This document shows positions 1-64,000 of a stretch of DNA of 64,000 nt, piece by piece. Within the stretch, counting starts at the first letter, position 1, and each line of letters opens with the position of its first letter. A model generated the notes under the pieces. That model saw only the letters and a program-made list of their open reading frames with translations, did not search any database and was not told the origin of the DNA. The stretch is from Blastocladiella emersonii ATCC 22665 (lineage: Eukaryota; Fungi; Blastocladiomycota). The DNA is taken from positions 3,658,001 through 3,722,000 of the forward strand of contig JANHCV010000001.1 in NCBI GenBank assembly GCA_025594325.1, read 5' to 3'. The translations under genes and the position numbers were made by a program.

Positions 1-952
1 GCCGCACGATAGACGCGTCGAGGTAGTCGCACTGCGCCCGTGCAGTGCTATTGCTCAAGGCCAGCACTCGCGTTGCGAGGATCAGTGAGTGACTGCACTG
101 CAAGCCGTTCAAGGAGGCGAAGCGAGCGGAGAGCGATTTCACGCCGCTGACCGCAAGCGTGATGAACGATCACAGCTCGATCACGAAGGGCCAGGCTGGA
201 ACCTAACCGCGGCAGTCGGGCGCGACCCACATGGGGCCAGCTGTCCGTTTCAGGGTCGTTTACCCGCGGTCGGCCCCGAGGAGGAGGTGGCGGCCACCAA
301 CCGTTGTTCGCCGGCCATGACGTGTGCCGCCACAAGCGGGCAGTCGCCGCCGTCGCCGACCTTGATTGGTCCCTGCCGGCGCGAAACGGCGCCGGCCGTT
401 AGAGATCGGGCTTCGGGCATCGCCGGCACGGCCGCAGCGTCGCGCACGCGCAAGCTCCGTTCCTCCGAGTTGGGATAAGCTAGAGGAAACGCGTCGGAGA
501 AGCCCGAATTTGGGGGCACGATGGCGCTGCCTGGGCCGGGAGTCGGGAGGCGACCGTAGCCGTGCCAAGGCCGATAGCCGTGGGGCGATGACGTGAATCG
601 CGACGCGGATAAGCAGGCGCGGTGGGCGACCACGAGGGCAAACCGGCCGACCTGGGCCGCTGTGAAAAGCAGCAAAGTGCTTCGCCACCATGGCCGGCCA
701 CCGGCCCGCTCCGCTCCGCCTTGCCTCGCCGCAGTCCGCCTCGCCGGCTCGCACGCGCGCGATCTCTTCTCTCTCGCGCGAGCGAGCGTCTGAGCGAGCG
801 TGAACTTGAGCGCCGACCATCCCGGGTCTCCCACCACCGCACCGCCGCCGAGCCTCCCCCGTTCTCCTCTCTCCCTACCTCTCTCTCCTCTCGGTCGACG
901 GCTCCGTGCTCGCGAGCGTGCTCTGACCCCGCGCCCACTTGCGATCGCCAAG

Positions 953-1024
953 GTACGCGCTCCTCTGCTGCTCGCGACGTTGTCGCGGTCGCGTCGTACA
1001 CCTTTTCTCTAACGGGTGGCTCAG
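953..1024 (+). other. Probable 5'-UTR intron of the downstream membrane-protein gene
   Basis: Donor AG|GTACGC at 953, CTAAC branch point at 1009-1013 and CAG acceptor ending 1024; same 60-85 nt intron style as the rest of the window; lies upstream of the likely ATG at 1356. Confidence 0.55.
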
Positions 1025-1355
1025 CGCGTCCCCTCCAGCCCGCCACCAGCCCGCGCCACGACGTCACCCTCGCCCCGCCGCCGCTTCGTCATCGGGAAGC
1101 CGCGTTCCCGACTACCGCAGCGCGCCCTCCAAGGTCGGCGTAGTGCTCGTGCTCTACGACGCTCTCCCCATCCGCCTCGCGCGCGCGCACTCGCACGCGG
1201 TCCATCGCCTCGGCTCGCCGGTCCCTTGCTTCGGCTCGCGCTCCTCTCTCCATCGACGCCATTCGCCGCCGCCACACTCGAACCACTACCGCCAACGACG
1301 CCGTCGGCCCTGCCGCCCTCGCCACCCTCTTCCACTTGACGCATTGCCCTCGGCC

Positions 1356-4154
1356 ATGCCCGCCAGCGCCGTTGCGCACGGAACGGGTCCCGTTTCCGAC
1401 CATCACCACCACCACGGCCATGCTGCCGAGCCGCACGCGTCGCTCCGGCGCACCCGCAGCGGTGGCGCGGGCAGTGACTCGCTCGCCGCCGCGGCATCGC
1501 ACGACAGCAGCCGCGACGCGTCTGCGCCACCACCACCACCACCACCGCCGACGCTCCTGACATCCGGTGCAGCAGCAGCCAAGTCAACTGCCGCCGCGGC
1601 GGCCGTGAGCCCCGTCGTGCCGCTGACGCCGAGCGCGCTGTTCGCCGCCGCCGCCGCCGAAACGCCCTCAACCACCACCGCGGGCTGGGCGTACTCGTCG
1701 TCGCTGCCCGTGTCGCCCGCGACGTTCATGGGCCGCGTCGCGTCGCCCGCCGCGTGGTCCACGTCGCTGCCGTCGGCCTCGGAGCTCGCCGCCACGCACC
1801 CGCCGTCGCCGCCCATTGCGCTCGCGCCCGTGTCGATCCATGGCGCCGCCGCGACACCGCCGCGCTCGCCCACGTCCGCGGGCATCGTCCCGCCGCCGCC
1901 CATCCCCAGCGAGCACGACTCCGGCTCGGTCCCGCGCCTCGTCGACCCCGTCATCCCGCTACCCGCCTTCTCGTCCGAAGCCCTCGCGACGCCCGCACGG
2001 AGGCATCACCGCACGTCGCGCTCGCCGCGCTCGCGATCACCGGGCCGGCCGCCGCGCAACCCGAGCCCGTCAGCCCGCGCGCGAACACCGGCCGCGGCGG
2101 TGGGCGGCAAAGGTAAGCGGCGAACTGGGCTCGCTGCTGCTGTCAACCGCCGCGCCGCTGCCGCCGCCGTCATCCGCCCACACTCGCACGCGTCGTCGCC
2201 CGGATCGCTCGCGTCGTCGTCGCTCCCGTCACGCTCCGGCTCGCTGCGCACCTCGGCCGGGTTCTTGCACCACGACGACGACGATAATTCGGACGAGGAT
2301 CCCGAAGCCCTCCTCGAGCCGTACGTGTACGGGTCGAGTCTCGCCGCGAGCTCGCTGATCCACGCGCGCGTCCCCGACGGCTTCGGCCTGGTCCGCCGCT
2401 CGAGCTCCGACGGCTCGCTGCCGCTGCTCGCCGTGCCCGCCCGGTTCACGTCCATCCCGACCACGCCCATCGCCGCCCAGGCGTACATCCGCGCGCGTGA
2501 CCGACAGCGACGCCGCGAGGAGGAGCGACAACAACAGCAGCAGCTTCGTCCAAAGTCCGCGCTCGCGTCGTACCGCCGCGGTAGCAGCGGCGGCGACAAG
2601 TACGCGGCGTGGACGGGCGCCGCGAGCTCGTACGACGGCGGCGAATCCGAGGATGACGGCCACCACCACCACGACGTCGCTGCGCCGGTGCAGCAGCAGC
2701 AGCACCGCCGGCCACGCCTGTCGGTGCAGGCGCGCTACGCCCACCACCACTACGGCGCCACCGCCGACCAGCACCCCCACGCGCAGTCGGGCGCCGAGGC
2801 CATGTTCGCGCGCATCTTCCGCCAGCCGCCGCGGTCGCAGCCGACCTCGCGCTCGCCACCGCCACCGCCGCCGCACCGGGCACGCACCTCCCGCGGCGTC
2901 GCCGGGGACCGCCACGACGACGAGGCGCTGGGCGTCTCGGACAAGTCGCCCGACGACCGCGACTCGGCCGCCGGCAGCCAGTTTGGCGACGGCAGCGCGC
3001 GCGGCGGCGGTGCCTACTGGTGGGACCCGGCTGCGGTCATGGCGGCGGGGCCGGGCAGCAGTAGTCGTGGGAGCAGCCCATCGCGCGTGTCCCCGTTCCT
3101 CCTGGGCGCTGGCGTCCGGGGGAACAGCGGTGGCTCGCCCGCGTCGGGGATCCACTCGGCGCGGTACGTGCCGCCCGGGCCCGGGCCCGGGTCCTACGCC
3201 GTGGATATCGGCAGCGACGACGACGACTACGACTACGACGAGGACTACGCGTACGCGTACGGCAGCAAGCAGCAGCAGTGCGCGGCCGCGCCGACGGAGC
3301 GCACGGCGCTGCTGCACCGGTACGCGTCGTCGCGTCTGCGTCGGACGGGCGACTCGCGCGACGCGTCGACCCTGTCCATCAACTACGCGGGCGGTTCCGG
3401 CGCGCGGTACGACCCGCCGCCGCCGTCGCGCCTGATCGCGCTCGTCATCCTGCTCGCGGCGCTGACCGGGTTCATTGTGCTCGTCGTGTTCCTCGTGTAC
3501 GCGTCGACGCACCCGCTCGTCGCGTTCAAGGTGCACGTTGCGGCGACGCGGCTCGCGACCGACGACACCACGGGAACGCTCGCGAGTATCGGGCTGGACC
3601 TCAACGTCTCGGGCCACAACAAGAACTACATGTCCGATATCGTCCTGCGCCAGGATCTCCCGCTCGACGTGGTCCTTGTCGAGTGGCGGCGGCCCGCGCC
3701 CGTCGTCGGCGCGGCGGCCGTCGTGGAAGATGACGACGACGACGAGGATGATGCTGACGACGTCCCGCCCGCCTCGGCCCCGCCCGCCGCTGCCCCTGCG
3801 CCCTTCACGTGCGACTCGATCCCGGCGCAGGGCCGCGCGTTCCTCGGCCACCTGACGCTGCACAAGCACAAGAACCACTTCACGTTCCCGCCGGGAGCAA
3901 CGTCCAAGTGGCGCGTCACGGCCGACATCAACCGGCCGTCCGCGGTCGTCCCGCCGCCGCCAGGTCACGGCGACGGCAGCGGCGACGCGGGGATCTGGGA
4001 CCGGTACGCGGCCAGCGGCAACAATTCGGCGGTTCAGTACTACCTCGCGGTCCACGGCGAGTACGGGTACACGCAGGTCTGGACCGTCGAGCGCAAGCTG
4101 CCCGTGTGCATGGTCCACCGGTTACCGCCGCCATCGGCGCCGTCGTCGTCGTAG
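1356..4154 (+). CDS. Type II membrane protein: long Ser/Pro/His-rich disordered N-terminus, one TM helix, C-terminal LEA_2-like beta-sandwich (~932 aa)
   Basis: Within ORF 939..4154; ATG at 1356 in gccATG context with GC3-biased codons downstream; TM segment LIALVILLAALTGFIVLVVFLVYA followed by beta-rich segments (FKVHVAATRL, LDLNVSGHNKNY, YYLAVHG). Start codon and domain label are inferred. Confidence 0.7.
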   Translation: MPASAVAHGTGPVSDHHHHHGHAAEPHASLRRTRSGGAGSDSLAAAASHDSSRDASAPPPPPPPPTLLTSGAAAAKSTAAAAAVSPVVPLTPSALFAAAAAETPSTTTAGWAYSSSLPVSPATFMGRVASPAAWSTSLPSASELAATHPPSPPIALAPVSIHGAAATPPRSPTSAGIVPPPPIPSEHDSGSVPRLVDPVIPLPAFSSEALATPARRHHRTSRSPRSRSPGRPPRNPSPSARARTPAAAVGGKGKRRTGLAAAVNRRAAAAAVIRPHSHASSPGSLASSSLPSRSGSLRTSAGFLHHDDDDNSDEDPEALLEPYVYGSSLAASSLIHARVPDGFGLVRRSSSDGSLPLLAVPARFTSIPTTPIAAQAYIRARDRQRRREEERQQQQQLRPKSALASYRRGSSGGDKYAAWTGAASSYDGGESEDDGHHHHDVAAPVQQQQHRRPRLSVQARYAHHHYGATADQHPHAQSGAEAMFARIFRQPPRSQPTSRSPPPPPPHRARTSRGVAGDRHDDEALGVSDKSPDDRDSAAGSQFGDGSARGGGAYWWDPAAVMAAGPGSSSRGSSPSRVSPFLLGAGVRGNSGGSPASGIHSARYVPPGPGPGSYAVDIGSDDDDYDYDEDYAYAYGSKQQQCAAAPTERTALLHRYASSRLRRTGDSRDASTLSINYAGGSGARYDPPPPSRLIALVILLAALTGFIVLVVFLVYASTHPLVAFKVHVAATRLATDDTTGTLASIGLDLNVSGHNKNYMSDIVLRQDLPLDVVLVEWRRPAPVVGAAAVVEDDDDDEDDADDVPPASAPPAAAPAPFTCDSIPAQGRAFLGHLTLHKHKNHFTFPPGATSKWRVTADINRPSAVVPPPPGHGDGSGDAGIWDRYAASGNNSAVQYYLAVHGEYGYTQVWTVERKLPVCMVHRLPPPSAPSSS

Positions 4155-4279
4155 CGCGGCAGCTCGACTTGCTGCCGCCGCCCGCCCGCCCGCCTCGCTC
4201 CGCTGCTGGCCAGCGCGGACTTGGCCGCGGCGGCCGCTGCGGCTCCGCTCATTTTGGTTACCCCCCTCCCCTTCATTCA

Positions 4280-4735
4280 TCACCCAATTCTACTCTCTCT
4301 CCCACTACTGATATATTTTGATACAATGCGTGTGTGTAAGCTCGGCTCAAGAGCGTAAACCATGCTGCATGCATCGCGCGATGGTCGCTCGGCGCGCGAA
4401 CGGCTCGTGCAGGTAATCTGGACGAGTTGCACGACGACCGAGCCCATGGTCACCGCCACGCCAGCCTTGGAAGCGACCGTGCTGATAGCACGAGCGCCAA
4501 AGTGGGAAGCGACGCTGACCACGACAATGGTGATGGCAGCGGCGATCAAGGAGATTTTGTTGACCGTGTTCAGCACGCCGCGACCATCGTTCGTGCGAGC
4601 TGCCGACGGCTTGGTCGCAACTTGGAGAGCGGGTCTGGCTGACTCCTTGGTGGGGGCGGGGCAGTCGAAGGTGTACTGGCTCGAGGGCTTGTGCCGGAGA
4701 AGCGGTGTCGAGGGATCGTCGACCGCGGTGGCCAT
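4280..4735 (-). CDS. Small hypothetical membrane protein (151 aa, two hydrophobic segments)
   Basis: ATG in the tcaccATGgcc context used by other genes here; hydrophobic stretches ISLIAAAITIVVVSVAS and AGVAVTMGSVVVQLV; no family recognised. Confidence 0.45.
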   Translation of the reverse strand: MATAVDDPSTPLLRHKPSSQYTFDCPAPTKESARPALQVATKPSAARTNDGRGVLNTVNKISLIAAAITIVVVSVASHFGARAISTVASKAGVAVTMGSVVVQLVQITCTSRSRAERPSRDACSMVYALEPSLHTRIVSKYISSGRESRIG

Positions 4736-4997
4736 GGTGAAAAGTGTTAGCGCCGATGCTAGGGAGAGAGAGAACAGTGCCGCGAGTCCAAGCGGCGATC
4801 CTTCGCTCTAGGTGGCAGCTTCTCTTTCGACTTCGGCAAACACGTGTACTGGGTGTATGCATCTCCGAAAAGCGAGGCCGAGGCCGTGCATGTGAGTGGC
4901 GCAGCGCGTCAAAGTCGCGCCTGTGTTGATCACGCCGAACGAACCTCCCATCACTGCATCAATGACTCAAAAACGCGATATATATACAATGTACACT

Positions 4998-7535
4998 CTA
5001 CGCCGCCTGCTGCGCGGCCTGGATCGCGTTCAACGCGCCGCCGGCGCGGATCCACGCGAGCTGGTTGCGCGTGAGCGAGTTGACCATATAGATCGGCTCG
5101 CCGACGATCTCGCCAGCCGTGTCGAGGACCACGAGCTGCACAGCGTGCGGGTCCACGACATCGCCCTCGGTGGTCCCGCTCGCCTCGGCCGCGCGGGCCA
5201 TGAGCCCGATGAGTCCGTGCGTCTCGATACGAACGCCCGCGGCCATGCGCGCGTACCCGACGTCCGGGTCGGCGAACGTGAGCGGGACCACGCCCTGCTT
5301 CTTGAGGTTGGTCTCGTGGATCCGCGCAAACGACCTTGCCACGACGAGTGGGCACCCGAGGAACCGCACCTGCAGCGCGGCGTGCTCGCGCGCCGACCCC
5401 TCGCCGTAGTTGGTGTCGCCGACCACGACCCACGGCACGCCCGCGGCCGCGAGCCGGCGCGCGACGTCCGGGATCGGCGCGGCCGAGCTCCCATTCACGT
5501 CGAGCGTGGTCCCGACCGCGCCCGTCTCGTCGTTGACCGCCGTCATGAGCGTGTTGCGCGCAATGTTGGTCAGGTGGCCCTTGTACTTGAGCCACGGGCC
5601 CGCCGCGCTGATGTGGTCGGTCGTGCACTTTCCGCGGACCCGCACCAGAACGCGCCCGCCGACCTCGCCGCCGCCCCACGCCGCCCACGTCGGCAGCCGC
5701 TCGAGCCGGCTGCTGCCCGGCGGGATCTCGACGGCCACTGACGCGTCGGGTGCGCCGCGCTCCGCGTGCACCGCGGGCGCCGCGAACCCGCGCGCGGGGA
5801 GCCGCGGGAGGTCTGCAGCGGGCGGGCGCAGCGTGACGGCGCGGTCCGACCCGTCGGCCGCCGGCAGCGTGTCTGTGGCCGGGTTGAAGGCGAGCGAGCC
5901 GCCGAGCGCCAGCGCCGCCACGGTCTCGGGCGACGCCAGGAAGTGCAGCGTCTGCGCGTTCCCGTCGTTGCGGCCCGCGAAGTTGCGGTTGAACGACGAC
6001 ACCATGACGTTAGGACCCGCCGTGGACTCCGAGCCGGCCCCGCGCTTCCACTGCCCGATACAAGGGCCGCACGCGTTGGCGAGGACCGTAGCGCCGACGC
6101 GCGTGAGCTTGGCCGTGAGCCCGTCGCGGTCGAGCGTGGCGCGGATCGCGTCGCTGCCGGGGGTCACGAGGAGCGACGTCGCTGGCGGCGCGGCGCCCGC
6201 AGCGACGGCCGACGTCAGCACGTCCGCGGCGCGGCCCATGTCCTCGTACGACGAGTTGGTGCACGACCCGATCAGCGCCGCCGACACGGCGAGCGGCCAG
6301 CCCTCGGCCGCGGCGCGCGCGCGCAGCTGCGACAGCGGGATCGCGCGGTCCGGCGAGAACGGGCCGTTCAGGTGCGGCTCGAGCGTCGACAGGTCGATCT
6401 CGATGACCCGGTCGTAGTACTGGCCGGGCGCAGCGTGCACTTCGGGGTCGGCCGAGAGTAGCGGGGCGCGGACCGAGTCGAGCGTCGAGACCAGGTGCCC
6501 GCGGTGCGTGTGCGTCAGGTACGTCCGGATCGCGTCGCTGTACGCGAAGATGGACGTGGTCGCGCCCATCTCGGCGCCCATGTTGGCGATGGTCGCGCAC
6601 GCCGTCGCGGACAGCGTGTCGAGGGCGTCACCAAAGTACTCCTGTAGTCGGAAGTGGTCAGTTGACGGTTATTACTCGAGAGGGTGAATGAAGAAGCGCA
6701 CCAGAATGTGCCCGGTCCCGCCGCGCACCGTGAGCTGGCCGAGGAGGTACAGGGCGACGTCCTTGGGGCTGGTCCATCCCTGCAGCTTGCCCGTGAGGCG
6801 GATCCCCGTCACGCGCGGCGCCGCGAGCTCCCAGGGGATCCCGCACATGGCGTCGACGGCGTCGGCCCCGCCGACCCCGATCGCCATGGCGCCGGCGCCG
6901 CCCGCGTTGGGCGTGTGGCTGTCGGTGCCGAGCAGCAGCATCCCGGGCGCCGCGTAGTTCTCGAGAACCAGGCTGTGGATGATCCCGTTGCCGGGCGCCC
7001 AGAAGTCGAACCCGAACCGGCGCGACGCCGACGACAGGAACGTGTAGATCTCGGCGTTCTCCGTGTACGACGTGGCGACGTTGGCCGCGGCCACACTGGC
7101 GCCGTCCCGCGCGGTGCCGCTGCTCGTGTCGGCGGCGATCAGGTGGTCGCAGTGCACCGACACGGGCACGCGCGACGCCGGCAGCGCGGCCTGCATGAAC
7201 TGGAGGATCGCCGTCTGCGCGCTCGCGTCCTGCATCGCGACGCGGTCCGGCCGCAGCAGCAGCGCCGACGACCCGCGCACCGCCGAGGACGCCGACCGCG
7301 GGTCCGCCAGGTGCGCGAACAGGTACTTCTCGGCCAGCGTCAGCGGCCGACCGCCCGTCGCCTCGCGCGCAACGGCGAGCCGCGACGTTAGGCGGGCGTA
7401 GTCGGGGAACGGCGTGTCACGCGCAAACTGCGCGACGTGCGCGTCCGAGATGCTGGCGAGCGACCGCCGCGATCGTAGGCCGAGGGCGCGGGATGGGGCT
7501 GCGGCCCGGTTGCATTGTGCGAGTCGAGAGTACAT
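4998..7535 (-). CDS. ACO2: Mitochondrial aconitase-family protein, fungal Aco2 (homocitrate dehydratase) type; exons 7535-6702 and 6641-4998 (~825 aa)
   Basis: Motifs DRVAMQDASAQ, HCDHLI, GTDSHTPNAGG, LIGSCTNSSYEDM, ANACGPCIGQW, TTDHISAAGPW, FARIHETNLKKQG; a 60-nt GTGCGC...CTACAG intron restores GGTGHIL|EYFG; N-terminal presequence-like segment. Aco2 versus Aco1 assignment is from recalled diagnostic residues. Confidence 0.92.
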
Positions 7536-8115
7536 GGTTGTGGAGGAGTGCGTGTTGAGAAGTGAAGGTGCATCCAGCGAGCGGGTCCCGGCGGGCTTTA
7601 TAGTGCCGCTAAGTCCAATTCAACTTGCTTGGATCGGAGGACTCCGCGAGATGGATGCCCATCGTTCGCGGGCGCGGCGACGGCGGCCACGCGACCCCGC
7701 GGGCACGCGTCGAGATAAGATCGCGATGAGATGCAGCCCGCCGCGCCACCCACGTGAGGCCCCGCCACGGCCCTCTTCTCCGCGCGATCATCTCTCGTCG
7801 GTCGGAAGTCCAACTCGGCCGTGCGTGATGTCCGGCGTGATGCCGACTCTGTGGTGGGTGCAATGGGGTCGTGATCTCGCCGTGGTCGTAGTGCTCGGCC
7901 CATTGACGAGACCGCGGCGATCGACTGCTTGGGGACCTCTACGCCGCCATGGCCATGGTCGTGAATCTGGACATGTGCCGCAACAGACCTCAGAAGCTAG
8001 GAAGCGACGAGGCACGGCCGTGGACAAGGGAACTGCCGTGGACTGCCGTGGAACCGTCGCTGAGGGGTCGGCGTGCCGCTCGCGGCCCCTGCTCCCATCC
8101 AGCATCACCTTCACC

Positions 8116-8651
8116 ATGTCGTCGGTAAGATGGACCCACGCCACTTGATGCAACGCGACCGCTCATGTAAACCAATGTAATCTGCAGAGCAAGGACGCCC
8201 ACCGTCACTACATCGACATGGCCGCGAACGCGGCCTCGGCCTTCGTCAAGTCCTTTTACCCGATGTTCGACGCGCAGCGCGCGCAGCTGCGCCCGCTCTA
8301 CAAGGAGTCCTCGACCATCGTGTGGAACGGCACCAGCTACACGGGCCCGGCCTTCCGCGAGTTCTACCTGACGCTGCCCGCGACCGAGCACCGCGTCGAT
8401 GCGTTCGACGCGCAGCCCGTCCTCGCCTCCATCACGCCCTCGGGAACGTGCAGTTTCCTCGTCACGGGTACGCCGTGCTATTGCCTACCGACTTACGATG
8501 CAACTCACACACCCACGATCCAGTCAACGGCACCGTCACGTTCGCGAGCGACAAGAAGTCGCGCAAGTTCTCCGACTCCTTCACCCTGTCGCCCGTGCCC
8601 GACCAGCCCACCGTGCACTACATCTCGTCCGAGTGCTTCCGCTTTGTCTGA
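8116..8651 (+). CDS. NXT1: NTF2-related export protein NXT1/p15; exons 8116-8124, 8188-8467, 8524-8651
   Basis: Spliced sequence AASAFVKSFYPMFD...LYKESSTIVWNG...DAQP...VNGTVTF...ISSECFRFV matches the NTF2-fold NXT1 pattern; canonical GT-AG introns keep the frame. Confidence 0.85.
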
Positions 8652-8744
8652 GCGGGTCGTCTAGTTTAGTAAAAACCTTTGTTTTCTATCACTGCGCGCG
8701 TCTAATCTCGCTCCACCGTGAGCGTGTGCCCGTCCTCGACGAGC

Positions 8745-9995
8745 TCAGAACTGGTCCTCGAAGTCCTCCCACTCGTCTACACGTTTCCCGCCAGCGGTCA
8801 ATTCACGCGGCGACACGATCGAGAGTGCGGCCCGTCCGTACCCTCGGTGATCGCGGCCCAGTACTTGTGCATGCAGAAGAAGGCGAGGAACGTGGACAGC
8901 GTGCTGAATGCCTTGCCATCTACATCCTCGCGAAACGTCAGCGACCATCCCTGACTGGCTTTCGTGCGAGTCCCGCCCAACGCACCGACGTAGCGCGACG
9001 TCGCCCAGCAGATGCTGTCGCTGATCGCAAAGTTGAACACCTGCGCCAGCGCAAAGAACACGAGCGCCGCCGTCAGGAACACTACACACACCGCGCGTCA
9101 GTTCCACACCGCCCCAAGCATCCTGCGAAGCGATCGTACCGAGAGGCTTCCGCGCGCTCAGCTGCGTAAAGACGAGCAGGACTTGCGTGATGAAATACAG
9201 CACGGCGGCCGCCGCAGGGACCACGAGCACCAGGACCAGCAGCGGGATCGACATGAGCTTCGGGCCCGGCGTGAACGCGTTGGTGATCCCGAGCGCCGTG
9301 TCTGCCGCGATGTACCCGGTCCCGATGAACACGAGGATGGCTGTCGTCGCGATCGACTAGCGGAGCGCAGGGTAAGCGAATAGTCGTGTGCGGGAGAGAT
9401 GAGAATGGGGAGACGTACGTAGACGGACGCGGGCGAGCCATCGGGCAGCAGCTGGAACCCGACGAACCCGTTGAGCAGGATCACCCAGCCGATGCTCGCG
9501 ATCAGCGCGACGTGGACGATGGCCGACCACTACACGAAGCGATCCCATCAGCTGCGGTCGCGAAACACCACGGCGAGAGGAACGACGTACGAGCAGCATG
9601 TCGCTGATCAGCTCGGGCTCGGACGTCATCCATCCGCCGACCGAGATGATCTGTGCGACGAGCAGGAAGAAGAAGAGCAGGTTGAGGATCCCCATCTCGG
9701 ACCGCCCGACCGCCGCATACTTGGAGTGCGTGCGGTACGCCACGAGCACCGTGCAGCACAGGAAGATGAGGCACAGGATGACATCGGCTACAGATCCGCC
9801 AAACCATGGTCAGTGTCCGGCGGGCAGCCGCGCGAGCGAGCGGGGGCGGACCATACCAATGTCAAGGATCTTGACGAGCCCCAGGTTGAGCCCCTGCAGC
9901 GCGCAGTTCTTGTCGCCGCGCAGGACGAAGATGGAGCACAGCGGTATGCTCGACGCCGTGCGGCAGATGCTCGCGAACGAGCCGATGGCGTCCAT
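8745..9995 (-). CDS. CHS7: Chitin synthase export chaperone (Chs7 family), multi-exon, 7-TM
   Basis: N-terminal GSFASICRTASSIPLC, KYAAVGRSEM, ILLNGFVGFQLLPDGS and FSTLSTFLAFFCMHKYWAAITE are Chs7 hallmark motifs spread over short-intron exons; first intron 9856-9788 checked, other junctions approximate. Confidence 0.88.
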
Positions 9996-10446
9996 GGTGG
10001 TGATGGTGACCGCGGCGTCAGACAGGGGGATGGTCGAGTTTGATGTTCTTTGGACGAGTGACGTCGAGCGCGTGTGTATCAAAGAGCCTTCGTCGCTGCA
10101 GCAGCGGGGGACAGTTGCATCAGTGCGGGGGGAAGGCGTCTAGTCTATGCTTGCAGCGCAAGCGGGATATCATCCACTGCCGCTGCTTATTGCGCCCAGT
10201 GCGAGCGGATATCACTGGGTCTCCGTCGGCCCGCGGGAGACAGCGGCAGGCTGGATCAAACAAAAAACGACGCGTCGCGTTTCGGCTCGCGTGACCGCTG
10301 CGAGACGCGTCGCTCTGGAAAATGTCTCGCACCTCGCCCGCTGCGCCACCACCACGACTGCGACCAAGCGTGTGCACAAAAATCGAGTGTGGTCATGTAT
10401 TCGAGGGGGAGCGAGGCGGAGAGAGTAGTATACAAGGGGGAGGGTT

Positions 10447-13400
10447 CTAAGCTAACGGAGGCGCCCTTGGCCCACCGGGCCCGGCCGCCGCGTACTTGAG
10501 CTGGTCGATGGCGTTGGTGATATAGTTGACCCACCGCTGGCGCTGCTCGTCGGTGGCGACCGAGAAGGTGAGCGTGGACCGGCGCGGGACGCCCGAGTCC
10601 GGTGGCGCCGTGGCGGCGGCGCGGTTGGGCACCTCAATCGCGAACGTGTGCTTCATGTACGGCGGCTCGACCGTGACCGTGACGGGCAGCACGTAGTCGT
10701 AGTGCGCGGCCGTGGGCCCGCCGGGCAGAAAGTACAGGCGGTGCCGGCCGAGCGCGGTGCCCGTGATGCGCACGTACTGGATGGGCGACTTGGCAAACGC
10801 CAAAACCGGCGGCTCGACGCGGATCGCGGGCGTCGACACGATGCGCAGCGTGAACGCGTCGTCGACGGCCGGGATCGCCACGCGCAGCCACTCGGACGGC
10901 TCGTTGAGCGTCAGGAACGTCGGGATCGAGTTCACGTCCACCTGCACGCGGTGCTGGCTGTCGGACGCCATGGCGAGCTTCTCGCCCTGCACCGACTGGT
11001 AGATGGACTGCAGCTGGCCCGCGGCCACGTCCGGGTGCGCCGCCACGAAGTCGCGCATCCCGAGCGGCGCGGTCCCGCTGATCCCCGTCGCGCCGTGCAT
11101 GTCGGCGTTGAGCATGATGGTCGCGAACACGAGGTTGATGGCGGCGTCGTCGGTCGAAAACTTGTCGGGGTTGCTGCGAAGGAACCGGATCGCAAACGCC
11201 GTGAGCACGCGGTCGATCGCGGGCCCGTCGTTGGTCAGCCGCACCGACGACAGGTACAGGCGCAGGGCGTCCTCGAACGGGAGGCCCGTGAACACGGGGC
11301 CGAACCAGTCGGCGTACGCGTGCGCGACGCGCTCGTTCTCGGGCGCGCCAATGTACTTTCCAACCTGGCGCCGCGACAGGTTCGGCGTCTTGTGCAGGAA
11401 CGACGCAATGTTGCTGGGCGTCGTGTCAAGCACCTTCTTGAGCACCAGGTACTCGACGGCGAGCCCCGGGTTCGCGTTGAACTTGTTGACGGCCTGCGCG
11501 ACTACGGGCCGCAGCCGCAGCGCGGACCGCTGGCGGTCGCGCGTCGGGCGCACCGTCAGCGTGCGCAGGTCCAGCAGGTTGCGCACCTCGAACTTGTTGG
11601 GCGGCACCTCCTTGGCAATCACCAGCACGTCGTGGAACAGCAGCAGGCTGCGCACCTTGACCTCGCCCGCGTGCACCACCTCCCACACGGACCCCTGGCA
11701 GATGAACCGGCGCGTCGACGACTCGAGCGCCGCGATGTCGACGGCCTGGTTGAGGTTGCGCCGCATCGTCGCGGTACCGAACCCGAGGTCCGCGTCCTGG
11801 CCCTCGACGACCGACGGCACGAGGTAGCTCGGCACGCGGCCCGCGAACCCGCCGGCGCCCGGCTTGGTCCGCTTGGCCTCCATGTCCTTGAGCATGTCCT
11901 CGAGCACCTCGAGCGCGCGCCGCAGCGTCGGCATCGTGTTGACGGCGTCGCCGCCGACCGCCAGGATCTCGGACAGCTTGCTCGTGTAGGTCGCGAGGTG
12001 CGACCCGGCGCGGTACAGGTACGACTCGAGCGACATGCCGTGCGCCTTGGGCCACAGGAGGAAGTCGTTGAGCATGTGGTGCAGCAGCGGCCGCTGCTCG
12101 CGCGACTCGAGCAGGTCGAGCAGCGCGCTGTTGTTGAGGTAGTAGATCTCGTACTCGCGCAGGAAATCGCTCGCGTACGACAGCAGCAGGTGCGCCACGG
12201 CCTCGACGGGACCGCTGTTGCTTGCGCGGTTCGCGCCACCTGCCGCTGCGGTCCCACGGACCGCCTGCTGCAGCTTCGGGACGAGCGACGTGTGCAGCTC
12301 GAGCAGCGCGGCCGCGTTGCAGAACAGCGTGCGCTGCTCGGACGACGTGAGGACGACGGGCTTCTTGTTGAGGATCGCCTGCCAGTCGACGATGATCTGC
12401 AGGTCCTGCAGGAACAGCTCCTCCTGCTCGAGCAGCGCGTTCAAGATGCCCGACACCTGGGCCGACGGCACGTGGCTGTTGTTGCCCTGCACCTCGTGCG
12501 GCGCGAAACCGCCGACCGACTCGGCGTCGGACCCGAGCCGCTCGCGGTTGCCGAACCGCGCCACAGGCCCGTTCGCCATGGCCATGGACGTGGGCGGGGA
12601 CGGTCCGTTGCGCGCGCGCATCGGCGGCGGCGGACCGCCAGCACCACCCGGGATCCCCGGGCTCCGCGCCGACTCGGGGTGCATCGGGCGCTGCGCGGCC
12701 GTCGGGAACGTGTTCGACCGCTCGCGGCCCGCCTGCTGTTGCTGCTGCTGCGGCTGCGACGACGGGAACGGCTGCGGCTGCATGGGCGAGCGGGCGCCAC
12801 CCGACCCGCGCGAGCCGGGCGCGCCAAAGTTGGGCGCCATGGGGCTCGTGGCGCCGCCGAGGCTCTGGTACACGGACGCAGTCTGGTCCTGGACGTACGT
12901 GAACCGCTGGGCCTCGGGCGGTTTCACGAACCCGAGCTGCGCGGGGACGGCGCGCGGGGCGACCCAGGGCCCATCAAAGTAGCCCGGCGGTGGACGCGGC
13001 GGCGAAGGCCCGTTCCACCCGCCGCCGCGTTTCCGCGCGGCCGCGTCAAACGCGATCAGCGTGCGGACGAGCGGACGCGGGTCGCCGTCGTCGACCATGA
13101 GATCGGTCAGCGGGAACGTGTCGTCGTCCTTGACGCCGACCATGCGGCAGCAGTCGAGGAAGAAGATGAGCTTGTGGATCGAGTACGACGGGTCGTGGTC
13201 CAAAAAGTCGCTCGGCGGCGGTTTCGCGATCAGCCGCTTGGCCAGCGCCGCGAGCATCCCTCCCGAACGCACCGCGGCCGCGAGCGACGGGAAGTCTTCG
13301 AGCGGTTCGCCCGACACCTGACACAGCCTAACGGTGGCGATTTCGGGTTAGCGATTTGGTGACGACGCGTTGGAAGCGACGCGATGCCGTACCATTGGTA

Positions 13401-14696
13401 GACCGACTGGCAGTACGGGTCCATGCGGAACTCGGGCACGGCATCGACCATGGCGCGGGCGGCCGCGAGGTTAAACCCGCGCGTGAGGGTGCCCGTGCGC
13501 GAGGCCTCGAGGTACTCGCCGACGCGCGTCGTCTCGTCGGACCGCAGCATCTGGTTGAGAATCTAGATTTCGGCGCACGTGTCAGTTCCGAGAACTCCAA
13601 CCACTCAATGCGCATTCGCACGCACCTTGGGATCCGTCGACTGGCGGTACGTCCGGGTGAGCGTGTCCATGTACTTGACGATCTCGGGCGGCGCCGTGGT
13701 CGGCTGCTGGTGATGCTGGTGCTGCTGGTGCGGCAATGGCCCGGGGCCGGGACCCGGACTGCCGCGAGGCTGCGCCTGCGGGACGGGGGATCGCTGCTGC
13801 GCGAGGGGCGACGGCTGCGGGCGGTGGTTCGCTGTCGGCGACGTGCCCGAGCGCGCGGCGGGGTGCTGCGCGGCAGGGTGGTGCCCGAGCTGCTGCGCCG
13901 GATGCACCACGCCGCCGCGCGCCTGCTGCGAGGGCGTCGGCGAGGGTGGCGGCGGGCGGCGCTCGCTCGCGGACCGCGCAATAGGCGGGGTCTCGACGGC
14001 GCGTCGCGGTGGAGGCGGTTGCTGCTGTTGGACGGGCTGCGGCGGTCCGACGAGCGACGAGGGACCCCGCTGCACCGGCTGCTGCGGCTGCTGTTGTTGA
14101 ACGACGGGCTGCGCGGCGGGCGGTTGCGGCGTGCGGTCGAGCGACTTGTTCTGGCGCTCGAGCGTCGCCTTGCGCAGCGTGTTGATGGACCGCTTGCGCT
14201 GGAGCGACCGCTGCGCATCGGCCTGCGGGTTCGCGTCGTCGGCGGAGGTCCCGTTCGGGCCCGGGAGCGGGAGCGACCCGGCACGCGGTCGCTGCAGGTC
14301 GTCGACGAGCGGTGCGGCGACACCGGGCGGCGTGGGCCCGCGCGAGTCGCCGCCGGCGGGCGCGCGTCCGGCTGCCGATGCAGACCGCGCGACGCCGAAA
14401 ATGTCCAGCTCGTCGAGCGGGACCGGGTTCATGTCGATGAGCTGGAAGCCGAGCTCCGTCAGGAAGACGCGGCCCTCACGGATCCCGTACTAGGCGCGGC
14501 GTGGGTCGGGGCGTCAGTGGACCGACACAGCGGCATGCCGGGCCACCCGGAAACGCACCTCGGTGGTGGGCAGCTGCAGGCGCTCAAGGTAGCGCGCGAC
14601 GCTCGGGGGCAGCTCGCGCTCGCTTCGTGGCGGATCGCGCATGAAGCGGTCCGCGAACTCGGCGAGCGTCAGCGAGTAGTCGAAGCGTCGTTCCAT
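10447..14696 (-). CDS. Multidomain GEF: myosin-converter-like N-terminus, Pro/Gln linker, CH, DH (RhoGEF), split PH containing a Sec7 (ArfGEF-like) domain and a beta-rich domain; exons 14696-14559, 14489-13626, 13562-13393, 13327-10447 (~1,350 aa)
   Basis: CH: QWLCQVSGEPL...AVRSGGML...FFLDCCRMVGV...VRTL. DH: ILNALLEQEELFLQDL...LFCNAAALLELH. PH: RRFICQG...LLLFHDVLVIAK. Sec7: KFNANPGLAVEYL...IASFL...LSRRQVGKYIG...EDALRLYL...IDRVLTAFAIRF...LVFATIMLNADMH. The exon joins keep the frame. Confidence 0.82.
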
Positions 14697-15067
14697 GGTG
14701 TTGATTCATAGAGGGGCGCTCGAAGGCGCGGTGTGCGAGGGGGCGGCGAAGAGCTGAGGGTCGCGCGCAGCCACACTCGAGAGCAAAAGAACTAGGCCGG
14801 AGTCGCGGGCAACACGGGGCCGCGCAGAGAGTCGGTCGCGTAGCAATGTGCGGCAAGTAGCACGGCGAGTTCGTCTTCGTGTATGGTGGTGCAGTGCAGA
14901 GAGGGGAGCGCCGAGGGGGGAGGGGATTCGCGGTGGCGGAGGCGGAGGCGAAGGCGAGAGCGCCGCTTCACGCTTCCCCGCATTTTTTGAACAGCGTGCG
15001 CCTGCGTACACCTGCCCACCCTCTCCTGATGAAATTCTCGAACAATGATGAAGTTCCATGTATAGCG

Positions 15068-17553
15068 TCACGATATATACTCTCCATGACCCGTTTCGGC
15101 CGGGAGCTCAAAGACCTGGGCCACGCGACCGCGGCCAGCCGCCGCGACGCGCCGCGCGGGGCCGACCCACACGGCAAGCGGGGGCTCCGCCGCGCCGGCC
15201 GTCGACGCGATCGTGTGCCAGCGCGTGAGCGGCAACGGCGTTGGAGACGAGGGGAGCTGCGACAGGAGGGACGGTGCGGCGCCGCGACGGTGGACGTCTG
15301 CGCAGACGGTCCAGGACTCGGCACCCGGCAACGCGGCCGTGCCGAAGCCGGGCTGTGAGCCCTGCGCGCGCGAAAAGACCAGCTCGGGAGCGGAGGTGGC
15401 CGTGTCCGTCTTGAGCGGGCGGTGGCACACCCACGCCGAAGTCGAGCCGTCAGCGTTGGCGATGGGGTGCTGAGGCGCAAGGCGAGCACCACGCGCGAAC
15501 CAGATCGACGCGCCGGGCTCGCGGCTCAGGTTCGGCTGGAGCTCGAGCATGACCACCTGGTCGGGCCACACGGACACGGACAGCGAGACGAGCACGCCCG
15601 AGTCGCCGCTCTCGGCCATAGCGCAGGATACCTCGTCCGAGTCGACGCCCTCGGCGAAAAGCACCGTGTCCGCGATCACGGCTGGCCGGGCGCCCAGCGG
15701 CGAGACTAGAGGCGATCGCGTGCTGCTCAGGAACGGAGACGAGAGCTGCGTCCACCCCTCGACGAGCTGGTCCGTGAAGAGGGACAGCGAGGGAAGCGAA
15801 GCCGCATCGCTGGACGAGAGCTGCATGGGCGCCGTGAGCGACTCGGCGAGCTGGGCGAGACTGGCTGCGCGGGCCCGCTGCGGGACTGGGTCAAGGAAAG
15901 TGCGCAGCGGGTACTGTCGCTGGCCGACGACCGTCTCGAGGAAGCGGAACACGGCCGAGGTCGAAAAGGGCCGGATCGGCGGCAGGTCGGCCTCGTCGTC
16001 GTGCTGTATCGGGCTCACCTCGACCAGCACGTTGCGGAGCCACGTACACCATTGGGTGAGCAAGGGCCGCGCGTCGGCCAGAGCACGGATTGCGGTATGG
16101 CAGGCCAGCGCTGCACGCGTCGCGACATCGGAAAGCGAAAGCCTTGAACCGGAGGAAAGCTGTACCGGTGCATGGACGAGGTTCACAGGCTGCTTGAGCG
16201 AGCTGCTGCACGCCGTAACGTTCGAAACGAAGCTCTGGAGCAGTGGGAGCACATTTTCGGTAAGCTTGCGCGATGCACCCTCCATGAATTCGTTTAAAGC
16301 CGTTTCGAGCTCGTCCAGAGTCTACATGGGACGAATCGTGTGAGCGCGGTTTACGAGAGGGCCGGTTTCTTCAGTCGATTCGTCCCGCGCACCTTCAAAG
16401 TAACCGAGTCGGTCGTGAACTCGCTCAGCGCCGACGTGATCTGCCCCGTGAGCACCGCCGTCATCATATCGCTGGCCGCGCTCCGACCGTCCGAGTCGAG
16501 CGCTTGCTCGAGGATCCCGTCGTAAGCCTTGATGAGCGAGTCCAGGCGTTCGGCCGCGGAAACGTACTCGCGCTCCAGCTGGCCCACGCAGTCCCGCAGC
16601 GCGGCGAGGTCGTGCTGCACCGCAACCTGCGCGTCGCGAATGCGGCAGTGGTCATAGAGAGCGTCAAGCACTCCGAAGCGAACAGTGATCAAGGCCAAGT
16701 CGGAGAGCCCGTACACGGCTTGGCTCGGTATCGCCGCAAGAATGTGGCACACCGAGTGCTGAGTGCTTGGAAGCATGCCGAGGACCACGCCTTCCTACAG
16801 AATCAAGTCGATGGGAATCAGCCCACCGAGGAGCAAGGATGTGGCGAGTGGCGAATGGTACTGCTGCAGGGGAGTGCCTCAGCTCGAACAGGTTGGTCGA
16901 TTCGGCAGCGAAAGCGTGCCCAAACCTAGGTCGACGCCAGATTAGCAACGCGAGGAGCATTGATTATGAACAGTGATCGCATACATGAGAGAGATAAGAC
17001 CTTCTTCGGAGGCAGCCACCTGGACGTGAGCCTTTGGCGCGGCGTCGCAAGCGGCCGTCGAATTGGCGGTCCATCGCTAACAGAAACGGTGAGATTCATG
17101 TGGAAACGCGTAAATAGTCTCGAATGAGCATACCGAGCTTATAAGAGACTCTCTCCACGACATTGACGGCGCGAGATTCACGGGCATCTCTAGCGGCCGC
17201 GGTGCGATGTGGGCCAAGTGAACCACGGATCGGTGCAGACCGCAGGCAGCGGGTTGATCATCGGCAGTCGACGTTCGAAGATCAAAGGCAACAAAAGAGT
17301 GCTCGCCGTGGCGAGCCAGCGCGATCACGAGCTGCCAGCCGTCGTGCGACCACGAAATGGCCGTGATGTGGTGCGGTTTGAACGAGTGGGCCCACAGCAT
17401 GATCCACTGCGCAAACCGGCCGACCCAGATGCCCGACTCCATGGCGACGGCGACCACGTCCATGGCCGGGTTGAACTCGACGAGCCGGAGTGGGTCGTGG
17501 AACTTGCTGGGCCCGTCGAACGGGACGAGCGCTTCACCCATGGATGAGATCAT
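15068..17553 (-). CDS. APC4: Anaphase-promoting complex subunit 4 (APC4), multi-exon
   Basis: N-terminal WD40-like LVEFNPAMDVVAVA...ITAISWSHDGWQLVIAL; helical Apc4 segment ASDMMTAVLTGQITSALSEFTTDSVTLK; C-terminal RRVAAAGRGRVAQVFEL. First intron 17133-17077; other junctions approximate. Confidence 0.75.
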
Positions 17554-18267
17554 GACATAAAAGCGTATTGCATCAGGTTACATGGAGGGCCGAGTGGGTG
17601 CATAGTGCAGGTCGCGAGCGGCGACCGCGCGACGGCCGATCGGCGGAGACGTCTCCGCGGCGGCGCGTGATGTCAGCTCCCAGGCGCGACGCGTCTCCCG
17701 CGCGTTTCAGGTCGCGTCGCGCGTGTCTCCTGCCGCCCGCCCACGCCCGCCGCTCAACCCGCCCGCTCCCGGCCTTCGTCTCTCGCATTCAGCACGCTCT
17801 GCCTCACTACCACGTCACTCGGAACTCCAAGTCCGAGCACGCAACAAGCTCGGCCGACACGCGTGTCTCGCGTGCGCGGCACCCACCCTGTACGCGACCT
17901 TGCTGGCACTGCCGCCGCGGCGCGTCGCGATCTCTCCGCTCACGCATCGGCTCCTCGTACCCGAACTCCATTGCACTCCTCGCTTGTATCCGCAACCCGT
18001 CGCAACACGCCGCGCGACCCTCCATCCTTGCCACCGCGGTCGCTGGCGACCCGACGCACCAGTCCATCTATCTCCCTCATTGCACTCCTTGCATACCACT
18101 CGGCATCCCCATTGCCCATCGCACTCTCTCCACGCGGCTGGCCCGCGTCACACTCGGCTCCTCGCTCGCTCGTCGCGGCGACACGAACCTGACCACGCAC
18201 CACCGCGACCTCTCGGCGCTCGCGCCGCTCCGCTCCCTGTTCTCTACCTGCCGCCGCCGCCGCAACC

Positions 18268-21200
18268 ATGTCGGAGAAGGAGCGGAAAGATAAGGACGAC
18301 GGGGAGACGCCGCAGCTGGTCGTCGACCCCCGTCTCGAGTTCTTCTGCGAGCCGCTCGTGCGCATCCTCAAGGTCAAGAGCGACAAGTGGAAGAAGACGA
18401 CTACGGTTCCCGAGTTCTGGTACGCCCGCCGCTCGCGGCCGATACGATGGCCACCGCGGAACTGACACGTCCCGTCCCGCGCCCGCCGTGTAGCGAGGTC
18501 ATGACCAAGTTCCTCGACGACCCGCTGATCGCGTGCCTGTTCTTCACGCTCAACGCGCGCGACGAGATCGTGCCCTTCATTGCCGGCTCGCCGTCGTTCC
18601 CGAACGTGCTCAAGAAGAAGGTCATCTACTTCCTCAAGCTGTCGATCCTCGCCGGCACCCCGCTCGAGGGCGCCATCAGCAAGGACCGCCTCGACAAGGA
18701 GTTTGTCATCGGCGACCTCGCCAGCAACCCGCTCGAGTTCCTCAGCACCATCCTCGAGGACGTGTACCTGCCGATTCTCAGCAACAAGAGCAACCTCGAG
18801 GGCTGGCCCGAGGTCGTGGCCAACGATGTTCTGCGCCTGCTTCGGAGCTGCCAGGGCAACGTGTTTGTCACCAACGGCCTCATCAAGGTACGCTATCGCG
18901 CTGCTGCTCGGTGTCACTCGCCCGGCCCACATCACTCACCGCGTCCATCTCGCACGATTCTAGGGCAAGACCATGCTCCCGCTGCCACAAGGCGCCGACT
19001 CGGACGCAACGCCGACCGAGGCCAAGGGCACGCTGCACGCGCTCGAGACGGCCGTCATGGACTGGTCGCACCAGGCCCAGAAGGTGCTCCAGTCGTCGTC
19101 GTCGACGCCGCTCGACGAGGGCAAGAACCCCGGCCCGTCGGTCGAGATCGAGTTCTGGCAGGCCCGCGCCGCCAACCTCAAGGGCATCCACGAGCAGCTG
19201 CACGGGTCCAAGATCTCCAAGATCGGCAAGCTCCTCAAGGAGACCCAGAGCAGCTACTACTCGGCCTTCACGGGCATTCTCGAGGACGTGACGCTCGGTA
19301 CGCATTCGCTTTCGTGAGCTTCGGCCATGGTCACCGCGCTAACTTTCGCAAATCATCGTAGCGCTCGACGAGGCCAGCGACATCTCGCTCTACCTCCAGA
19401 CGCTGCGGCCGCACGTCGAGAAGCTGTCGCAGGGCGGTGACCTCAACGAGCTGGTGCAGTGCATCGTGCCGCTTTTCCACACGATCCTGCTGATCTGGCA
19501 GAACTCGCAGCACTACAACACGTCGCAGCGGCTGACGGTGCTGCTGCGCGAGATCGCCAACGACATTGTCGAGCAGGCGCGCGGGTACATGTCCAACGAG
19601 CTGTTCGCCATTGACCCCGAGGAGGCCATGGAGAAGGTCCGCAACACGGCCAAGTTCTGCGACACGTTCCGCGAGGTGTTCCACGCGTACCGCGCGCGCG
19701 TCGCCGACTCGCCGCGCCCGTGGAACTTTGACGCCAAGATGGTGTTCGGCCGGCTCGACCGGTTCTCGGACCGCGTCCGCACCATTGGCGAGCTGTTCGA
19801 GACCATCATCGAGTTCATGCGCCTCGAGAAGATCGAGGTCGGCGGCACCAAGGGCAAGATCCTGTCGTCGCAGGTCGTGACCATCTTCAACGAGTTCTCC
19901 AACGCCATGATGACGTTCAAGAACATCAAGTACGACATCCTGTCCATCAGCCCCACGGCCGAGGCGCCGACCGACGAGGAGCGCAAGTTCTCGGACGACG
20001 TGCGCCGCCTGCACGAGATTGTCGAGGATCTCGACCGTCGCATCGGGTACGCTACTTTTAAGGAGTGATTGATGTATCACGACTAACCGCCGCTTCACCC
20101 TTTGTAGAACGATCCTGTGCCAGGCTTTCGACGACTGCTCGGGCATCACAGCGTGCTTCCGGCTGCTCGAGTCGTTCTCGGGCCTGCTCAACCGCAAGGT
20201 GATCCAGAACGATTTCGCCAACAAGTACCTCGAGCTGATCAAGCTCATGATCCAGGAGCTCGAGGACGTGGCCTTCATCTTCGCGTCGGGCAAGGACTGT
20301 CCGCCGATCCACTACAACCTCGCGCCCGTGACGGGCACGCTCATGTGGTGCCAGGAGCTACGCGAGCGCATCGACCGCGCCTTCTTCAAGCTGCAGTCGC
20401 TCAACCACCCGTCGTGGGAGTCGGAGGAGGCCAACCTGATGCGCGCCAAACACACGGCGCTCATGAAGGACATATCCGAGTTCGAGGAGGCCACCTTCAC
20501 CACGTGGACCTCGTCCATCATCGACGACTCGGAGGCCAACCTGTCCAAGCCGCTGCTCGTGCGCCTGCCCGACACGACGGGCAACGGCGGCAACCTGCAG
20601 GTCAACTTCGACCCCAAGGTCGTGGCGCTGCTGCGCGAGGTCAAGTACTTCGAGTCGTACCTCAAGAAGCCCGCCGGCAAGGCCGAGGAGGGCGGCGCGG
20701 CCGCGCTCGCGTTCCAGCTGCCCGACAAGGCCGAGAACATCTACAAGAACGGCGAGACGCTGCGCGCGTTTGTCGAGCAGCTCAACCACATCACGGGCCT
20801 GTACAACACGGTCATGGAGACGGCGCTCGAGGTCGAGCGGCCGCTGATCCAGGCCACGATCCAGGACATCGACGAGTTTGTCGACAGCGCGCTTTCGACG
20901 CTCAACTGGCGCAGCGAGGAGGTCGGGCCCTACGTCCGCGAGCTCGCCGGCAAGGTCACGACGCTGTCGCAGACGCTCAACCTCATCAAGTCCAACGTGG
21001 CGAAAATGATCGACATCATGAAGCAGTGGTGCAACAACCCGCTCATCGAGCGCAAGGACAACAAGAAGCCGCTCAACGTCGAGGAGGTGGCGCCCAAGCT
21101 CAAGGTCGCGTACGAGAACATCCGCCAGGACGGGCTGCGCATCGTCACGCTGCTCGAGGAGTCGCGCGTCGCGCTGGCCGCCGACAAGAACGCCGAGAGC

Positions 21201-24200
21201 TGGCAGCGGTACCTGCGGTACATCGACGACCTGGTCAAGGAGGGCTTCACCAACATGATCCGCCTGTCGCTGCGGTACCTGCTCGACAACACGGACGCGG
21301 CGTACCTCAAGTCCAACGACATGCCGCCGCTGCTCGAGGCCAAGCTCGAGCTGCAGACGACGCACCTCGTGTTCACGCCGAGCATGGAGGACGAGGCCGA
21401 CAACTCGGTCCTCCACATCTCGCAGGACCTGCTCAACGGCATCTACAACATCTCGACCCTCATGGAACGTATCTACCAGGACCCGTCGATCCCCATGGCC
21501 CCGCGCAGCCGCACCGCGCTCGGCGGCGGTGGCGGTGCCGACGACGCGGACCCGCTGTCCGAGTCGGGTAACGGCGCCGGTCTCGGTGAGAGCTCGGCCT
21601 CGGCCACCTCGGCCGCCGCCGGCGGCGATGCCGCATCCGTGTCCGGCGACGCGCAGCCCGGTGACGCGGGCCACGGCGACGAGGGCGAGATGGGCGAGCT
21701 GTCCGCCGTGGACGGCGACGCGTACCAGGTCGACGAGAACCACTACCTCAGCGAGATGACGGCCAACGACGAGCTCTCGGACATGAAGGACGACGTGAGC
21801 TTCCGGGTGCGCAAGATTATGGAGGAGTGCATCGCGTACCGCGAGTCGTACGACCAGTTTTCGTACCTGTGGACCGAGAACCGCAACGAGTACATGGAGC
21901 GGTTCCTCAGCGAGCAGTCGGGCGACAAGAAGGACGGCGCGGCCGGCGGCGCTGACGAGGACGGCGCGCACGACTCGGAGGCCGACGCCGACGCCAAGGA
22001 CACGAGCCACGACTTCAAGGGCAGCGTGACGACCAACCCGCAGCAGCTCGAGAAGTTTGACTCGGAGATCAAGAAGTTCGAGGGCATCCACAAGAAGATC
22101 ATGGCCCTCGACCCCGACGTCGGGTTCTCCGGCTGGTTCAAGGTCGACGTGCGCCCGCTCAAGCAGGCGCTGAACCTCAACGTCAAGAAGTGGAGCTACA
22201 CGCTGACCAAGTACCTCCTCGACGACGCCGTCAACACGCTGAGCGACCTGTCCAAGTTCATCAAGTCGACGCAGGACGGGCTCGGCATCAAGATCGTCGA
22301 GGGCGACTACGAATCGCTCGTGCACGCCATGAACCTGCTGCACGCCGTCAAGCAGCGCACGCAGACGACCGACAACATGTTCGACCCGATGCGCAAGACG
22401 GTCAACATGCTCAAGCAGTTCGGCGTCGAGCTGCCCGACGAGTCGGTCAAGCTGCTCAACGACCTGCCCGAGAAGTGGTCCGACATGAAGAAGATGGCCA
22501 CGGCGGTCCGCGACCACGTCGCACCGCTGCAGTCGATCGAGGTCGACTCGCTGCAGAAGAAGTGCAACAAGTTCGAGATGAAGGTGCACGAGTTCCGCGA
22601 GGACTTCCGCAAGAAGGCGCCGTTCCGGTTCGAGGTCGGCCCGCTGCAGGCGTACCTGCTGCTCGATGCGGTCCACGGCGACGTGACCAACATGGAGCAG
22701 GAGCACGCGGCCATCAAGAAGTCGAGCGAGATCTTCGAGATCAACCTCCCGCACTTCAAGCAGCTCGGCGACTGCCGCCGCGACATCGGCATGCTCAAGC
22801 AGGTGTGGGACGTGGTCGGCCTCGTCACGTTCATGTTCGAGGAGTGGCGCACCACGCTGTGGACCGAGATCGACGTGGACGTCATGGACGGCAAGTGCCG
22901 CGACCTGGCCAAGGAGCTGCGCCGCATGGACAAGGAGATCAAGGGCTGGGACGTGTACTCGGGCCTCGACCAGATGGTCAAGGACATGATCACGTCGCTC
23001 CGCGCCGTCGGTGAGCTGCGCAGCAGCGCGATCCGCGACCGCCACTGGAAGCAGCTCATGAAGACCACGGGCGTGTCGTTTGTCCTGACCAACGACCTCA
23101 AGTTCCAGGACCTGCTGAGCCTCCAGCTCCACAAGTACGAGGACGACGTCAAGGCCATCGTCGACCGCGCCACCAAGGAGCTGTCCATGGAGAAGGTGCT
23201 CAACGAGCTGACCAAGACGTGGACGGCCATGGAGTTCAGCTACGAGATCCACGAGTCGACGGGCACGCCGCTGCTCAAGACGTCCGAGGAGCTCATCGAG
23301 ACGCTCGAGGACAACCAGGTCATGCTGCAGAACATGATGACGTCGAAATACGTCAGCTACTTCCTCGACCAGATCACCAAGTGGCAGAACACGCTCGGCA
23401 CGGTCGACTCGGTCACGTCGCTGTGGAACGAGGTGCAGACGACGTGGTCGCACCTCGAGTCTATCTTCATCGGCTCCGAGGATATCCGCGCGCAGCTGCC
23501 CGAGGACTCGAAGCGCTTCGACGAGATCGACAAGACGTACAAGACGCTCATGGCCGAGGCGTCCAAGACGCCCAAGGCCGTGGACGCGTGTACGCGCGAG
23601 GGCCTGTTCGAGCTGCTCGAAAAGCTGCAGGGCCAGCTGTCGCTGTGTGAGAAGTCGCTCGCCGAGTACCTCGAGACCAAGCGGCTCGCGTTCCCGCGCT
23701 TCTACTTCGTGTCGGGCTCGGACCTGCTCGACATCCTCGCCAAGGGCAACCGGCCGCAGGCCGTGGCCGTGCACCTGTCCAAGCTGTTCGACAACATGGC
23801 CCGGCTCGAGTTTGCGCAGGGCCCGAACGGCGAGGTGACCAAGACGGCCATCGGCATGTACTCCAAGGAGGACGAGTACGTCAAGTTCCCCGAGGTGTGC
23901 GAGTGCACGGGCCCCGTCGAGGTGTGGCTCAACCGCGTCGAGGCGACCATGAAGAACTCGCTGCGCACGCTGCTCTCGGACGCGGTCGTCACGTACGAGG
24001 AGAAGCCGCGTGAGCAGTGGATCTTCGACTACCCGGCGCAGGTGACGCTCGCCGGCACGCAGATCTGGTGGACGACCGAGGTCAACGTCGCGTTCGGCCG
24101 GCTCGAGGAGGGCTACGAGAACTCGATCAAGGACTACTACAAGAAGCAGTGCGCCCAGCTCACGGCCCTCATCACGCTCATCCAGGGCCAGCTGTCGTCG

Positions 24201-27200
24201 GCCGACCGCCAGATGATCATGGCCGTGTGCACCCTCGACGTGCACGCGCGAGACATCGTGGCCAAGCTGATCGGCGAGAAGGCCGAGAACGCGCAGTGCT
24301 TCAGTTGGCAGTCGCAGCTGCGCCTGCGGTGGGACGACATCGAGAACGACTGCTTCGCCAACATCTGCGACGCCAAGTTCCGCTACAACTACGAGTACCT
24401 CGGCAACACGCCGCGACTCGTCGTCACCTCGCTCACCGATCGCTGCTACATCACGCTCACGCAGTCGCTCCATCTCATCATGGGCGGCGCGCCCGCGGGC
24501 CCAGCTGGAACGGGCAAGACCGAGACGACCAAGGATCTCGGCAAGGCGCTCGGCATCATGGTCTACGTGTTCAACTGCTCGGACCAGATGGACTACAAGT
24601 CGGTCGGCAACATCTACAAGGGCCTCGCGCAGTCGGGCACCTGGGGCTGCTTCGACGAGTTCAACCGCATCGCCGTCGAGGTGCTGTCCGTGATCGCGAC
24701 CCAGGTCAAGTCGATCCAGGACGCGCTCAAAGCCAAGAAGAAGCGCTTCCTGTTCCAGGGCGAGGAGATCCGCATCCAGTCGACGGTCGGCATCTTCATC
24801 ACCATGAACCCCGGCTACGCTGGTCGTGCCGAGCTGCCCGACAACCTCAAGGCGCTGTTCCGCCCGTGCTCCATGGTCGTGCCCAACCTCGAGCTCATCA
24901 TGGAAATCATGCTCATGGCCGAGGGCTTCGTCGAGGCCGGCATCCTCGCGCGCAAGTTCAACACCATGTACAAGCTCAACCGCGAGCTGCTGTCGAAGCA
25001 GGACCACTACGATTGGGGTCTCCGCGCCATCAAGTCGGTCCTCGTCGTGGCCGGCTCGCTCAAGCGCGCCGAGCCGAACCTGCCCGAGGAGCACGTTCTC
25101 ATGCGCGCGCTCCGCGACTTCAACATCCCCAAGATCGTCACCGACGACGTGCAGGTGTTCATGGGTCTGATCAGCGATCTGTTCCCCAAGATCGAGGTTG
25201 CGCGCAAGCGCAGCGAGGTGTTCGAGTCCGAGATCCGCAAGGCCACGCTCGAGAACGGGTTGCAGGTCGAGGAGAACTTCATCCTCAAGGTCGTGCAGAC
25301 CGAGGAGCTGCTCGTCGTGCGTCACTGCGTGTTCCTGATCGGCAACGCGGCCACGGGCAAGTCGCAGATCTGGAAGACGCTCGCCCGCACGTACAACAAC
25401 ATGGGCCGCAAGTGCACGTTCGCCGACCTCGACCCCAAGGCCGTGACTACGGACGACCTGTTCGGGTTCATCAACCCGTCGACGCGCGAGTGGAAGGACG
25501 GGCTCTTCTCGTCGCTCATGCGCGACTTTGCCAACATGCCCGGCACCGACCCGAAGTGGATCGTCCTCGACGGCGATATCGATCCCGGATGGATTGAGTC
25601 GCTCAACACGGTCATGGACGACAACAAGGTGCTGACGCTCGCGTCCAACGAGCGCATTCCGCTCAAGCCGCACATGCGACTCATCTTCGAGATCGGAGAC
25701 CTCAAGTACGCGACGCCGGCCACGGTCTCGCGCGCCGGTATCCTGTACGTCAACCCGACGGATCTCGGGTGGTCGCCGTACGTGCAGTCGTGGCTCGAGA
25801 AGCGCGAGGACGCGGCCGAGAAGAGCACGCTCATGGTGCTGTTCGAGCGCTACGTCAACCCGTGCCTCGACGTGCTGCGCAGCGGCAAGTTCAAGATGGC
25901 CTCGGTCGAGGACTTCTCCATGGTCCAGACGCTGTGCAGCATCCTCGAGGCCCTGCTCACGCCGCAGAACACGCCCAAGGGGTGCGACAAGGAGTGGTTC
26001 GAGATCTACTTTGTGTTCGCCGCCGTGTGGTCGTTTGGCGGCGCGCTGTTCCTCGACCAGCTCATCGACTACCGCAACGAGTTCTCTAAGTGGTGGAACC
26101 AGGAGTTCAAGACGGTCAAGTTCCCGCCCAACGGGACCGTGTTCGACTACTACGTCGACGCCGAGACCAAGCGGTTCCTGCCGTGGACGGACCGCGTGCC
26201 CAAGTTCGAGTTCGACCCGGACGTGCCGCTGCAGAGCGTGCTCGTGCACACGCCCGAGACGACGCGCGTGCGGTACCTGCTCGACCTGCTCGCCGACAAC
26301 GGCAAGCCCGTGCTCCTCGTCGGCACGGCCGGGTGCGGCAAGACCGTGCTCATGCAGGACAAGCTCCTGAGCTACGGCGAGGACCGCATGATCGTGAACA
26401 TCCCGTTCAACTTCTACACGTCGGCGTGGTCGCTCCAGCCCGTGCTCGAGAAGCCGCTCGAGAAGAAGGCCGGTCGCAACTTTGGCCCGCCGGGCACCAA
26501 GAAGCTCATCTACTTTGTCGACGATCTCAACATGCCCGAGGTCGACAAGTACGGCACCGTATCGCCGCACTCGCTGCTGCGCCAGCACCTCGACTACCGC
26601 CACTGGTACGACCGCCAGAAGCTCACGCTCAAGGAGATCCACAACTGCCAGTACGTGGCGTGCATGAACCCGACGGCCGGCAACTTCACCATCACGTCGC
26701 GCCTGCAGCGGCACTTCTCCGTGTTCTCGGTCAACTTCCCCGGCGTCGACTCGCTCCAGTCCATCTACAACTCGATTCTGCAGGGCCACCTCGGCCACAT
26801 GTCGGTGGCCGTGCAGAAGGCCGGCGAGAAGCTCGTGGCGGCGTCGCTCGCGCTGCACAAGAAGGTGGCCTCGACGTTCCTGCCGACCGCGGTCAAGTTC
26901 CACTACATCTTCAACCTGCGCGACCTGTCGAACATCTTCCAGGGCGTGCTGTTCGCGCAAAAGGACGTGCTCAAGGAGCCCGTCGAGCTCGTGCGCCTGT
27001 GGATCCACGAGACGACGCGCGTGTACGGCGACAAGCTCATCGACGTGGTCGACAACCAGGCGCTGTCGGCCATGCAGCGCGAGTTCGCCAAGAAGAACTT
27101 TGAGGACCAGGACCAGAACGTCATTTTCGCCGAGCCGCTCATCTACACACATTTTGCCGGCGGCATCGGCGAGCCCAAGTACTGCGGCGCCAAGGACTGG

Positions 27201-30200
27201 CCCTCGCTCAAGAAGATTCTCGAGGAGGCGCTCGACCAGTACAACGAGGTGAACGCAGCCATGGACCTCGTGCTGTTCGAGGACGCCATCTTCCACATCT
27301 CGCGCATCAGCCGCATCCTCGAGTCGCCGCGCGGTAACGCGCTGCTCGTCGGTGTCGGTGGTTCGGGCAAGCAGTCGCTCGCGCGTCTCGCGTCGTCCAT
27401 GTCGTCGATGAGCGTGTTCCAGATAACGCTGCGCAAGGGCTACGGCATCGCCGATCTCAAGACGGATCTGTGCGGGTTGTACATCAAGACGGGCCAGAAG
27501 AAGCAGCAGATTATGTTCCTCGTCGCCGACTCGCAGGTGGCCGACGAGAAGTTCCTCGTCCTGATCAACGACCTGCTCGCGTCGGGCAACATCCCGCAGC
27601 TGTTCCCCGACGACGAGGTCGAGAACATCATCAACTCGATGCGCAACGAGGTCAAGGCGCTCGGTCTCGTGGACACGCGCGAGGCGTGCTGGGACCAGTT
27701 TATCAACAATGTCCGCCGCAACCTCAAGGTCGTGCTCTGCTTCTCGCCCGTCGGCAACACGCTGCGCTCGCGGTGCCGCAAGTTCCCGGCCATCGTCAAC
27801 TCGACGCAGATCGACTGGTTCCGCGAGTGGCCGCTCGAGGCGCTCGAGTCGGTGGCCACGCGCTTCATCGACAGCTGCGAGCTCGTGCCCAAGGAGCACA
27901 AGAAGTCGGTGACGCGGTTCATGGCGTTCGCGCACCAGATCGTCAACGACGTGAGCAAGAAGTACCTCATCAACGAGAAGCGGTACAACTACACGACGCC
28001 CAAGAGTTTCCTCGAGCTCATCAACCTGTACAAGGCCATGCTCGAGAAGAAGTCCAACGAGCTCATGCGGTCCATGGAGCGCCTCGAGAACGGCCTGACC
28101 AAGCTCGAGTCGACGGCCGCGCAGGTCGACGACCTCAAGGCCAAGCTGGCCACGCAGGAGGTCGAGCTCAAGGCTAAGAACGAGGAGGCCGAGCGGCTCA
28201 TCGAGCGCGTCGGCATCGACACCGAGAAGGTGAACAAGGAGAAGGGCATCGCCGACGCCGAGGAGCGCAAGGTCGCCGAGTTCACCAAGGAGGTCGAGGA
28301 GAAGCAGCGCCAGTGTCAAGAGGACCTGCGCGCTGCCGAACCTGCGCTCGCTGCCGCCGCCAACGCCCTCAACACGCTCAACAAGGCCAACTTGACCGAG
28401 CTCAAGTCGTTCGGTTCGCCGTCGGCCGAGGTCGTGGACACGGTGGCCGCCGTCATGGTCCTCATGTCGCCCGCCGGCAAGATCGCCAAGGACCGCAGCT
28501 GGAAGGCCGGCAAGAACATGATGGCCAAGGTCGACGCCTTCCTCGAGTCGCTCATCACCTTCAACAAGGAGAAGATTGACCAGTCGAACCTCGACGCGCT
28601 CGAGCCGTACCTCAAAAACGAGAACTTCAACGAGGAGTTCATGAAGTCCAAGTCGATTGCCGCCGCCGGTCTCTGCTCGTGGGTCGTGAACGTTGTCAGT
28701 TACTACCACGTGTACTGTGACGTCGAGCCCAAGCGCAAGGCCCTCGAGACGGCCACGGTCGAGCTCGCGGCCGCCCAGGCCAAGCTGGCCGACATCAAGG
28801 CCAAGATCGCCGAGCTCGACAGCAACCTGGCCACGCTCAAGGCGCAGTTCGAGAAGGCCACGGCCGACAAGCTCCGATGCGAGGAGGAGGCGCGCGCGAC
28901 GCAGGAGACGATCGTGCTCGCCAACCGTCTCGTCGGCGGTCTCGCGTCCGAGAAGGTCCGCTGGAGCGAGGCCGTCGCCCGGTTCCGCGAGCAGCAGAAG
29001 ACGCTCGCCGGTGATGTGCTGCTCGCATCGGCGTTCATCTCGTACGTCGGGTGCTTCAGCAAGCGGTACCGCACCGAGCTCATCGAGGAGAAGTGGATGC
29101 CGTACCTCAAGGACCCGACCACGGGCCTGCCCATGTCCGAGAACCTCGACCCGCTCGACATCCTCACCAACAGCGCCGAGATTGCGCGGTGGAACAACGA
29201 GGGCCTGCCGACGGATCGGGTCTCGCTCGAGAACGCGACCATGGTCACCAACTGCAAGCGCTGGCCGCTCATCATCGACCCGCAGCTGCAAGGCGTCAAG
29301 TGGATCAAGAGCCGGGAGGGCCCGAACCTCAAGATCGTGCGGCTCGGCCAGCGCGGCTACCTCGACATCATCGAGAAGGCCGTCTCGGCCGGCGACGCGT
29401 GCCTCATCGAGGATCTCGGCACGAGCATCGACGCTGTGCTCGACCACATCATCGGTCGCAACACAATCAAGAAGGGCAAGGCCATCAAGATCGGTGACCG
29501 CGAGATCGAGTACGACCCGAACTTCAAGCTCATCCTGCAGACGCGCCTGCCCAACCCGCACTACCCGCCCGAGATCCAGGCGCAAACGACGCTTGTCAAC
29601 TTCACGGTCACCATCTCGGGTCTCGAGGACCAGCTGCTCGCCGACGTCGTCAAGGCCGAGCGGCCCGACCTCGAGGAGACCAAGGCCGAGCTGACCAAGC
29701 AGCAGAACGAGTTCAAGATTAAGCTGACGGAACTCGAAGACGCGCTGCTCTCGCGCCTGTCGTCGGCGCAGGGCAACTTCCTCGGCGACTACGCGCTGGT
29801 CGAGAACCTCGAGACCACGAAGCGCACGGCGACCGAGATCGAGGTCAAGGTCGAGGAGGCCAAGAAGACGGAGAAGCGCATCAACGAGACGCGCGAGCTG
29901 TACCGCCCCGTGGCCGCGCGCTCGTCGCTGCTCTACTTCCTGCTCAACGACCTGTGGCAGATCCACCCCATGTACCAGTACTCGCTCAACGCGTACAAGG
30001 TGGTCTTCCAGCGCGCCATCCAGACGGCCGAGGCGTCCGAGGACATCAAGGAGCGCGTCATGGCCCTGATCGACAACATCACGCACCGGACGTACCTGTA
30101 CACGACGCGTGGTCTGTTCGAGCGCGACAAGCTCATCTTCGCGGCGCAGATGACGTTCCAGATCCTGCTCGGCCAGGGCGACATTGACCCGCAGGAGCTC

Positions 30201-32336
30201 GACTTCTTGCTCCGCGCGCCCAAGGTGTTCGGCGTCAACTCGCCCGCCGAGTGGCTCGCCACGTCGTCGTGGCAGACGATCAAGGCGCTGTCGAACCTCG
30301 AGCCGTTTCGCCTGCTGCCCAACGACATCGAGGGCAGTAGCAAGCGCTGGAAAAAGTACTGCGAGTCCGAGGCGCCCGAGAACGAGAACCTGCCCGCCGA
30401 GTGGAAGAGCAAGACGCCGATGCAGAAGCTGTGCATCCTGCGCGCGCTGCGGCCCGACCGCATGTCGTACGCGGTCCGCGGGTTCATCGGGCTCAAGATG
30501 GGCCCCAAGTACATCGACTCGTCGCGCATCCCGCTCACGCGCACGTACGAGGAGACGTCGAACATCACACCCGTCTTCTTCATCTTGTCGCCCGGTGTGG
30601 ACCCCGTCAAGGAAGTCGAGGCGGTCGGCCGCACGCAGGGCGTGGCCGAGGATCTCGGCAACTTCCACAACGTGTCGCTCGGCCAGGGCCAGGAGGTGAT
30701 CGCCGAGCAGAAGCTCGACATTGCGCACCACAACGGCGGCTGGGTCATGCTCCAGAACATCCACCTGGTCGCCAAGTGGCTGCCGCTGCTCGACAAGAAG
30801 CTCGAGGCGCTCATGCAGGACGCGCACCCGTCGTTCCGCGTGTTCCTCTCGGCCGAGCCGGCGGGCGACCCGGCGTACCACATCATCCCGACGTCGATTC
30901 TGCAGGCCTCGATCAAGATCACCAACGAGCCGCCGACGGGCATGAACGCCAACCTGCACCGCGCGCTCGACAACTTCAACCAGGAGACGCTCGAGCGGTG
31001 CTCCAAGGAGGCCGAGTTCAAGGGCATCCTGTTCGCGCTGTGCTACTTCCACGCTGTGGTCCTCGAGCGGCGCAAGTTCGGCACGCAGGGGTGGAACCGC
31101 TCGTACCCGTTCAGCACCGGCGACCTGACCATTTCCGTCGACGTGCTGTACAACTACCTCGAGGCGTGGTCCAAGGTGCCGTGGACCGACCTGCGGTACA
31201 TGTTCGGCGAGATCATGTACGGCGGCCACATCTCGGACGACTGGGACCGGCGCCTGTGCACGTCGTACCTCGAGGTGTACATTCGCGAGGACCTGTTCGA
31301 GGGCGGGTTCGAGCTCGCGCCCGGGTTCGCCGCGCCGCCCAGTCTCGACTACAAGGAGTACCACCGGTACATCGACGAGGTGCTGCCGCCCGAGTCGCCG
31401 TACCTGTACGGCCTGCACCCGAACGCGGAAATCGGCGTCCTGACCAAGATGGCCGAGAAGCTGTTCAAGACGCTGCTCGAGATGCAGCCGCAGGACGCGG
31501 CGGCGGGCATGGCGGTCAGCAAGGAGGAGAAGGTCAAGGCGACGGTCGACGAGATCATGGGCTCACTGCCCGACCCGTTCAACGTGCCCGAGCTCATGTC
31601 GCGCGTCGAGGAGCGGACGCCGTTCATCTCGGTGGCGCTGCAGGAGTGTGACCGCATGTCGATCCTCACCACCGAGATCCGCCGCTCGCTCAAGGAGCTC
31701 GACCTCGGTCTCAAGGGTGACCTGACCATCACCGAGGCCATGGAGGCGCTCATGAACGCCATCTTCTTCGGCTCGATTCCGGCGTCGTGGGAGAAGCTCG
31801 CGTACCCGTCGCTCAACCAGTTTGCGGCGTGGTACGCCGACCTGCTGCAGCGCATCAAGGAGCTCGAGCAGTGGGTCGCCGAGTTCCAGCTGCCCGCGGT
31901 GGTGTGGCTGCCCGGGCTGTTCAACCCGCAGTCGTTCCTCACGGCCATCATGCAGACGACGGCGCGCAAGAACGAGTGGCCGCTCGACCGCATGGTGCTC
32001 ACGGTCGAGGTGCTCAAGAAGCCCAAGGAGGAGTGCACGGCGCCGCCCCGCGAGGGTGCCTACATCCACGGGCTGTTCATGGAGGGCGCGCGGTGGGACA
32101 GCAACACGGGCTGCATCGCCGACTCGTTCCTCAAGGAGCTCACGCCCACGATGCCGGTCATCTTCGTCAAGGCGATCCCCGTCGACAAGCGCGAGACCAA
32201 GGGCATCTACGAGTGCCCCGTGTTCCGCACGCGCCAGCGCGGGCCGACCTACGTCTGGACCTTCAACCTCAAGACCAAGGAGGCGCCGGCCAAGTGGGCG
32301 CTGTGCGGCGTCGCCCTGCTGCTGTCGGCCGAGTAG
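18268..32336 (+). CDS. Axonemal outer-arm dynein heavy chain, beta type (DNAH9/11/17, ODA4-like); exons 18268-18419, 18494-18887, 18964-19297, 19362-20046, 20108-32336 (~4,597 aa)
   Basis: Four P-loops (GPAGTGKT, GNAATGKS, GTAGCGKT, GVGGSGKQ); CFDEFNR, FITMNPGYAGR, DHYDWGLRAIKSVL; stalk and MTBD; C-terminal YECPVFRTRQRG...W; N-terminal DPRLEFF...LKVKSDKW typical of the beta outer-arm class. Four GTACGC introns keep the frame. Confidence 0.96.
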
Positions 32337-32725
32337 GCCCTGCTCCATCAAGACTTGATTTGTTTGTTTGCATTTGCTTTCATGGTTATTTCGACATGTT
32401 CCATTACATATACACGTTCAGTAGCTTTCATCCTCGGACATGTAGTGAGGTGCACGGTGAAGCGCGGCTTTCTGCCAAGTCGAAAACAGCGTAGCGACGA
32501 GTCACATGGGCTGCCGTGACATCAAATCAACAGACGCGTCCACTGCCCGCTCGTTCCATCGTTCAGCCAGGTCCCTCGGCTGCGCCACAGTGTTCGCGGA
32601 GAAGCGGCAACGAATCTATCGCCAAACCCATCGCTCGCCGCAACGTATCTCGGAGCCGTCGGTTTCTCGCCCTGTCGTAACACGCACTCTCGGCGTACCG
32701 GCAGCAGCAACCCACACGAGCTATC

Positions 32726-35700
32726 ATGTCGGAAGGGCGCGAGCTCGCCCAGGGCGGCGGTGCCAACCGGTGGAAGGTGGGTCCGCTCTCGCTGCTCGAG
32801 GGCGATAAGAACCCATGGCTGATGGTCGCGCCCGTCGCCGCGCACGCATCGCGGATCTAGTATCAATCGTTCCAAGACCGCATCAAGCATGTCCGCATCG
32901 ACGTGACGCAGAGCGCCATCGCGCTCCGCCACGAGGAGGAAGACCTCGAGTCCTTCTTCGTCGGCGCCCTGCAGCAGTGGCAGGAGCTCAACTGCACGGC
33001 CGAGTTCTCGGCCTTTGTGCGCGACATCAACCGCTACGCGCAGTCGCTCGCCCTCGTCCTCTACCACAAGCAGGAGATTGTCGAGGCCATCATTCGCCAC
33101 CTCGGCGTGATGTCGACCAACGCTTACGAGCCGATCCTCAAGTACGCGTTTTCTTGGTTGTTGTGCTCTCGATGCCGTACTCACCCTATGTGCGCTTTGT
33201 GCGTGACTAGCCTCACGACCATGCTCGCCAAGGACCTGCGCCAGGAGATCTTCGAGTCCCTCGGCCCCATCGTGCGCGCCATCCTGCCGCTCCTCCGCGT
33301 CCGTGACGCCAGCGTGATCGAGGTACGTTGCGGCGTCAACCCAAGCGCTCTCTGAGCTGCGCTAACGCGTTTGTTTCCGCCTCGTCTAGCACGCGTTCCA
33401 ATGCATCGCGTACCTGCTGCGGTACCTGCAGGGCAACGTGCTGCGCGAGATGCCCGCCGTCTTCGACATGCTCTCGCCCCTGCTCGGCCGCGGCGCCGAG
33501 TACAAACCGTTCATCCGCCAGTTCGCCGCCGAGTCCGTGTCGTACATGATCCGCCAGACCCAAAAGGACAAGGCCCGCGTCCGCTCCGTTGTCACCCACA
33601 TCATGGAGACGGCCGACGCCGAGGGCAACCGCACCGGCGCCACCTACGCCGAGTCGCTCGGCCACATGTTCGCCGAGACCATGATCCACGTCAACTACAC
33701 GACGCACTCGTGCACCTCGGTCCTCCTCCAGAACCTGCTCGACTGCGCCATCGAGGCGCCCAGCGAGCGCCGCGACTTCGTCATGGCCGCCGCGTTCCAG
33801 CGCCTGATGCAGCGGACCAACAAGGATACGAACGCCACCGTGCTCAAGCTCATGGCTGCAGCCTGGCCGCGCGACGTGGACCGCCTCAGCCGGTACTACC
33901 TGCCGTGCATCGCCCTGCGCAACGGCGACCGCATCCCGAGCTGGTCGGCCATGCTCGCGACCTTCTCTTCGGTTGCCGTGCCGCATGAGACCGTTTCGAT
34001 GGCGACCATGGAGCTCTTTGCCCAGCTGCTGCTCCACGCCTCGTACGAGGACGTGATCAAGAACGTCTCGACGCTCGAGCGCACCATCAACCACCCCGGC
34101 CTGACCGTCGACGTCCAGCTCCACTTCCACCGCTGCCTCCTGCGCGGCAAGTTCGAGAGCTACAACTCGCTCGTGCTCCCGCTCACCGTCAAGTTCCTGA
34201 CCGCCCGGTGGGCCTCGCTCGACCTGTCGCTCGTCGTCGGCTTCCTCGCCGAGGTGCTCGGCAGCACGCCGCTGCTGCACTCGGCCGCCTCGTCGTGCGT
34301 GTCCAAGGACAACAAGCTCATCTTCGACCCAGCGTTCCCGACGCTGAGCATCATCGCCGACTACAAGCCGGCCTCGGGCGACCGCCGCCTCGTCGTCGCC
34401 GCCGTCTCCGCGGCGCGCAAGCTCGCCCTGCCCGCCAAGAAGCTGCAGGCCGCGCTCGTCACGCTGCTCGGCAAGACCGCCGACGACACGTTCCTCTTCA
34501 GCCACACGCTGCAGACGCTGCTCGCCCTGCGCCTCATGAACGCCGCGGCGGTCGCGCACGTCGAAGCCGTGGAGCTGCGTGAGTGCCCGTACCTCGCCGC
34601 GTCCGTGGCCGAGTTCATCACCCTGACCGACTCGCTCACGCCCGAGAAGCGCACCGTGTGGTCGGCCAAGCTCGTGCCGTTCGTGTCCTCGATGCAACAC
34701 TCGTTGCGCGAGCCTGTCATCCGCGCGCTCGCCTTCCTGCAGCCCAACGAGCCCCTCCTCGACACGTGCTTCTCCATCGAGTCGACGCCGTGCACCATGG
34801 ACACGCACCGCAGCAAGGCCATGCACCTCAAGAACCTCGGCCTCGCCATCTCCAAGAACACGTCGGCGCACGTCGCCGAGGTCGTCTCCCGGCTTGCGCT
34901 TGCGCTGTACGCCGTCAACTACGCGCCGCTCTGGCCCCCGGTCACCGGGCTCATCGCCAAGGCCATTGCTGCCTTCCCCGACGCCTTCTGGGCGCAGTAC
35001 ACGGCGCTGCTCCCCAAGTTCCAGAACCGCGACTCGTTCCCCGAGGTCGTGACCAAGTTTGCGCCGCTCGAGACGCTCGAGCCGACCGCGGGCGAGATCA
35101 TGCTCCAGGAGTTTGCCGAGTCAGTGTTCACGATCCAGGCCGAGCGCATTGACTACTGGAACATCTACATCCAGGCGGTCAAGGCGCTCTCGGGCACCCA
35201 GCTCGCCGAGGCCAAGACCAAGTTCTTCGTGCCCATGTTCCTGCAGTTCGTGCAGTACGAGTACCGCCACTACCACGACGACCTGCCCGCGCTCGACGAG
35301 GAGTGCGTGACCGACCTGCCGTTCGAGCACGGCCACGCGCTGTCGCTGACGCACGTCATCGTGACCAAGAAGCTCACCACGTTCCTCGAGCTGCTGTCGC
35401 ACTACAAGCCGTCGCAGGTGCATAAGTCGGCCATCCTCTACGACTTGTACCTCGCCCTGCTGCTGCGCGGTGACGCCGTGCTGCAGAAGGCGTCGCTCAT
35501 GTGCATCAACACGTACGGCCGCGACTGGTACAAGCCGTACCACGCGCTCATGCTCCGCCTCGTCGAGGACGGCTCGTTCCGCGAGACGATGCTGTCCATC
35601 AAGATCGACGGCCACGAGACGCCCACGTTCCGCCCCGAGCACCGCGGCTCCATCTTCCAGATCCTCACGCGCCTGCTCTACGGCCGCATGATGTCGCGCA

Positions 35701-38700
35701 AAAGCCACATGGCCGCGCGCCGCGGCAACGTGCTCAGCCTCATGGCCGCGGCCACCGACGACGAGATCCGGTTCCTGTTCGGGCTCATGGTCCCGTGCTC
35801 GCTGCCCGCGGGCACCGTCGACCTCGACATCCTCGACCGTGTCGACGTGCGCAAGACAGCCGGTTTCCTCAACCTCATGGACGACACGATCAAGCAGATC
35901 AACCGCCGCCTCGTGTGCGTGCTCGGCCCCATGTTCGACCTCCTCACTTCGATCGCCTGCGCGACCCACCGCACCATCGTCGAGCGCGAGGCCTCGGCCA
36001 TGGACGTCGACGGCGCCGGGTCGGAGCAGAAGCCGGAGGCCGACCACGACCACGACGACGCCGACCGCGACGACGAGGACGATGCCGCCGACGCTGCCGA
36101 GCACGGCGGTCTGTCGCTCAAGCGCCTGTACAAGATGCGCACGCTGTCGATCCGCCGCCTCATCACGCTATTCGACCTCGACATCAAGTACGACTACTCG
36201 GTGTACGCCGGGTCCGTGTTCGAGCACCTCGTGCGCCCGCGCCTCGCCAACCTCGTCCACGAGAACAAGACGTCCGTGTCGCCCGGCATGCAGTTCCTCT
36301 CGTCGTGGGCCGTCAACCACTTCGAGGTGTTCCAGCCGATCGCCACCGAGGTGCTCCCGGCCATGGTCGCGTGTCTCCCCGGCTTCGAGCCCGTGCGGTC
36401 CCGCGTTCTCGACACGCTCTTCTCGGTGCTCGACAAGGAGGCGCCGCTCCTGGTCGACATCTCGTCGCAGCTGTTCGACGTGAGCGCCAAGCTGGTCCAC
36501 CCCAAGTCGGTCGGCGCCATGTCGCGCCTCATCAAGCTGTGCTCGGAGATGGCGCCGCTCATCCGCCCCGAGGAGGCGCCGATGCTCGTCACGGTGCTGC
36601 TTCCCGTCGTTACCTCGTCCAAGTCGTCGCCTGAGACCAAGGACAGTATCCTGGTCATCCTGCAGTCGTGCATCCCGCACCTGCCCGTCGAGGACGTGCG
36701 CACCGTGCTGCTCACGGTCAGTCGCCTGTTCCCCGTTCTGGTCGTCCGCGAGTCCCGCCAGCAGCTCGTCAAGCTCGTGCAGACAGTCGCCGACGCGCTG
36801 GACCTGTCGTCGGTCGGCCACGTCGTGCGGGGCCTCAACCAGTACTCGACGCGCCGCATCGACGACCTCGACTACGACGTGGTCCTCGCCACGTTCATGA
36901 ACCTCGGCAAGCGGTGCGGCGAGCTCGCGTACCTCGAGTGGGTCCCGATCCTGTACAACCTGTTCCACCTCATCAAGGACGAGGACATGAGTGCCCGCGG
37001 CAACGCGTCGCACGTCATGTGCATGTTCGTGCAGCAGGCCAAGGACAAGGTCGAGCTGCGCCCGCTCGTCCAGCACGTCGTGTACCCGGCGTTCAAGGCG
37101 TCGCTCAAGGGCTCGCTCCCCGAGATGGTCCGCATCGAGTGGATCAAGGTCCTCATCGAGTGCGTCAAGTCGCTCGACATGGAGCCGTTCAGCGACATGA
37201 CCCGCCTCCTGCCGCAGGACGCCTCGGACGAGTCGAGCTTCTTCGAAAACGTATACCACATCCAGCTGCACCGCCGCCAGCGCGCGCTCGTGCGCCTGCG
37301 CGACCACGTTCCGCACCTGCGCCCGGCCACGCTCAACTACGTCCTGCTCCCCATCGTCTCGCGCGCCCTCGACAGCAAGGACCCCAACGTCGCCACCGAG
37401 GCCATCGCGACCATCACGGCCATCACGCGCAACCTGCCCTGGGCCTCGTACTACCTCGCGCTGCGCAACTTCTTCAGCCAGCTCCGCGCCCAGCCCGAGA
37501 AGCGCCGCGAGAAGGTCCTGCTCCGCGCCGTCGTCGCCGTGCTCGACGGGTTCCACTTCGAGATCGCCGACGCGCCCACGACCAACCCGGCCGAGATGGA
37601 GGTTGCCGCCGCCGACGGCGAGGCCGCGGCCCCCGCTGCCGCCGCTGCCGCTGCTGAGGCTGAGGCCGACGAGGAGGAGGACGAGGACACGACCGCGACC
37701 GAGGCCCAGGTCGAGGAAGAGGACGCCGAGGACCGCGCCGCGGCCTCTACCGAGCTCTCGCTCGCGCGGTTCAAGTGGAAGGTGCTGCGCACCGTGACGC
37801 TCAAGATCATCCCCGAGATGCTCAAGTACCTGACGGCGCGTAAGGCGACCGACGAGGACCACATCAGCGTCCGCGTGCCGATCGCGCTCGGTGTCACGTA
37901 CCTCATCACCTGGCTGCCCGAGGCCAACAAGAACCTCGAGATCCCGTCGCTGCTCACCAAGCTGTCGCAGCTGATGCGCTCGCGCGCGCAGCCCACGCGC
38001 AACGTGACGCGCGACACGCTCGCCAAGATCATGACCACGCTCGGCGCCAAGTACCTGTTCTTCATGATCAAGGAGCTCAAGGGCGCGCTGCTCCGCGGCT
38101 ACCAGCTGCACGTGCTCGGATTCACGGTGCACACGATCCTCAGCACCGTGCCGCTCACCATGGGCGCGCTCGAGGCGTGCGCCGACGACCTGTGCGAGAT
38201 CCTCAGCAACGACGTGTTCGGCGACGTCGGCGACGAGAAGGACGCCGAGGCCTACATCAAGGCCATGAAGGAGCTCAAGGGGTGCATGTCGTTCGACACG
38301 ATCGAGATCGTGTGCCGCACCGCGTCGCTGCGCGTCATCTCCAAGCTGCTCGTCCAGGTCAAGCGCGTCCTCGTCAACACGCGCGAGGCCTCGCTGCTCG
38401 ACAAGGCGCACCGCGTCCTCAAGCGCATGACGCACAGCGTCATCGCCAACCAGGGCCTCGAGATCGAGCAGCTCATGAAGCTCGTCAACTCGCTCATCGT
38501 CGACACGTTCGCCATCGCCAACAGCAACGACGTGGACGAGGACGCCATCGCCACGGCGCAGACGCAGACGCAGCGCGTCCAGGCGGCGACGACGCAGTGG
38601 AAGGCCAACGCACACTACTTTGTCGAGTTCGGCCTCCACCTGCTGCAGACGATCCTGCGCAGCCCGCGCCTCGACGTCAAGAACCCGATCCACACGCAGA

Positions 38701-40586
38701 TGCTCAACGCCATGGTCGACGCCGTGGGCCAGTGCTTCTCGGCCAAGCACAACAACACGTTTGTGCTCGCCACGTACGCCATGCAGTACCTGGCCAAGCT
38801 GCCGCTGTCCGAGCTCCGCGGCACGCTCCCCGCCGTCATGTCGGACGTTTTCGCGATGCTCTCGAACCTGCAGAACGCGCGGTCCGACATTGGCCACGCG
38901 TGCCTCAAGCTGATCCTCGGTATCATGCACAGCTGCGACTACATCCCGTTCACGCAGGCGCAGGTCAAGCTCCTGATCCGCCTGCTGCGGCCCGAGATCC
39001 ACGACCACGACAACCACACGATCACGTACTCGCTCATCAAGGGGATCCTGTCGCGCCGCGTCGTCGTCAACGAGGTGTACGAGCTGATCCTCGACATTGC
39101 GCACATCATGGTCACGTCGCAGACGCAGGCGGTGCAGGACCTGTGCCGGTCCGTGTACCTGCAGTTCCTGCTCAACTACCCGCAGGGCAAGAAGCGCATG
39201 GAGAACCACATCACCTGGATGGTCAAGAACCTCGGCTACGAGTACGAGCAGGGCCGCACCAGCGTGCTCGAGCTCATGCACTCGTTCATCCGCAAGCTGC
39301 CCGCCGACCTGACGGCCGAGTACGGCGAGATCATGTTCATGGGCCTCGTCTCGTGCCTCACCGACGACGCGCCCAAGTGCCAGGCCATGGCCGCCAAGGT
39401 CATCCAGGTCCTGCTCGCGCGCATGACGCAGCTCGCCCAGGTCAACAAGATGGTCGCCAGCTGGTACAAGAACGCCGCGACAAAGCTCGTCGCCGTGCAG
39501 CTCCACGGCCTGCTCATCCTCGCCGGCCGCGGCGTGCCCGAGCACCTGCCGCTCCTCGCCGACCTATTCCGCGAGTGCGCCGAGCGCGCGGCCGCCGAGC
39601 TCGAGGCGTCGGGCGAGGAGGAGACGCTCGAGCTCGTCGATGGCGACGAGAGCCACCTCGACAGCAACACCGAGTGGAAGCTCCTGTACCTGTCGATCCT
39701 GACGCTCACCAAGCACATCACGGCGCACCCGGAGCAGTCCGACATCGACCTCGTCGCCACGCTGTCGCCGCACCTGTCGCACCCGCACACGTGGGTCCGC
39801 CTCGCTAGCTCGCGCTGCATCGGCCTCCACTTTGCATCGTCGCCGACACTCGACCTCGGCGTGGCGCGCAACCTCGCGCGCGAGTTCACGCGCCAGCTCG
39901 CGTCCGAGTTTCTCAACGACGAGCTCGCGACGCAGGTCGTCAAGAACCTGTTCTTCATCGCCAAGCAGATCCACGCGCAGGGGTCGAGCGCTGCGGCGGA
40001 GGACGACGACGAGGCCGCCGCCGCGGAGTCGGACAACGACGCGGAGGCCGGCGCTGCCCCCAAGGACAAGAAGCGCGGTACCGCGTCGGCGCCGCTGTAC
40101 TCGTTCGTGCAGCACCTCAGCTTCCTCGCGCGCAAGGACCAGGCGCGCAACACGGGCACGCTGTTCCGCAAGAGCATCTTCCAGGTGTTTGCGGCGGTCG
40201 CGAACGCGTTCGACGTGGACACGGTGCAGCCGCTGCTCCACCCGATCATGGCGCCGCTGTTCCGCACGATCCAGGACACGTCGGTCAAGGGCGAGGCGTG
40301 GGACGAGCTGCGCACCTTCTGCCAGCAGATCATGGAGCTGCTGCAGGAGAAGCTCGGCAACGCGGCGTTCACTGCGGCGTACGCCGACGTCCGCCAGCGC
40401 GCCGAGTCCAAGCGCCAGTCGCGCAAGCAGGACCGCGCCGAGATGGCCGTTGTCAACCCGCAGCAGTACGCCAAGCGGAAGATTGCGCGCAACGAGCTCA
40501 AGAAGAAGCAGAAGAAGCGGCGCGCCGAGGACGAGATGGCCTCGCGTGTCAGGACATCGGTCAAGCGCGCCAAGACCACGCACTAA
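32726..40586 (+). CDS. UTP20: U3 snoRNP / SSU processome component UTP20 (HEAT repeats); exons 32726-32776, 32861-33141, 33211-33322, 33390-40586 (~2,546 aa)
   Basis: N-terminal YQSFQDRIKHVRID, LVLYHKQEIVEAI, LAKDL; central FFENVYHIQLHRRQRAL and LLRGYQLHVLGFTVH; YLQFLLNYPQGKKR; basic C-terminus AKRKIARNELKK; size fits. Confidence 0.93.
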
Positions 40587-40787
40587 GTAGAGAGAGAGTT
40601 GCTGTTGTGTAATATCGTTTGAACATATAGTTAGTTTTTATCTAGTCCATTTCCGACTTGCCATGCATCATCTTTTACTCGATCAAAATCGGCCGTCCAC
40701 ACGCTGCCTCGACTCGCGAGCAGAAGACCTCGGGCGTCATTCCTACACGTACGAGTGCAGTTTGTGAGCCACGCGGCTATCGCGATG

Positions 40788-43700
40788 TCATGGCGAGTGC
40801 ATCGTACCTCGAGGAACAGAGACCACGAGCTTGGCCAGCGGCGCCTCGCCATCGACGGGCGAGAGGTAAATGGCGACCGCGGACTGCGCCATGAGCTGGG
40901 CCTCGAGCAGCGGCTCGCCCATGCTCTCCTCGTTGCTGCACGCGAGGTAGTAGAAGACGTTCCCGAGGCGCGTGTGCCAGATCCCGCGGCGCACGGCCGA
41001 GGCGCCGCACACGACCGACACGGCGGGCAGCGGCGCGTGATGCTCGACAATCGACGGGATGGCGGCGGCGGACGGCGCGGTCACGAACGTCGCGTCGCTG
41101 CCGGGACGCACAGACAGATCGTCCTCGCTCGCACCAATCTCGCCGACTTCGTCGTCCTCGTCCATGACCGAGGAGCCGCTGCCGCCGCCGCTGTAGTAGC
41201 TGGCCTCGGCGCCGAACCGGCGGAGCGTGCGCGACCCGGACCACGCGAGCCACTCGAGCTCGCGATGCAGGTACCGCTGCGCGTCGACGGGCCGGACCTG
41301 GATCCCGGTGATGCGGCTGAGCGGGACCGTGGCCGTGGTGCGCTTCGCGTTGGCGGTGGCCGCGGACCCGACCGTCACCGCGGCCGGCCAGAGCCCGGGG
41401 CCCGCCGGGTTCGCCTCGAAGTGCATCGAGTTGGCCTTGAGGATGATGGCGAGCGCGTCCTGGCCCGTGAGGTGCTGCGGGGGCTGCGGGCCAGCAGCGA
41501 GCGCGAGCGTCGACGACAGCGAGCCGCCGCTCGACGGGAGGTCCTTGGACGCCGGGTGCGGCTGCTCGGACAGCGGCACGTCCCACGAGTCCCACGACGC
41601 GAGCCGGTGCGGCCCGGTGCCGACGAGGAGCACGTCGACGAGCAGGTCGAGCTTGGCGGCGAGCACCTGCTCGAGCGTCAGCAGCTCGAGGTCGTGTGCC
41701 GCGAGCCCGGTGCGCTTGGTAACCTGGAACCAGTGGCGCATCTGCAGGTACGGGCTCGACAGCGCGTACAGCACCGGCCAGTGGATCCCGAGCACCGCAG
41801 CCTCGGCGTAGACGGCAGCGACCACGTCGGGCGCCGCGTCGTCGGCGCCGAAAATGGCCGACAGCTGCCGCAGCTCCTCGCGCCACCGGCAGAGCGTCGG
41901 ACCGATGGCGTCGCGCGGGAGAGTCATGAAGAACATGTGTTTCCAGTCGTGCAGAGTCGTCTGGATCGTGATGGCCGTGTTCCACAGCCGCTCGCGCCGC
42001 GCGACGGCGGCCTTGAGATCGCGGATCTCGGGCCACTCCTTGGGCGTTGGATCGCCGTCGAAAGTGCCGACGTGAAGGTGCGTCTGCAGCGCCGTCGCGG
42101 TGGCAATGTCCTGCTCGAGCCGAGTGACGCGCGCGGCCAGTGCGCCGACACGGCGCCCCATGTTGGGCGCGGCCTTGGCGTGGCGCTCCTGCGCGAGTTC
42201 GGCCAGCTCGGCAAAGTGGGCGTGGAGGCTGAGCGAAATGTGGTCCGTGAGGACGGCGAGCCGGGCGACGTAGTCGGCGCGGGCGCGCTGGAGCGATTCG
42301 TCGGCGACCTCGTACTCGCACACGAGCTGGCGGTGCGTGCGCACGACGGTCCAGTACGCGCGCGACTGGTCGTCGGTCAGCTCGATCTCGTGCGCGTAGC
42401 ACACGTCCCACCACCGCTGCAGGACCGCCGTGGTTGACTTGACGTCGGCCAGGACGGCGGGACGCGAGGCGAGGGCGGCGGCGAGCGCGGACCACTCCTT
42501 GGGGTCGGCCCCGATGCTCGGCGAGCTGAGGTCGGCGACGGTCGACTGGGCCACGGACGCGAGCTGCTGCGAGCCCGTCTCGAAGACGTGAACGAGCTCG
42601 GCGAGAACATGCGCGTGCCAGTCGCGCCAGCACCCGCGAAGTTGCCGAACCACCTGGCCGACGCGCACGGCGAACGGGCTGTCGGCGACCGGGACGAGCG
42701 AGTCCATGGAGAAGAGCCGCTCGCGCACCGCCATCAGCGAGGCCAATCGCTGGTCGACGCGATCGAGCGTCGCGATGCCCGAGATCGAGTCTGCAGCGCT
42801 CGAGGGAGACTCGAGGAGCCACAACCACTGCTGAATCTCGTCGAGCAGCACGTTACACCGGCGGTACCCGCGCGCCGCTGCGGCGAGGACTGTGTCGGCG
42901 GAGGGAACGGGCAGGCTGGAGCTTGCTTCCGCGTCCTTGGACGCGTGGAAGGGCCGCCAATCAGAGAGGAAGCCGGCCGTCGAGTGGATCATCTCGCTGA
43001 AGAGCTGGTTGACCATGTCCAGCGGCGGGCTGAACGCGAGCTGGCCGTACTCGTCGAGGACCAGCTCAATAGACATGGCGGCCGTCGGTGCGGCCACGTC
43101 CCCGCGATCGAGACGGTTGAGGAAAAAGTCGGAGAGATGCGCGTGGAAGCCCTCGATGAGGCGGCGAAACTCGGTGTCGACGATGCAGTCGGCGAGGCGC
43201 AGCAGGCGCGTGTAGACGTGGCCGAGACACGGAATGACGGACAGCGCGCGCATGGCACCGGCGCGCCACTCGGACTTGAGCGCGTGGTCGAGGCAGGTGA
43301 GGTGCGCCGAGACGCGCTCGTAGACGCGTTCCACGGGCAGCAGGGCGGGTGTCGAGCTGGATGTCGAGGACGGGCTCGTCGCGCGGCGGCAGACGGGCGA
43401 GTGATCGGCACGAGCGTGGAGATCGGGAAACGCAATGTACTCGTCGATGACACGGACGAGCGAGGCGCGGATCTGGGCGAGCGCCGACCACGCGCGGGGC
43501 CGAGCCACGACACACTCGTCGGGGCGGAGCATGTTGCCGAGCGGGCAGTCCTTGCGCAGGTTCTGCAGCCACAGGGTGCGCTCGTCGATGGCGGTCGAGT
43601 CGTCGGGCGTCGCGCCGTGGAGCAGGTGCTGCTTGCTCGCAAACGACCAGTGCCAGCGGTACGCCTGCAGCGACGGCTCCCACGCCTCGTCGTCCGGGCG

Positions 43701-44819
43701 GCGGCCGCGCCACGGGCTCGTCGCGAGCCGCTGGAGGAAGCGCGACTCAAACTCAGCCGGCAGCCGCGGGGCGTCCGAGCAGATCGACGCGACCGCGTGC
43801 CACGTCTCGACATGCTCGATCCACGCGTGGTGCTGCTGCCACGCCGCCGCGCGTCGCAGGTCGAAGTGGACGGGGTCCTCGGCGTCGAAGCGCAGGTTGA
43901 GCCGCGTCACCCATTTGCGCTCGGCTGGCGCGTGGTGCCACTGGATGAGAAGCCGTTTGGTCGACAGGTCGTACGAGAGGACGGTACACGCGAGCCATTC
44001 CCGCGTCCACGTCGGTGAGTCGGACAGCTGGTACTGTGAAGTTGCGTTGGGACCGTCGATCCGCTGCGCGGGCCAAGCGGGGAGGTGAAGTGAGTGGTCG
44101 GGCGGCGTGGTCCATGGAGCTCGCGGCGGGTTCGGGTCGTCGAAGAAGTCGAGTGGAAAGTGTGCGACGGGAGCAAGCGCGGCGGTCAGGGTCGAGTCGA
44201 GATCGGGTGCTGGCAGCGGGTAGAATTGCCGGGGTTCTAGCGGCCGCGAATCGCCACCAGGTTCGACGGGCTCGCACTTGATTTCGAAGAGCGGGACGAC
44301 CGAGTCTGACGAGGGGGATCGGTCGAGTGGGGTGCTTGCTCCGGCAGCCGGTGCGAGCGACGCGATCTGCGGGCTCGGCGAGGACGATGGCGGGTCAAGA
44401 CAAGCTCGCACTGCGGGAGCTTCGACTGCCGCCTCGGCGACCATCTCTTCGAGCACGACAGGATCGAGTCCAACGTCGCCGAGCTCGTTCCACCATGACG
44501 GAAGCTGCGACGGGATGAACTCGGACCCTCCGATACGGCTGCGCCGGGCCGAGCTTGGCCGTGAAGTCGCCGCAGGATTTGAGGGAGCGGACCCCGGCCG
44601 TGACACGGCGTTGAACCGCGTCGTCGCTGGCGGCTTTGCTGTCCGAGTCGCCGCCGATGGGGCTGAGTGTGGCAGGGTTGATTTTGTAAGAGTCTCGGTG
44701 GCCTTTTTGGTCTTCTTTGCGGACGAGGGGACCGCCGCCGAGCGCGGCCGTGTCGACGAAGAGGCAGGGCGAGTAGTCTTCATTGGAGATTCATTTGATA
44801 TCGGATGCCTTCGTTGCAC
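40788..44819 (-). CDS. Dynein heavy-chain tail-like protein without a motor domain (1,343 aa, apparently intronless)
   Basis: WLACTVLSYDLSTK...WVTRLNLRFDAEDP resembles the DNAH1-type inner-arm N-terminus; IELVLDEYGQLAFSPPLD and LWNTA...PVLYALSSPYLQMRHWFQVTKRTG resemble tail and DHC_N2 motifs; no P-loop anywhere. ATG at 44819. Confidence 0.65.
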   Translation of the reverse strand: MQRRHPISNESPMKTTRPASSSTRPRSAAVPSSAKKTKKATETLTKSTLPHSAPSAATRTAKPPATTRFNAVSRPGSAPSNPAATSRPSSARRSRIGGSEFIPSQLPSWWNELGDVGLDPVVLEEMVAEAAVEAPAVRACLDPPSSSPSPQIASLAPAAGASTPLDRSPSSDSVVPLFEIKCEPVEPGGDSRPLEPRQFYPLPAPDLDSTLTAALAPVAHFPLDFFDDPNPPRAPWTTPPDHSLHLPAWPAQRIDGPNATSQYQLSDSPTWTREWLACTVLSYDLSTKRLLIQWHHAPAERKWVTRLNLRFDAEDPVHFDLRRAAAWQQHHAWIEHVETWHAVASICSDAPRLPAEFESRFLQRLATSPWRGRRPDDEAWEPSLQAYRWHWSFASKQHLLHGATPDDSTAIDERTLWLQNLRKDCPLGNMLRPDECVVARPRAWSALAQIRASLVRVIDEYIAFPDLHARADHSPVCRRATSPSSTSSSTPALLPVERVYERVSAHLTCLDHALKSEWRAGAMRALSVIPCLGHVYTRLLRLADCIVDTEFRRLIEGFHAHLSDFFLNRLDRGDVAAPTAAMSIELVLDEYGQLAFSPPLDMVNQLFSEMIHSTAGFLSDWRPFHASKDAEASSSLPVPSADTVLAAAARGYRRCNVLLDEIQQWLWLLESPSSAADSISGIATLDRVDQRLASLMAVRERLFSMDSLVPVADSPFAVRVGQVVRQLRGCWRDWHAHVLAELVHVFETGSQQLASVAQSTVADLSSPSIGADPKEWSALAAALASRPAVLADVKSTTAVLQRWWDVCYAHEIELTDDQSRAYWTVVRTHRQLVCEYEVADESLQRARADYVARLAVLTDHISLSLHAHFAELAELAQERHAKAAPNMGRRVGALAARVTRLEQDIATATALQTHLHVGTFDGDPTPKEWPEIRDLKAAVARRERLWNTAITIQTTLHDWKHMFFMTLPRDAIGPTLCRWREELRQLSAIFGADDAAPDVVAAVYAEAAVLGIHWPVLYALSSPYLQMRHWFQVTKRTGLAAHDLELLTLEQVLAAKLDLLVDVLLVGTGPHRLASWDSWDVPLSEQPHPASKDLPSSGGSLSSTLALAAGPQPPQHLTGQDALAIILKANSMHFEANPAGPGLWPAAVTVGSAATANAKRTTATVPLSRITGIQVRPVDAQRYLHRELEWLAWSGSRTLRRFGAEASYYSGGGSGSSVMDEDDEVGEIGASEDDLSVRPGSDATFVTAPSAAAIPSIVEHHAPLPAVSVVCGASAVRRGIWHTRLGNVFYYLACSNEESMGEPLLEAQLMAQSAVAIYLSPVDGEAPLAKLVVSVPRGTMHSP

Positions 44820-45030
44820 CGAATTAACTTTACGATGGGTGCGGTGAAAGGAAGGGGTGGCATCGCACGTGCGGCCAACGGGACGCGTCGCGACGCGTCT
44901 CTTACATCACGTGAGGGCGAAACGCGGGGAGACACGGTGCGAGACATTTGGGACAACGAACGATACGGCTGCAATGAACATTCCCCGCTCTTCAAGTCAC
45001 GCAAATTACTCATGTACACTTGAATCCGAC
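44820..45030. promoter_or_regulatory. Divergent promoter of the dynein-tail-like and MARVEL-like genes, with an 18-bp palindrome and an ATCACGTGA element
   Basis: GACGCGTCGCGACGCGTC at 44882-44899 (perfect palindrome, two ACGCGT cores) and ATCACGTGA at about 44906-44914. Confidence 0.45.
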
Positions 45031-45732
45031 ATGCCGAAACTGTTCGAGAGCGCCAAGGGCAGCTTCGCAAAGCTCAACGGGAGCAAGAACAGTGTGGGCC
45101 CGCGGTCGACGTCGGGCAACTCGCTCAACAAGCTCGATCCGAAGACCAAGAGCCGCTCCAACAATGCGCTCGAGAGTCTCCGCTCCGAGGTGCCGCCCGT
45201 CGAGTACTCGATGCGAGCGCGCGCGGCCGCGCGACTGCTCCAGATCCTCTTCGCCATCATCCAGATTTCGGTGCTGGCGCGCCTCGACTCCAACTTCCTG
45301 CAGGCCCGCGGGCTGGCCACAACGTACGCCGTGGCCATCTGGTTCGCGTACCTCACGATCCTGTTTGCAGTGGCAATGTTCGGCATGCACTACCACCCGG
45401 ACATCAACAAGGGAAAGCTCCCCTTGTCGCGCGTGCTCGGCGCCGAGTTTGCCGTGTCGCTGCTCGTGACGCTCTTCCATAGCGGGTCGATGATCGCGCA
45501 GGCGGCTAACAGCGCGACGGGCGGCAGCCTCAAGGTGCCGTGCTCGCCTGGGACCGAGAACGGGCGTTGCGACATGCTCAATCTATCGGTGCTCTTCACG
45601 ACGTGCCAGGTGCTGGCCTGGGGCTACATGGCGTTCCGGTCGGCGCGCGACCTGTTCTGGAAGGGCCACGGCGACAACCAGTACGTCACCATGTCCGACC
45701 TCGTCCGGTTCAACCGCTCGGTCGGGCGCTAA
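45031..45732 (+). CDS. MARVEL-like four-TM membrane protein (~233 aa)
   Basis: Four hydrophobic helices starting RLLQILFAIIQISVL, a Cys-containing loop (VPCSPGTENGRCDMLNLSVLF) and typical spacing; ATG at 45031 in gacATG context. Confidence 0.7.
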   Translation: MPKLFESAKGSFAKLNGSKNSVGPRSTSGNSLNKLDPKTKSRSNNALESLRSEVPPVEYSMRARAAARLLQILFAIIQISVLARLDSNFLQARGLATTYAVAIWFAYLTILFAVAMFGMHYHPDINKGKLPLSRVLGAEFAVSLLVTLFHSGSMIAQAANSATGGSLKVPCSPGTENGRCDMLNLSVLFTTCQVLAWGYMAFRSARDLFWKGHGDNQYVTMSDLVRFNRSVGR

Positions 45733-46005
45733 GTGTCTTGGTGGCTTCGTCCGTTGTAATATAATCTTTCGTCCTGATGGTCGCTGTGATCCGAGGCGGA
45801 GCGCGCCGCTGAAGTCGCGGCGCAGAACGTGGCGCCGCCTTGCGGCTTGCTCGCCGTTTTGTCGGCTCGCTGGTCGGCGCCGTTCCCCAACCGGGGCCCT
45901 GTCCCCGTCGCCTTCGCTCTCTCCCGCCGACCATTCCACGTAACGGCCTGCGATTAAACCAGCGCATCCCACCTGGTGCATTCCTGTCAAAAACTACGCA
46001 TCACC

Positions 46006-47082
46006 ATGACGACCAACAACGCGCCTGCGCCGACGACGACGGGCGAGCGCCGGCTCAAGATCGACCTGCACACGCACATCCTGCCCGAGCGGTGGCCCGA
46101 CCTCAAGCGCAAGTACGGTTACGGCGAGTGGGTGCAGCTGGACCACTCGGACCCAACGCTGGTGCCGGGCAAGGAGGCGGACATGATGCAGGGCGGCAAG
46201 TTCTTCCGGCGGGTGCAGTGCAACTGCTGGTCGCCCGAGGCGCGCATTGCCGAGTGCGACGCGACGACGGTCGACGTGCAGGTCCTGTCGACGGTGCCCG
46301 TCATGTTCGCGTACTGGGCCAAGCCCGAGGACACGCTCGACCTGGCCCGCTATCTCAACGACCACATTGCGCAGTGCGTCGCCGAGGACCCGAAGCGGTT
46401 CGTCGGCCTCGGCACCATCCCGCTGCAGGCGCCCGACCTCGCCGTCGCCGAGATGAAGCGGTGCGTGCAGGAGCTCGGCCTGCGCGGCATCCAGATCGGG
46501 TCGCACATCGGCGAGTGGAACCTCGACGCGCCCGAGCTCGACGCCGTGTGGCGCGCCGCCGAGGAGCTCGGCGTTGCCATCTTTGTACACCCGTGGAACG
46601 ACGCGTGGGAGACGCCCGCGCGCCAGAAGCCGTACTGGGGCGCGTGGCTCGTCGGCATGCCGTGCGAGACCACCCAGGCCATCTGCTCGGTCACCATGGG
46701 CGGCGTCCTCGACCGCTTCCCCAAGCTCAAGATGTGCTTTGCCCACGGCGGCGGGTCCTTCCTCGCCACGCTGGGCCGCATTGACCATGGGTTCAACGTG
46801 CGCCCGGACCTCTGTGCGACCCGCGTCAAGCACCCGCCGTCCCACTACCTGGACCGCATCTACATCGACTCGCTCGTCCACGACCTCGACACGCTCAAGT
46901 TCGTCATCAACAAGATCGGCCACGACCACATCATGCTCGGGTCCGACTACCCGTTCCCGCTCGGCGAGCACCACCCGGGCAAGATGGTCGAGGAGAGCGA
47001 CCTGCCCGACGAGACCAAGGACGCCATCCTGTGGAAGACGGCCTCCGAGTTCCTCGGCCTCGACCCCAAGGATTTCATGTAA
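46006..47082 (+). CDS. ACMSD: 2-amino-3-carboxymuconate-6-semialdehyde decarboxylase (amidohydrolase_2), 358 aa
   Basis: KIDLHTHILPERWPDLKRKYGYG, VQVLSTVPVMFAYWAK, IFVHPW, WLVGMPCETT, FAHGGGSF, IYIDSLVHD, MLGSDYPFPLGE. Confidence 0.95.
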   Translation: MTTNNAPAPTTTGERRLKIDLHTHILPERWPDLKRKYGYGEWVQLDHSDPTLVPGKEADMMQGGKFFRRVQCNCWSPEARIAECDATTVDVQVLSTVPVMFAYWAKPEDTLDLARYLNDHIAQCVAEDPKRFVGLGTIPLQAPDLAVAEMKRCVQELGLRGIQIGSHIGEWNLDAPELDAVWRAAEELGVAIFVHPWNDAWETPARQKPYWGAWLVGMPCETTQAICSVTMGGVLDRFPKLKMCFAHGGGSFLATLGRIDHGFNVRPDLCATRVKHPPSHYLDRIYIDSLVHDLDTLKFVINKIGHDHIMLGSDYPFPLGEHHPGKMVEESDLPDETKDAILWKTASEFLGLDPKDFM

Positions 47083-47206
47083 ATTTCTCGTGCGAGCTGC
47101 GCGAGGACGCGGCTCCTCCTCCCTCCCTCCCTCCCCTGTTCGTTCACATACATTCGCGGTTGCTGTAAACAAAAAGTCATGCCATTGCCATCGACCGACG
47201 TCCCAA

Positions 47207-49026
47207 TCACAGCGCGAGCCCGACCATCTTGGCGTTCTGGTCGAGACACTCGGCGACGAGCGCGAGCACCTCGGCCTTGGTCGGCGCGTAATCGGACTCA
47301 GCCGCGCGTTCGGCGAGCTGCTGCCGCGCCGACGAGTTGGCGGCCTCGACGTTGCGCCACTTGGTCTCGAGCGCCGTGAGCTGGCGGTGGGTATCGTTTT
47401 CCTGGAGCTGGGTGCGCTTGACCTCATGGCGCGTGGTCTGCGCGGTGAGGCTGAGTTTGGCCCAGGCGCGGCGGCGGCGGAGCTCGGCGACGGTAGCGAG
47501 CAGCGACTCGCGGCGGGTCTCGAGCTCGGCGCGGATCGTGTCGACGCGGTCGAACTGGGCCATGTCCGCGTGGTACGCCTCGAGGCGCGCCTTGGCGGCG
47601 GCCAGCTCGCCCTGGATCTTGGTCTCGAGCTGGTCGATGCGCGACAGGTCGCCGAGCAGCCGCTCGCGCTCCTGCTGCACGTACGCGAACGTCTTCTCGG
47701 CGGTGCTGAGCTCCTTTTCTTTCTCCTTGAGGTCGCCCGCCAGCTTGCGCAGGTCGCCCGGCGTGCCGAGCGGGGCCACGGCGAGGCTCTGGATCTCGGC
47801 GAGGAGCGCGAGCGAGTCGGTCTGCGCCTGCTCGAGCTTGGTGGCCGCGTCGCCAGCCTGGTCGGGGAACGTGTCGAGGAACGCCTGCATCTCGCGGTCC
47901 TTCTTGACGAGTTCCTCGAACTTGGCGGCTTTCTCGTCCGAGATACCCGCCTCGAGCTGCTGCATCTCCTGGGCGAGCCGCGCCTGCTCCTTGGCGAACT
48001 CGGCCAGCGTGCCCTCCATGTGCGCGATCTCGGTGTTGCACCGCTTGATCTCCTCGAGGATGGCCTCCTTGGAGTCGAGCGACGCGATACCGCCGCCGCC
48101 CTCGCCGGAACCGGTCGACGGCGACTGGATCTCCTTGATCTTGGTCTGGATCGACGCCTTCTTCTCCTGCAGGGTCCACACGCGCATGCGCGCCGGGTCC
48201 TGCTGCAGGCCGCGCTCGAGGTGCGCCTGCTGAGCCTGCTGCGACGTGAGCTGGGCCTGCTGCTGCGCCATCTCGGTCAGCAGCGCCGCGTTCTCGGCCT
48301 CAAGGTTGTTCCATTGCTCGCGCGCCGCCGGGTTCTACAGATTGGCGAAGGAGGTGAGTCGGGAAGACGCGTGCGCGTGTGCGTGCCGTGCCACGTACCA
48401 TCTGCGTGATCCGTGCAGCAGCCTGCTCGCGCTCGGCGCGGATCTGGTGCTCGAGCTCCTTGAGCTTGGCCTCCTTTTCCTGGCGCTCCATGAACAGGGC
48501 GTCGACAGCCTGCTGGTCGCGCTCGTTCTTCATCTTGAACTCGTTGGCGTTGCGCTGCACCTCCTCGAGGTCCGCGTCCGAGTGCAGCTTGTCGATCAGC
48601 ATGTTGTAGTCGCCGAGCTGGCCCTGCAGGTCGCGCAGCTCCTGGCCCATGGTCTGCGCGCTACAGGGGACGGAGTTTAGTGACAGTGGGTGAGGTTGAC
48701 GAGAGAGAGGGGTGCGTGAGGCGTACCGCTTCTCGAGGGTCACGAAGCTGTTGTTCTCGCGCTCGAGGACGCCCATGTCGTTGTGGATCTTGTTGAGCTC
48801 GGCGCCCAGCTGGTTCATGCGCTGCTTGAGCTCGCCGATCCAGTACGAACGGTCCTGGACCACGCGACCGGAACCTGGATGGGATCGCGTTAGTGTGCGT
48901 TGTACGAGTGGAGGTGAGATGCGTACCCTGGTAGCTCGTCTTGGGCATCCCGCCGACGCCCTGCTGGGTGCCGGGACGGTCGCCGCCCATGGTCGGCGCG
49001 CGCAGCGAGGTGCCGGGGCGCAGCAT
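47207..49026 (-). CDS. IFT74: Intraflagellar transport protein 74; exons 49026-48927, 48874-48727, 48660-48399, 48334-47207 (~545 aa)
   Basis: RPGT repeats at the N-terminus, VQDRSYWIGEL, LQGQLGDYNMLIDKL, NERDQQAVDALFMER, long coiled coil, ENDTHRQLTALETKW; the introns keep the frame. Confidence 0.92.
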
Positions 49027-49639
49027 CGATGTGCTCGGAGGCTAAACGATGCGCAATGTCAGCTAATGATATAATCTGGAAATGCGCAGCCGACACGCAC
49101 CATCATGCCGGCCCGCGTGCCGATGCCAGTGCCGGTCTTGGGCGGAATGACGCCACCAAGGCCGCCGCCGGCCGCGGTGACCCCGCGTCCCCACGCTACA
49201 CTCAGTTCAATTAGATATATGGCCCGTCAAGTCGCGAAAGCCGGGCGTACAAGTGCCGGAACGCGTGCCGGGCCGGTTGGCGGCAGAGCTAGAGGGCGGG
49301 CGACCTGGTGTCGGCGGGTGAGCATGAAGGCGCAAGGTCGCGGGCGGGCGGTTGCATCGAGTCGCTGCATACCATACATTGCGGATAGGGAGTTTGCGGG
49401 AGCAAAGTGGAAGCGACCAGCGCCACGTGAAGAGAGGCGCGACGCGAGGTGAAAACGCGTCTCAAGTTGCGCACGTGAGGTGTGCAGCGGGGCGTCAACA
49501 CGCGTGTGCGGGCGCGCCGATCGTCTCGCGGTCCATCGCCTCGGCCGAGCCACCCACGCTCTCTTCTCCTTACCTCGCCGCCCCGCGAGTCCATGCAACG
49601 CCTACTACAACGCTTTCAGACACCAACCCACCCGTCACG

Positions 49640-49879
49640 ATGCCGCGCCACTCGGGACTCCAGCTCGAGGTGATCAAGCTGTACAAGCAGTGCATGCAGG
49701 TGGCGCGCAGCAAGCCGGCCGAGCACCGGGCCAACTGGGAGCGGTTCGTGCGCGCCGAGTTTGCCAAGAACCGGCACATCTCGCCCAAGGACTTTGCCAC
49801 CATCGAGTACCTCGCGCGCACGGGCAAGCGCCGCCTCGACACGTACCGCAACCCGTCCATCCACAGCATCTCCTTCTAG
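49640..49879 (+). CDS. SDH6: Succinate dehydrogenase assembly factor 1 (LYR family), 79 aa
   Basis: HSGLQLEVIKLYKQC...RAEFAKN...KDFATIEYLARTGKRRL is the SDHAF1/Sdh6 pattern. Confidence 0.9.
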   Translation: MPRHSGLQLEVIKLYKQCMQVARSKPAEHRANWERFVRAEFAKNRHISPKDFATIEYLARTGKRRLDTYRNPSIHSISF

Positions 49880-50707
49880 GCGCGGCGACTGCGACATTGT
49901 ACATTTTTGATGGCCCTCAGTGGGCCGTAGTATTGGGAAATAGCGAACGCGAGGAATTTGTTTGAGGGGGAGGCCCGCTTGTCCGATCGAGGGGAGGAGA
50001 GCAGCGAGAGTGACGTCAGCGCCACAGTTTCAGGATTTTCGGCTATCGGTTTTGCTTCACGTGAAGCGTCTGCTATCGCTCGCGGTTGTTGTTGCGCCCG
50101 GTTTCCCGCACGGCGACGGACCCACACAAGCCGGTGCGGTCCCTTGCAGTCCTCGCTCTCGCCCCGCACACCGCCGCTGAGGTGCGTCGCCTTCCCCACA
50201 CCTGAACCGCGGCCATGGCGACGACGACAACGGCAGCAACGATCCACGATGGGCAGCAGTAGCACGCATGCGAGGGCAGTTCGGCGTCGTCCTGGGTCCA
50301 CTGTGATCCCTAATCGGCCTCGGCCGCACCTGGACTGGGTCCATCAAGCCTACGCTGCGCCAGCGTCGCGGCGGCCATGACATGTATCGACACTTGCTCG
50401 CGATCGGCTCGATCTTCGGCGTGGCGGCCGCGTCGCGCGGGTTCCGCCCGTGCCTGCTCGGCGAGTCGAGCCCGTGCTGGTGTTGATCGACACGAGTGCG
50501 GCCCGGGGACCCGTCGGATGCACGCACGGCAGCGTCCCTGACAGCCGGCCGGCCGTGCAAACCACGCCGTTTCCACTGCAGCTGCCCCTGCTCGCTCGCT
50601 GCTGCTCTTGTCGCGCGTCCCATCACCCCGCCGTCGACCCATCCCGCCCCGCCGACCTAGCCGCTCACTTGGACTCGCCGCACTGCTCTAGTGATCCATC
50701 ACGCACC

Positions 50708-51874
50708 ATGCTGTCGACCTCCGTCTCCGCCACCAAGGCCGCCGTGCGCGCTGCCGCCACCGCCACGTCGGCGCGCTCGTTCGGGTCGCTCGGGTCCAAG
50801 TTTGCGCTGTCGGGCACGCCCGAGTACGAGTCGAAGCTGACCAAGTACGCGGGCACCTACACGGTGACGCTGATCCCCGGCGACGGTGTCGGCACCGAGA
50901 TGGCCGACTCGGTCAAGGCCGTGTTCGACGCGGCGCAGGTCCCCGTCGAGTTCGACCAGTACAACGTGACGGGCGAGACGGGCAAGCAGGACCCGACCCT
51001 GCTCAAGGCCTCAATCGACTCGCTCAAGCGCAACCGCGTCGGCCTCAAGGGCATCCTCTACACGCCCGTCGCCACCCACGGCACGCCCTCGCTCAACGTG
51101 TCGATGCGCAAGGACCTCGACATCTACGCGTCCGTGTCGCTCGTCCGCAAGGTGCCCGGCTTCCACCCGCCCCACACCCCGGTCCACAAGGGCAACGTCG
51201 ACTTCGTCATCATCCGCGAGAACACGGAGGGCGAGTACGCCGGCCTCGAGCACCAGTCGTTCCCCGGCGTCGTCGAGTCGCTCAAGGTGGTGACGCGCGC
51301 CAAGTCGGAGCGCATCGCCCGCTTCGCCTTCGACTTCGCCGTGCGCAACGGCCGCAAGAAGGTGACGTGCGTGCACAAGGCCAACATCATGAAGCTCGGC
51401 GACGGCCTGTTCCTCAACACGTGCCGCGAGGTGGCCAAGGAGTACGAGGCCAAGGGCATCCAGTTCCAGGACATGATCGTCGACAACACGGCCATGCAGC
51501 TCGTCGCCAAGCCCCAGCAGTTTGACGTGATGGTCATGGGCAACCTGTACGGCAACATTGCGTCCAACATCGGCGCCGCCCTCGTCGGAGGACCCGGCAT
51601 CGTGCCCGGCGCCAACATTGGCCGCGACTACGCCATCTTCGAGCCCGGATGCCGCCACGTCGGCAAGGACATCCAGGGCCGCAACGTGGCTAACCCGTCG
51701 GCGCTCCTCCTGTCGTCGGTCCTCCTCCTCCGCCACCTCCACCTCGACGAGCACGCCGACCGCATCTCGCACGCCCTCTACAAGACGCTCCAGGACGGCG
51801 TCCGCACCCAGGACCTCGGCGGTAACGCCTCCACCACCGAGTTCACGGCCGGCATCATCAAGAACCTCGAGTAA
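50708..51874 (+). CDS. IDH1: NAD-dependent isocitrate dehydrogenase, regulatory subunit 1, mitochondrial (388 aa)
   Basis: TVTLIPGDGVG, IIRENTEGEYAGLEH, VTCVHKANIMKLGDGLF, MIVDNTAMQLVAKPQQFDV, GANIGRDYAIFEPGCRHVGKDI; Ala/Ser/Arg-rich presequence. Confidence 0.95.
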   Translation: MLSTSVSATKAAVRAAATATSARSFGSLGSKFALSGTPEYESKLTKYAGTYTVTLIPGDGVGTEMADSVKAVFDAAQVPVEFDQYNVTGETGKQDPTLLKASIDSLKRNRVGLKGILYTPVATHGTPSLNVSMRKDLDIYASVSLVRKVPGFHPPHTPVHKGNVDFVIIRENTEGEYAGLEHQSFPGVVESLKVVTRAKSERIARFAFDFAVRNGRKKVTCVHKANIMKLGDGLFLNTCREVAKEYEAKGIQFQDMIVDNTAMQLVAKPQQFDVMVMGNLYGNIASNIGAALVGGPGIVPGANIGRDYAIFEPGCRHVGKDIQGRNVANPSALLLSSVLLLRHLHLDEHADRISHALYKTLQDGVRTQDLGGNASTTEFTAGIIKNLE

Positions 51875-52134
51875 GGTTCCCCGCCTCGCCTCTCGCCTCC
51901 TACCTCCCCGTCCCGCTTGTTGTCTCCCTCTTTAGTTGATCTACACTTGATATTTGTTTACTATCACCGTGATCCGCCTTGATTTTCTTCTCGTTTCGCC
52001 TCACGTGGGGGAGCCCGATCGCGTCCCCTCGCTTCGTCGTTCGCTCTTGGCCTCTCTCTCTTTCACTTCACCTTACATACCAAGGACTCTTAACGAATCG
52101 ACGCAAGACTCGCTGCAACGCCGCTGCCGCCACC

Positions 52135-53266
52135 ATGCCAGCGTGGATTCTTGTGAGTGCGCGCGGTAACTGCGAGGGGGGTCCCGCGACGAGACTAACG
52201 ACAGCCCGCCTGCCCCGTAGGTGTCCAACGTCAGCCGGCACGTCCAAAAGGACAAGCTGCGGAAGCTGTTTGCGCATCTCGGCGACATCCGGCAACTGGT
52301 CCTGAAGCCGTACGGACTCTGAAAACTGCCTTTTTCGCAAGAGACCGCTCACACCCTTCTTACCTGTAGCGCCGACGACGGCTCCCCCACGACCGAAGCC
52401 GCAATCGAGTTCGCCAAGTCGGACGACGCGCGCGTGGCCGTGCTCCTCGACGGGACCCCGTTCCTCGACACGGCGCTGGCCGTGGCCGCGTACCAGGACG
52501 AGGACCAGCTGCAGCGCATTGCGCGCACGCTGCGCATCGACCGCGTCCCGCTCGACGCTAACGTCGACACGCTCAAGGCGCTGTTCGCCGAGGCCGCTGT
52601 CGACGGGATCCGCCGCATGCGGATGGGGAACGGGACCGATCCCGACACGGCCCTCGGATACGCGTTCGTCGAGTTCGGGAATCCCGAGCAGAAGGAGGCG
52701 GCCGTCGCGCGGATGGAGGGCGCGGCGCTGGGCGAGCAGCAGCTCATGTACGTGCCGTTTGCGCGGCTGTGAGAGGAAGGGCGCTGGACTGACTTCTCCT
52801 CGGCGTGTGTAGCATCTCCAACTCGCGCATCGCCATCTCCAAGGGCAAATCCGGCGGCCGCCCGCCGCTCGTCCTCGCCATGGCCGCCGCGCTGTCGTCG
52901 TCGGCCCCGCCCACGGCGCCCGGGAGCGTCGACGGGGGTTCCGGCACGCCCATGCGCGGCGACTCACGGTCTCGCGGTCCCGGTGCCGCCGGGGAAACCC
53001 GGTCGCGCCGGTACGACGACATGGACGTCGACCGGTACCGCGACCGCGACCGCGACGACGACCGGTACGGCGGCGGCTCCAGTCAGCGGCGGAGTACCCG
53101 GCGGCGGTCCCGGTCCGACTCGCGCGACCGCGACCGTGACCGTGACCGTGACCGTGATCGCGACAGGGGACGGTACGACGATCACCGCCGTGGTGGCGGG
53201 TACCGCAACAGCGCGCGGAACCATAGCCGCGAGCGGTCGCCCGACGCCAAGCGGGCAAGGCGCTGA
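52135..53266 (+). CDS. SR-related splicing factor, SREK1/SRSF11-like (two RRMs plus RS/RD tail); exons 52135-52152, 52221-52309, 52370-52747, 52813-53266 (~312 aa)
   Basis: RRM1 ILVSNVS...LRKLFAHLGDI...IEFAK; RRM2 RTLRIDRV...GYAFVEF...ISNSRIAISK; RS/RD-rich C-terminus; GT-AG introns keep the frame. Confidence 0.8.
53123..53164 (+). repeat. Hexanucleotide CG(C/T)GAC repeat encoding an RD dipeptide run in the SR protein
   Basis: cgcgac cgcgac cgtgac cgtgac cgtgac cgtgat cgcgac, read directly. Confidence 0.8.
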
Positions 53267-53339
53267 ACTGACGGTGCTGGTGGAGGCGGACGCTGCGTGA
53301 TACATTTCATTTGACTCTACCTGCTGCTTTGCTACTCCC

Positions 53340-53400
53340 TTGTTCAGACAACGATAACGACAACGACGGCCTCTTTGTTCAGACAAACGACAACAACGGC
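53340..53400. repeat. Short imperfect direct duplication (TTGTTCAGACAA...CGAC(A)AC.ACGGC) in the shared 3' region of two convergent genes
   Basis: ttgttcagacaacgataacgacaacgacggc followed by ctctttgttcagacaaacgacaacaacggc. Confidence 0.7.
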
Positions 53401-53430
53401 ATGAACACACGACAGTCACCGACCGACTAC

Positions 53431-54810
53431 TCACTCGCGCTGCTGCTGCACCTGCGCCTGCGCCTGCTGCTGCTGCTGGCCCGCCGACGGCGAGCCCGCG
53501 CGGCCACCCGACGACGCGGGCGCCGACGCGGGCGGGTGCGCGGCCGCCTCAGTCCCGCCGCCGCCCTCGCCGCCCGTGTGGCCCTCGTCAGTCCCACCAC
53601 GGCGCGCGCCGCGACCACGGCGACCGCGCCCGCGACGGCCGCGCCCAGCACCGCGCGTGCCCGCCTCACCGCCGCCGGCCGCCTGCTGCTGGTGCTCCGT
53701 GTCCTCGGCCCCGCCGGGCCCGCCGTGCTCCGTGTCCGTGTGCTGCTTGTTGTCGTGCGGCGACTGGGCGCGGCTGGGACCCGCGCCCGCGTTGCCGCCG
53801 CCGCGACCGGTGTACGAGGCGCGGCGCTTGGGCGGGTGCTCGAGGTACATCTTGTAGTCGTAGTCGAGGGCGCGGTAGATGGCCTCGTTGAGCGTCTTGG
53901 GCAGCCCGCGCGGTTCGCCGCCGGTCCCGGCGCCGCCCTCGCCGACGGGCCCCTCCACGGCAGCGTGTGTCTGCGCGTCGAGCGTCTCGAGGAAGTACTT
54001 GACGAGCGTCGGCTCGTCGGGGCGCGGCTTGAGCGCGACGAGCAGCGCGCGGAAGTGGCCGACGTGCTGGATCATGCGGCCGTGGCCGCCGTTGCCGAGG
54101 CGCAGCCGCGACAGGCGCGCCAGGGCCGCCGCGTGGTCGGCGGCCGCCGGGCGCGCGATCTCGGCCAGGAACTTGGGCCGGTACAGCAGCGTCCACAGGT
54201 CCGAGGCGGCCATGGGCGGCGGCGCGGACGCGGCCGTGGTGGCGGTGGAAGTGGATGGCGGTGAGACCGCGGCGGCGCCCTTGAGCTTACCGGGCGACGG
54301 CTGGCGCGTCGGCGACGGGGTGCGCGCCGAGGGCGACCCGCCACTGCCGCCGCGGGCCTGCTGGGCGGGCGCGGGCGAGGCCGGGAGCGGGATCCCGTGC
54401 GGCGTGGGGGCCGTGGCGGCGGCGACGGCCTTGTCGTCGTCGGGCCCGAGCAGCATCAGCGCGTCGAACCACGGCCACATGGACGAGTCGACGTGGCTGC
54501 GGAAGACGAGCGGCCACTGCCACATGGGCACGCCGTACGCGAGCATCGTGTGCTCGAACGCCTCGAGCCACGGCCGGCCCCAGTCGCGGTGCGGGTGGAA
54601 CGTCGGGAACGACAGCGTGCGCGCGTCCACGAGCACCGCCTGCGGGTGCGGGTGCGTGGCCACGCCGGGAATCAACTTGGCGGCCGTCGCGTGCGTCGCG
54701 GGCAGCGGCGCAATGTTGGACGTGTCGGCGGGCAGGCCAATGGCCTCGGTCGTCGGCGGCGGCGCCACGGCGGCCGCGCGGATCGTCGGGTTCGAGGTGA
54801 CGACGGGCAT
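53431..54810 (-). CDS. Stand-alone Ty3/gypsy-type Gag capsid-like protein with RGG-rich tail (~459 aa); no pol or LTR
   Basis: CA-NTD-like PTFHPHRDWGRPWLEAFE...WPLVFRSHVDSSMWPWF; CA-CTD/MHR-like ARLSRLRLG...HVGHFRALL...DEPTLVKYFLETL...PKTLNEAIYRALDYD; GRGRRGRGRRGRGARRGG tail. ATG at 54810 inferred; the ORF is open from 54972. Confidence 0.68.
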   Translation of the reverse strand: MPVVTSNPTIRAAAVAPPPTTEAIGLPADTSNIAPLPATHATAAKLIPGVATHPHPQAVLVDARTLSFPTFHPHRDWGRPWLEAFEHTMLAYGVPMWQWPLVFRSHVDSSMWPWFDALMLLGPDDDKAVAAATAPTPHGIPLPASPAPAQQARGGSGGSPSARTPSPTRQPSPGKLKGAAAVSPPSTSTATTAASAPPPMAASDLWTLLYRPKFLAEIARPAAADHAAALARLSRLRLGNGGHGRMIQHVGHFRALLVALKPRPDEPTLVKYFLETLDAQTHAAVEGPVGEGGAGTGGEPRGLPKTLNEAIYRALDYDYKMYLEHPPKRRASYTGRGGGNAGAGPSRAQSPHDNKQHTDTEHGGPGGAEDTEHQQQAAGGGEAGTRGAGRGRRGRGRRGRGARRGGTDEGHTGGEGGGGTEAAAHPPASAPASSGGRAGSPSAGQQQQQAQAQVQQQRE

Positions 54811-55268
54811 CTGCGGCTTCTTGGAGGCAGTCGGGGTGGTGGTGATGGCGAACGTGATCCGTCGTCTGGCTCCAAAGTCGGCAGCGGGAGGGAGCGGGGA
54901 GCGCGGACCGCTTGCGACGGCGCGCCGCTGGTTCCACAGGCATCCCCGCTCGCCCGCCTCGCTCGCTCCCACGCATCAGCGGCAGCGCATGCCACCGAGA
55001 CAAGGCGGGCGGCACGGGCACGGCAGGAGCGACCGACCCGCGGGTCCAGCCCCTCCTCAGCCCGAACGCGTCGCGTCGCGGCTGCGCAACGAACGCGTCG
55101 GCCTCGCCCACGTGCGCTGGCTCCCTGACCACTTCGCCGCTTGCTCTCGACTTCCTCCCTCCCCTCGCGACCCTCCCCCGCATTGCCACGTAGCTATCCG
55201 CGAGTCACAACTCGCTGCAACCGCCCCGGGCACCCCGCACCTGCCCGTCCTCGCCTTCTTGCCCAATT

Positions 55269-56319
55269 ATGCCGCGCAACAAGCGCACCGCCTCGCGCGA
55301 CGCGGCCGCCGCCAAGCCGCTGCTGCAGCAGGACGACGCCCCGCCCGCCTACACCAACGCCGGCAGTCCCGCTGGCGCCGCCGCCGCCAACTATGCCACC
55401 TTCCCGGGCTCGTCGTCGTCATCCCCGACGCCGGCGCCGGCGGCGCAGACCATCGTGACGCACGTCGTGGCGCCGGCTGACGAGCGCGTCCACCACGTCA
55501 TCGTCGTCCACACGGGCGCCGCGGTCCCCGAGGAGCGCGCGCGCCAGCTGTACGCCAAGAGCCCGTGCTCGGACTGCACGCGCGCCGCGGTGTGCCCGCT
55601 CGTCACGTTCGTCCTCGTCGTGCTCGGCCTCGCCACCACCATGCTCGTCTACCCGCGCCTGCTCGCCGTCAACGTGCACGACGTCGGCCTCGACTTTGCC
55701 AAGGTCCCGCCCATCAAGTTCGGCCTCGCGCCGCCCTCGGTCACCCTGCACCTCCTGAGCAACGTGTCCATCTGGAACCCGCTGCTCACCGACTTGCACA
55801 ACGTCTCGCTCAACGTCGTCGTACGTCAACCTTCTCCCGACGCGACCCTACCGTGACGAAACGCTCACACTCTAGCGCCCGCGCGCGTAGGCGAAATACC
55901 CCCACTTTGACCCGCCCGTCGTCATTGGCCGGTCCACGCTCGACCAGCTGCTCGAGCTGCCGTCGCGCCAGCAGGCCTCGGCGCTCATCCCCTTTGACGT
56001 GAAGCTGCCCGACGCCTCGCTCCCGTCTGCCTCGTCCGGCGACGACGAGCACCAGATCAGCCTGCTCTCGCGCATCACCGGCCTCGTCTCTTCTACCGCC
56101 GAGCCACCGCGCGCCGCGGCGCCCGGCCTCCTCGACGTGGTCCTCGCCCTCGTCGACGACTGCAAGTCGCGCAACGCCATCGCCCTCGACCTCGAGATCC
56201 GCACCTCGGCCGCGACCTGGTGGTGGAAGTTTGGCGGGTCCGTCAACGTCGCGCGCAACGTGCTCGTCGCGTGTCACGCCGCCAACGACACGGGCACGCC
56301 GGTGTACGTCGTCGCGTAA
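55269..56319 (+). CDS. Single-pass membrane protein with LEA_2-like extracytoplasmic domain; exons 55269-55820, 55891-56319 (~326 aa)
   Basis: PPAY motif, Cys-rich juxtamembrane segment, TM LVTFVLVVLGLATTMLVYPR, then beta-strands VNVHDV, VSIWNP...SLNVVV, LDLEIRT, VNVARNVLVAC; GTACGT...TAG intron in frame. Confidence 0.75.
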
Positions 56320-56450
56320 GTCTTCCTCGCACACCGTACCTCATCGCATTGCTCCCTCCACACCCGCTGCTACTACGCTTGCTCACGCGGACCCACACAC
56401 GCAATTTGTTACACTTATATATCCGTTCTCTCGCTCAATGCCCAAGGTAA

Positions 56451-59211
56451 TCAGTAGTCGTCGTCGCCGCCGCCGTTCCCGCCGCCGCCCGCGTTGCTGT
56501 TGATCTGCTGGCTGCGGTACATGTCGGCGACCTGGTCGGCGGACGTGGCGTCTTCGGGGCCCTTGTCGTCGCGGACGCGGATGAACCGCGGGAACCGCAG
56601 CGAGATGCCCTTGTTCGGGTCGACGAGCCCGACGCCCGCCTGGTACACGGGCGAGATCGAGAGGTCGGCCGTCTTGACCTCCCACACCTGGACCGGGTCG
56701 AACCACACGTCGGCTTTCGCGTCGCCGAGCCGGTAGTACTGCTTGGGTTCCGGGATGACGTGCAGGCGCAGGGCCTCGGCGAGCTTGGTCAGGTCCTCCT
56801 CCGAGAAGCCGGTCCCGATCTTGCAGATGGACTGGTACTCCTCGGCGGCCGGGTCGTAGCACGCGAGCAGGAACCCGCCGTACACGCCGGTCCGCTTGCC
56901 CTTGCCCGTGTACCCGCCAATCACCACCAGGTCCAGGCTGTCGCCGACGCCGTCCAGATAGTCCTTCTTGACCTTGAGCCAGTTGCGAGACCGCTTCGAC
57001 GGCTCGTACGACGACTCGTCGACCAGCGTCTTGACCATCAGGCCCTCGCAGTTGCCGACAATCGACTCGTCGAGGAACGTCTGGATGTCGTCGACCGTGT
57101 TGCTCTCCATGGACTTGGCAAAGTTGAACTCGCCCGCCACCTCGACGAAGTGCGAGTGAAGCAGCTCGCGCCGCTCTTTGAGCGTGTGCCGGAGCAGCGA
57201 CTAGACGCACGGGAGCGATGGCGTTAGCGATTCCGTCGGACTCGTGCGAGCCGTTCCAAAACGCACCTCGCCGTTGAGGTACAGCAGATCGAACACGTAA
57301 ATGCAGACCTGGACCTTGATATCGGCCTCGGTCACGTCCTACAGGTGGTCCGCGTCAGTCATTTCGCGTCGCGTTCTCGAATCGGTACACGCGCGCGTAC
57401 CTTGCGTTTGCGCGTGCTGAGGACCTGGAACGGCAGGATGCACTCCTTCTCGCGGTCCCACGCCACGGCCTCGCAGTCGAGCACGAACGAGGTGGTGGTT
57501 GGCCCGCACGCGCGCTGCAGCCGCGCCATGACCTCGGGGTACTTTGGGCTGAGGTCCTCGGAGTTGCGGCTGAAGATGTGGCTCTTGCCCGACTCGAGCT
57601 TGTGGATCTACGAACACGAGTGCGGGGGCGATGAGCTTTCGCTCCGAATGCAGGAAACCGGCTCGCGTACCTGCGCGCGCTCGCCATCGTACTTGTACTC
57701 GCACGTGAACGACTTGTCCTCGAACCGGTCGAGCACCTCGCTGATGGCCTTGGTCGGGTGGGCGAGCATGGGCTTGAGCGGGATGCCCGGCGTCAGGTGG
57801 CAGTGCTCTGGCAGGTCGGCGAGCGGGTACTCGAGGAGCGCCGGGATGATCTTGTCGTAGCACGGCAGCTCGCTGTACACGGCCTTGAGCGTCTCCTCGC
57901 CCTCCTTGAGCTCCACGTCGGACGGCTTCTTCGTGCGCGCGTACATGAAGGCCTGTGCGAGCGCGACGAGCACGGTGCGCTCGGCGAGGCCGATCCGGAG
58001 CTTGCCCTGCAGCGACCTAGGACGGTTCGGAGGAAGAAGTGTCAGAATGGTCGAGGCAGGCGGCGAGTCGATCGCGCGAGTTTGTACCGGATCAGGTACT
58101 TGGCCTCGCTTCCGCGGCACGACACCATGAGCGACTTGATCTTGTCGATCTTGATCTTTTGACTCTACAGACATGCGAACAGGCGAAGCGAGTCAGTAGC
58201 AAGTCGGGGAGCGAGCCGCGCGTGGTGATACGAACCGATCCGCCCGAGATGTTGGCAATCTCCTTGAGCGTCTTGAACACGCGCTGGACGAGCAGCGGCT
58301 TGGGCTGGAACATGGTCTTCTGGGTGCCGCGACTGGCCTGCGCGACCTCGCCGAGGTCGCCCGTCTTGGCGAAATCGTCCTTGATGGCCTGCAGCTTGCG
58401 GCCCGTCGACTCGGCAATGGCCTTCATGAGGATGCTCTCGCCGATACCGAGCTCGAGGCCCTCGTACTCGGGGCACAGCCGGTTGATGCACAGGTACAGC
58501 GTCTGCAGCAGGTCGGCGGGGCTCTCGCGGATGACGCGCAGCAGGAACTTGGCGACGATCGCCGCAATTTCGAGCCGTTTGGTCGTCTGGCTCACCTCGT
58601 CGAACATGTCGCAGATGTCGGCGTACAGGCGACTAGACACAGGTACGCAAGCGGGGTCAGCGCGAGCACGATCTACGGGAGAGAGAACTTGCGCAATACG
58701 GACGGTTCGCTCGTCTCCTTCATGAGGCTCGTCTCCGATGCTGCAGCAGCGGCCTCGTCGTCGTCCTCGCCTTCTGCTTCTTCGGCGGCGGACGCGGGGG
58801 TCGCGTCGACGTCCATGGAGGCCGTCGGCGTAGCGGCAACAGACTCGTCCTCGTCGCTGTCGTCATCGATGACGCGGCGGCGCTTCGACTGGACGGGCGT
58901 GTCGGAGTCCTCGTCCTTGCCGTGGGCGCGTTTCGCGGGCGCAGGCGTGGGCGCGGGCACGGGCAATCCCGCCGGCTCCGTGGGCGTCGTCGCAGGGCTC
59001 GCTTCGGCGGATGCGGACCCAGAGGCCGGCTCGGGCGGCGTAGGTGCGTCCTTCTTCTCGGCCTTCTTGGCCCACATGGCGAACAGGGTGCCCTTGCCGG
59101 GCGGACCACCGGCCGCGGGACTAGCAAGTCGTCGCCCGCGTTCGTGAGTTTGGCGATGCATAGTTTGGGTTTCATGGGGCGCGTTGCATACGGTGTCTTC
59201 TTTGGCGGCAT
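56451..59211 (-). CDS. CDC9: DNA ligase I (ATP-dependent), multi-exon
   Basis: [59 protein letters not shown] (KxDG), [38 protein letters not shown]; first exon 59211-59192 splices to 59120. Confidence 0.95.
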
Positions 59212-59439
59212 GGTGGTTATCGTTCCAAGAGGGGAGGAAGGTCAGCGGCCGCAAAGTCGGCGAGCGAGCGAACCGCGGCTGTCTCCGGTGAGTCACGCGG
59301 ACATGGCCCGACGCGTCTCCAACGGCGCGACGCGTCGCGATTGTGTCTCGCGGCGCCCGGCCATGGCGTTGCTATGGCGAATCGAACGATGTACCGCGTC
59401 CCAGAGTCGCTCCGGGATCATGCATCTCTATGAAAACTC
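59212..59439. promoter_or_regulatory. Divergent promoter of DNA ligase I and the BTB-LRR gene, with MCB-like ACGCGT elements
   Basis: 228-bp gap between head-to-head ATGs; ACGCGT at 59311-59316 and inside the palindrome CGCGACGCGTCGCG at 59326-59339. Yeast CDC9 is a classic MCB-regulated gene; function here is inferred. Confidence 0.5.
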
Positions 59440-62001
59440 ATGGACATTGACGCGCACCGACTTCCCGCTGTGCCGGGCCCAAGCCCGCTCGCGGCTGCCT
59501 ACAAGGTGAAGGGTGCCCTTGCTGCCCATCCGACACCCTCTCGAAACGGCTTGGCTCGAGACTCCGGAGCGCACCTTGTCGCGAAACGTCATACCGCACC
59601 TGCACCGTTGGTCGCCGCGCCGGGTGGCCGGCACTTTCACTGGTCGAGCGCGGTCCCGGCGTTTATGCAGCGCCAGAAAGCGACAGCACGATCTACGCCA
59701 CCAACATCGATCACGTCGCTCGTGCATGCTGGCGAACCCGCTTCGCCTGCACGAGCATCGCCTGCATCACCCACGCCAAGCGGAGCGACGCGGCTTTCAC
59801 CCGTTCGACGATTTCACTCACTTCCTGATGTCGATGAATGTACGGCGCCGCCACGACCGATACCAAGAGCGCACCGCTCGCTCGAGGGCGCGTTCGAGCC
59901 CGTCATCCCGCCCGTCTCGACCATTGCGACGGCCACATCTGCGAAGCCCGCAATCCTCGCTGCCCTTCAACCCGGATCACGGCTCGCCGTCCTACTCCAA
60001 CCCTCGCGCCCACCCGAGCGACCGATCGTGCGTGTTGCGAAACGAACGCTCTACGTTGGTCCCGAGCGAGCCGAGTTCGTGGTCCCCGAGGCCGCACTGA
60101 CGGCAAACTCGCGGATGCTCGCGCACTGGTTCAGCACCGCGGCCAAGGGCGGGTTCCGCGAGGCCCAGTCACAAACGTGGTCGCTACCCTCCATCTCGCC
60201 GCCCGTCTTTGCTGCGCTCGTCGAGCACCTGCTTCTCCCGCACGGCAGCACGGCGTGGTCGCCGCCACTCGAGCACGTTCTCGAAATCGCTGTCGCGGGG
60301 TTGTACCTCGACCTGCCGCGCGCCGTCGACGCGTGCCTCGACCTCGTGACGCCGCACATTCTCGACATTGACGAGTTTGGCGGACTGCCTGCCGCCATGA
60401 TCCGCGCGCTCATCCGCCGCACTGACGTCGTCGGACTCGTCCACGCCGAGGCGCTGATTCGCAGCGACCCGGACCTCCGCGGCCGTCACGACGCGCATGT
60501 GCGCTCGGCGTGGCTCGACCATCTCGCTCGGATCCCCGAATATGACCTGTGGCGCTATACCTCGACTGCCTTCACCGATGCGGGCGAGGCATCTGAGGCG
60601 GCTGCAGCGGTAGTGTCATCCTCGACCTCGTCGCTTCGCCGTCGCGTACTTGCACATACGCCGCTTCCGCCGCGCAATCCAGACGTTTTCGGTGCCGCGA
60701 CCCGGGACCGCGACATTGAAGCCGTCCAGCTTCCTAAAACGGTCACCGACGACGACCTGCGATGGATCGCGCGGTGGGCGAAACGCGGCGCGCGCAAGCT
60801 TCACCTGCGGCTCACGCGGTCCGTGTGGCCGCCACCACTCGTCACGCCGTTCCTCTCATCGGGCAAGGCGGCGCACTCTCGCGCGGCCAAGCCGGCATCC
60901 ACCGAGCCGGTCGACGAGTCAGGAGCGGCTGAGACGAAATCTGAATCCGTGCCGGCCGCGGAACAGTCGCTCGTCCATCTCGTTGCGGGCGAGGACGTGG
61001 TCTGGCAGGTCTCGAGTGCCTCGAGCTTCGCTACCCTACCCATTGTCGAGCTTACCCTCGACTCGGTACCATCGCTCGACCTTCATGCACTCTTCAACTG
61101 GGTGCGCGACCACGGTGCGGGCGTCCGCCGGCTCGCGATCCACCGGCTCGCGATCCACCGGTCTCTGGCCACGCTGAGCGCGCTGGCCACGGCAGTCGCT
61201 GGGTGTCCAGCCACCGTCGCCGAGCTCGATCTCGCAGAAAACCTCGCCGCGTCGCAGCAGCCTCCCTCGGGCGATCCGCGCCGCGACACGAACCGCCTCC
61301 TCCGCGATGTCCGTGGCCTCGGGCACACGGCGCTACGGCTCGCGGGCAACGGGCTTCTGCCGGTGACCCTGCTCGCGCTCCTGGCCGCGCTGCCGTCGAG
61401 TTCCACGACCGCGCTCCTGCTCGATGGACTGCACCTCGGCCCGATCCTCGACCCAGCGGCCACGTTCACTGTTCCGTGGCCGAATCTGGCTCGCGTGGAT
61501 GTCGCGAACAACGGTCTCGTAGCGCGCACGCTCGTTGAGCTGATCACGGCGCTCGCCGAGTGTGGCGGAAACTCGATTCGCCGTCTTGAGCTCGGCGGGA
61601 ACCACGTCACGAGCGCCGTCGTGGCCGCGCTTGCTGCGTCGCTGCCGCGGTTTCCGGTGCTGCGCCAGCTCGGACTCGATGGCCAGGGCGGAGCCGAAGC
61701 TCCTGCAGCGCCGGCAGTCGCGGTGGATGCGTGGGTGGAGCTGTTCGAGGCCATGGCCGCTGTTCCCATGGTGACGGCCAGCGGCTGGACACTCGGACTC
61801 AGGCGACACGCCGCGTTTGCGTCTACCACGGTGAACTCGGCTCTGGAAACGCTCGAAGCCCTGGTACGTGCGCGACCGGCTGTTCTCATCCTCGACGCGC
61901 CGCTTGTGCGACCGGATCGGTGGCGACACGTCGTGGGCGGCGTGCGCGAACACGCTGTAGTGGTGTGGTCGCACCCGATTGTTTCGAATCGAGTATCATA
62001 A
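59440..62001 (+). CDS. BTB/POZ plus RI-like leucine-rich-repeat protein (853 aa)
   Basis: BTB: LYVGPERAEFVVPEAALTANS...FREAQ...LPSISPPVFAALVEHL...AGLYLDLPRAVDAC. LRRs: VAELDLAEN, ALRLAGNGL, LARVDVANNGL, IRRLELGGNHV, LRQLGLDGQ. Confidence 0.75.
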   Translation: MDIDAHRLPAVPGPSPLAAAYKVKGALAAHPTPSRNGLARDSGAHLVAKRHTAPAPLVAAPGGRHFHWSSAVPAFMQRQKATARSTPPTSITSLVHAGEPASPARASPASPTPSGATRLSPVRRFHSLPDVDECTAPPRPIPRAHRSLEGAFEPVIPPVSTIATATSAKPAILAALQPGSRLAVLLQPSRPPERPIVRVAKRTLYVGPERAEFVVPEAALTANSRMLAHWFSTAAKGGFREAQSQTWSLPSISPPVFAALVEHLLLPHGSTAWSPPLEHVLEIAVAGLYLDLPRAVDACLDLVTPHILDIDEFGGLPAAMIRALIRRTDVVGLVHAEALIRSDPDLRGRHDAHVRSAWLDHLARIPEYDLWRYTSTAFTDAGEASEAAAAVVSSSTSSLRRRVLAHTPLPPRNPDVFGAATRDRDIEAVQLPKTVTDDDLRWIARWAKRGARKLHLRLTRSVWPPPLVTPFLSSGKAAHSRAAKPASTEPVDESGAAETKSESVPAAEQSLVHLVAGEDVVWQVSSASSFATLPIVELTLDSVPSLDLHALFNWVRDHGAGVRRLAIHRLAIHRSLATLSALATAVAGCPATVAELDLAENLAASQQPPSGDPRRDTNRLLRDVRGLGHTALRLAGNGLLPVTLLALLAALPSSSTTALLLDGLHLGPILDPAATFTVPWPNLARVDVANNGLVARTLVELITALAECGGNSIRRLELGGNHVTSAVVAALAASLPRFPVLRQLGLDGQGGAEAPAAPAVAVDAWVELFEAMAAVPMVTASGWTLGLRRHAAFASTTVNSALETLEALVRARPAVLILDAPLVRPDRWRHVVGGVREHAVVVWSHPIVSNRVS

Positions 62002-62200
62002 TCCATAAAATGTATTTTTTTTTCTTGCGAAATAGATATATTGTGCGCGGAAGAGGAGCTTTGAGGGGAGAAATACGCTCGGAAGGCACGAGTGAGCCGA
62101 TGGCACATTTGATCCGGACACGAGTTTTGGATATATTATACATGGGGAGCAGCGTCAGCCGAGCAAACGCCGGGGTGCTGGCGCATCACGAAATTCGTTT

Positions 62201-62295
62201 CAGGCTTGCAGGCGCTCACCCCGTTTTGCAGGCAGCTCCCCACAGCTTTGCAGGCACCCCCGCCGCTTTGCAGGCACCCCCGCCGCTTTGCAGGC
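62201..62295. repeat. Minisatellite of ~20-nt units (CAGGCACCCCCGCCGCTTTG), about 4.5 copies
   Basis: Two identical units at 62251-62290, degenerate units at 62209-62228 and 62229-62250, and a conserved TTTGCAGGC junction. Confidence 0.85.
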
Positions 62296-64000
62296 CGCCG
62301 CGCTCCTTTGAGAGCTTCCCCGCCGCTTCGCAGCCAAGGGCCGCCGGCTGCAGACCACCTCCCCACCACCCTGCCCCTCGAACCCCCGCTCCCCGATCCC
62401 TCCGCATCACACACAGCGCCCTAACGCGAATTTATCGTCATGTAACCACTGCAACAACTTGAAGCTTTGACTGAGCGCGCTCCCGAGAGGCTCCGACCCG
62501 TCACGCCTCGCCTCATCGTGTCGCACTGAGCAGGACGGCGGCGGCGTCGAGCCAGGCGCCAACACTGGCCCTGCCCTGCGTCCTACCCGCGCGCGAGCAG
62601 TCCTTCGCGACCCGCTCAGCCGCGCAGCCCGGCGCGCAGCCCCGCGCGAGACCGCCGCCCTGGCCAACGCGGGCGCCCCGTGCGGCGTGCGGCACGGCCT
62701 TGAGCACGCTGTTCGCGGCGGCACCGCATGCAACGTTGCCGTGGCCCTGGCGGGCGCCGCCAACCTCGCCCCGAACAGCGTCCGATCGCTCACGATCGAC
62801 GCTCTCGGCCCCGGGCTCCCCGCGCTCAGCGTGCGAGCCCGACGGCTTGCCCGATCAAGGAGCGGCGCATCGCGGGCCGAGACGGCGCGCAGTTGGGGCG
62901 CGGCTGTTCGCGACCCGCGCTCGCTCGCCACCGCGACGGTGAGCAGCTGAGAGGAGCGCCGGGCGCACGGCTGGAACGTGACGGAGCGGAGGCGGCGCGT
63001 AGCGCAGGGCGAGGTCAGCTCGAGCGGACCGACACAGAGAGGAGCGGCCGGGCCGGGCTTGCAGCAGCAGTGCGGGCGCGCACTCGCGCCGACGCCAAGT
63101 CCCGAAAAGCACAGGGAGCGGGCGTGCTCGAAGTGACAGGCGCGTCACGTTTTGTGGCCTCCGCCCTTCGGCGATCACCGCGGCTTGGCGGCGGGCAAGC
63201 CACCCAGCCGCCAAACAAAGGGCGAGCGCCACCGCCCGCCCCGGCTCTCTCCCCCGCCCGCCGCCCCCTCCTCACCACAACCACACGCACCAACGACATG
63301 CTTGGCAACACCGACGCCGCCGCGCGGCCCACGCTGCACCGGCGCGCGCCGTGAACCTCAGCCTGCCTCTGGTCCGCCGCCGCCGCCGCCTCGCTCGCTT
63401 CTCGCTCGCCCCTTACCCGCCTCCCTCCACCATCATGTTTGCAACCTCCCAGCCACCGCAGTACCCTCGCTCCCTTCGCCAAACCGTCGCTCCCCGAATC
63501 CTCACGGCCGCCGCCGCTCCCCTTCGCCGCGACACTCTCGCTCTGCGCTACCCGTTCCACTCGTCACGGCTCGATCTCCCTCGACTACGCTGTCTGCGCA
63601 CCTACTTGGTGCTCCGCTGACGCTGGTTGATGCCGCCCTCGCCGTCGCCCTCGCCGTCGCCAACTCGTTCGTCGCCCCGTCCCAACGAGCGGCGATCCTG
63701 ACCCGTCTCGCATCGTCTCGCTGTGTAGTGCCCGCACGAACCTCGCTCACCAAGCTCAGCCACCGTCATCGCGCCCACCCGTCGGCCTCCTTCAAGTCGG
63801 CCTCCTTCAAGTCGACTAGTTGGGCTCGCACGCGGCCGCCGTCCGGTCCTCCTCGCCGCCGCCGCCCGCCGCCGAGTCCCGGCCCGACCACCGTGTCCCG
63901 GTCGATCCCTCTCACGCCAACGGTCTGCACACCACTCACCAAGTCTCCCACGCGGCTCGTCACTGACTCGTCGCGCCCCGCCTGCACCGTGTAGTCGGCT

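What the first reader, a model, noticed from the sequence alone, without database searches (positions are those of the whole stretch)
40788..44819. Motor-less inner-arm dynein heavy chain: tail domains only, ending in an unrelated C-terminal domain
Seen: after a Ser/Pro-rich leader come WLACTVLSYDLSTKRLLI...WVTRLNLRFDAEDPVHFDLRRAAA (about 43990-43850), then IELVLDEYGQLAFSPPLD, a coiled-coil-like helical region, and LWNTAITIQ...PVLYALSSPYLQMRHWFQVTKRTG...LTLEQVL (about 41990-41660). The last motif mirrors RAVGELRSSAIRDRHWKQLMKTTG in the full dynein in this same window. About 290 further residues follow with no P-loop, and the stop lies ~200 bp from the convergent UTP20 stop, so no AAA ring can follow. 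Established: DNAH1-type inner-arm dyneins carry a WVPRxxLLFxAEDP N-terminal motif, and RHW marks the start of DHC_N2. Inference: a truncated dynein paralogue that keeps its axoneme-docking and light-chain-binding tail and may act as a structural spacer, a dominant-negative regulator or a cargo adaptor. The ORF is long and intact, so it does not look like a decaying pseudogene.
Basis: partly seen in the sequence, partly recalled or inferred. Interest (0 to 1): 0.7.

Follow-up and report, generated by a model that had tools for sequence, protein, structure and literature searches.

The report
Motor-less dynein heavy chain, PH-like end
This water mould gene encodes the anchoring tail of a flagellar inner-arm dynein with the whole motor replaced by a small PH-like domain; it is conserved and under purifying selection in several related genera, so it is a working gene and not a wreck.

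Summary
Window 40675-44783 (-) of Blastocladiella emersonii encodes H9P43_001398. It has an inner-arm-type dynein tail and only the first 126 of 403 DHC_N2 linker positions. About 290 residues without a P-loop follow. The true start is probably upstream of NCBI's.

It is not a pseudogene, a split gene or a misassembly:
- Colinear motor-less orthologues of 1000-1282 aa exist in B. britannica, Catenaria, Allomyces (four copies), Coelomomyces and one unidentified contig.
- Allomyces copies give dN/dS 0.13-0.16, and 0.03-0.10 in the linker stub and second half of the C-terminal domain.
- All 11 motors in the genome pair with their own linker.

The nearest relatives are a divergent full-length dynein family of chytrids. 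Its AAA1 Walker B acidic pair is lost in all 12 members mapped. A tail tree places the motor-less clade beside the full-length, degenerate-motor gene of Sorochytrium. This suggests one motor loss inside Blastocladiomycota.

The C-terminal domain is found only in this clade and models as a split PH-like fold (modest Z).

Axonemal docking is inferred, not shown. No RNA run was listed. The scan had not found this before on other DNA.

The parts
40675..44783 (-). Whole gene (H9P43_001398): exon 1 at 40808-44783 (NCBI starts it at 44444), intron, and last exon with stop TAA at 40675-40677
   Evidence: ORF and translation. The NCBI model P0001 is 100% identical. Exon mapping. GC3 is 0.85-0.98 from ORF codon 250 to the end.
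44490..44546 (-). Conserved leader motif (basic stretch, then S-E/K/Q-F-I/V-P ... W) inside the Ser/Pro-rich leader, upstream of the NCBI start
   Evidence: Shared with B. britannica P0002, JGI P0004 and unannotated Catenaria DNA. GC3 here is only 0.62-0.76.
43815..44057 (-). N-terminal inner-arm-type domain (W..C.V..D ... KWV.R.NL ... AEDP)
   Evidence: Aligned to 9e5c_6e residues 187-257. Independent hits to the N-termini of full-length dyneins (P0020, P0036, P0052). Also present in Catenaria and Allomyces genomic DNA.
42021..43814 (-). Helical tail region homologous to single-headed inner-arm dynein tails
   Evidence: The family profile aligns colinearly to DNAH1 residues 243-1113 and 9e5c_6e residues 134-994. 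Divergent fungal dyneins match query positions 608-906 at E about 1e-20.
41646..42020 (-). Linker stub: first 126 of 403 positions of DHC_N2. This is the most conserved block of the protein.
   Evidence: Pfam hit at E 6e-9 to 7e-10. Mean identity to five orthologues is 0.60-0.66. dN/dS is 0.03-0.06 in Allomyces.
41493..41645 (-). Variable connector where dynein homology ends
   Evidence: Identity is low (0.22-0.36) and the alignment is gappy. The profile match to full-length relatives stops here.
41220..41492 (-). C-terminal domain, first half (four strands and a helix), holding the TIP..RI..IQ.RPPD..RYL.RE.EW motif
   Evidence: AlphaFold2 model with a 7-row alignment gives pLDDT 79-93 over the motif. 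Invariant columns.
41025..41219 (-). Disordered, poorly conserved insert that splits the C-terminal domain
   Evidence: pLDDT is below 50 over model residues 87-163. Identity is 0.05-0.14.
40808..41024 (-). C-terminal domain, second half (VRRGIWHT..GNVFYY hairpin, LEAQLM helix, two strands)
   Evidence: pLDDT 79-91. Identity 0.43-0.54. dN/dS 0.04-0.10. The model's top 50 structural neighbours all share the PH superfold.
40743..40807 (-). 65-nt intron (GT..AG, length not a multiple of 3)
   Evidence: Read directly from the sequence. Exon mapping of P0001. An intron before the last 23-24 codons also occurs in all four Allomyces copies. It is absent in B. britannica and Catenaria.
40675..40742 (-). 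Last exon: 21 codons forming the C-terminal helix of the PH-like model, then TAA
   Evidence: The peptide is conserved in B. britannica, Catenaria, Allomyces and ENA fragment P0007. Helix 232-243 in the model has pLDDT about 88-90.

Best explanation
This is a functional gene for a naturally motor-less dynein heavy chain.

It descends from a divergent, DNAH1-related axonemal dynein class of zoosporic fungi. That class is probably Kollmar's class 17, which I could not verify. In the 12 chytrid members where the AAA1 site could be mapped, the Walker B acidic pair is lost, so the ATP-hydrolysis site looks degenerate.

In the ancestor of Blastocladiella, Catenaria, Allomyces and Coelomomyces, after the split from Sorochytrium, the gene was cut inside the first subdomain of the linker. 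It was then joined to a new domain of about 250 residues that models as a split PH-like fold.

What is shown: the architecture, its conservation, purifying selection, the absence of any motor, and the gene's phylogenetic origin.

What is inferred: the protein still uses its inner-arm-type tail to dock on the axonemal doublet, with the usual tail partners. There it would present the conserved linker stub and PH-like module as a non-motor binding head. It would act as a structural or regulatory occupant of an inner-arm-like site, perhaps in a restricted zone of the zoospore flagellum.

My confidence is about 0.9 for the identity and evolutionary origin, and about 0.5 for axonemal docking.
For: Tail and linker-start homology.

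No motor:
- No P-loop in the ORF.
- The stop lies 88 bp from the convergent UTP20 stop.
- The genome's 11 DHC_N2 and 11 AAA_6 loci all pair with each other, and this gene is the twelfth N2.
- A search with the Sorochytrium motor finds only canonical dynein genes.
- The assembly is PacBio HiFi (PMC9730499).

Orthologues:
- They are colinear to the last residue.
- In B. britannica, Catenaria and the JGI contig, an unrelated called gene follows the stop within about 54 bp to 1.2 kb. In Allomyces the next called gene is about 3.9 kb away. No motor remnant was found in any of these loci.

Selection: dN/dS is 0.13-0.16 overall at dS 0.36-0.47. It is lowest in the linker stub and the second PH-like half.

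Origin:
- The profile scores divergent fungal dyneins at 85-154 bits against 24-63 bits for canonical inner-arm dyneins.
- In the ML tree the motor-less clade has support 100/100, its union with full-length Sorochytrium 98/91, and the split from canonical chains 98/94.
- B. emersonii has the full canonical single-headed set, including a DNAH1 orthologue, but no full-length member of the divergent class.

Motor decay in relatives.

PH-like fold.

Precedents: engineered heavy chains lacking the motor still assemble in Chlamydomonas axonemes (PMC3031465). The N-termini of inner-arm dyneins set their docking site (PMC10266980; PMC5100056).
Against: There are no expression, localisation or proteomic data. 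No RNA run was listed, and the genome annotation was ab initio.

Tail partners (actin, p28, centrin) were not tested.

The tail is only 20-38% conserved among orthologues, so its docking determinants may have changed.

The PH-like assignment rests on Z 7.4 and a 7-sequence alignment. That score is within the range the tool calls common. Foldseek, Pfam and PDB sequence searches found nothing.

The canonical inner-arm set is complete, so no docking site is obviously vacant.

The tree includes long branches and rows with unusual composition.
Confidence: 0.6

Rival explanations
1. The protein is real and selected but no longer axonemal. The tail has been re-used as a cytoplasmic scaffold. It might hold dynein light chains or actin during zoospore formation, or tether a zoospore organelle or membrane through the PH-like domain.
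For: The stem branch of the motor-less clade is long (1.64 changes per column) and tail conservation is low, which fits a change of job. PH-superfold domains often bind lipids or peptides away from axonemes (neighbours listed). The leader motif was seen only in this clade among the proteins held.
Against: Every species with the gene or its full-length relatives is flagellate. The N-terminal inner-arm domain, which sets docking in canonical chains (PMC10266980), is retained in all lineages.
Confidence: 0.28
2. It acts as a competitive (dominant-negative) occupant. The tail takes the same docking site as the canonical DNAH1-type arm and so lowers the number of active motors there.
For: The tail profile aligns end to end with DNAH1 and 9e5c_6e. 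The motor of the full-length relatives is closest to DNAH1 (339 against 299 bits). A full-length DNAH1 orthologue coexists in the genome.
Against: In the tail tree the clade is sister to all canonical single-headed chains and is not nested with DNAH1. A pure competitor would not need a strongly constrained new C-terminal domain.
Confidence: 0.08
3. It is a decaying pseudogene whose frame stays open only because the GC-rich genome has few stop codons.
For: Long stop-free frames are common here, including antisense ones of 476-683 codons over this very gene.
Against: dN/dS is 0.13-0.16, and 0.03-0.10 in the two key blocks. The length and architecture are the same in at least five genera. Third-position GC periodicity is strong through to the end. 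The small terminal exon is conserved.
Confidence: 0.02
4. It is an assembly or annotation artefact, or a split gene whose motor half is encoded elsewhere.
For: Split dynein genes exist in some organisms (from my own knowledge, not checked here).
Against: The assembly is HiFi on a 5.1-Mb contig. No orphan motor exists in the genome. The truncation falls at the same point in independent genomes, each followed by different called genes and no motor remnant.
Confidence: 0.02

Closest known systems
Divergent full-length dynein heavy chains of Chytridiomycota and Sorochytrium (3900-4600 aa; probably Kollmar's class 17, PMC5100056)
   Same: The tail and linker start are homologous (85-154 bits against the family profile). 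These chains are the sister lineages in the tail tree. They show relaxed or lost motor catalysis: the AAA1 Walker B acidic pair is lost in 12 of 12 members mapped.
   Different: They keep linker, AAA ring, stalk and C-terminal domain. They lack the PH-like domain and the leader motif. I could not check their identity with class 17 because no class-17 reference sequence was at hand.
Single-headed inner-arm dynein heavy chains, DNAH1 / Chlamydomonas DHC2 type (dynein d)
   Same: The N-terminal domain and helical tail align colinearly. The motor of the full-length relatives scores best against DNAH1.
   Different: This gene has no motor at all. Identity to same-genome paralogues is only about 22-26% over short stretches. 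A canonical DNAH1 orthologue exists separately in the same genome.
Engineered motor-less I1 heavy chains in Chlamydomonas (PMC3031465)
   Same: These are tail-only heavy chains that still assemble into the axoneme with their subunits. They are the functional precedent for the proposed docking.
   Different: They are laboratory truncations of a two-headed dynein. They are not natural genes, are not conserved in evolution, and carry no new C-terminal domain.
PH-superfold domains (PH, PTB, GRAM, FERM-F3, FACT and TFIIH PH-like modules)
   Same: The best structural neighbours are Avo1 PH (Z 7.4, rmsd 2.9 over 82 residues), hSac2, the MTMR GRAM domain and Lam6. All top 50 neighbours belong to this superfold. 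Bacterial PH rows appear in the Atlas search.
   Different: There is no sequence-family match. The domain is split by a disordered insert of about 75 residues. Its ligand is unknown.

Membership tests
Dynein heavy chain (motor protein) | Tail homologous to dynein heavy chain tails | tested here: met
Dynein heavy chain (motor protein) | Complete linker (DHC_N2, 403 positions) | tested here: not met
   Only profile positions 3-126 match.
Dynein heavy chain (motor protein) | Ring of six AAA+ modules with an AAA1 P-loop, plus stalk and microtubule-binding domain | tested here: not met
   No P-loop and no AAA, MT or Dynein_C Pfam hit. The stop lies 88 bp from the neighbouring gene's stop. No orphan motor exists in the genome.
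Divergent fungal dynein class (probable class 17) | Groups with this class, not with canonical classes, in a tail phylogeny | tested here: met
   Support for the split from canonical chains is 98/94. The clade is sister to full-length Sorochytrium at 98/91. Profile scores agree.
Divergent fungal dynein class (probable class 17) | Identity of that class with Kollmar's class 17 | not testable with these tools
   No class-17 reference sequences were available. The inference rests on taxon range and on the absence of the class-10 WD40 tail.
Single-headed inner-arm dynein complex | Tail binds actin plus a p28 dimer or centrin, and docks on the A-tubule | not tested
   The genome's p28 gene has introns, so it could not be given to the tools by reference. 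No localisation data exist.
PH-domain superfold | Beta sandwich capped by a C-terminal helix | tested here: inconclusive
   The model has pTM 0.57, with ordered parts at pLDDT 79-93. All top 50 VIA-align rows are PH-like, but Z is at most 7.4. Foldseek found nothing.
PH-domain superfold | Match to a curated PH, GRAM or PTB sequence family | tested here: not met
   No Pfam family at E up to 10. No PDB sequence hit better than E 1.6.

The most novel reading that the evidence does not exclude
This is a natural, phylum-level example of a dynein heavy chain that has shed its motor and kept its address. It would be the end point of a visible series within one fungal dynein class: a catalytically dead AAA1 in chytrids, a degenerate motor in Sorochytrium, and no motor in the other blastoclads examined. 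On this reading the tail still docks at an inner-arm site of the zoospore axoneme and displays a newly acquired PH-like module in place of the motor head.
Probability: 0.45. Interest if true: 0.78.

Novelty: new variant of a known kind. Interest (0 to 1): 0.68.

Why it matters
Dynein classifications are built on motor domains, so a tail-only descendant is invisible to them. Kollmar's survey reports the extra fungal classes only for Chytridiomycota and Neocallimastigomycota.

This gene would show that a heavy-chain tail can be kept by selection for its own sake. It offers a natural experiment on what an inner-arm tail does without a head. It also gives a dated series of motor decay inside one gene family.

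The prediction is concrete and testable: a headless, tail-shaped density, or a new globular one, in the 96-nm repeat of blastoclad flagella. Chytrids should show a full head at the same place. My paper searches found no description of such a gene.

Tried and rejected
- Word-index homologue search over ORF residues 250-1343 returned only the gene itself. This was a false blank, because low-complexity words filled the candidate list. The exhaustive search found the orthologues.
- The C-terminal profile in the word index found only fragment P0007.
- Single-sequence AlphaFold2 of the C-terminus gave pLDDT 34.6 and was unusable.
- Foldseek against the PDB gave no match. The C-terminal profile against PDB sequences gave nothing. 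Pfam gave nothing. ESM feature search scored 0.81, which is a lead only, with GRAM rows.
- The RNA-run search listed none, so read laying was not used and expression stays untested.
- Complex prediction of the linker stub against the PH-like domain gave no verdict (score 0.00). This is not evidence either way.
- Split-gene idea: rejected.
- The idea that this is the DNAH1 orthologue that lost its motor: rejected, because a full-length DNAH1 orthologue exists.
- dN/dS between genera was not attempted, since about 40% protein identity means saturated synonymous sites. Allomyces copies were used instead.
- The p28 light chain could not be used as a binding partner, because its gene has introns.
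- Two genome-search runs failed for technical reasons.
- The protein starting at 44783 with the intron removed was not joined or searched as one sequence. The N-terminal extension was studied by reference only. All other searches used the stored NCBI model or the unspliced ORF by reference.
Full report
**What is there.** The window comes from Blastocladiella emersonii ATCC 22665, contig position C1:3658001-3722000. The ORF 40788-44819 (-) has 1343 codons. It corresponds to the NCBI protein H9P43_001398 (P0001, 1234 aa).

The NCBI model differs from the raw ORF at both ends.
- At the 3' end, a 65-nt GT..AG intron (40743-40807) joins a 21-codon exon that stops at 40675-40677. That peptide is conserved in orthologues. 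All four Allomyces copies have an intron before their last 23-24 codons. B. britannica and Catenaria lack it.
- At the 5' end, NCBI starts at 44444. A short leader motif upstream (44490-44546) is shared with B. britannica, a JGI contig and unannotated Catenaria DNA. The first ATG, at 44783, is therefore the likelier start.

Third-position GC is 0.85-0.98 from codon 250 to the end, including the last 290 codons. It is lower (0.62-0.76) in the leader.

**Is it dynein-derived?** Yes.
- Pfam DHC_N2 matches profile positions 3-126 of 403, above the curated cut-off.
- The PDB inner-arm chain 9e5c_6e aligns colinearly to the N-terminal motif block and to residues 773-1048.
- A profile of the family aligns to DNAH1 residues 243-1113 and to 9e5c_6e residues 134-994.
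- The N-terminal block alone hits the N-termini of several full-length dyneins.
- No P-loop exists in the protein. Nothing in Pfam matches the last 295 residues.

**Is the motor really absent?**
- The convergent UTP20 gene ends 88 bp from the stop.
- The genome has 12 DHC_N2 matches. Eleven are full length, and each lies next to one of the 11 AAA_6 (AAA1) loci. The twelfth is this gene.
- A search with the degenerate motor of the Sorochytrium relative finds only the canonical dynein genes.
- The assembly is PacBio HiFi in 21 contigs (PMC9730499).

**Is it conserved?** The exhaustive HMMER search found colinear proteins that match to their last residue:

| Source | Protein | Length | Identity |
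|---|---|---|---|
| B. britannica | P0002 | 1282 aa | 40% |
| Catenaria anguillulae | P0003 | 1000 aa (model cut short at the N-terminus) | 41% |
| Allomyces javanicus | P0005 | 1178 aa | 34% |
| Coelomomyces lativittatus | P0053 | 1089 aa | 26% |
| Unidentified JGI contig | P0004 | 1280 aa | 29% |
| ENA fragment | P0007 | 166 aa | 54% |

Allomyces macrogynus (two copies) and A. arbusculus add three more, of 1177-1178 aa. In B. britannica, Catenaria and the JGI contig, an unrelated called gene follows the stop within about 54 bp to 1.2 kb. In Allomyces the next called gene is about 3.9 kb away. tblastn with dynein motors finds no remnant downstream in any of these loci.

In Catenaria the gene lies between the orthologue of the window's outer-arm beta dynein and an Amidohydro_2 gene. 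The same neighbours occur in this window, though rearranged.

**Selection.** I used Nei-Gojobori estimates on the four Allomyces copies. Synonymous sites are unsaturated (dS 0.36-0.47).

| Region | dN/dS |
|---|---|
| Whole gene | 0.13-0.16 |
| Tail | 0.12-0.20 |
| Linker stub | 0.03-0.06 |
| Second half of the C-terminal domain | 0.04-0.10 |

Conservation across genera peaks in the same two blocks. This rules out a pseudogene.

**Origin.** B. emersonii has six heavy chains with DHC_N1 and five single-headed chains. Of the five, three are DNAH3/7/12-type, one is DNAH6 and one is a full-length DNAH1 orthologue. The window's own full dynein is outer-arm beta. So this gene is not the DNAH1 orthologue minus its motor.

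Its nearest full-length relatives are 3900-4600-aa proteins from many chytrids, plus one from the blastoclad Sorochytrium milnesiophthora.
- They are only 19-31% identical to canonical linker-AAA1 regions.
- The family profile scores them at 85-154 bits, against 24-63 bits for canonical chains.
- The Spizellomyces member keeps all motor domains at weak scores and is closest to DNAH1 (339 against 299 bits). Sorochytrium keeps only traces of the motor.
- In all 12 members that could be mapped, the AAA1 Walker B acidic pair is lost. About half have also lost Walker A.

An ML tree of the tail plus linker start (37 rows, 500 columns) gives these supports:
- the motor-less clade, 100/100;
- its union with full-length Sorochytrium, 98/91;
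- the separation of this whole group from canonical chains, 98/94.

The stem of the motor-less clade is long (1.64). Caveats are long branches and unusual composition in several rows.

Kollmar (PMC5100056) described classes 10 and 17 as confined to Chytridiomycota and Neocallimastigomycota. Class 10 carries a WD40 C-tail, which these proteins lack. Class 17 is therefore the likely name, but this is unverified.

**The C-terminal domain.** Its profile finds nothing else in the genome. It finds nothing in the full-length relatives, and only a fragment in the protein index.

With a 7-row alignment, AlphaFold2 gives pTM 0.57. The ordered parts have pLDDT 79-93. A disordered insert spans model residues 87-163. 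VIA-align against 48,161 chains returns only PH-superfold neighbours in the top 50. The best is Avo1 PH, with Z 7.4 and rmsd 2.9 over 82 residues. The Atlas search returns bacterial PH-like clusters with TM about 0.7 by target. Foldseek finds nothing. I read this as a probable split PH-like fold, at about 70%, with unknown ligand.

**How it probably works.**

Shown: a tail, a linker stub and a new domain, all under constraint, with no motor.

Inferred: the tail still docks on the axoneme. The grounds are:
- Heavy chains truncated to their tails assemble in Chlamydomonas axonemes (PMC3031465).
- The N-termini of inner-arm chains set their address (PMC10266980).
- Divergent classes are expected to sit where their tail relatives sit (PMC5100056).
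- Every species carrying the gene or its relatives is flagellate.

The stub and the PH-like module would then act as a non-motor head that binds an unknown partner. A cytoplasmic role is the main rival. The one complex prediction I ran gave no verdict. No RNA run was listed.

Noticed in passing
window 44442-44783: The NCBI model H9P43_001398 probably starts too far downstream. A leader motif conserved in three other lineages lies upstream of its ATG. The first ATG of the ORF is at 44781-44783.
   Followed up: partly
L013:7208-8081 and L014:7794-8252: The Catenaria (ORZ39342.1) and Allomyces javanicus gene models are cut short at the N-terminus. The inner-arm-type N-terminal domain, and in Catenaria the leader motif, lie in unannotated DNA just upstream.
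   Followed up: partly
P0008-P0027 (chytrid full-length dyneins), AAA1 region: A whole class of chytrid dynein heavy chains has lost the AAA1 Walker B acidic pair, and often Walker A, while keeping the overall motor architecture. This suggests a catalytically dead dynein. Sorochytrium's copy keeps only traces of the motor domains.
   Followed up: partly
window 20199-32336 (+) and L013:100-4478 (-): The window's full dynein is the outer-arm beta chain (DNAH9/17 type). Its Catenaria orthologue is 94.5% identical over 800 residues and also lies next to the motor-less gene. The linkage is conserved with rearrangement. An Amidohydro_2 gene is nearby in both (window 45976-47082).
   Followed up: partly
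window 40755-42437 (+), 42588-44018 (+), 40777-42828 (-): Stop-free frames of 476-683 codons overlap the gene on both strands. They are by-products of the extreme third-position GC and are not genes. Open frames alone mean little in this genome.
   Followed up: partly
G000:C1:4711085-4711687 (L018:1303-1905): The inner-arm light chain p28/DNALI1 gene (Ax_dynein_light, E 1.6e-49) appears to be broken by at least one intron and a frame change. A weaker second match lies at G000:C11:1410495-1410746.
   Followed up: no
Tree: B. britannica groups with Catenaria rather than with B. emersonii, at weak support (89/61). [quoted passage not shown]
   Followed up: no

Follow-up and report, generated by a model that had tools for sequence, protein, structure and literature searches.

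P0001, a protein from the fungus Blastocladiella emersonii ATCC 22665, is the product of a genuine, single-copy and lineage-restricted Blastocladiella gene. Judged by its sequence, residues 226-325 may well descend, in a very diverged form, from the CA C-terminal domain (CTD) of a Ty3/gypsy Gag, a reading that we place just short of an even bet. A first-pass annotation had proposed a domesticated capsid gene. This identity is possible; our results lend no support to a CA N-terminal domain, to the assembly of capsids or to the packaging of RNA. The match to Gag provides a concrete hypothesis of descent for an otherwise uncharacterised orphan gene.

Gene structure and genomic context

B. emersonii is a water mould-like fungus that belongs to an early-diverging, flagellated and zoosporic lineage. 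The window analysed here is a stretch of 64,000 nucleotides of contig JANHCV010000001.1, on which P0001 is annotated as a single-exon gene (Table 1). Long open frames are frequent in this genome of 70% GC, and the intact reading frame of P0001 is therefore weak evidence by itself, but its strong codon-position periodicity is not. The GC3 of P0001 is uniform along its length and amounts to 0.946, compared with 0.93-0.965 in the neighbouring genes, which agrees with the host-like codon usage claimed earlier. Such host-like GC3 speaks for a long residence of the gene as well as for its coding nature. The periodicity continues through the Pro/Ser/Ala-rich insert, where GC3 is still high, and the insert is thus coding; an intron at this place was ruled out on the same grounds. 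A longer reading frame is unlikely to start from a GTG at 54972, given that upstream of the ATG GC3 drops to 0.78-0.86. The antisense open reading frames, for example 53879-55480 on the forward strand, are artefacts of the 70% GC.

Table 1. Positions within the window of the P0001 gene, the parts of its product and the adjoining intergenic regions
Feature	Position	Strand	Basis
Complete P0001 CDS, 459 codons and TGA	53431..54810	-	annotation; GC3 in frame
Residues 1-62, Pro/Ala/Thr-rich N-terminus, predicted disordered	54625..54810	-	composition; model without secondary structure here
Residues 63-122, Trp-rich helical region 1, 6 Trp, three predicted helices	54445..54624	-	model, composition
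Residues 123-204, Pro/Ser/Ala-rich disordered insert, coding	54199..54444	-	GC3 0.90-0.98
Residues 205-326, helical region 2, five or six predicted helices	53833..54198	-	models
Residues 226-325, segment aligning to Ty3/gypsy Gag CA C-terminal domain	53836..54135	-	hhalign, decoys, PDB anchor
Residues 327-385, Gly-rich mixed-charge spacer	53656..53832	-	composition
Residues 386-405, RG-rich basic box, 10 Arg and 8 Gly in 20 residues	53596..53655	-	composition
Residues 406-459, Gly/Ala/Ser tail with a Gln-rich run at its end	53434..53595	-	composition
Convergent intergenic/3' UTR region, 164 bp, common to P0001 and the RRM/RS gene	53267..53430		
Divergent upstream region, 458 bp, from the P0001 ATG to the ATG of the 326-aa gene	54811..55268		

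The neighbours of P0001 are DNA ligase I, a gene of 326 amino acids that lies upstream and has no Pfam hit, an RRM protein and Iso_dh. The RRM/RS gene is convergent with P0001 and the two stop codons are 165 bp apart, just as had been described for the tight placement between host genes and the distance to the stop of an SR-protein gene. The motif TGTCTGAACAA occurs twice on the P0001 sense strand within this convergent region (53340-53350 and 53375-53385). No tRNA or Rfam match was found near the gene. The claimed absence of pol and LTRs holds, with no pol open reading frame in the window and no LTR-type direct repeats within 6 kb on either side of P0001. The copy number is also as expected, since the window contains one copy and the protein collections searched contain no paralogue. 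Within this scope P0001 is a solo, single-copy gene with neither pol nor LTR in a host gene context, a combination used to recognise co-opted gag genes.

The protein is basic (pI 9.75), contains no cysteine and is largely disordered apart from two short alpha-helical regions. All sequence strings quoted in the first-pass annotation are present in it: the Trp-rich string occupies residues 69-118 and is followed by a Pro/Ser/Ala stretch of 82-85 amino acids, and the strings from LWTLLYRPKFL to TLNEAIYRALDYD are located at residues 205-319. The insert is placed where the Gag families that we fetched differ in length. Because the protein is free of cysteine it has no CCHC knuckle, as had been stated. 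The knuckle of the fetched Gags lies about 43 residues past their CTD, and in P0001 the distance from the end of the CTD-like segment to the RG box is about 60 residues. This part had been described as an RGG-rich basic tail at the nucleocapsid position. The basic box is indeed there, but with seven RG and only one RGG (404-406) it is RG-rich and not a classical RGG repeat. It qualifies as a tri-RG motif in a disordered region, and a box of 20 residues with seven RG fits the 'tri-RG' definition that Thandapani et al. reportedly gave in 2013.

An exhaustive phmmer search of 1.84 billion representative proteins found only P0001 itself. A word-index search of a set of 5.8 billion clusters with the whole protein was dominated by low-complexity words, with only P0001 among the matches listed, and the same kind of search with the C-domain alone gave no match. 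Scans of metagenome and IMG/VR contigs detected no relatives, and phmmer searches of the PDB sequences with the whole protein and with each region returned nothing at E<=10. The precomputed Pfam record for P0001 lists no family, and there was no match in NCBIfam or PHROGs, neither of which is designed for eukaryotic Gag. Orthologues had been named as a check on the proposed domestication, and none was present in the protein collections, the metagenome contigs or the viral contigs. By these searches P0001 is an orphan protein, and with no orthologues found there is no evidence of long-term selection.

One way to read this isolation is that P0001 is a decaying solo-gag retrotransposon relic whose frame has stayed open by chance and which does nothing for the host. 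The missing orthologues and paralogues, the highly diverged sequence and the loss of the knuckle would all suit a relic. We consider it extremely unlikely, however, given an intact reading frame of 1.38 kb whose GC3 is uniform and equal to that of its housekeeping neighbours, and given the compact intergenic setting between conserved genes, where no LTR, pol or repeat remnants are seen.

Similarity to the Gag CA C-terminal domain

For the comparison with Gag we built profiles from fetched Ty3/gypsy LTR elements, the matching family being one whose members carry PF03732/PF19259; the alignments served solely as scoring profiles. In hhalign, residues 226-325 of P0001 align with the CA-CTD columns of the Gag profile and are colinear over 75-88 columns. 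Against the profiles of this PF03732-bearing family the P values for this segment range from 1.6e-4 to 1.5e-3, with probabilities of 16-57%. The first profile gave scores of 29-35 (P 7e-4 to 1.5e-3), and after nine more Gag loci had been added the scores were 35-38 (P 1.6e-4 to 3e-4, probability 39-57%). A second hhalign implementation returned E-values of 4.6e-4 and 6.8e-4, with probabilities of 33% and 27%. The same region of the profile matches the CA-CTD of PEG10 (7LGA) at an E-value of 1.6e-11. The gaps in the alignment of P0001 and Gag sit in Gly-rich loops between four predicted helices.

None of the decoys reached the score of the real protein. This applies to full shuffles (0/400 and 0/250), to shuffles within local blocks of 12 residues (0/240), to windows of real B. 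emersonii proteins (0/75) and to six-frame windows of GC-rich open reading frames (0/330), the best decoy score being 26.3. Bona fide Gags of other lineages (L050 and L085) score no better than P0001 against the same profile, or worse. The L050 family is also without a Pfam gag hit, and for this reason the silence of Pfam on P0001 is not disqualifying.

The signal is fragile, and other comparisons lowered it or gave none. A merged profile of 27 Gag sequences scored P0001 at only about 22 (P 0.009-0.016), with 3.8 bits in HMMER, and a jackknife traced the signal mainly to one subfamily, the sister subfamily alone giving a P value of 0.3. A second Gag family (L050-type) and the single, divergent Gags L003, L018, L034, L084 and L085 did not match P0001. 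P0001 retains the G, F, L and A of the profile, but the near-invariant Q and E are aligned to L238 and H252, so that both of the MHR-like polar residues (Q...E) of the first CTD helices are lacking and the MHR call is weak. The earlier match to Retrotrans_gag/MHR and the CA C-terminal domain can therefore be divided: residues 226-325 match the profile weakly, with P values of 2e-4 to 1e-3, and the Q/E signature of the MHR is absent. The profile match gives weak but non-trivial backing to an origin of this segment in a Gag CA C-terminal domain, at a level below proof of homology. It counts against descent from Gag that the P value is modest and that P0001 had been picked in the first place for its resemblance to Gag.

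A different explanation is that P0001 is a lineage-specific orphan, either fast-evolving or de novo, that is RG-rich and disordered, and that its likeness to Gag is a chance match of amphipathic helices rich in Leu, Ala and Arg. Such an orphan would be expected to be alone in the exhaustive and word-index searches and to leave Pfam, NCBIfam and the PDB silent. It would also account for a P value of only about 0.01 with the merged profile, for the lack of any contribution from one subfamily and from the N-terminal region, and for the loss of the polar signature residues of Gag. At P values of about 1e-3 to 1e-4, a genome-wide scan of some 10,000 proteins would give several chance hits. It is less easy to see why chance would keep every one of about 820 decoys, whether matched in overall composition, matched in local composition or drawn from real proteins, at least 9 score units away, or why the score increased when the profile was enriched. 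The alignment furthermore runs colinearly with the four predicted helices and is placed on the CA-CTD instead of a random part of the profile, and the overall domain order of P0001 mimics that of Gag. We regard a chance match as a serious candidate whose probability lies noticeably under one half.

N-terminal region and capsid formation

The first-pass annotation had extended the likeness to Gag to residues ~69-119, which were said to match the Ty3/gypsy CA N-terminal pattern. Compared by eye, the N-terminal motif of P0001 runs colinear to the opening stretch of CA in the fetched Gags. Across all Gag profiles, residues 58-125 score only 9-14 (P 0.2-0.7), which is not above chance. Removal of the insert in silico did not rescue the match: joining residues 58-125 to the C-domain gained less than one score unit and the global score dropped.

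Because no homologues were found, P0001 was modelled from its single sequence with AlphaFold2 and no MSA. The models are all-alpha and of low confidence (pLDDT 41.9 and 46.6). Three Foldseek searches with them against the PDB and BFVD found nothing at E<=0.001, and their best matches included no capsid; the generic helical bundles that they listed were dismissed as meaningless.

In the full proposal of the first-pass annotation, P0001 is an Arc/PEG10-like Gag that was domesticated independently, has both capsid lobes, and would form virus-like particles and package or store zoospore mRNA or restrict retroelements. This idea can draw on the same CTD profile evidence, on the colinear N-terminal motif, on an 85-aa insert at a position of length variation, on a basic RG box at the NC position, and on host context and codon usage. 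Capsid lattices need the N-terminal lobe, however, and it is statistically unsupported here. The disordered insert of 82-85 residues would fall inside the putative NTD, the low-confidence models (pLDDT 42-47) yielded no capsid fold match, and orthologues are missing among 1.84 billion representative proteins. We find this reading improbable, and it is likewise doubtful, to the same degree, that P0001 forms capsids. A scenario in which a blastoclad independently co-opted a Ty3/gypsy Gag, swapped the knuckle for an RG box, took up a long disordered loop in the N-terminal lobe and still makes capsid-like particles, with RNA packaged or stored in them in zoospores for instance, is very unlikely.

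Relation to known systems

We suggest, as the most likely mode of action, that P0001 would associate with itself and bind RNA, with homo-oligomerisation mediated by the helical core and RNA bound by the RG box. If the protein is derived from Gag, the knuckle-type nucleocapsid would have been replaced by the RG box or have evolved into it, and P0001 would be a solo gag-like host gene that keeps the CTD dimerisation module. It would then be closer to a SCAN or RTL8-type remnant than to a proven Arc-like capsid former. The SCAN domain and RTL8-type remnants are CA-CTD-only derivatives, and the CTD of SCAN, which in vertebrates is fused to zinc-finger transcription factors, is a dimerisation module and not a capsid. 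A Gag-derived P0001 would share with them that the CTD-like part alone is detectable, but in it an RG box and disordered regions take the place of the zinc fingers.

P0001 is likened to the CA-CTD of Ty3/gypsy (Metaviridae) Gag, represented by PF03732 Retrotrans_gag and PF19259 Ty3_capsid, by its colinear alignment and its four predicted helices, with the alignment gaps in loops. From its composition, P0001 also appears similar in carrying a basic segment of RNA-binding type downstream of the CTD-like part. It differs in that the match is borderline and that Q/E, a detectable N-terminal lobe and the CCHC knuckle are lacking; unlike the elements, its locus has no protease, RT, integrase or LTR, and Pfam models are silent on it. 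A precedent for the basic segment is found in Ty1 Gag, which has no knuckle and binds nucleic acid with a basic, disordered and cysteine-free C-terminal chaperone region. Ty1 belongs to the copia type and has its own pol, and is likened to P0001 by architecture, not by sequence. In many RNP-granule proteins, Gly-rich and Gln-rich disorder flanks RG/RGG motifs. The RG box of P0001 is flanked in the same manner as in RG/RGG-motif RNA-binding proteins, although P0001 lacks canonical RNA-binding folds such as RRM, KH or LSm and its box holds a single true RGG.

In animals the co-option of gag genes is well documented. P0001 resembles such genes (Arc, dArc1, PEG10/RTL, PNMA and the fungal Crtg12-14) in being solo and single copy, without pol or LTR, among host genes and with host codon usage. 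Those genes were defined, in contrast, by clear Gag homology together with orthologues that are syntenic in several families and with signs of both selection and expression, whereas no orthologue of P0001 was found in the collections searched. The fungal genes Crtg12-14 were described by Wang and Han 2021 (PMC8321522), and all three are from Dikarya and derived from Ty1/copia or Bel-Pao. That systematic survey reported no fungal co-opted gag from Ty3/gypsy and none from zoosporic fungi (PMC8321522). In the very unlikely scenario of co-option described above, P0001 would be the first co-opted gag of fungi to come from Ty3/gypsy, and also the first from a zoosporic lineage. Once verified, a case in Blastocladiella would carry the co-option of capsid genes to the early-diverging, flagellated fungi, and would supply a knuckle-free Gag variant with an RG box for study.

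Pfam can miss bona fide Gag families, and remote derivatives of Gag are therefore probably under-counted. When IMG/VR was scanned for further members of the matching Gag family, the starting element alone came back. A scan of the same collection for RT motifs yielded mostly contigs of 7-8 kb that resemble plant pararetrovirus genomes.

Candidate gene and protein

The candidate lies in the Blastocladiella emersonii ATCC 22665 assembly GCA_025594325.1 (contig JANHCV010000001.1; genome paper PMC9730499), and the first-pass annotation was correct in placing it in a zoosporic fungus. ORF length is no evidence for coding here, because a 70% GC genome has long open frames on every strand, but codon periodicity is. 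GC in the three codon positions of the candidate frame is 0.75/0.62/0.95, and the GC3 of 0.95 matches that of neighbouring housekeeping genes (0.93-0.965), in agreement with the host-like codon usage originally described. GC3 remains at 0.90-1.00 over the ORF body, including the Pro/Ser/Ala stretch; only over the final ~75 codons does it drop to ~0.8-0.9. Since GC3 equals that of the neighbours and persists across the ORF body, the candidate ORF is real coding sequence, and the high GC3 within the Pro/Ser/Ala insert rules out that this is an intron. That the gene is a functionless relic seems to us very improbable. Long antisense or off-frame ORFs are found in many places and reach 3686 aa opposite the dynein gene. 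We rejected them as artefacts of the ~70% GC, as their codon-position GC pattern is unlike that of real genes.

Features of the candidate gene, its protein P0001 and the surrounding region
Feature	Position	Strand	Description
Candidate CDS	window 53431-54810	-	Uninterrupted 459-codon ORF, TGA stop; annotated as a single-exon gene in the assembly
P0001, N-terminus	residues 1-62		Pro/Ala/Thr-rich, disordered
P0001, Trp-rich region	residues 63-122		6 Trp, three predicted helices
P0001, insert	residues 123-204		Pro/Ser/Ala-rich, disordered
P0001, helical region	residues 205-326		Five or six predicted helices
P0001, spacer	residues 327-385		Gly-rich
P0001, RG box	residues 386-405		10 Arg and 8 Gly in 20 residues; 7 RG dipeptides, one RGG
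P0001, tail	residues 406-459		Gly/Ala/Ser, Gln-rich run at end
Convergent neighbour	window 52135-53266	+	RRM protein; long Arg/Asp/Ser-rich tail with (RD)n run
Divergent neighbour	window 55269-56319	+	326 aa, hydrophobic stretch; no Pfam family recorded
Very long ORF	window 20199-32336	+	GC3-rich, 4045 aa
Very long ORF	window 33438-40586	+	GC3-rich, 2382 aa
Antisense/off-frame ORFs	window 53879-55480	+	Up to 533 aa
TGTCTGAACAA copy	window 53340-53350	-	Exact
TGTCTGAACAA copy	window 53375-53385	-	Exact

All protein strings quoted in the first-pass annotation are present at their places. P0001 contains no cysteine (pI 9.75), which confirms that there is no CCHC knuckle. The tail described as RGG-rich does hold a basic, RG-rich box, but this is not a classical RGG repeat.

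No paralogue or orthologue of P0001 and no source element was detected in our searches of protein, metagenome, IMG/VR, Pfam, NCBIfam, PHROG and PDB data; unannotated fungal genomes were outside their scope at the DNA level. The orthologues that had been proposed as a check were thus not found: among 1.84 billion representative proteins, phmmer with residues 58-350 recovered P0001 itself only, and nothing further came from word-index searches in which the query was the complete protein or residues 200-350. No relative was found among JGI metagenome contigs or in IMG/VR, no family is on record in Pfam, NCBIfam and PHROG gave no match, and no PDB chain matched at E<=10 with the full-length protein or one of its two helical regions as query. 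Because P0001 is without homologues, AlphaFold2 was run on the single sequence. Both models are all-alpha and unreliable, with pLDDT of 41.9 (residues 58-350) and 46.6 (residues 198-340), and Foldseek searches with them against PDB (twice) and BFVD gave generic helical bundles only, with nothing at E<=0.001; such models speak neither for nor against the capsid fold proposed in the first-pass annotation.

Comparison with retrotransposon Gag proteins

To obtain real Gags, IMG/VR was scanned with a degenerate DNA pattern of the conserved reverse-transcriptase motif. The matches include LTR retrotransposons of metagenome origin that have ORFs for gag (CCHC), protease, RT and integrase, and Gags from two of these (loci L024 and L050) seeded a protein search that gave two families. 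Most of the motif loci are contigs of 7-8 kb in which the motif lies near 5.5 kb, an arrangement like that of plant pararetroviruses (Caulimoviridae). Family 1 Gags carry PF03732 (Retrotrans_gag) and PF19259 (Ty3_capsid), and the family was enlarged by nine Gag loci from metagenome contigs. Its profile matches the PEG10 capsid C-terminal domain (7LGA, E 1.6e-11), which identifies its capsid (CA) C-terminal columns, and also Ty3 Gag (6R22) and, through the knuckle, retroviral nucleocapsids. Family 2 (L050:1209-2459; P0002, P0004-P0008) derives from a genuine LTR retrotransposon, whose downstream pol shows motifs of protease, RT and integrase. It has a zinc-knuckle Pfam match alone, with no Retrotrans_gag on record, and is related to family 1 only by profile-profile comparison (94-96%); real Gags can therefore be Pfam-invisible. 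A third LTR element (L085:171-4448) has Gag and Pol fused in one ORF; neither Gag profile finds its capsid part, and only the knuckle matches. The Gag alignments served as scoring profiles only.

With hhalign, P0001 residues 226-325 fall exactly on the CA C-terminal columns of family 1, and the gaps of 3 and 13 residues sit in Gly-rich loops between predicted helices.

hhalign comparison of P0001 with Gag profiles
Profile	Score	P	E	Probability
First, 10 sequences	29-35	7e-4 to 1.5e-3		16-26%
Enlarged, 18 sequences	35-38	1.6e-4 to 3e-4		39-50%
Enlarged, capsid columns only	32-34	1.1e-4 to 2.9e-4		40-57%
Alignment A4, separate run	30-36		4.6e-4 and 6.8e-4	33% and 27%

The C-terminal part of the proposed Gag match is thus recovered at borderline significance (P 1.1e-4 to 1.5e-3), but a merged 27-sequence profile (both families and three divergent Gags, with uncertain alignment quality) scores only ~22 (P 0.009-0.016), and the near-invariant Q and E of the MHR-like pair are replaced by L238 and H252, the residues in common being Gly, Phe, Leu and Ala. 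Against the family 1 HMM, the HMMER score is no more than 3.8 bits (single-target E 1.4e-3). In a jackknife one subfamily supplies most of the signal (P 6e-4 to 9e-4), against P 0.3 for its sister subfamily by itself; three outliers align at the same place with P 0.013-0.048. As positive controls, distant real Gags used as single sequences score at the same level as P0001 or worse (L050 reaches 34% against the first profile).

We consider it close to an even chance that residues 226-325 are a strongly diverged CA C-terminal domain of a Ty3/gypsy Gag, judging from sequence comparison. Somewhat below even, and a serious possibility, is that P0001 is an unrelated orphan which resembles Gag by chance: the P values are modest, and at 1e-3 to 1e-4 a whole-proteome scan is expected to give a few chance matches. 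The test is also not fully independent, because the protein was picked for looking like Gag. Against chance, no decoy reached the real score among full shuffles (0/400 and 0/250), shuffles within 12-residue blocks (0/240), windows of real B. emersonii proteins (0/75) or six-frame GC-rich ORF windows (0/330); the best decoy scored 26.3, and the empirical nulls behave as the P values predict.

The match to the CA N-terminal domain was not recovered. Against all Gag profiles, residues 58-125 score no better than noise. Joined in silico to the C-terminal domain, with the insert removed and colinear on the capsid start, they gain <1 score unit, and in global mode the join costs ~10 units. By eye, the position of the 82-85-residue insert agrees with variable-length gaps within the fetched Gag families, a small point in favour of the first-pass annotation. 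A full Arc/PEG10-like Gag that has both lobes, assembles capsids and packages RNA is unlikely: capsid lattices need the N-terminal lobe, which is unsupported here and would have a long disordered insert within it.

Possible function and precedents

Whatever its origin, a helical core with an RG box and Gly-/Gln-rich disorder would suit a self-associating RNA-binding protein, and established knowledge of RG motifs points to such a role for P0001. A systematic survey of co-opted gag genes describes 14 events; the three fungal ones are all from Dikaryan groups and derive from Ty1/copia or Bel-Pao (PMC8321522). The survey asked for orthologues in several families together with synteny and evidence of selection and expression (PMC8321522), none of which the Blastocladiella candidate can offer. 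If verified, the candidate would be the first fungal co-opted gag of Ty3/gypsy origin, and also the first from a zoosporic lineage.

Genomic surroundings

The candidate is convergent with an RRM/RS-protein gene, the 'SR protein' of the first-pass annotation, and the reported 165 bp between the stop codons is borne out. Its divergent partner, 458 bp upstream, encodes the 326-aa protein without a Pfam hit, whose hydrophobic stretch is probably membrane-spanning. Other genes nearby encode DNA ligase I, an isocitrate/isopropylmalate-type dehydrogenase, an LYR protein and a dynein heavy chain, and one of the two very long GC3-rich ORFs falls within the gene whose annotation includes a dynein heavy chain domain (DHC_N2). 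The reported lack of LTR and pol sequences holds, with no LTR-like direct repeat within +/-6 kb of the candidate and no pol-like ORF in the window, where we also found no tRNA, Rfam family or second copy of the candidate. The 164-bp spacer of the convergent pair is AT-richer, and the two TGTCTGAACAA copies in it lie 46 and 81 nt past the candidate stop codon, each within a ~25-nt imperfect direct repeat. TGTCTGAACAA matches nowhere else in the 64 kb of the window, where 0.01 matches would be expected, and the pair may be an element of the 3' UTR or of termination.
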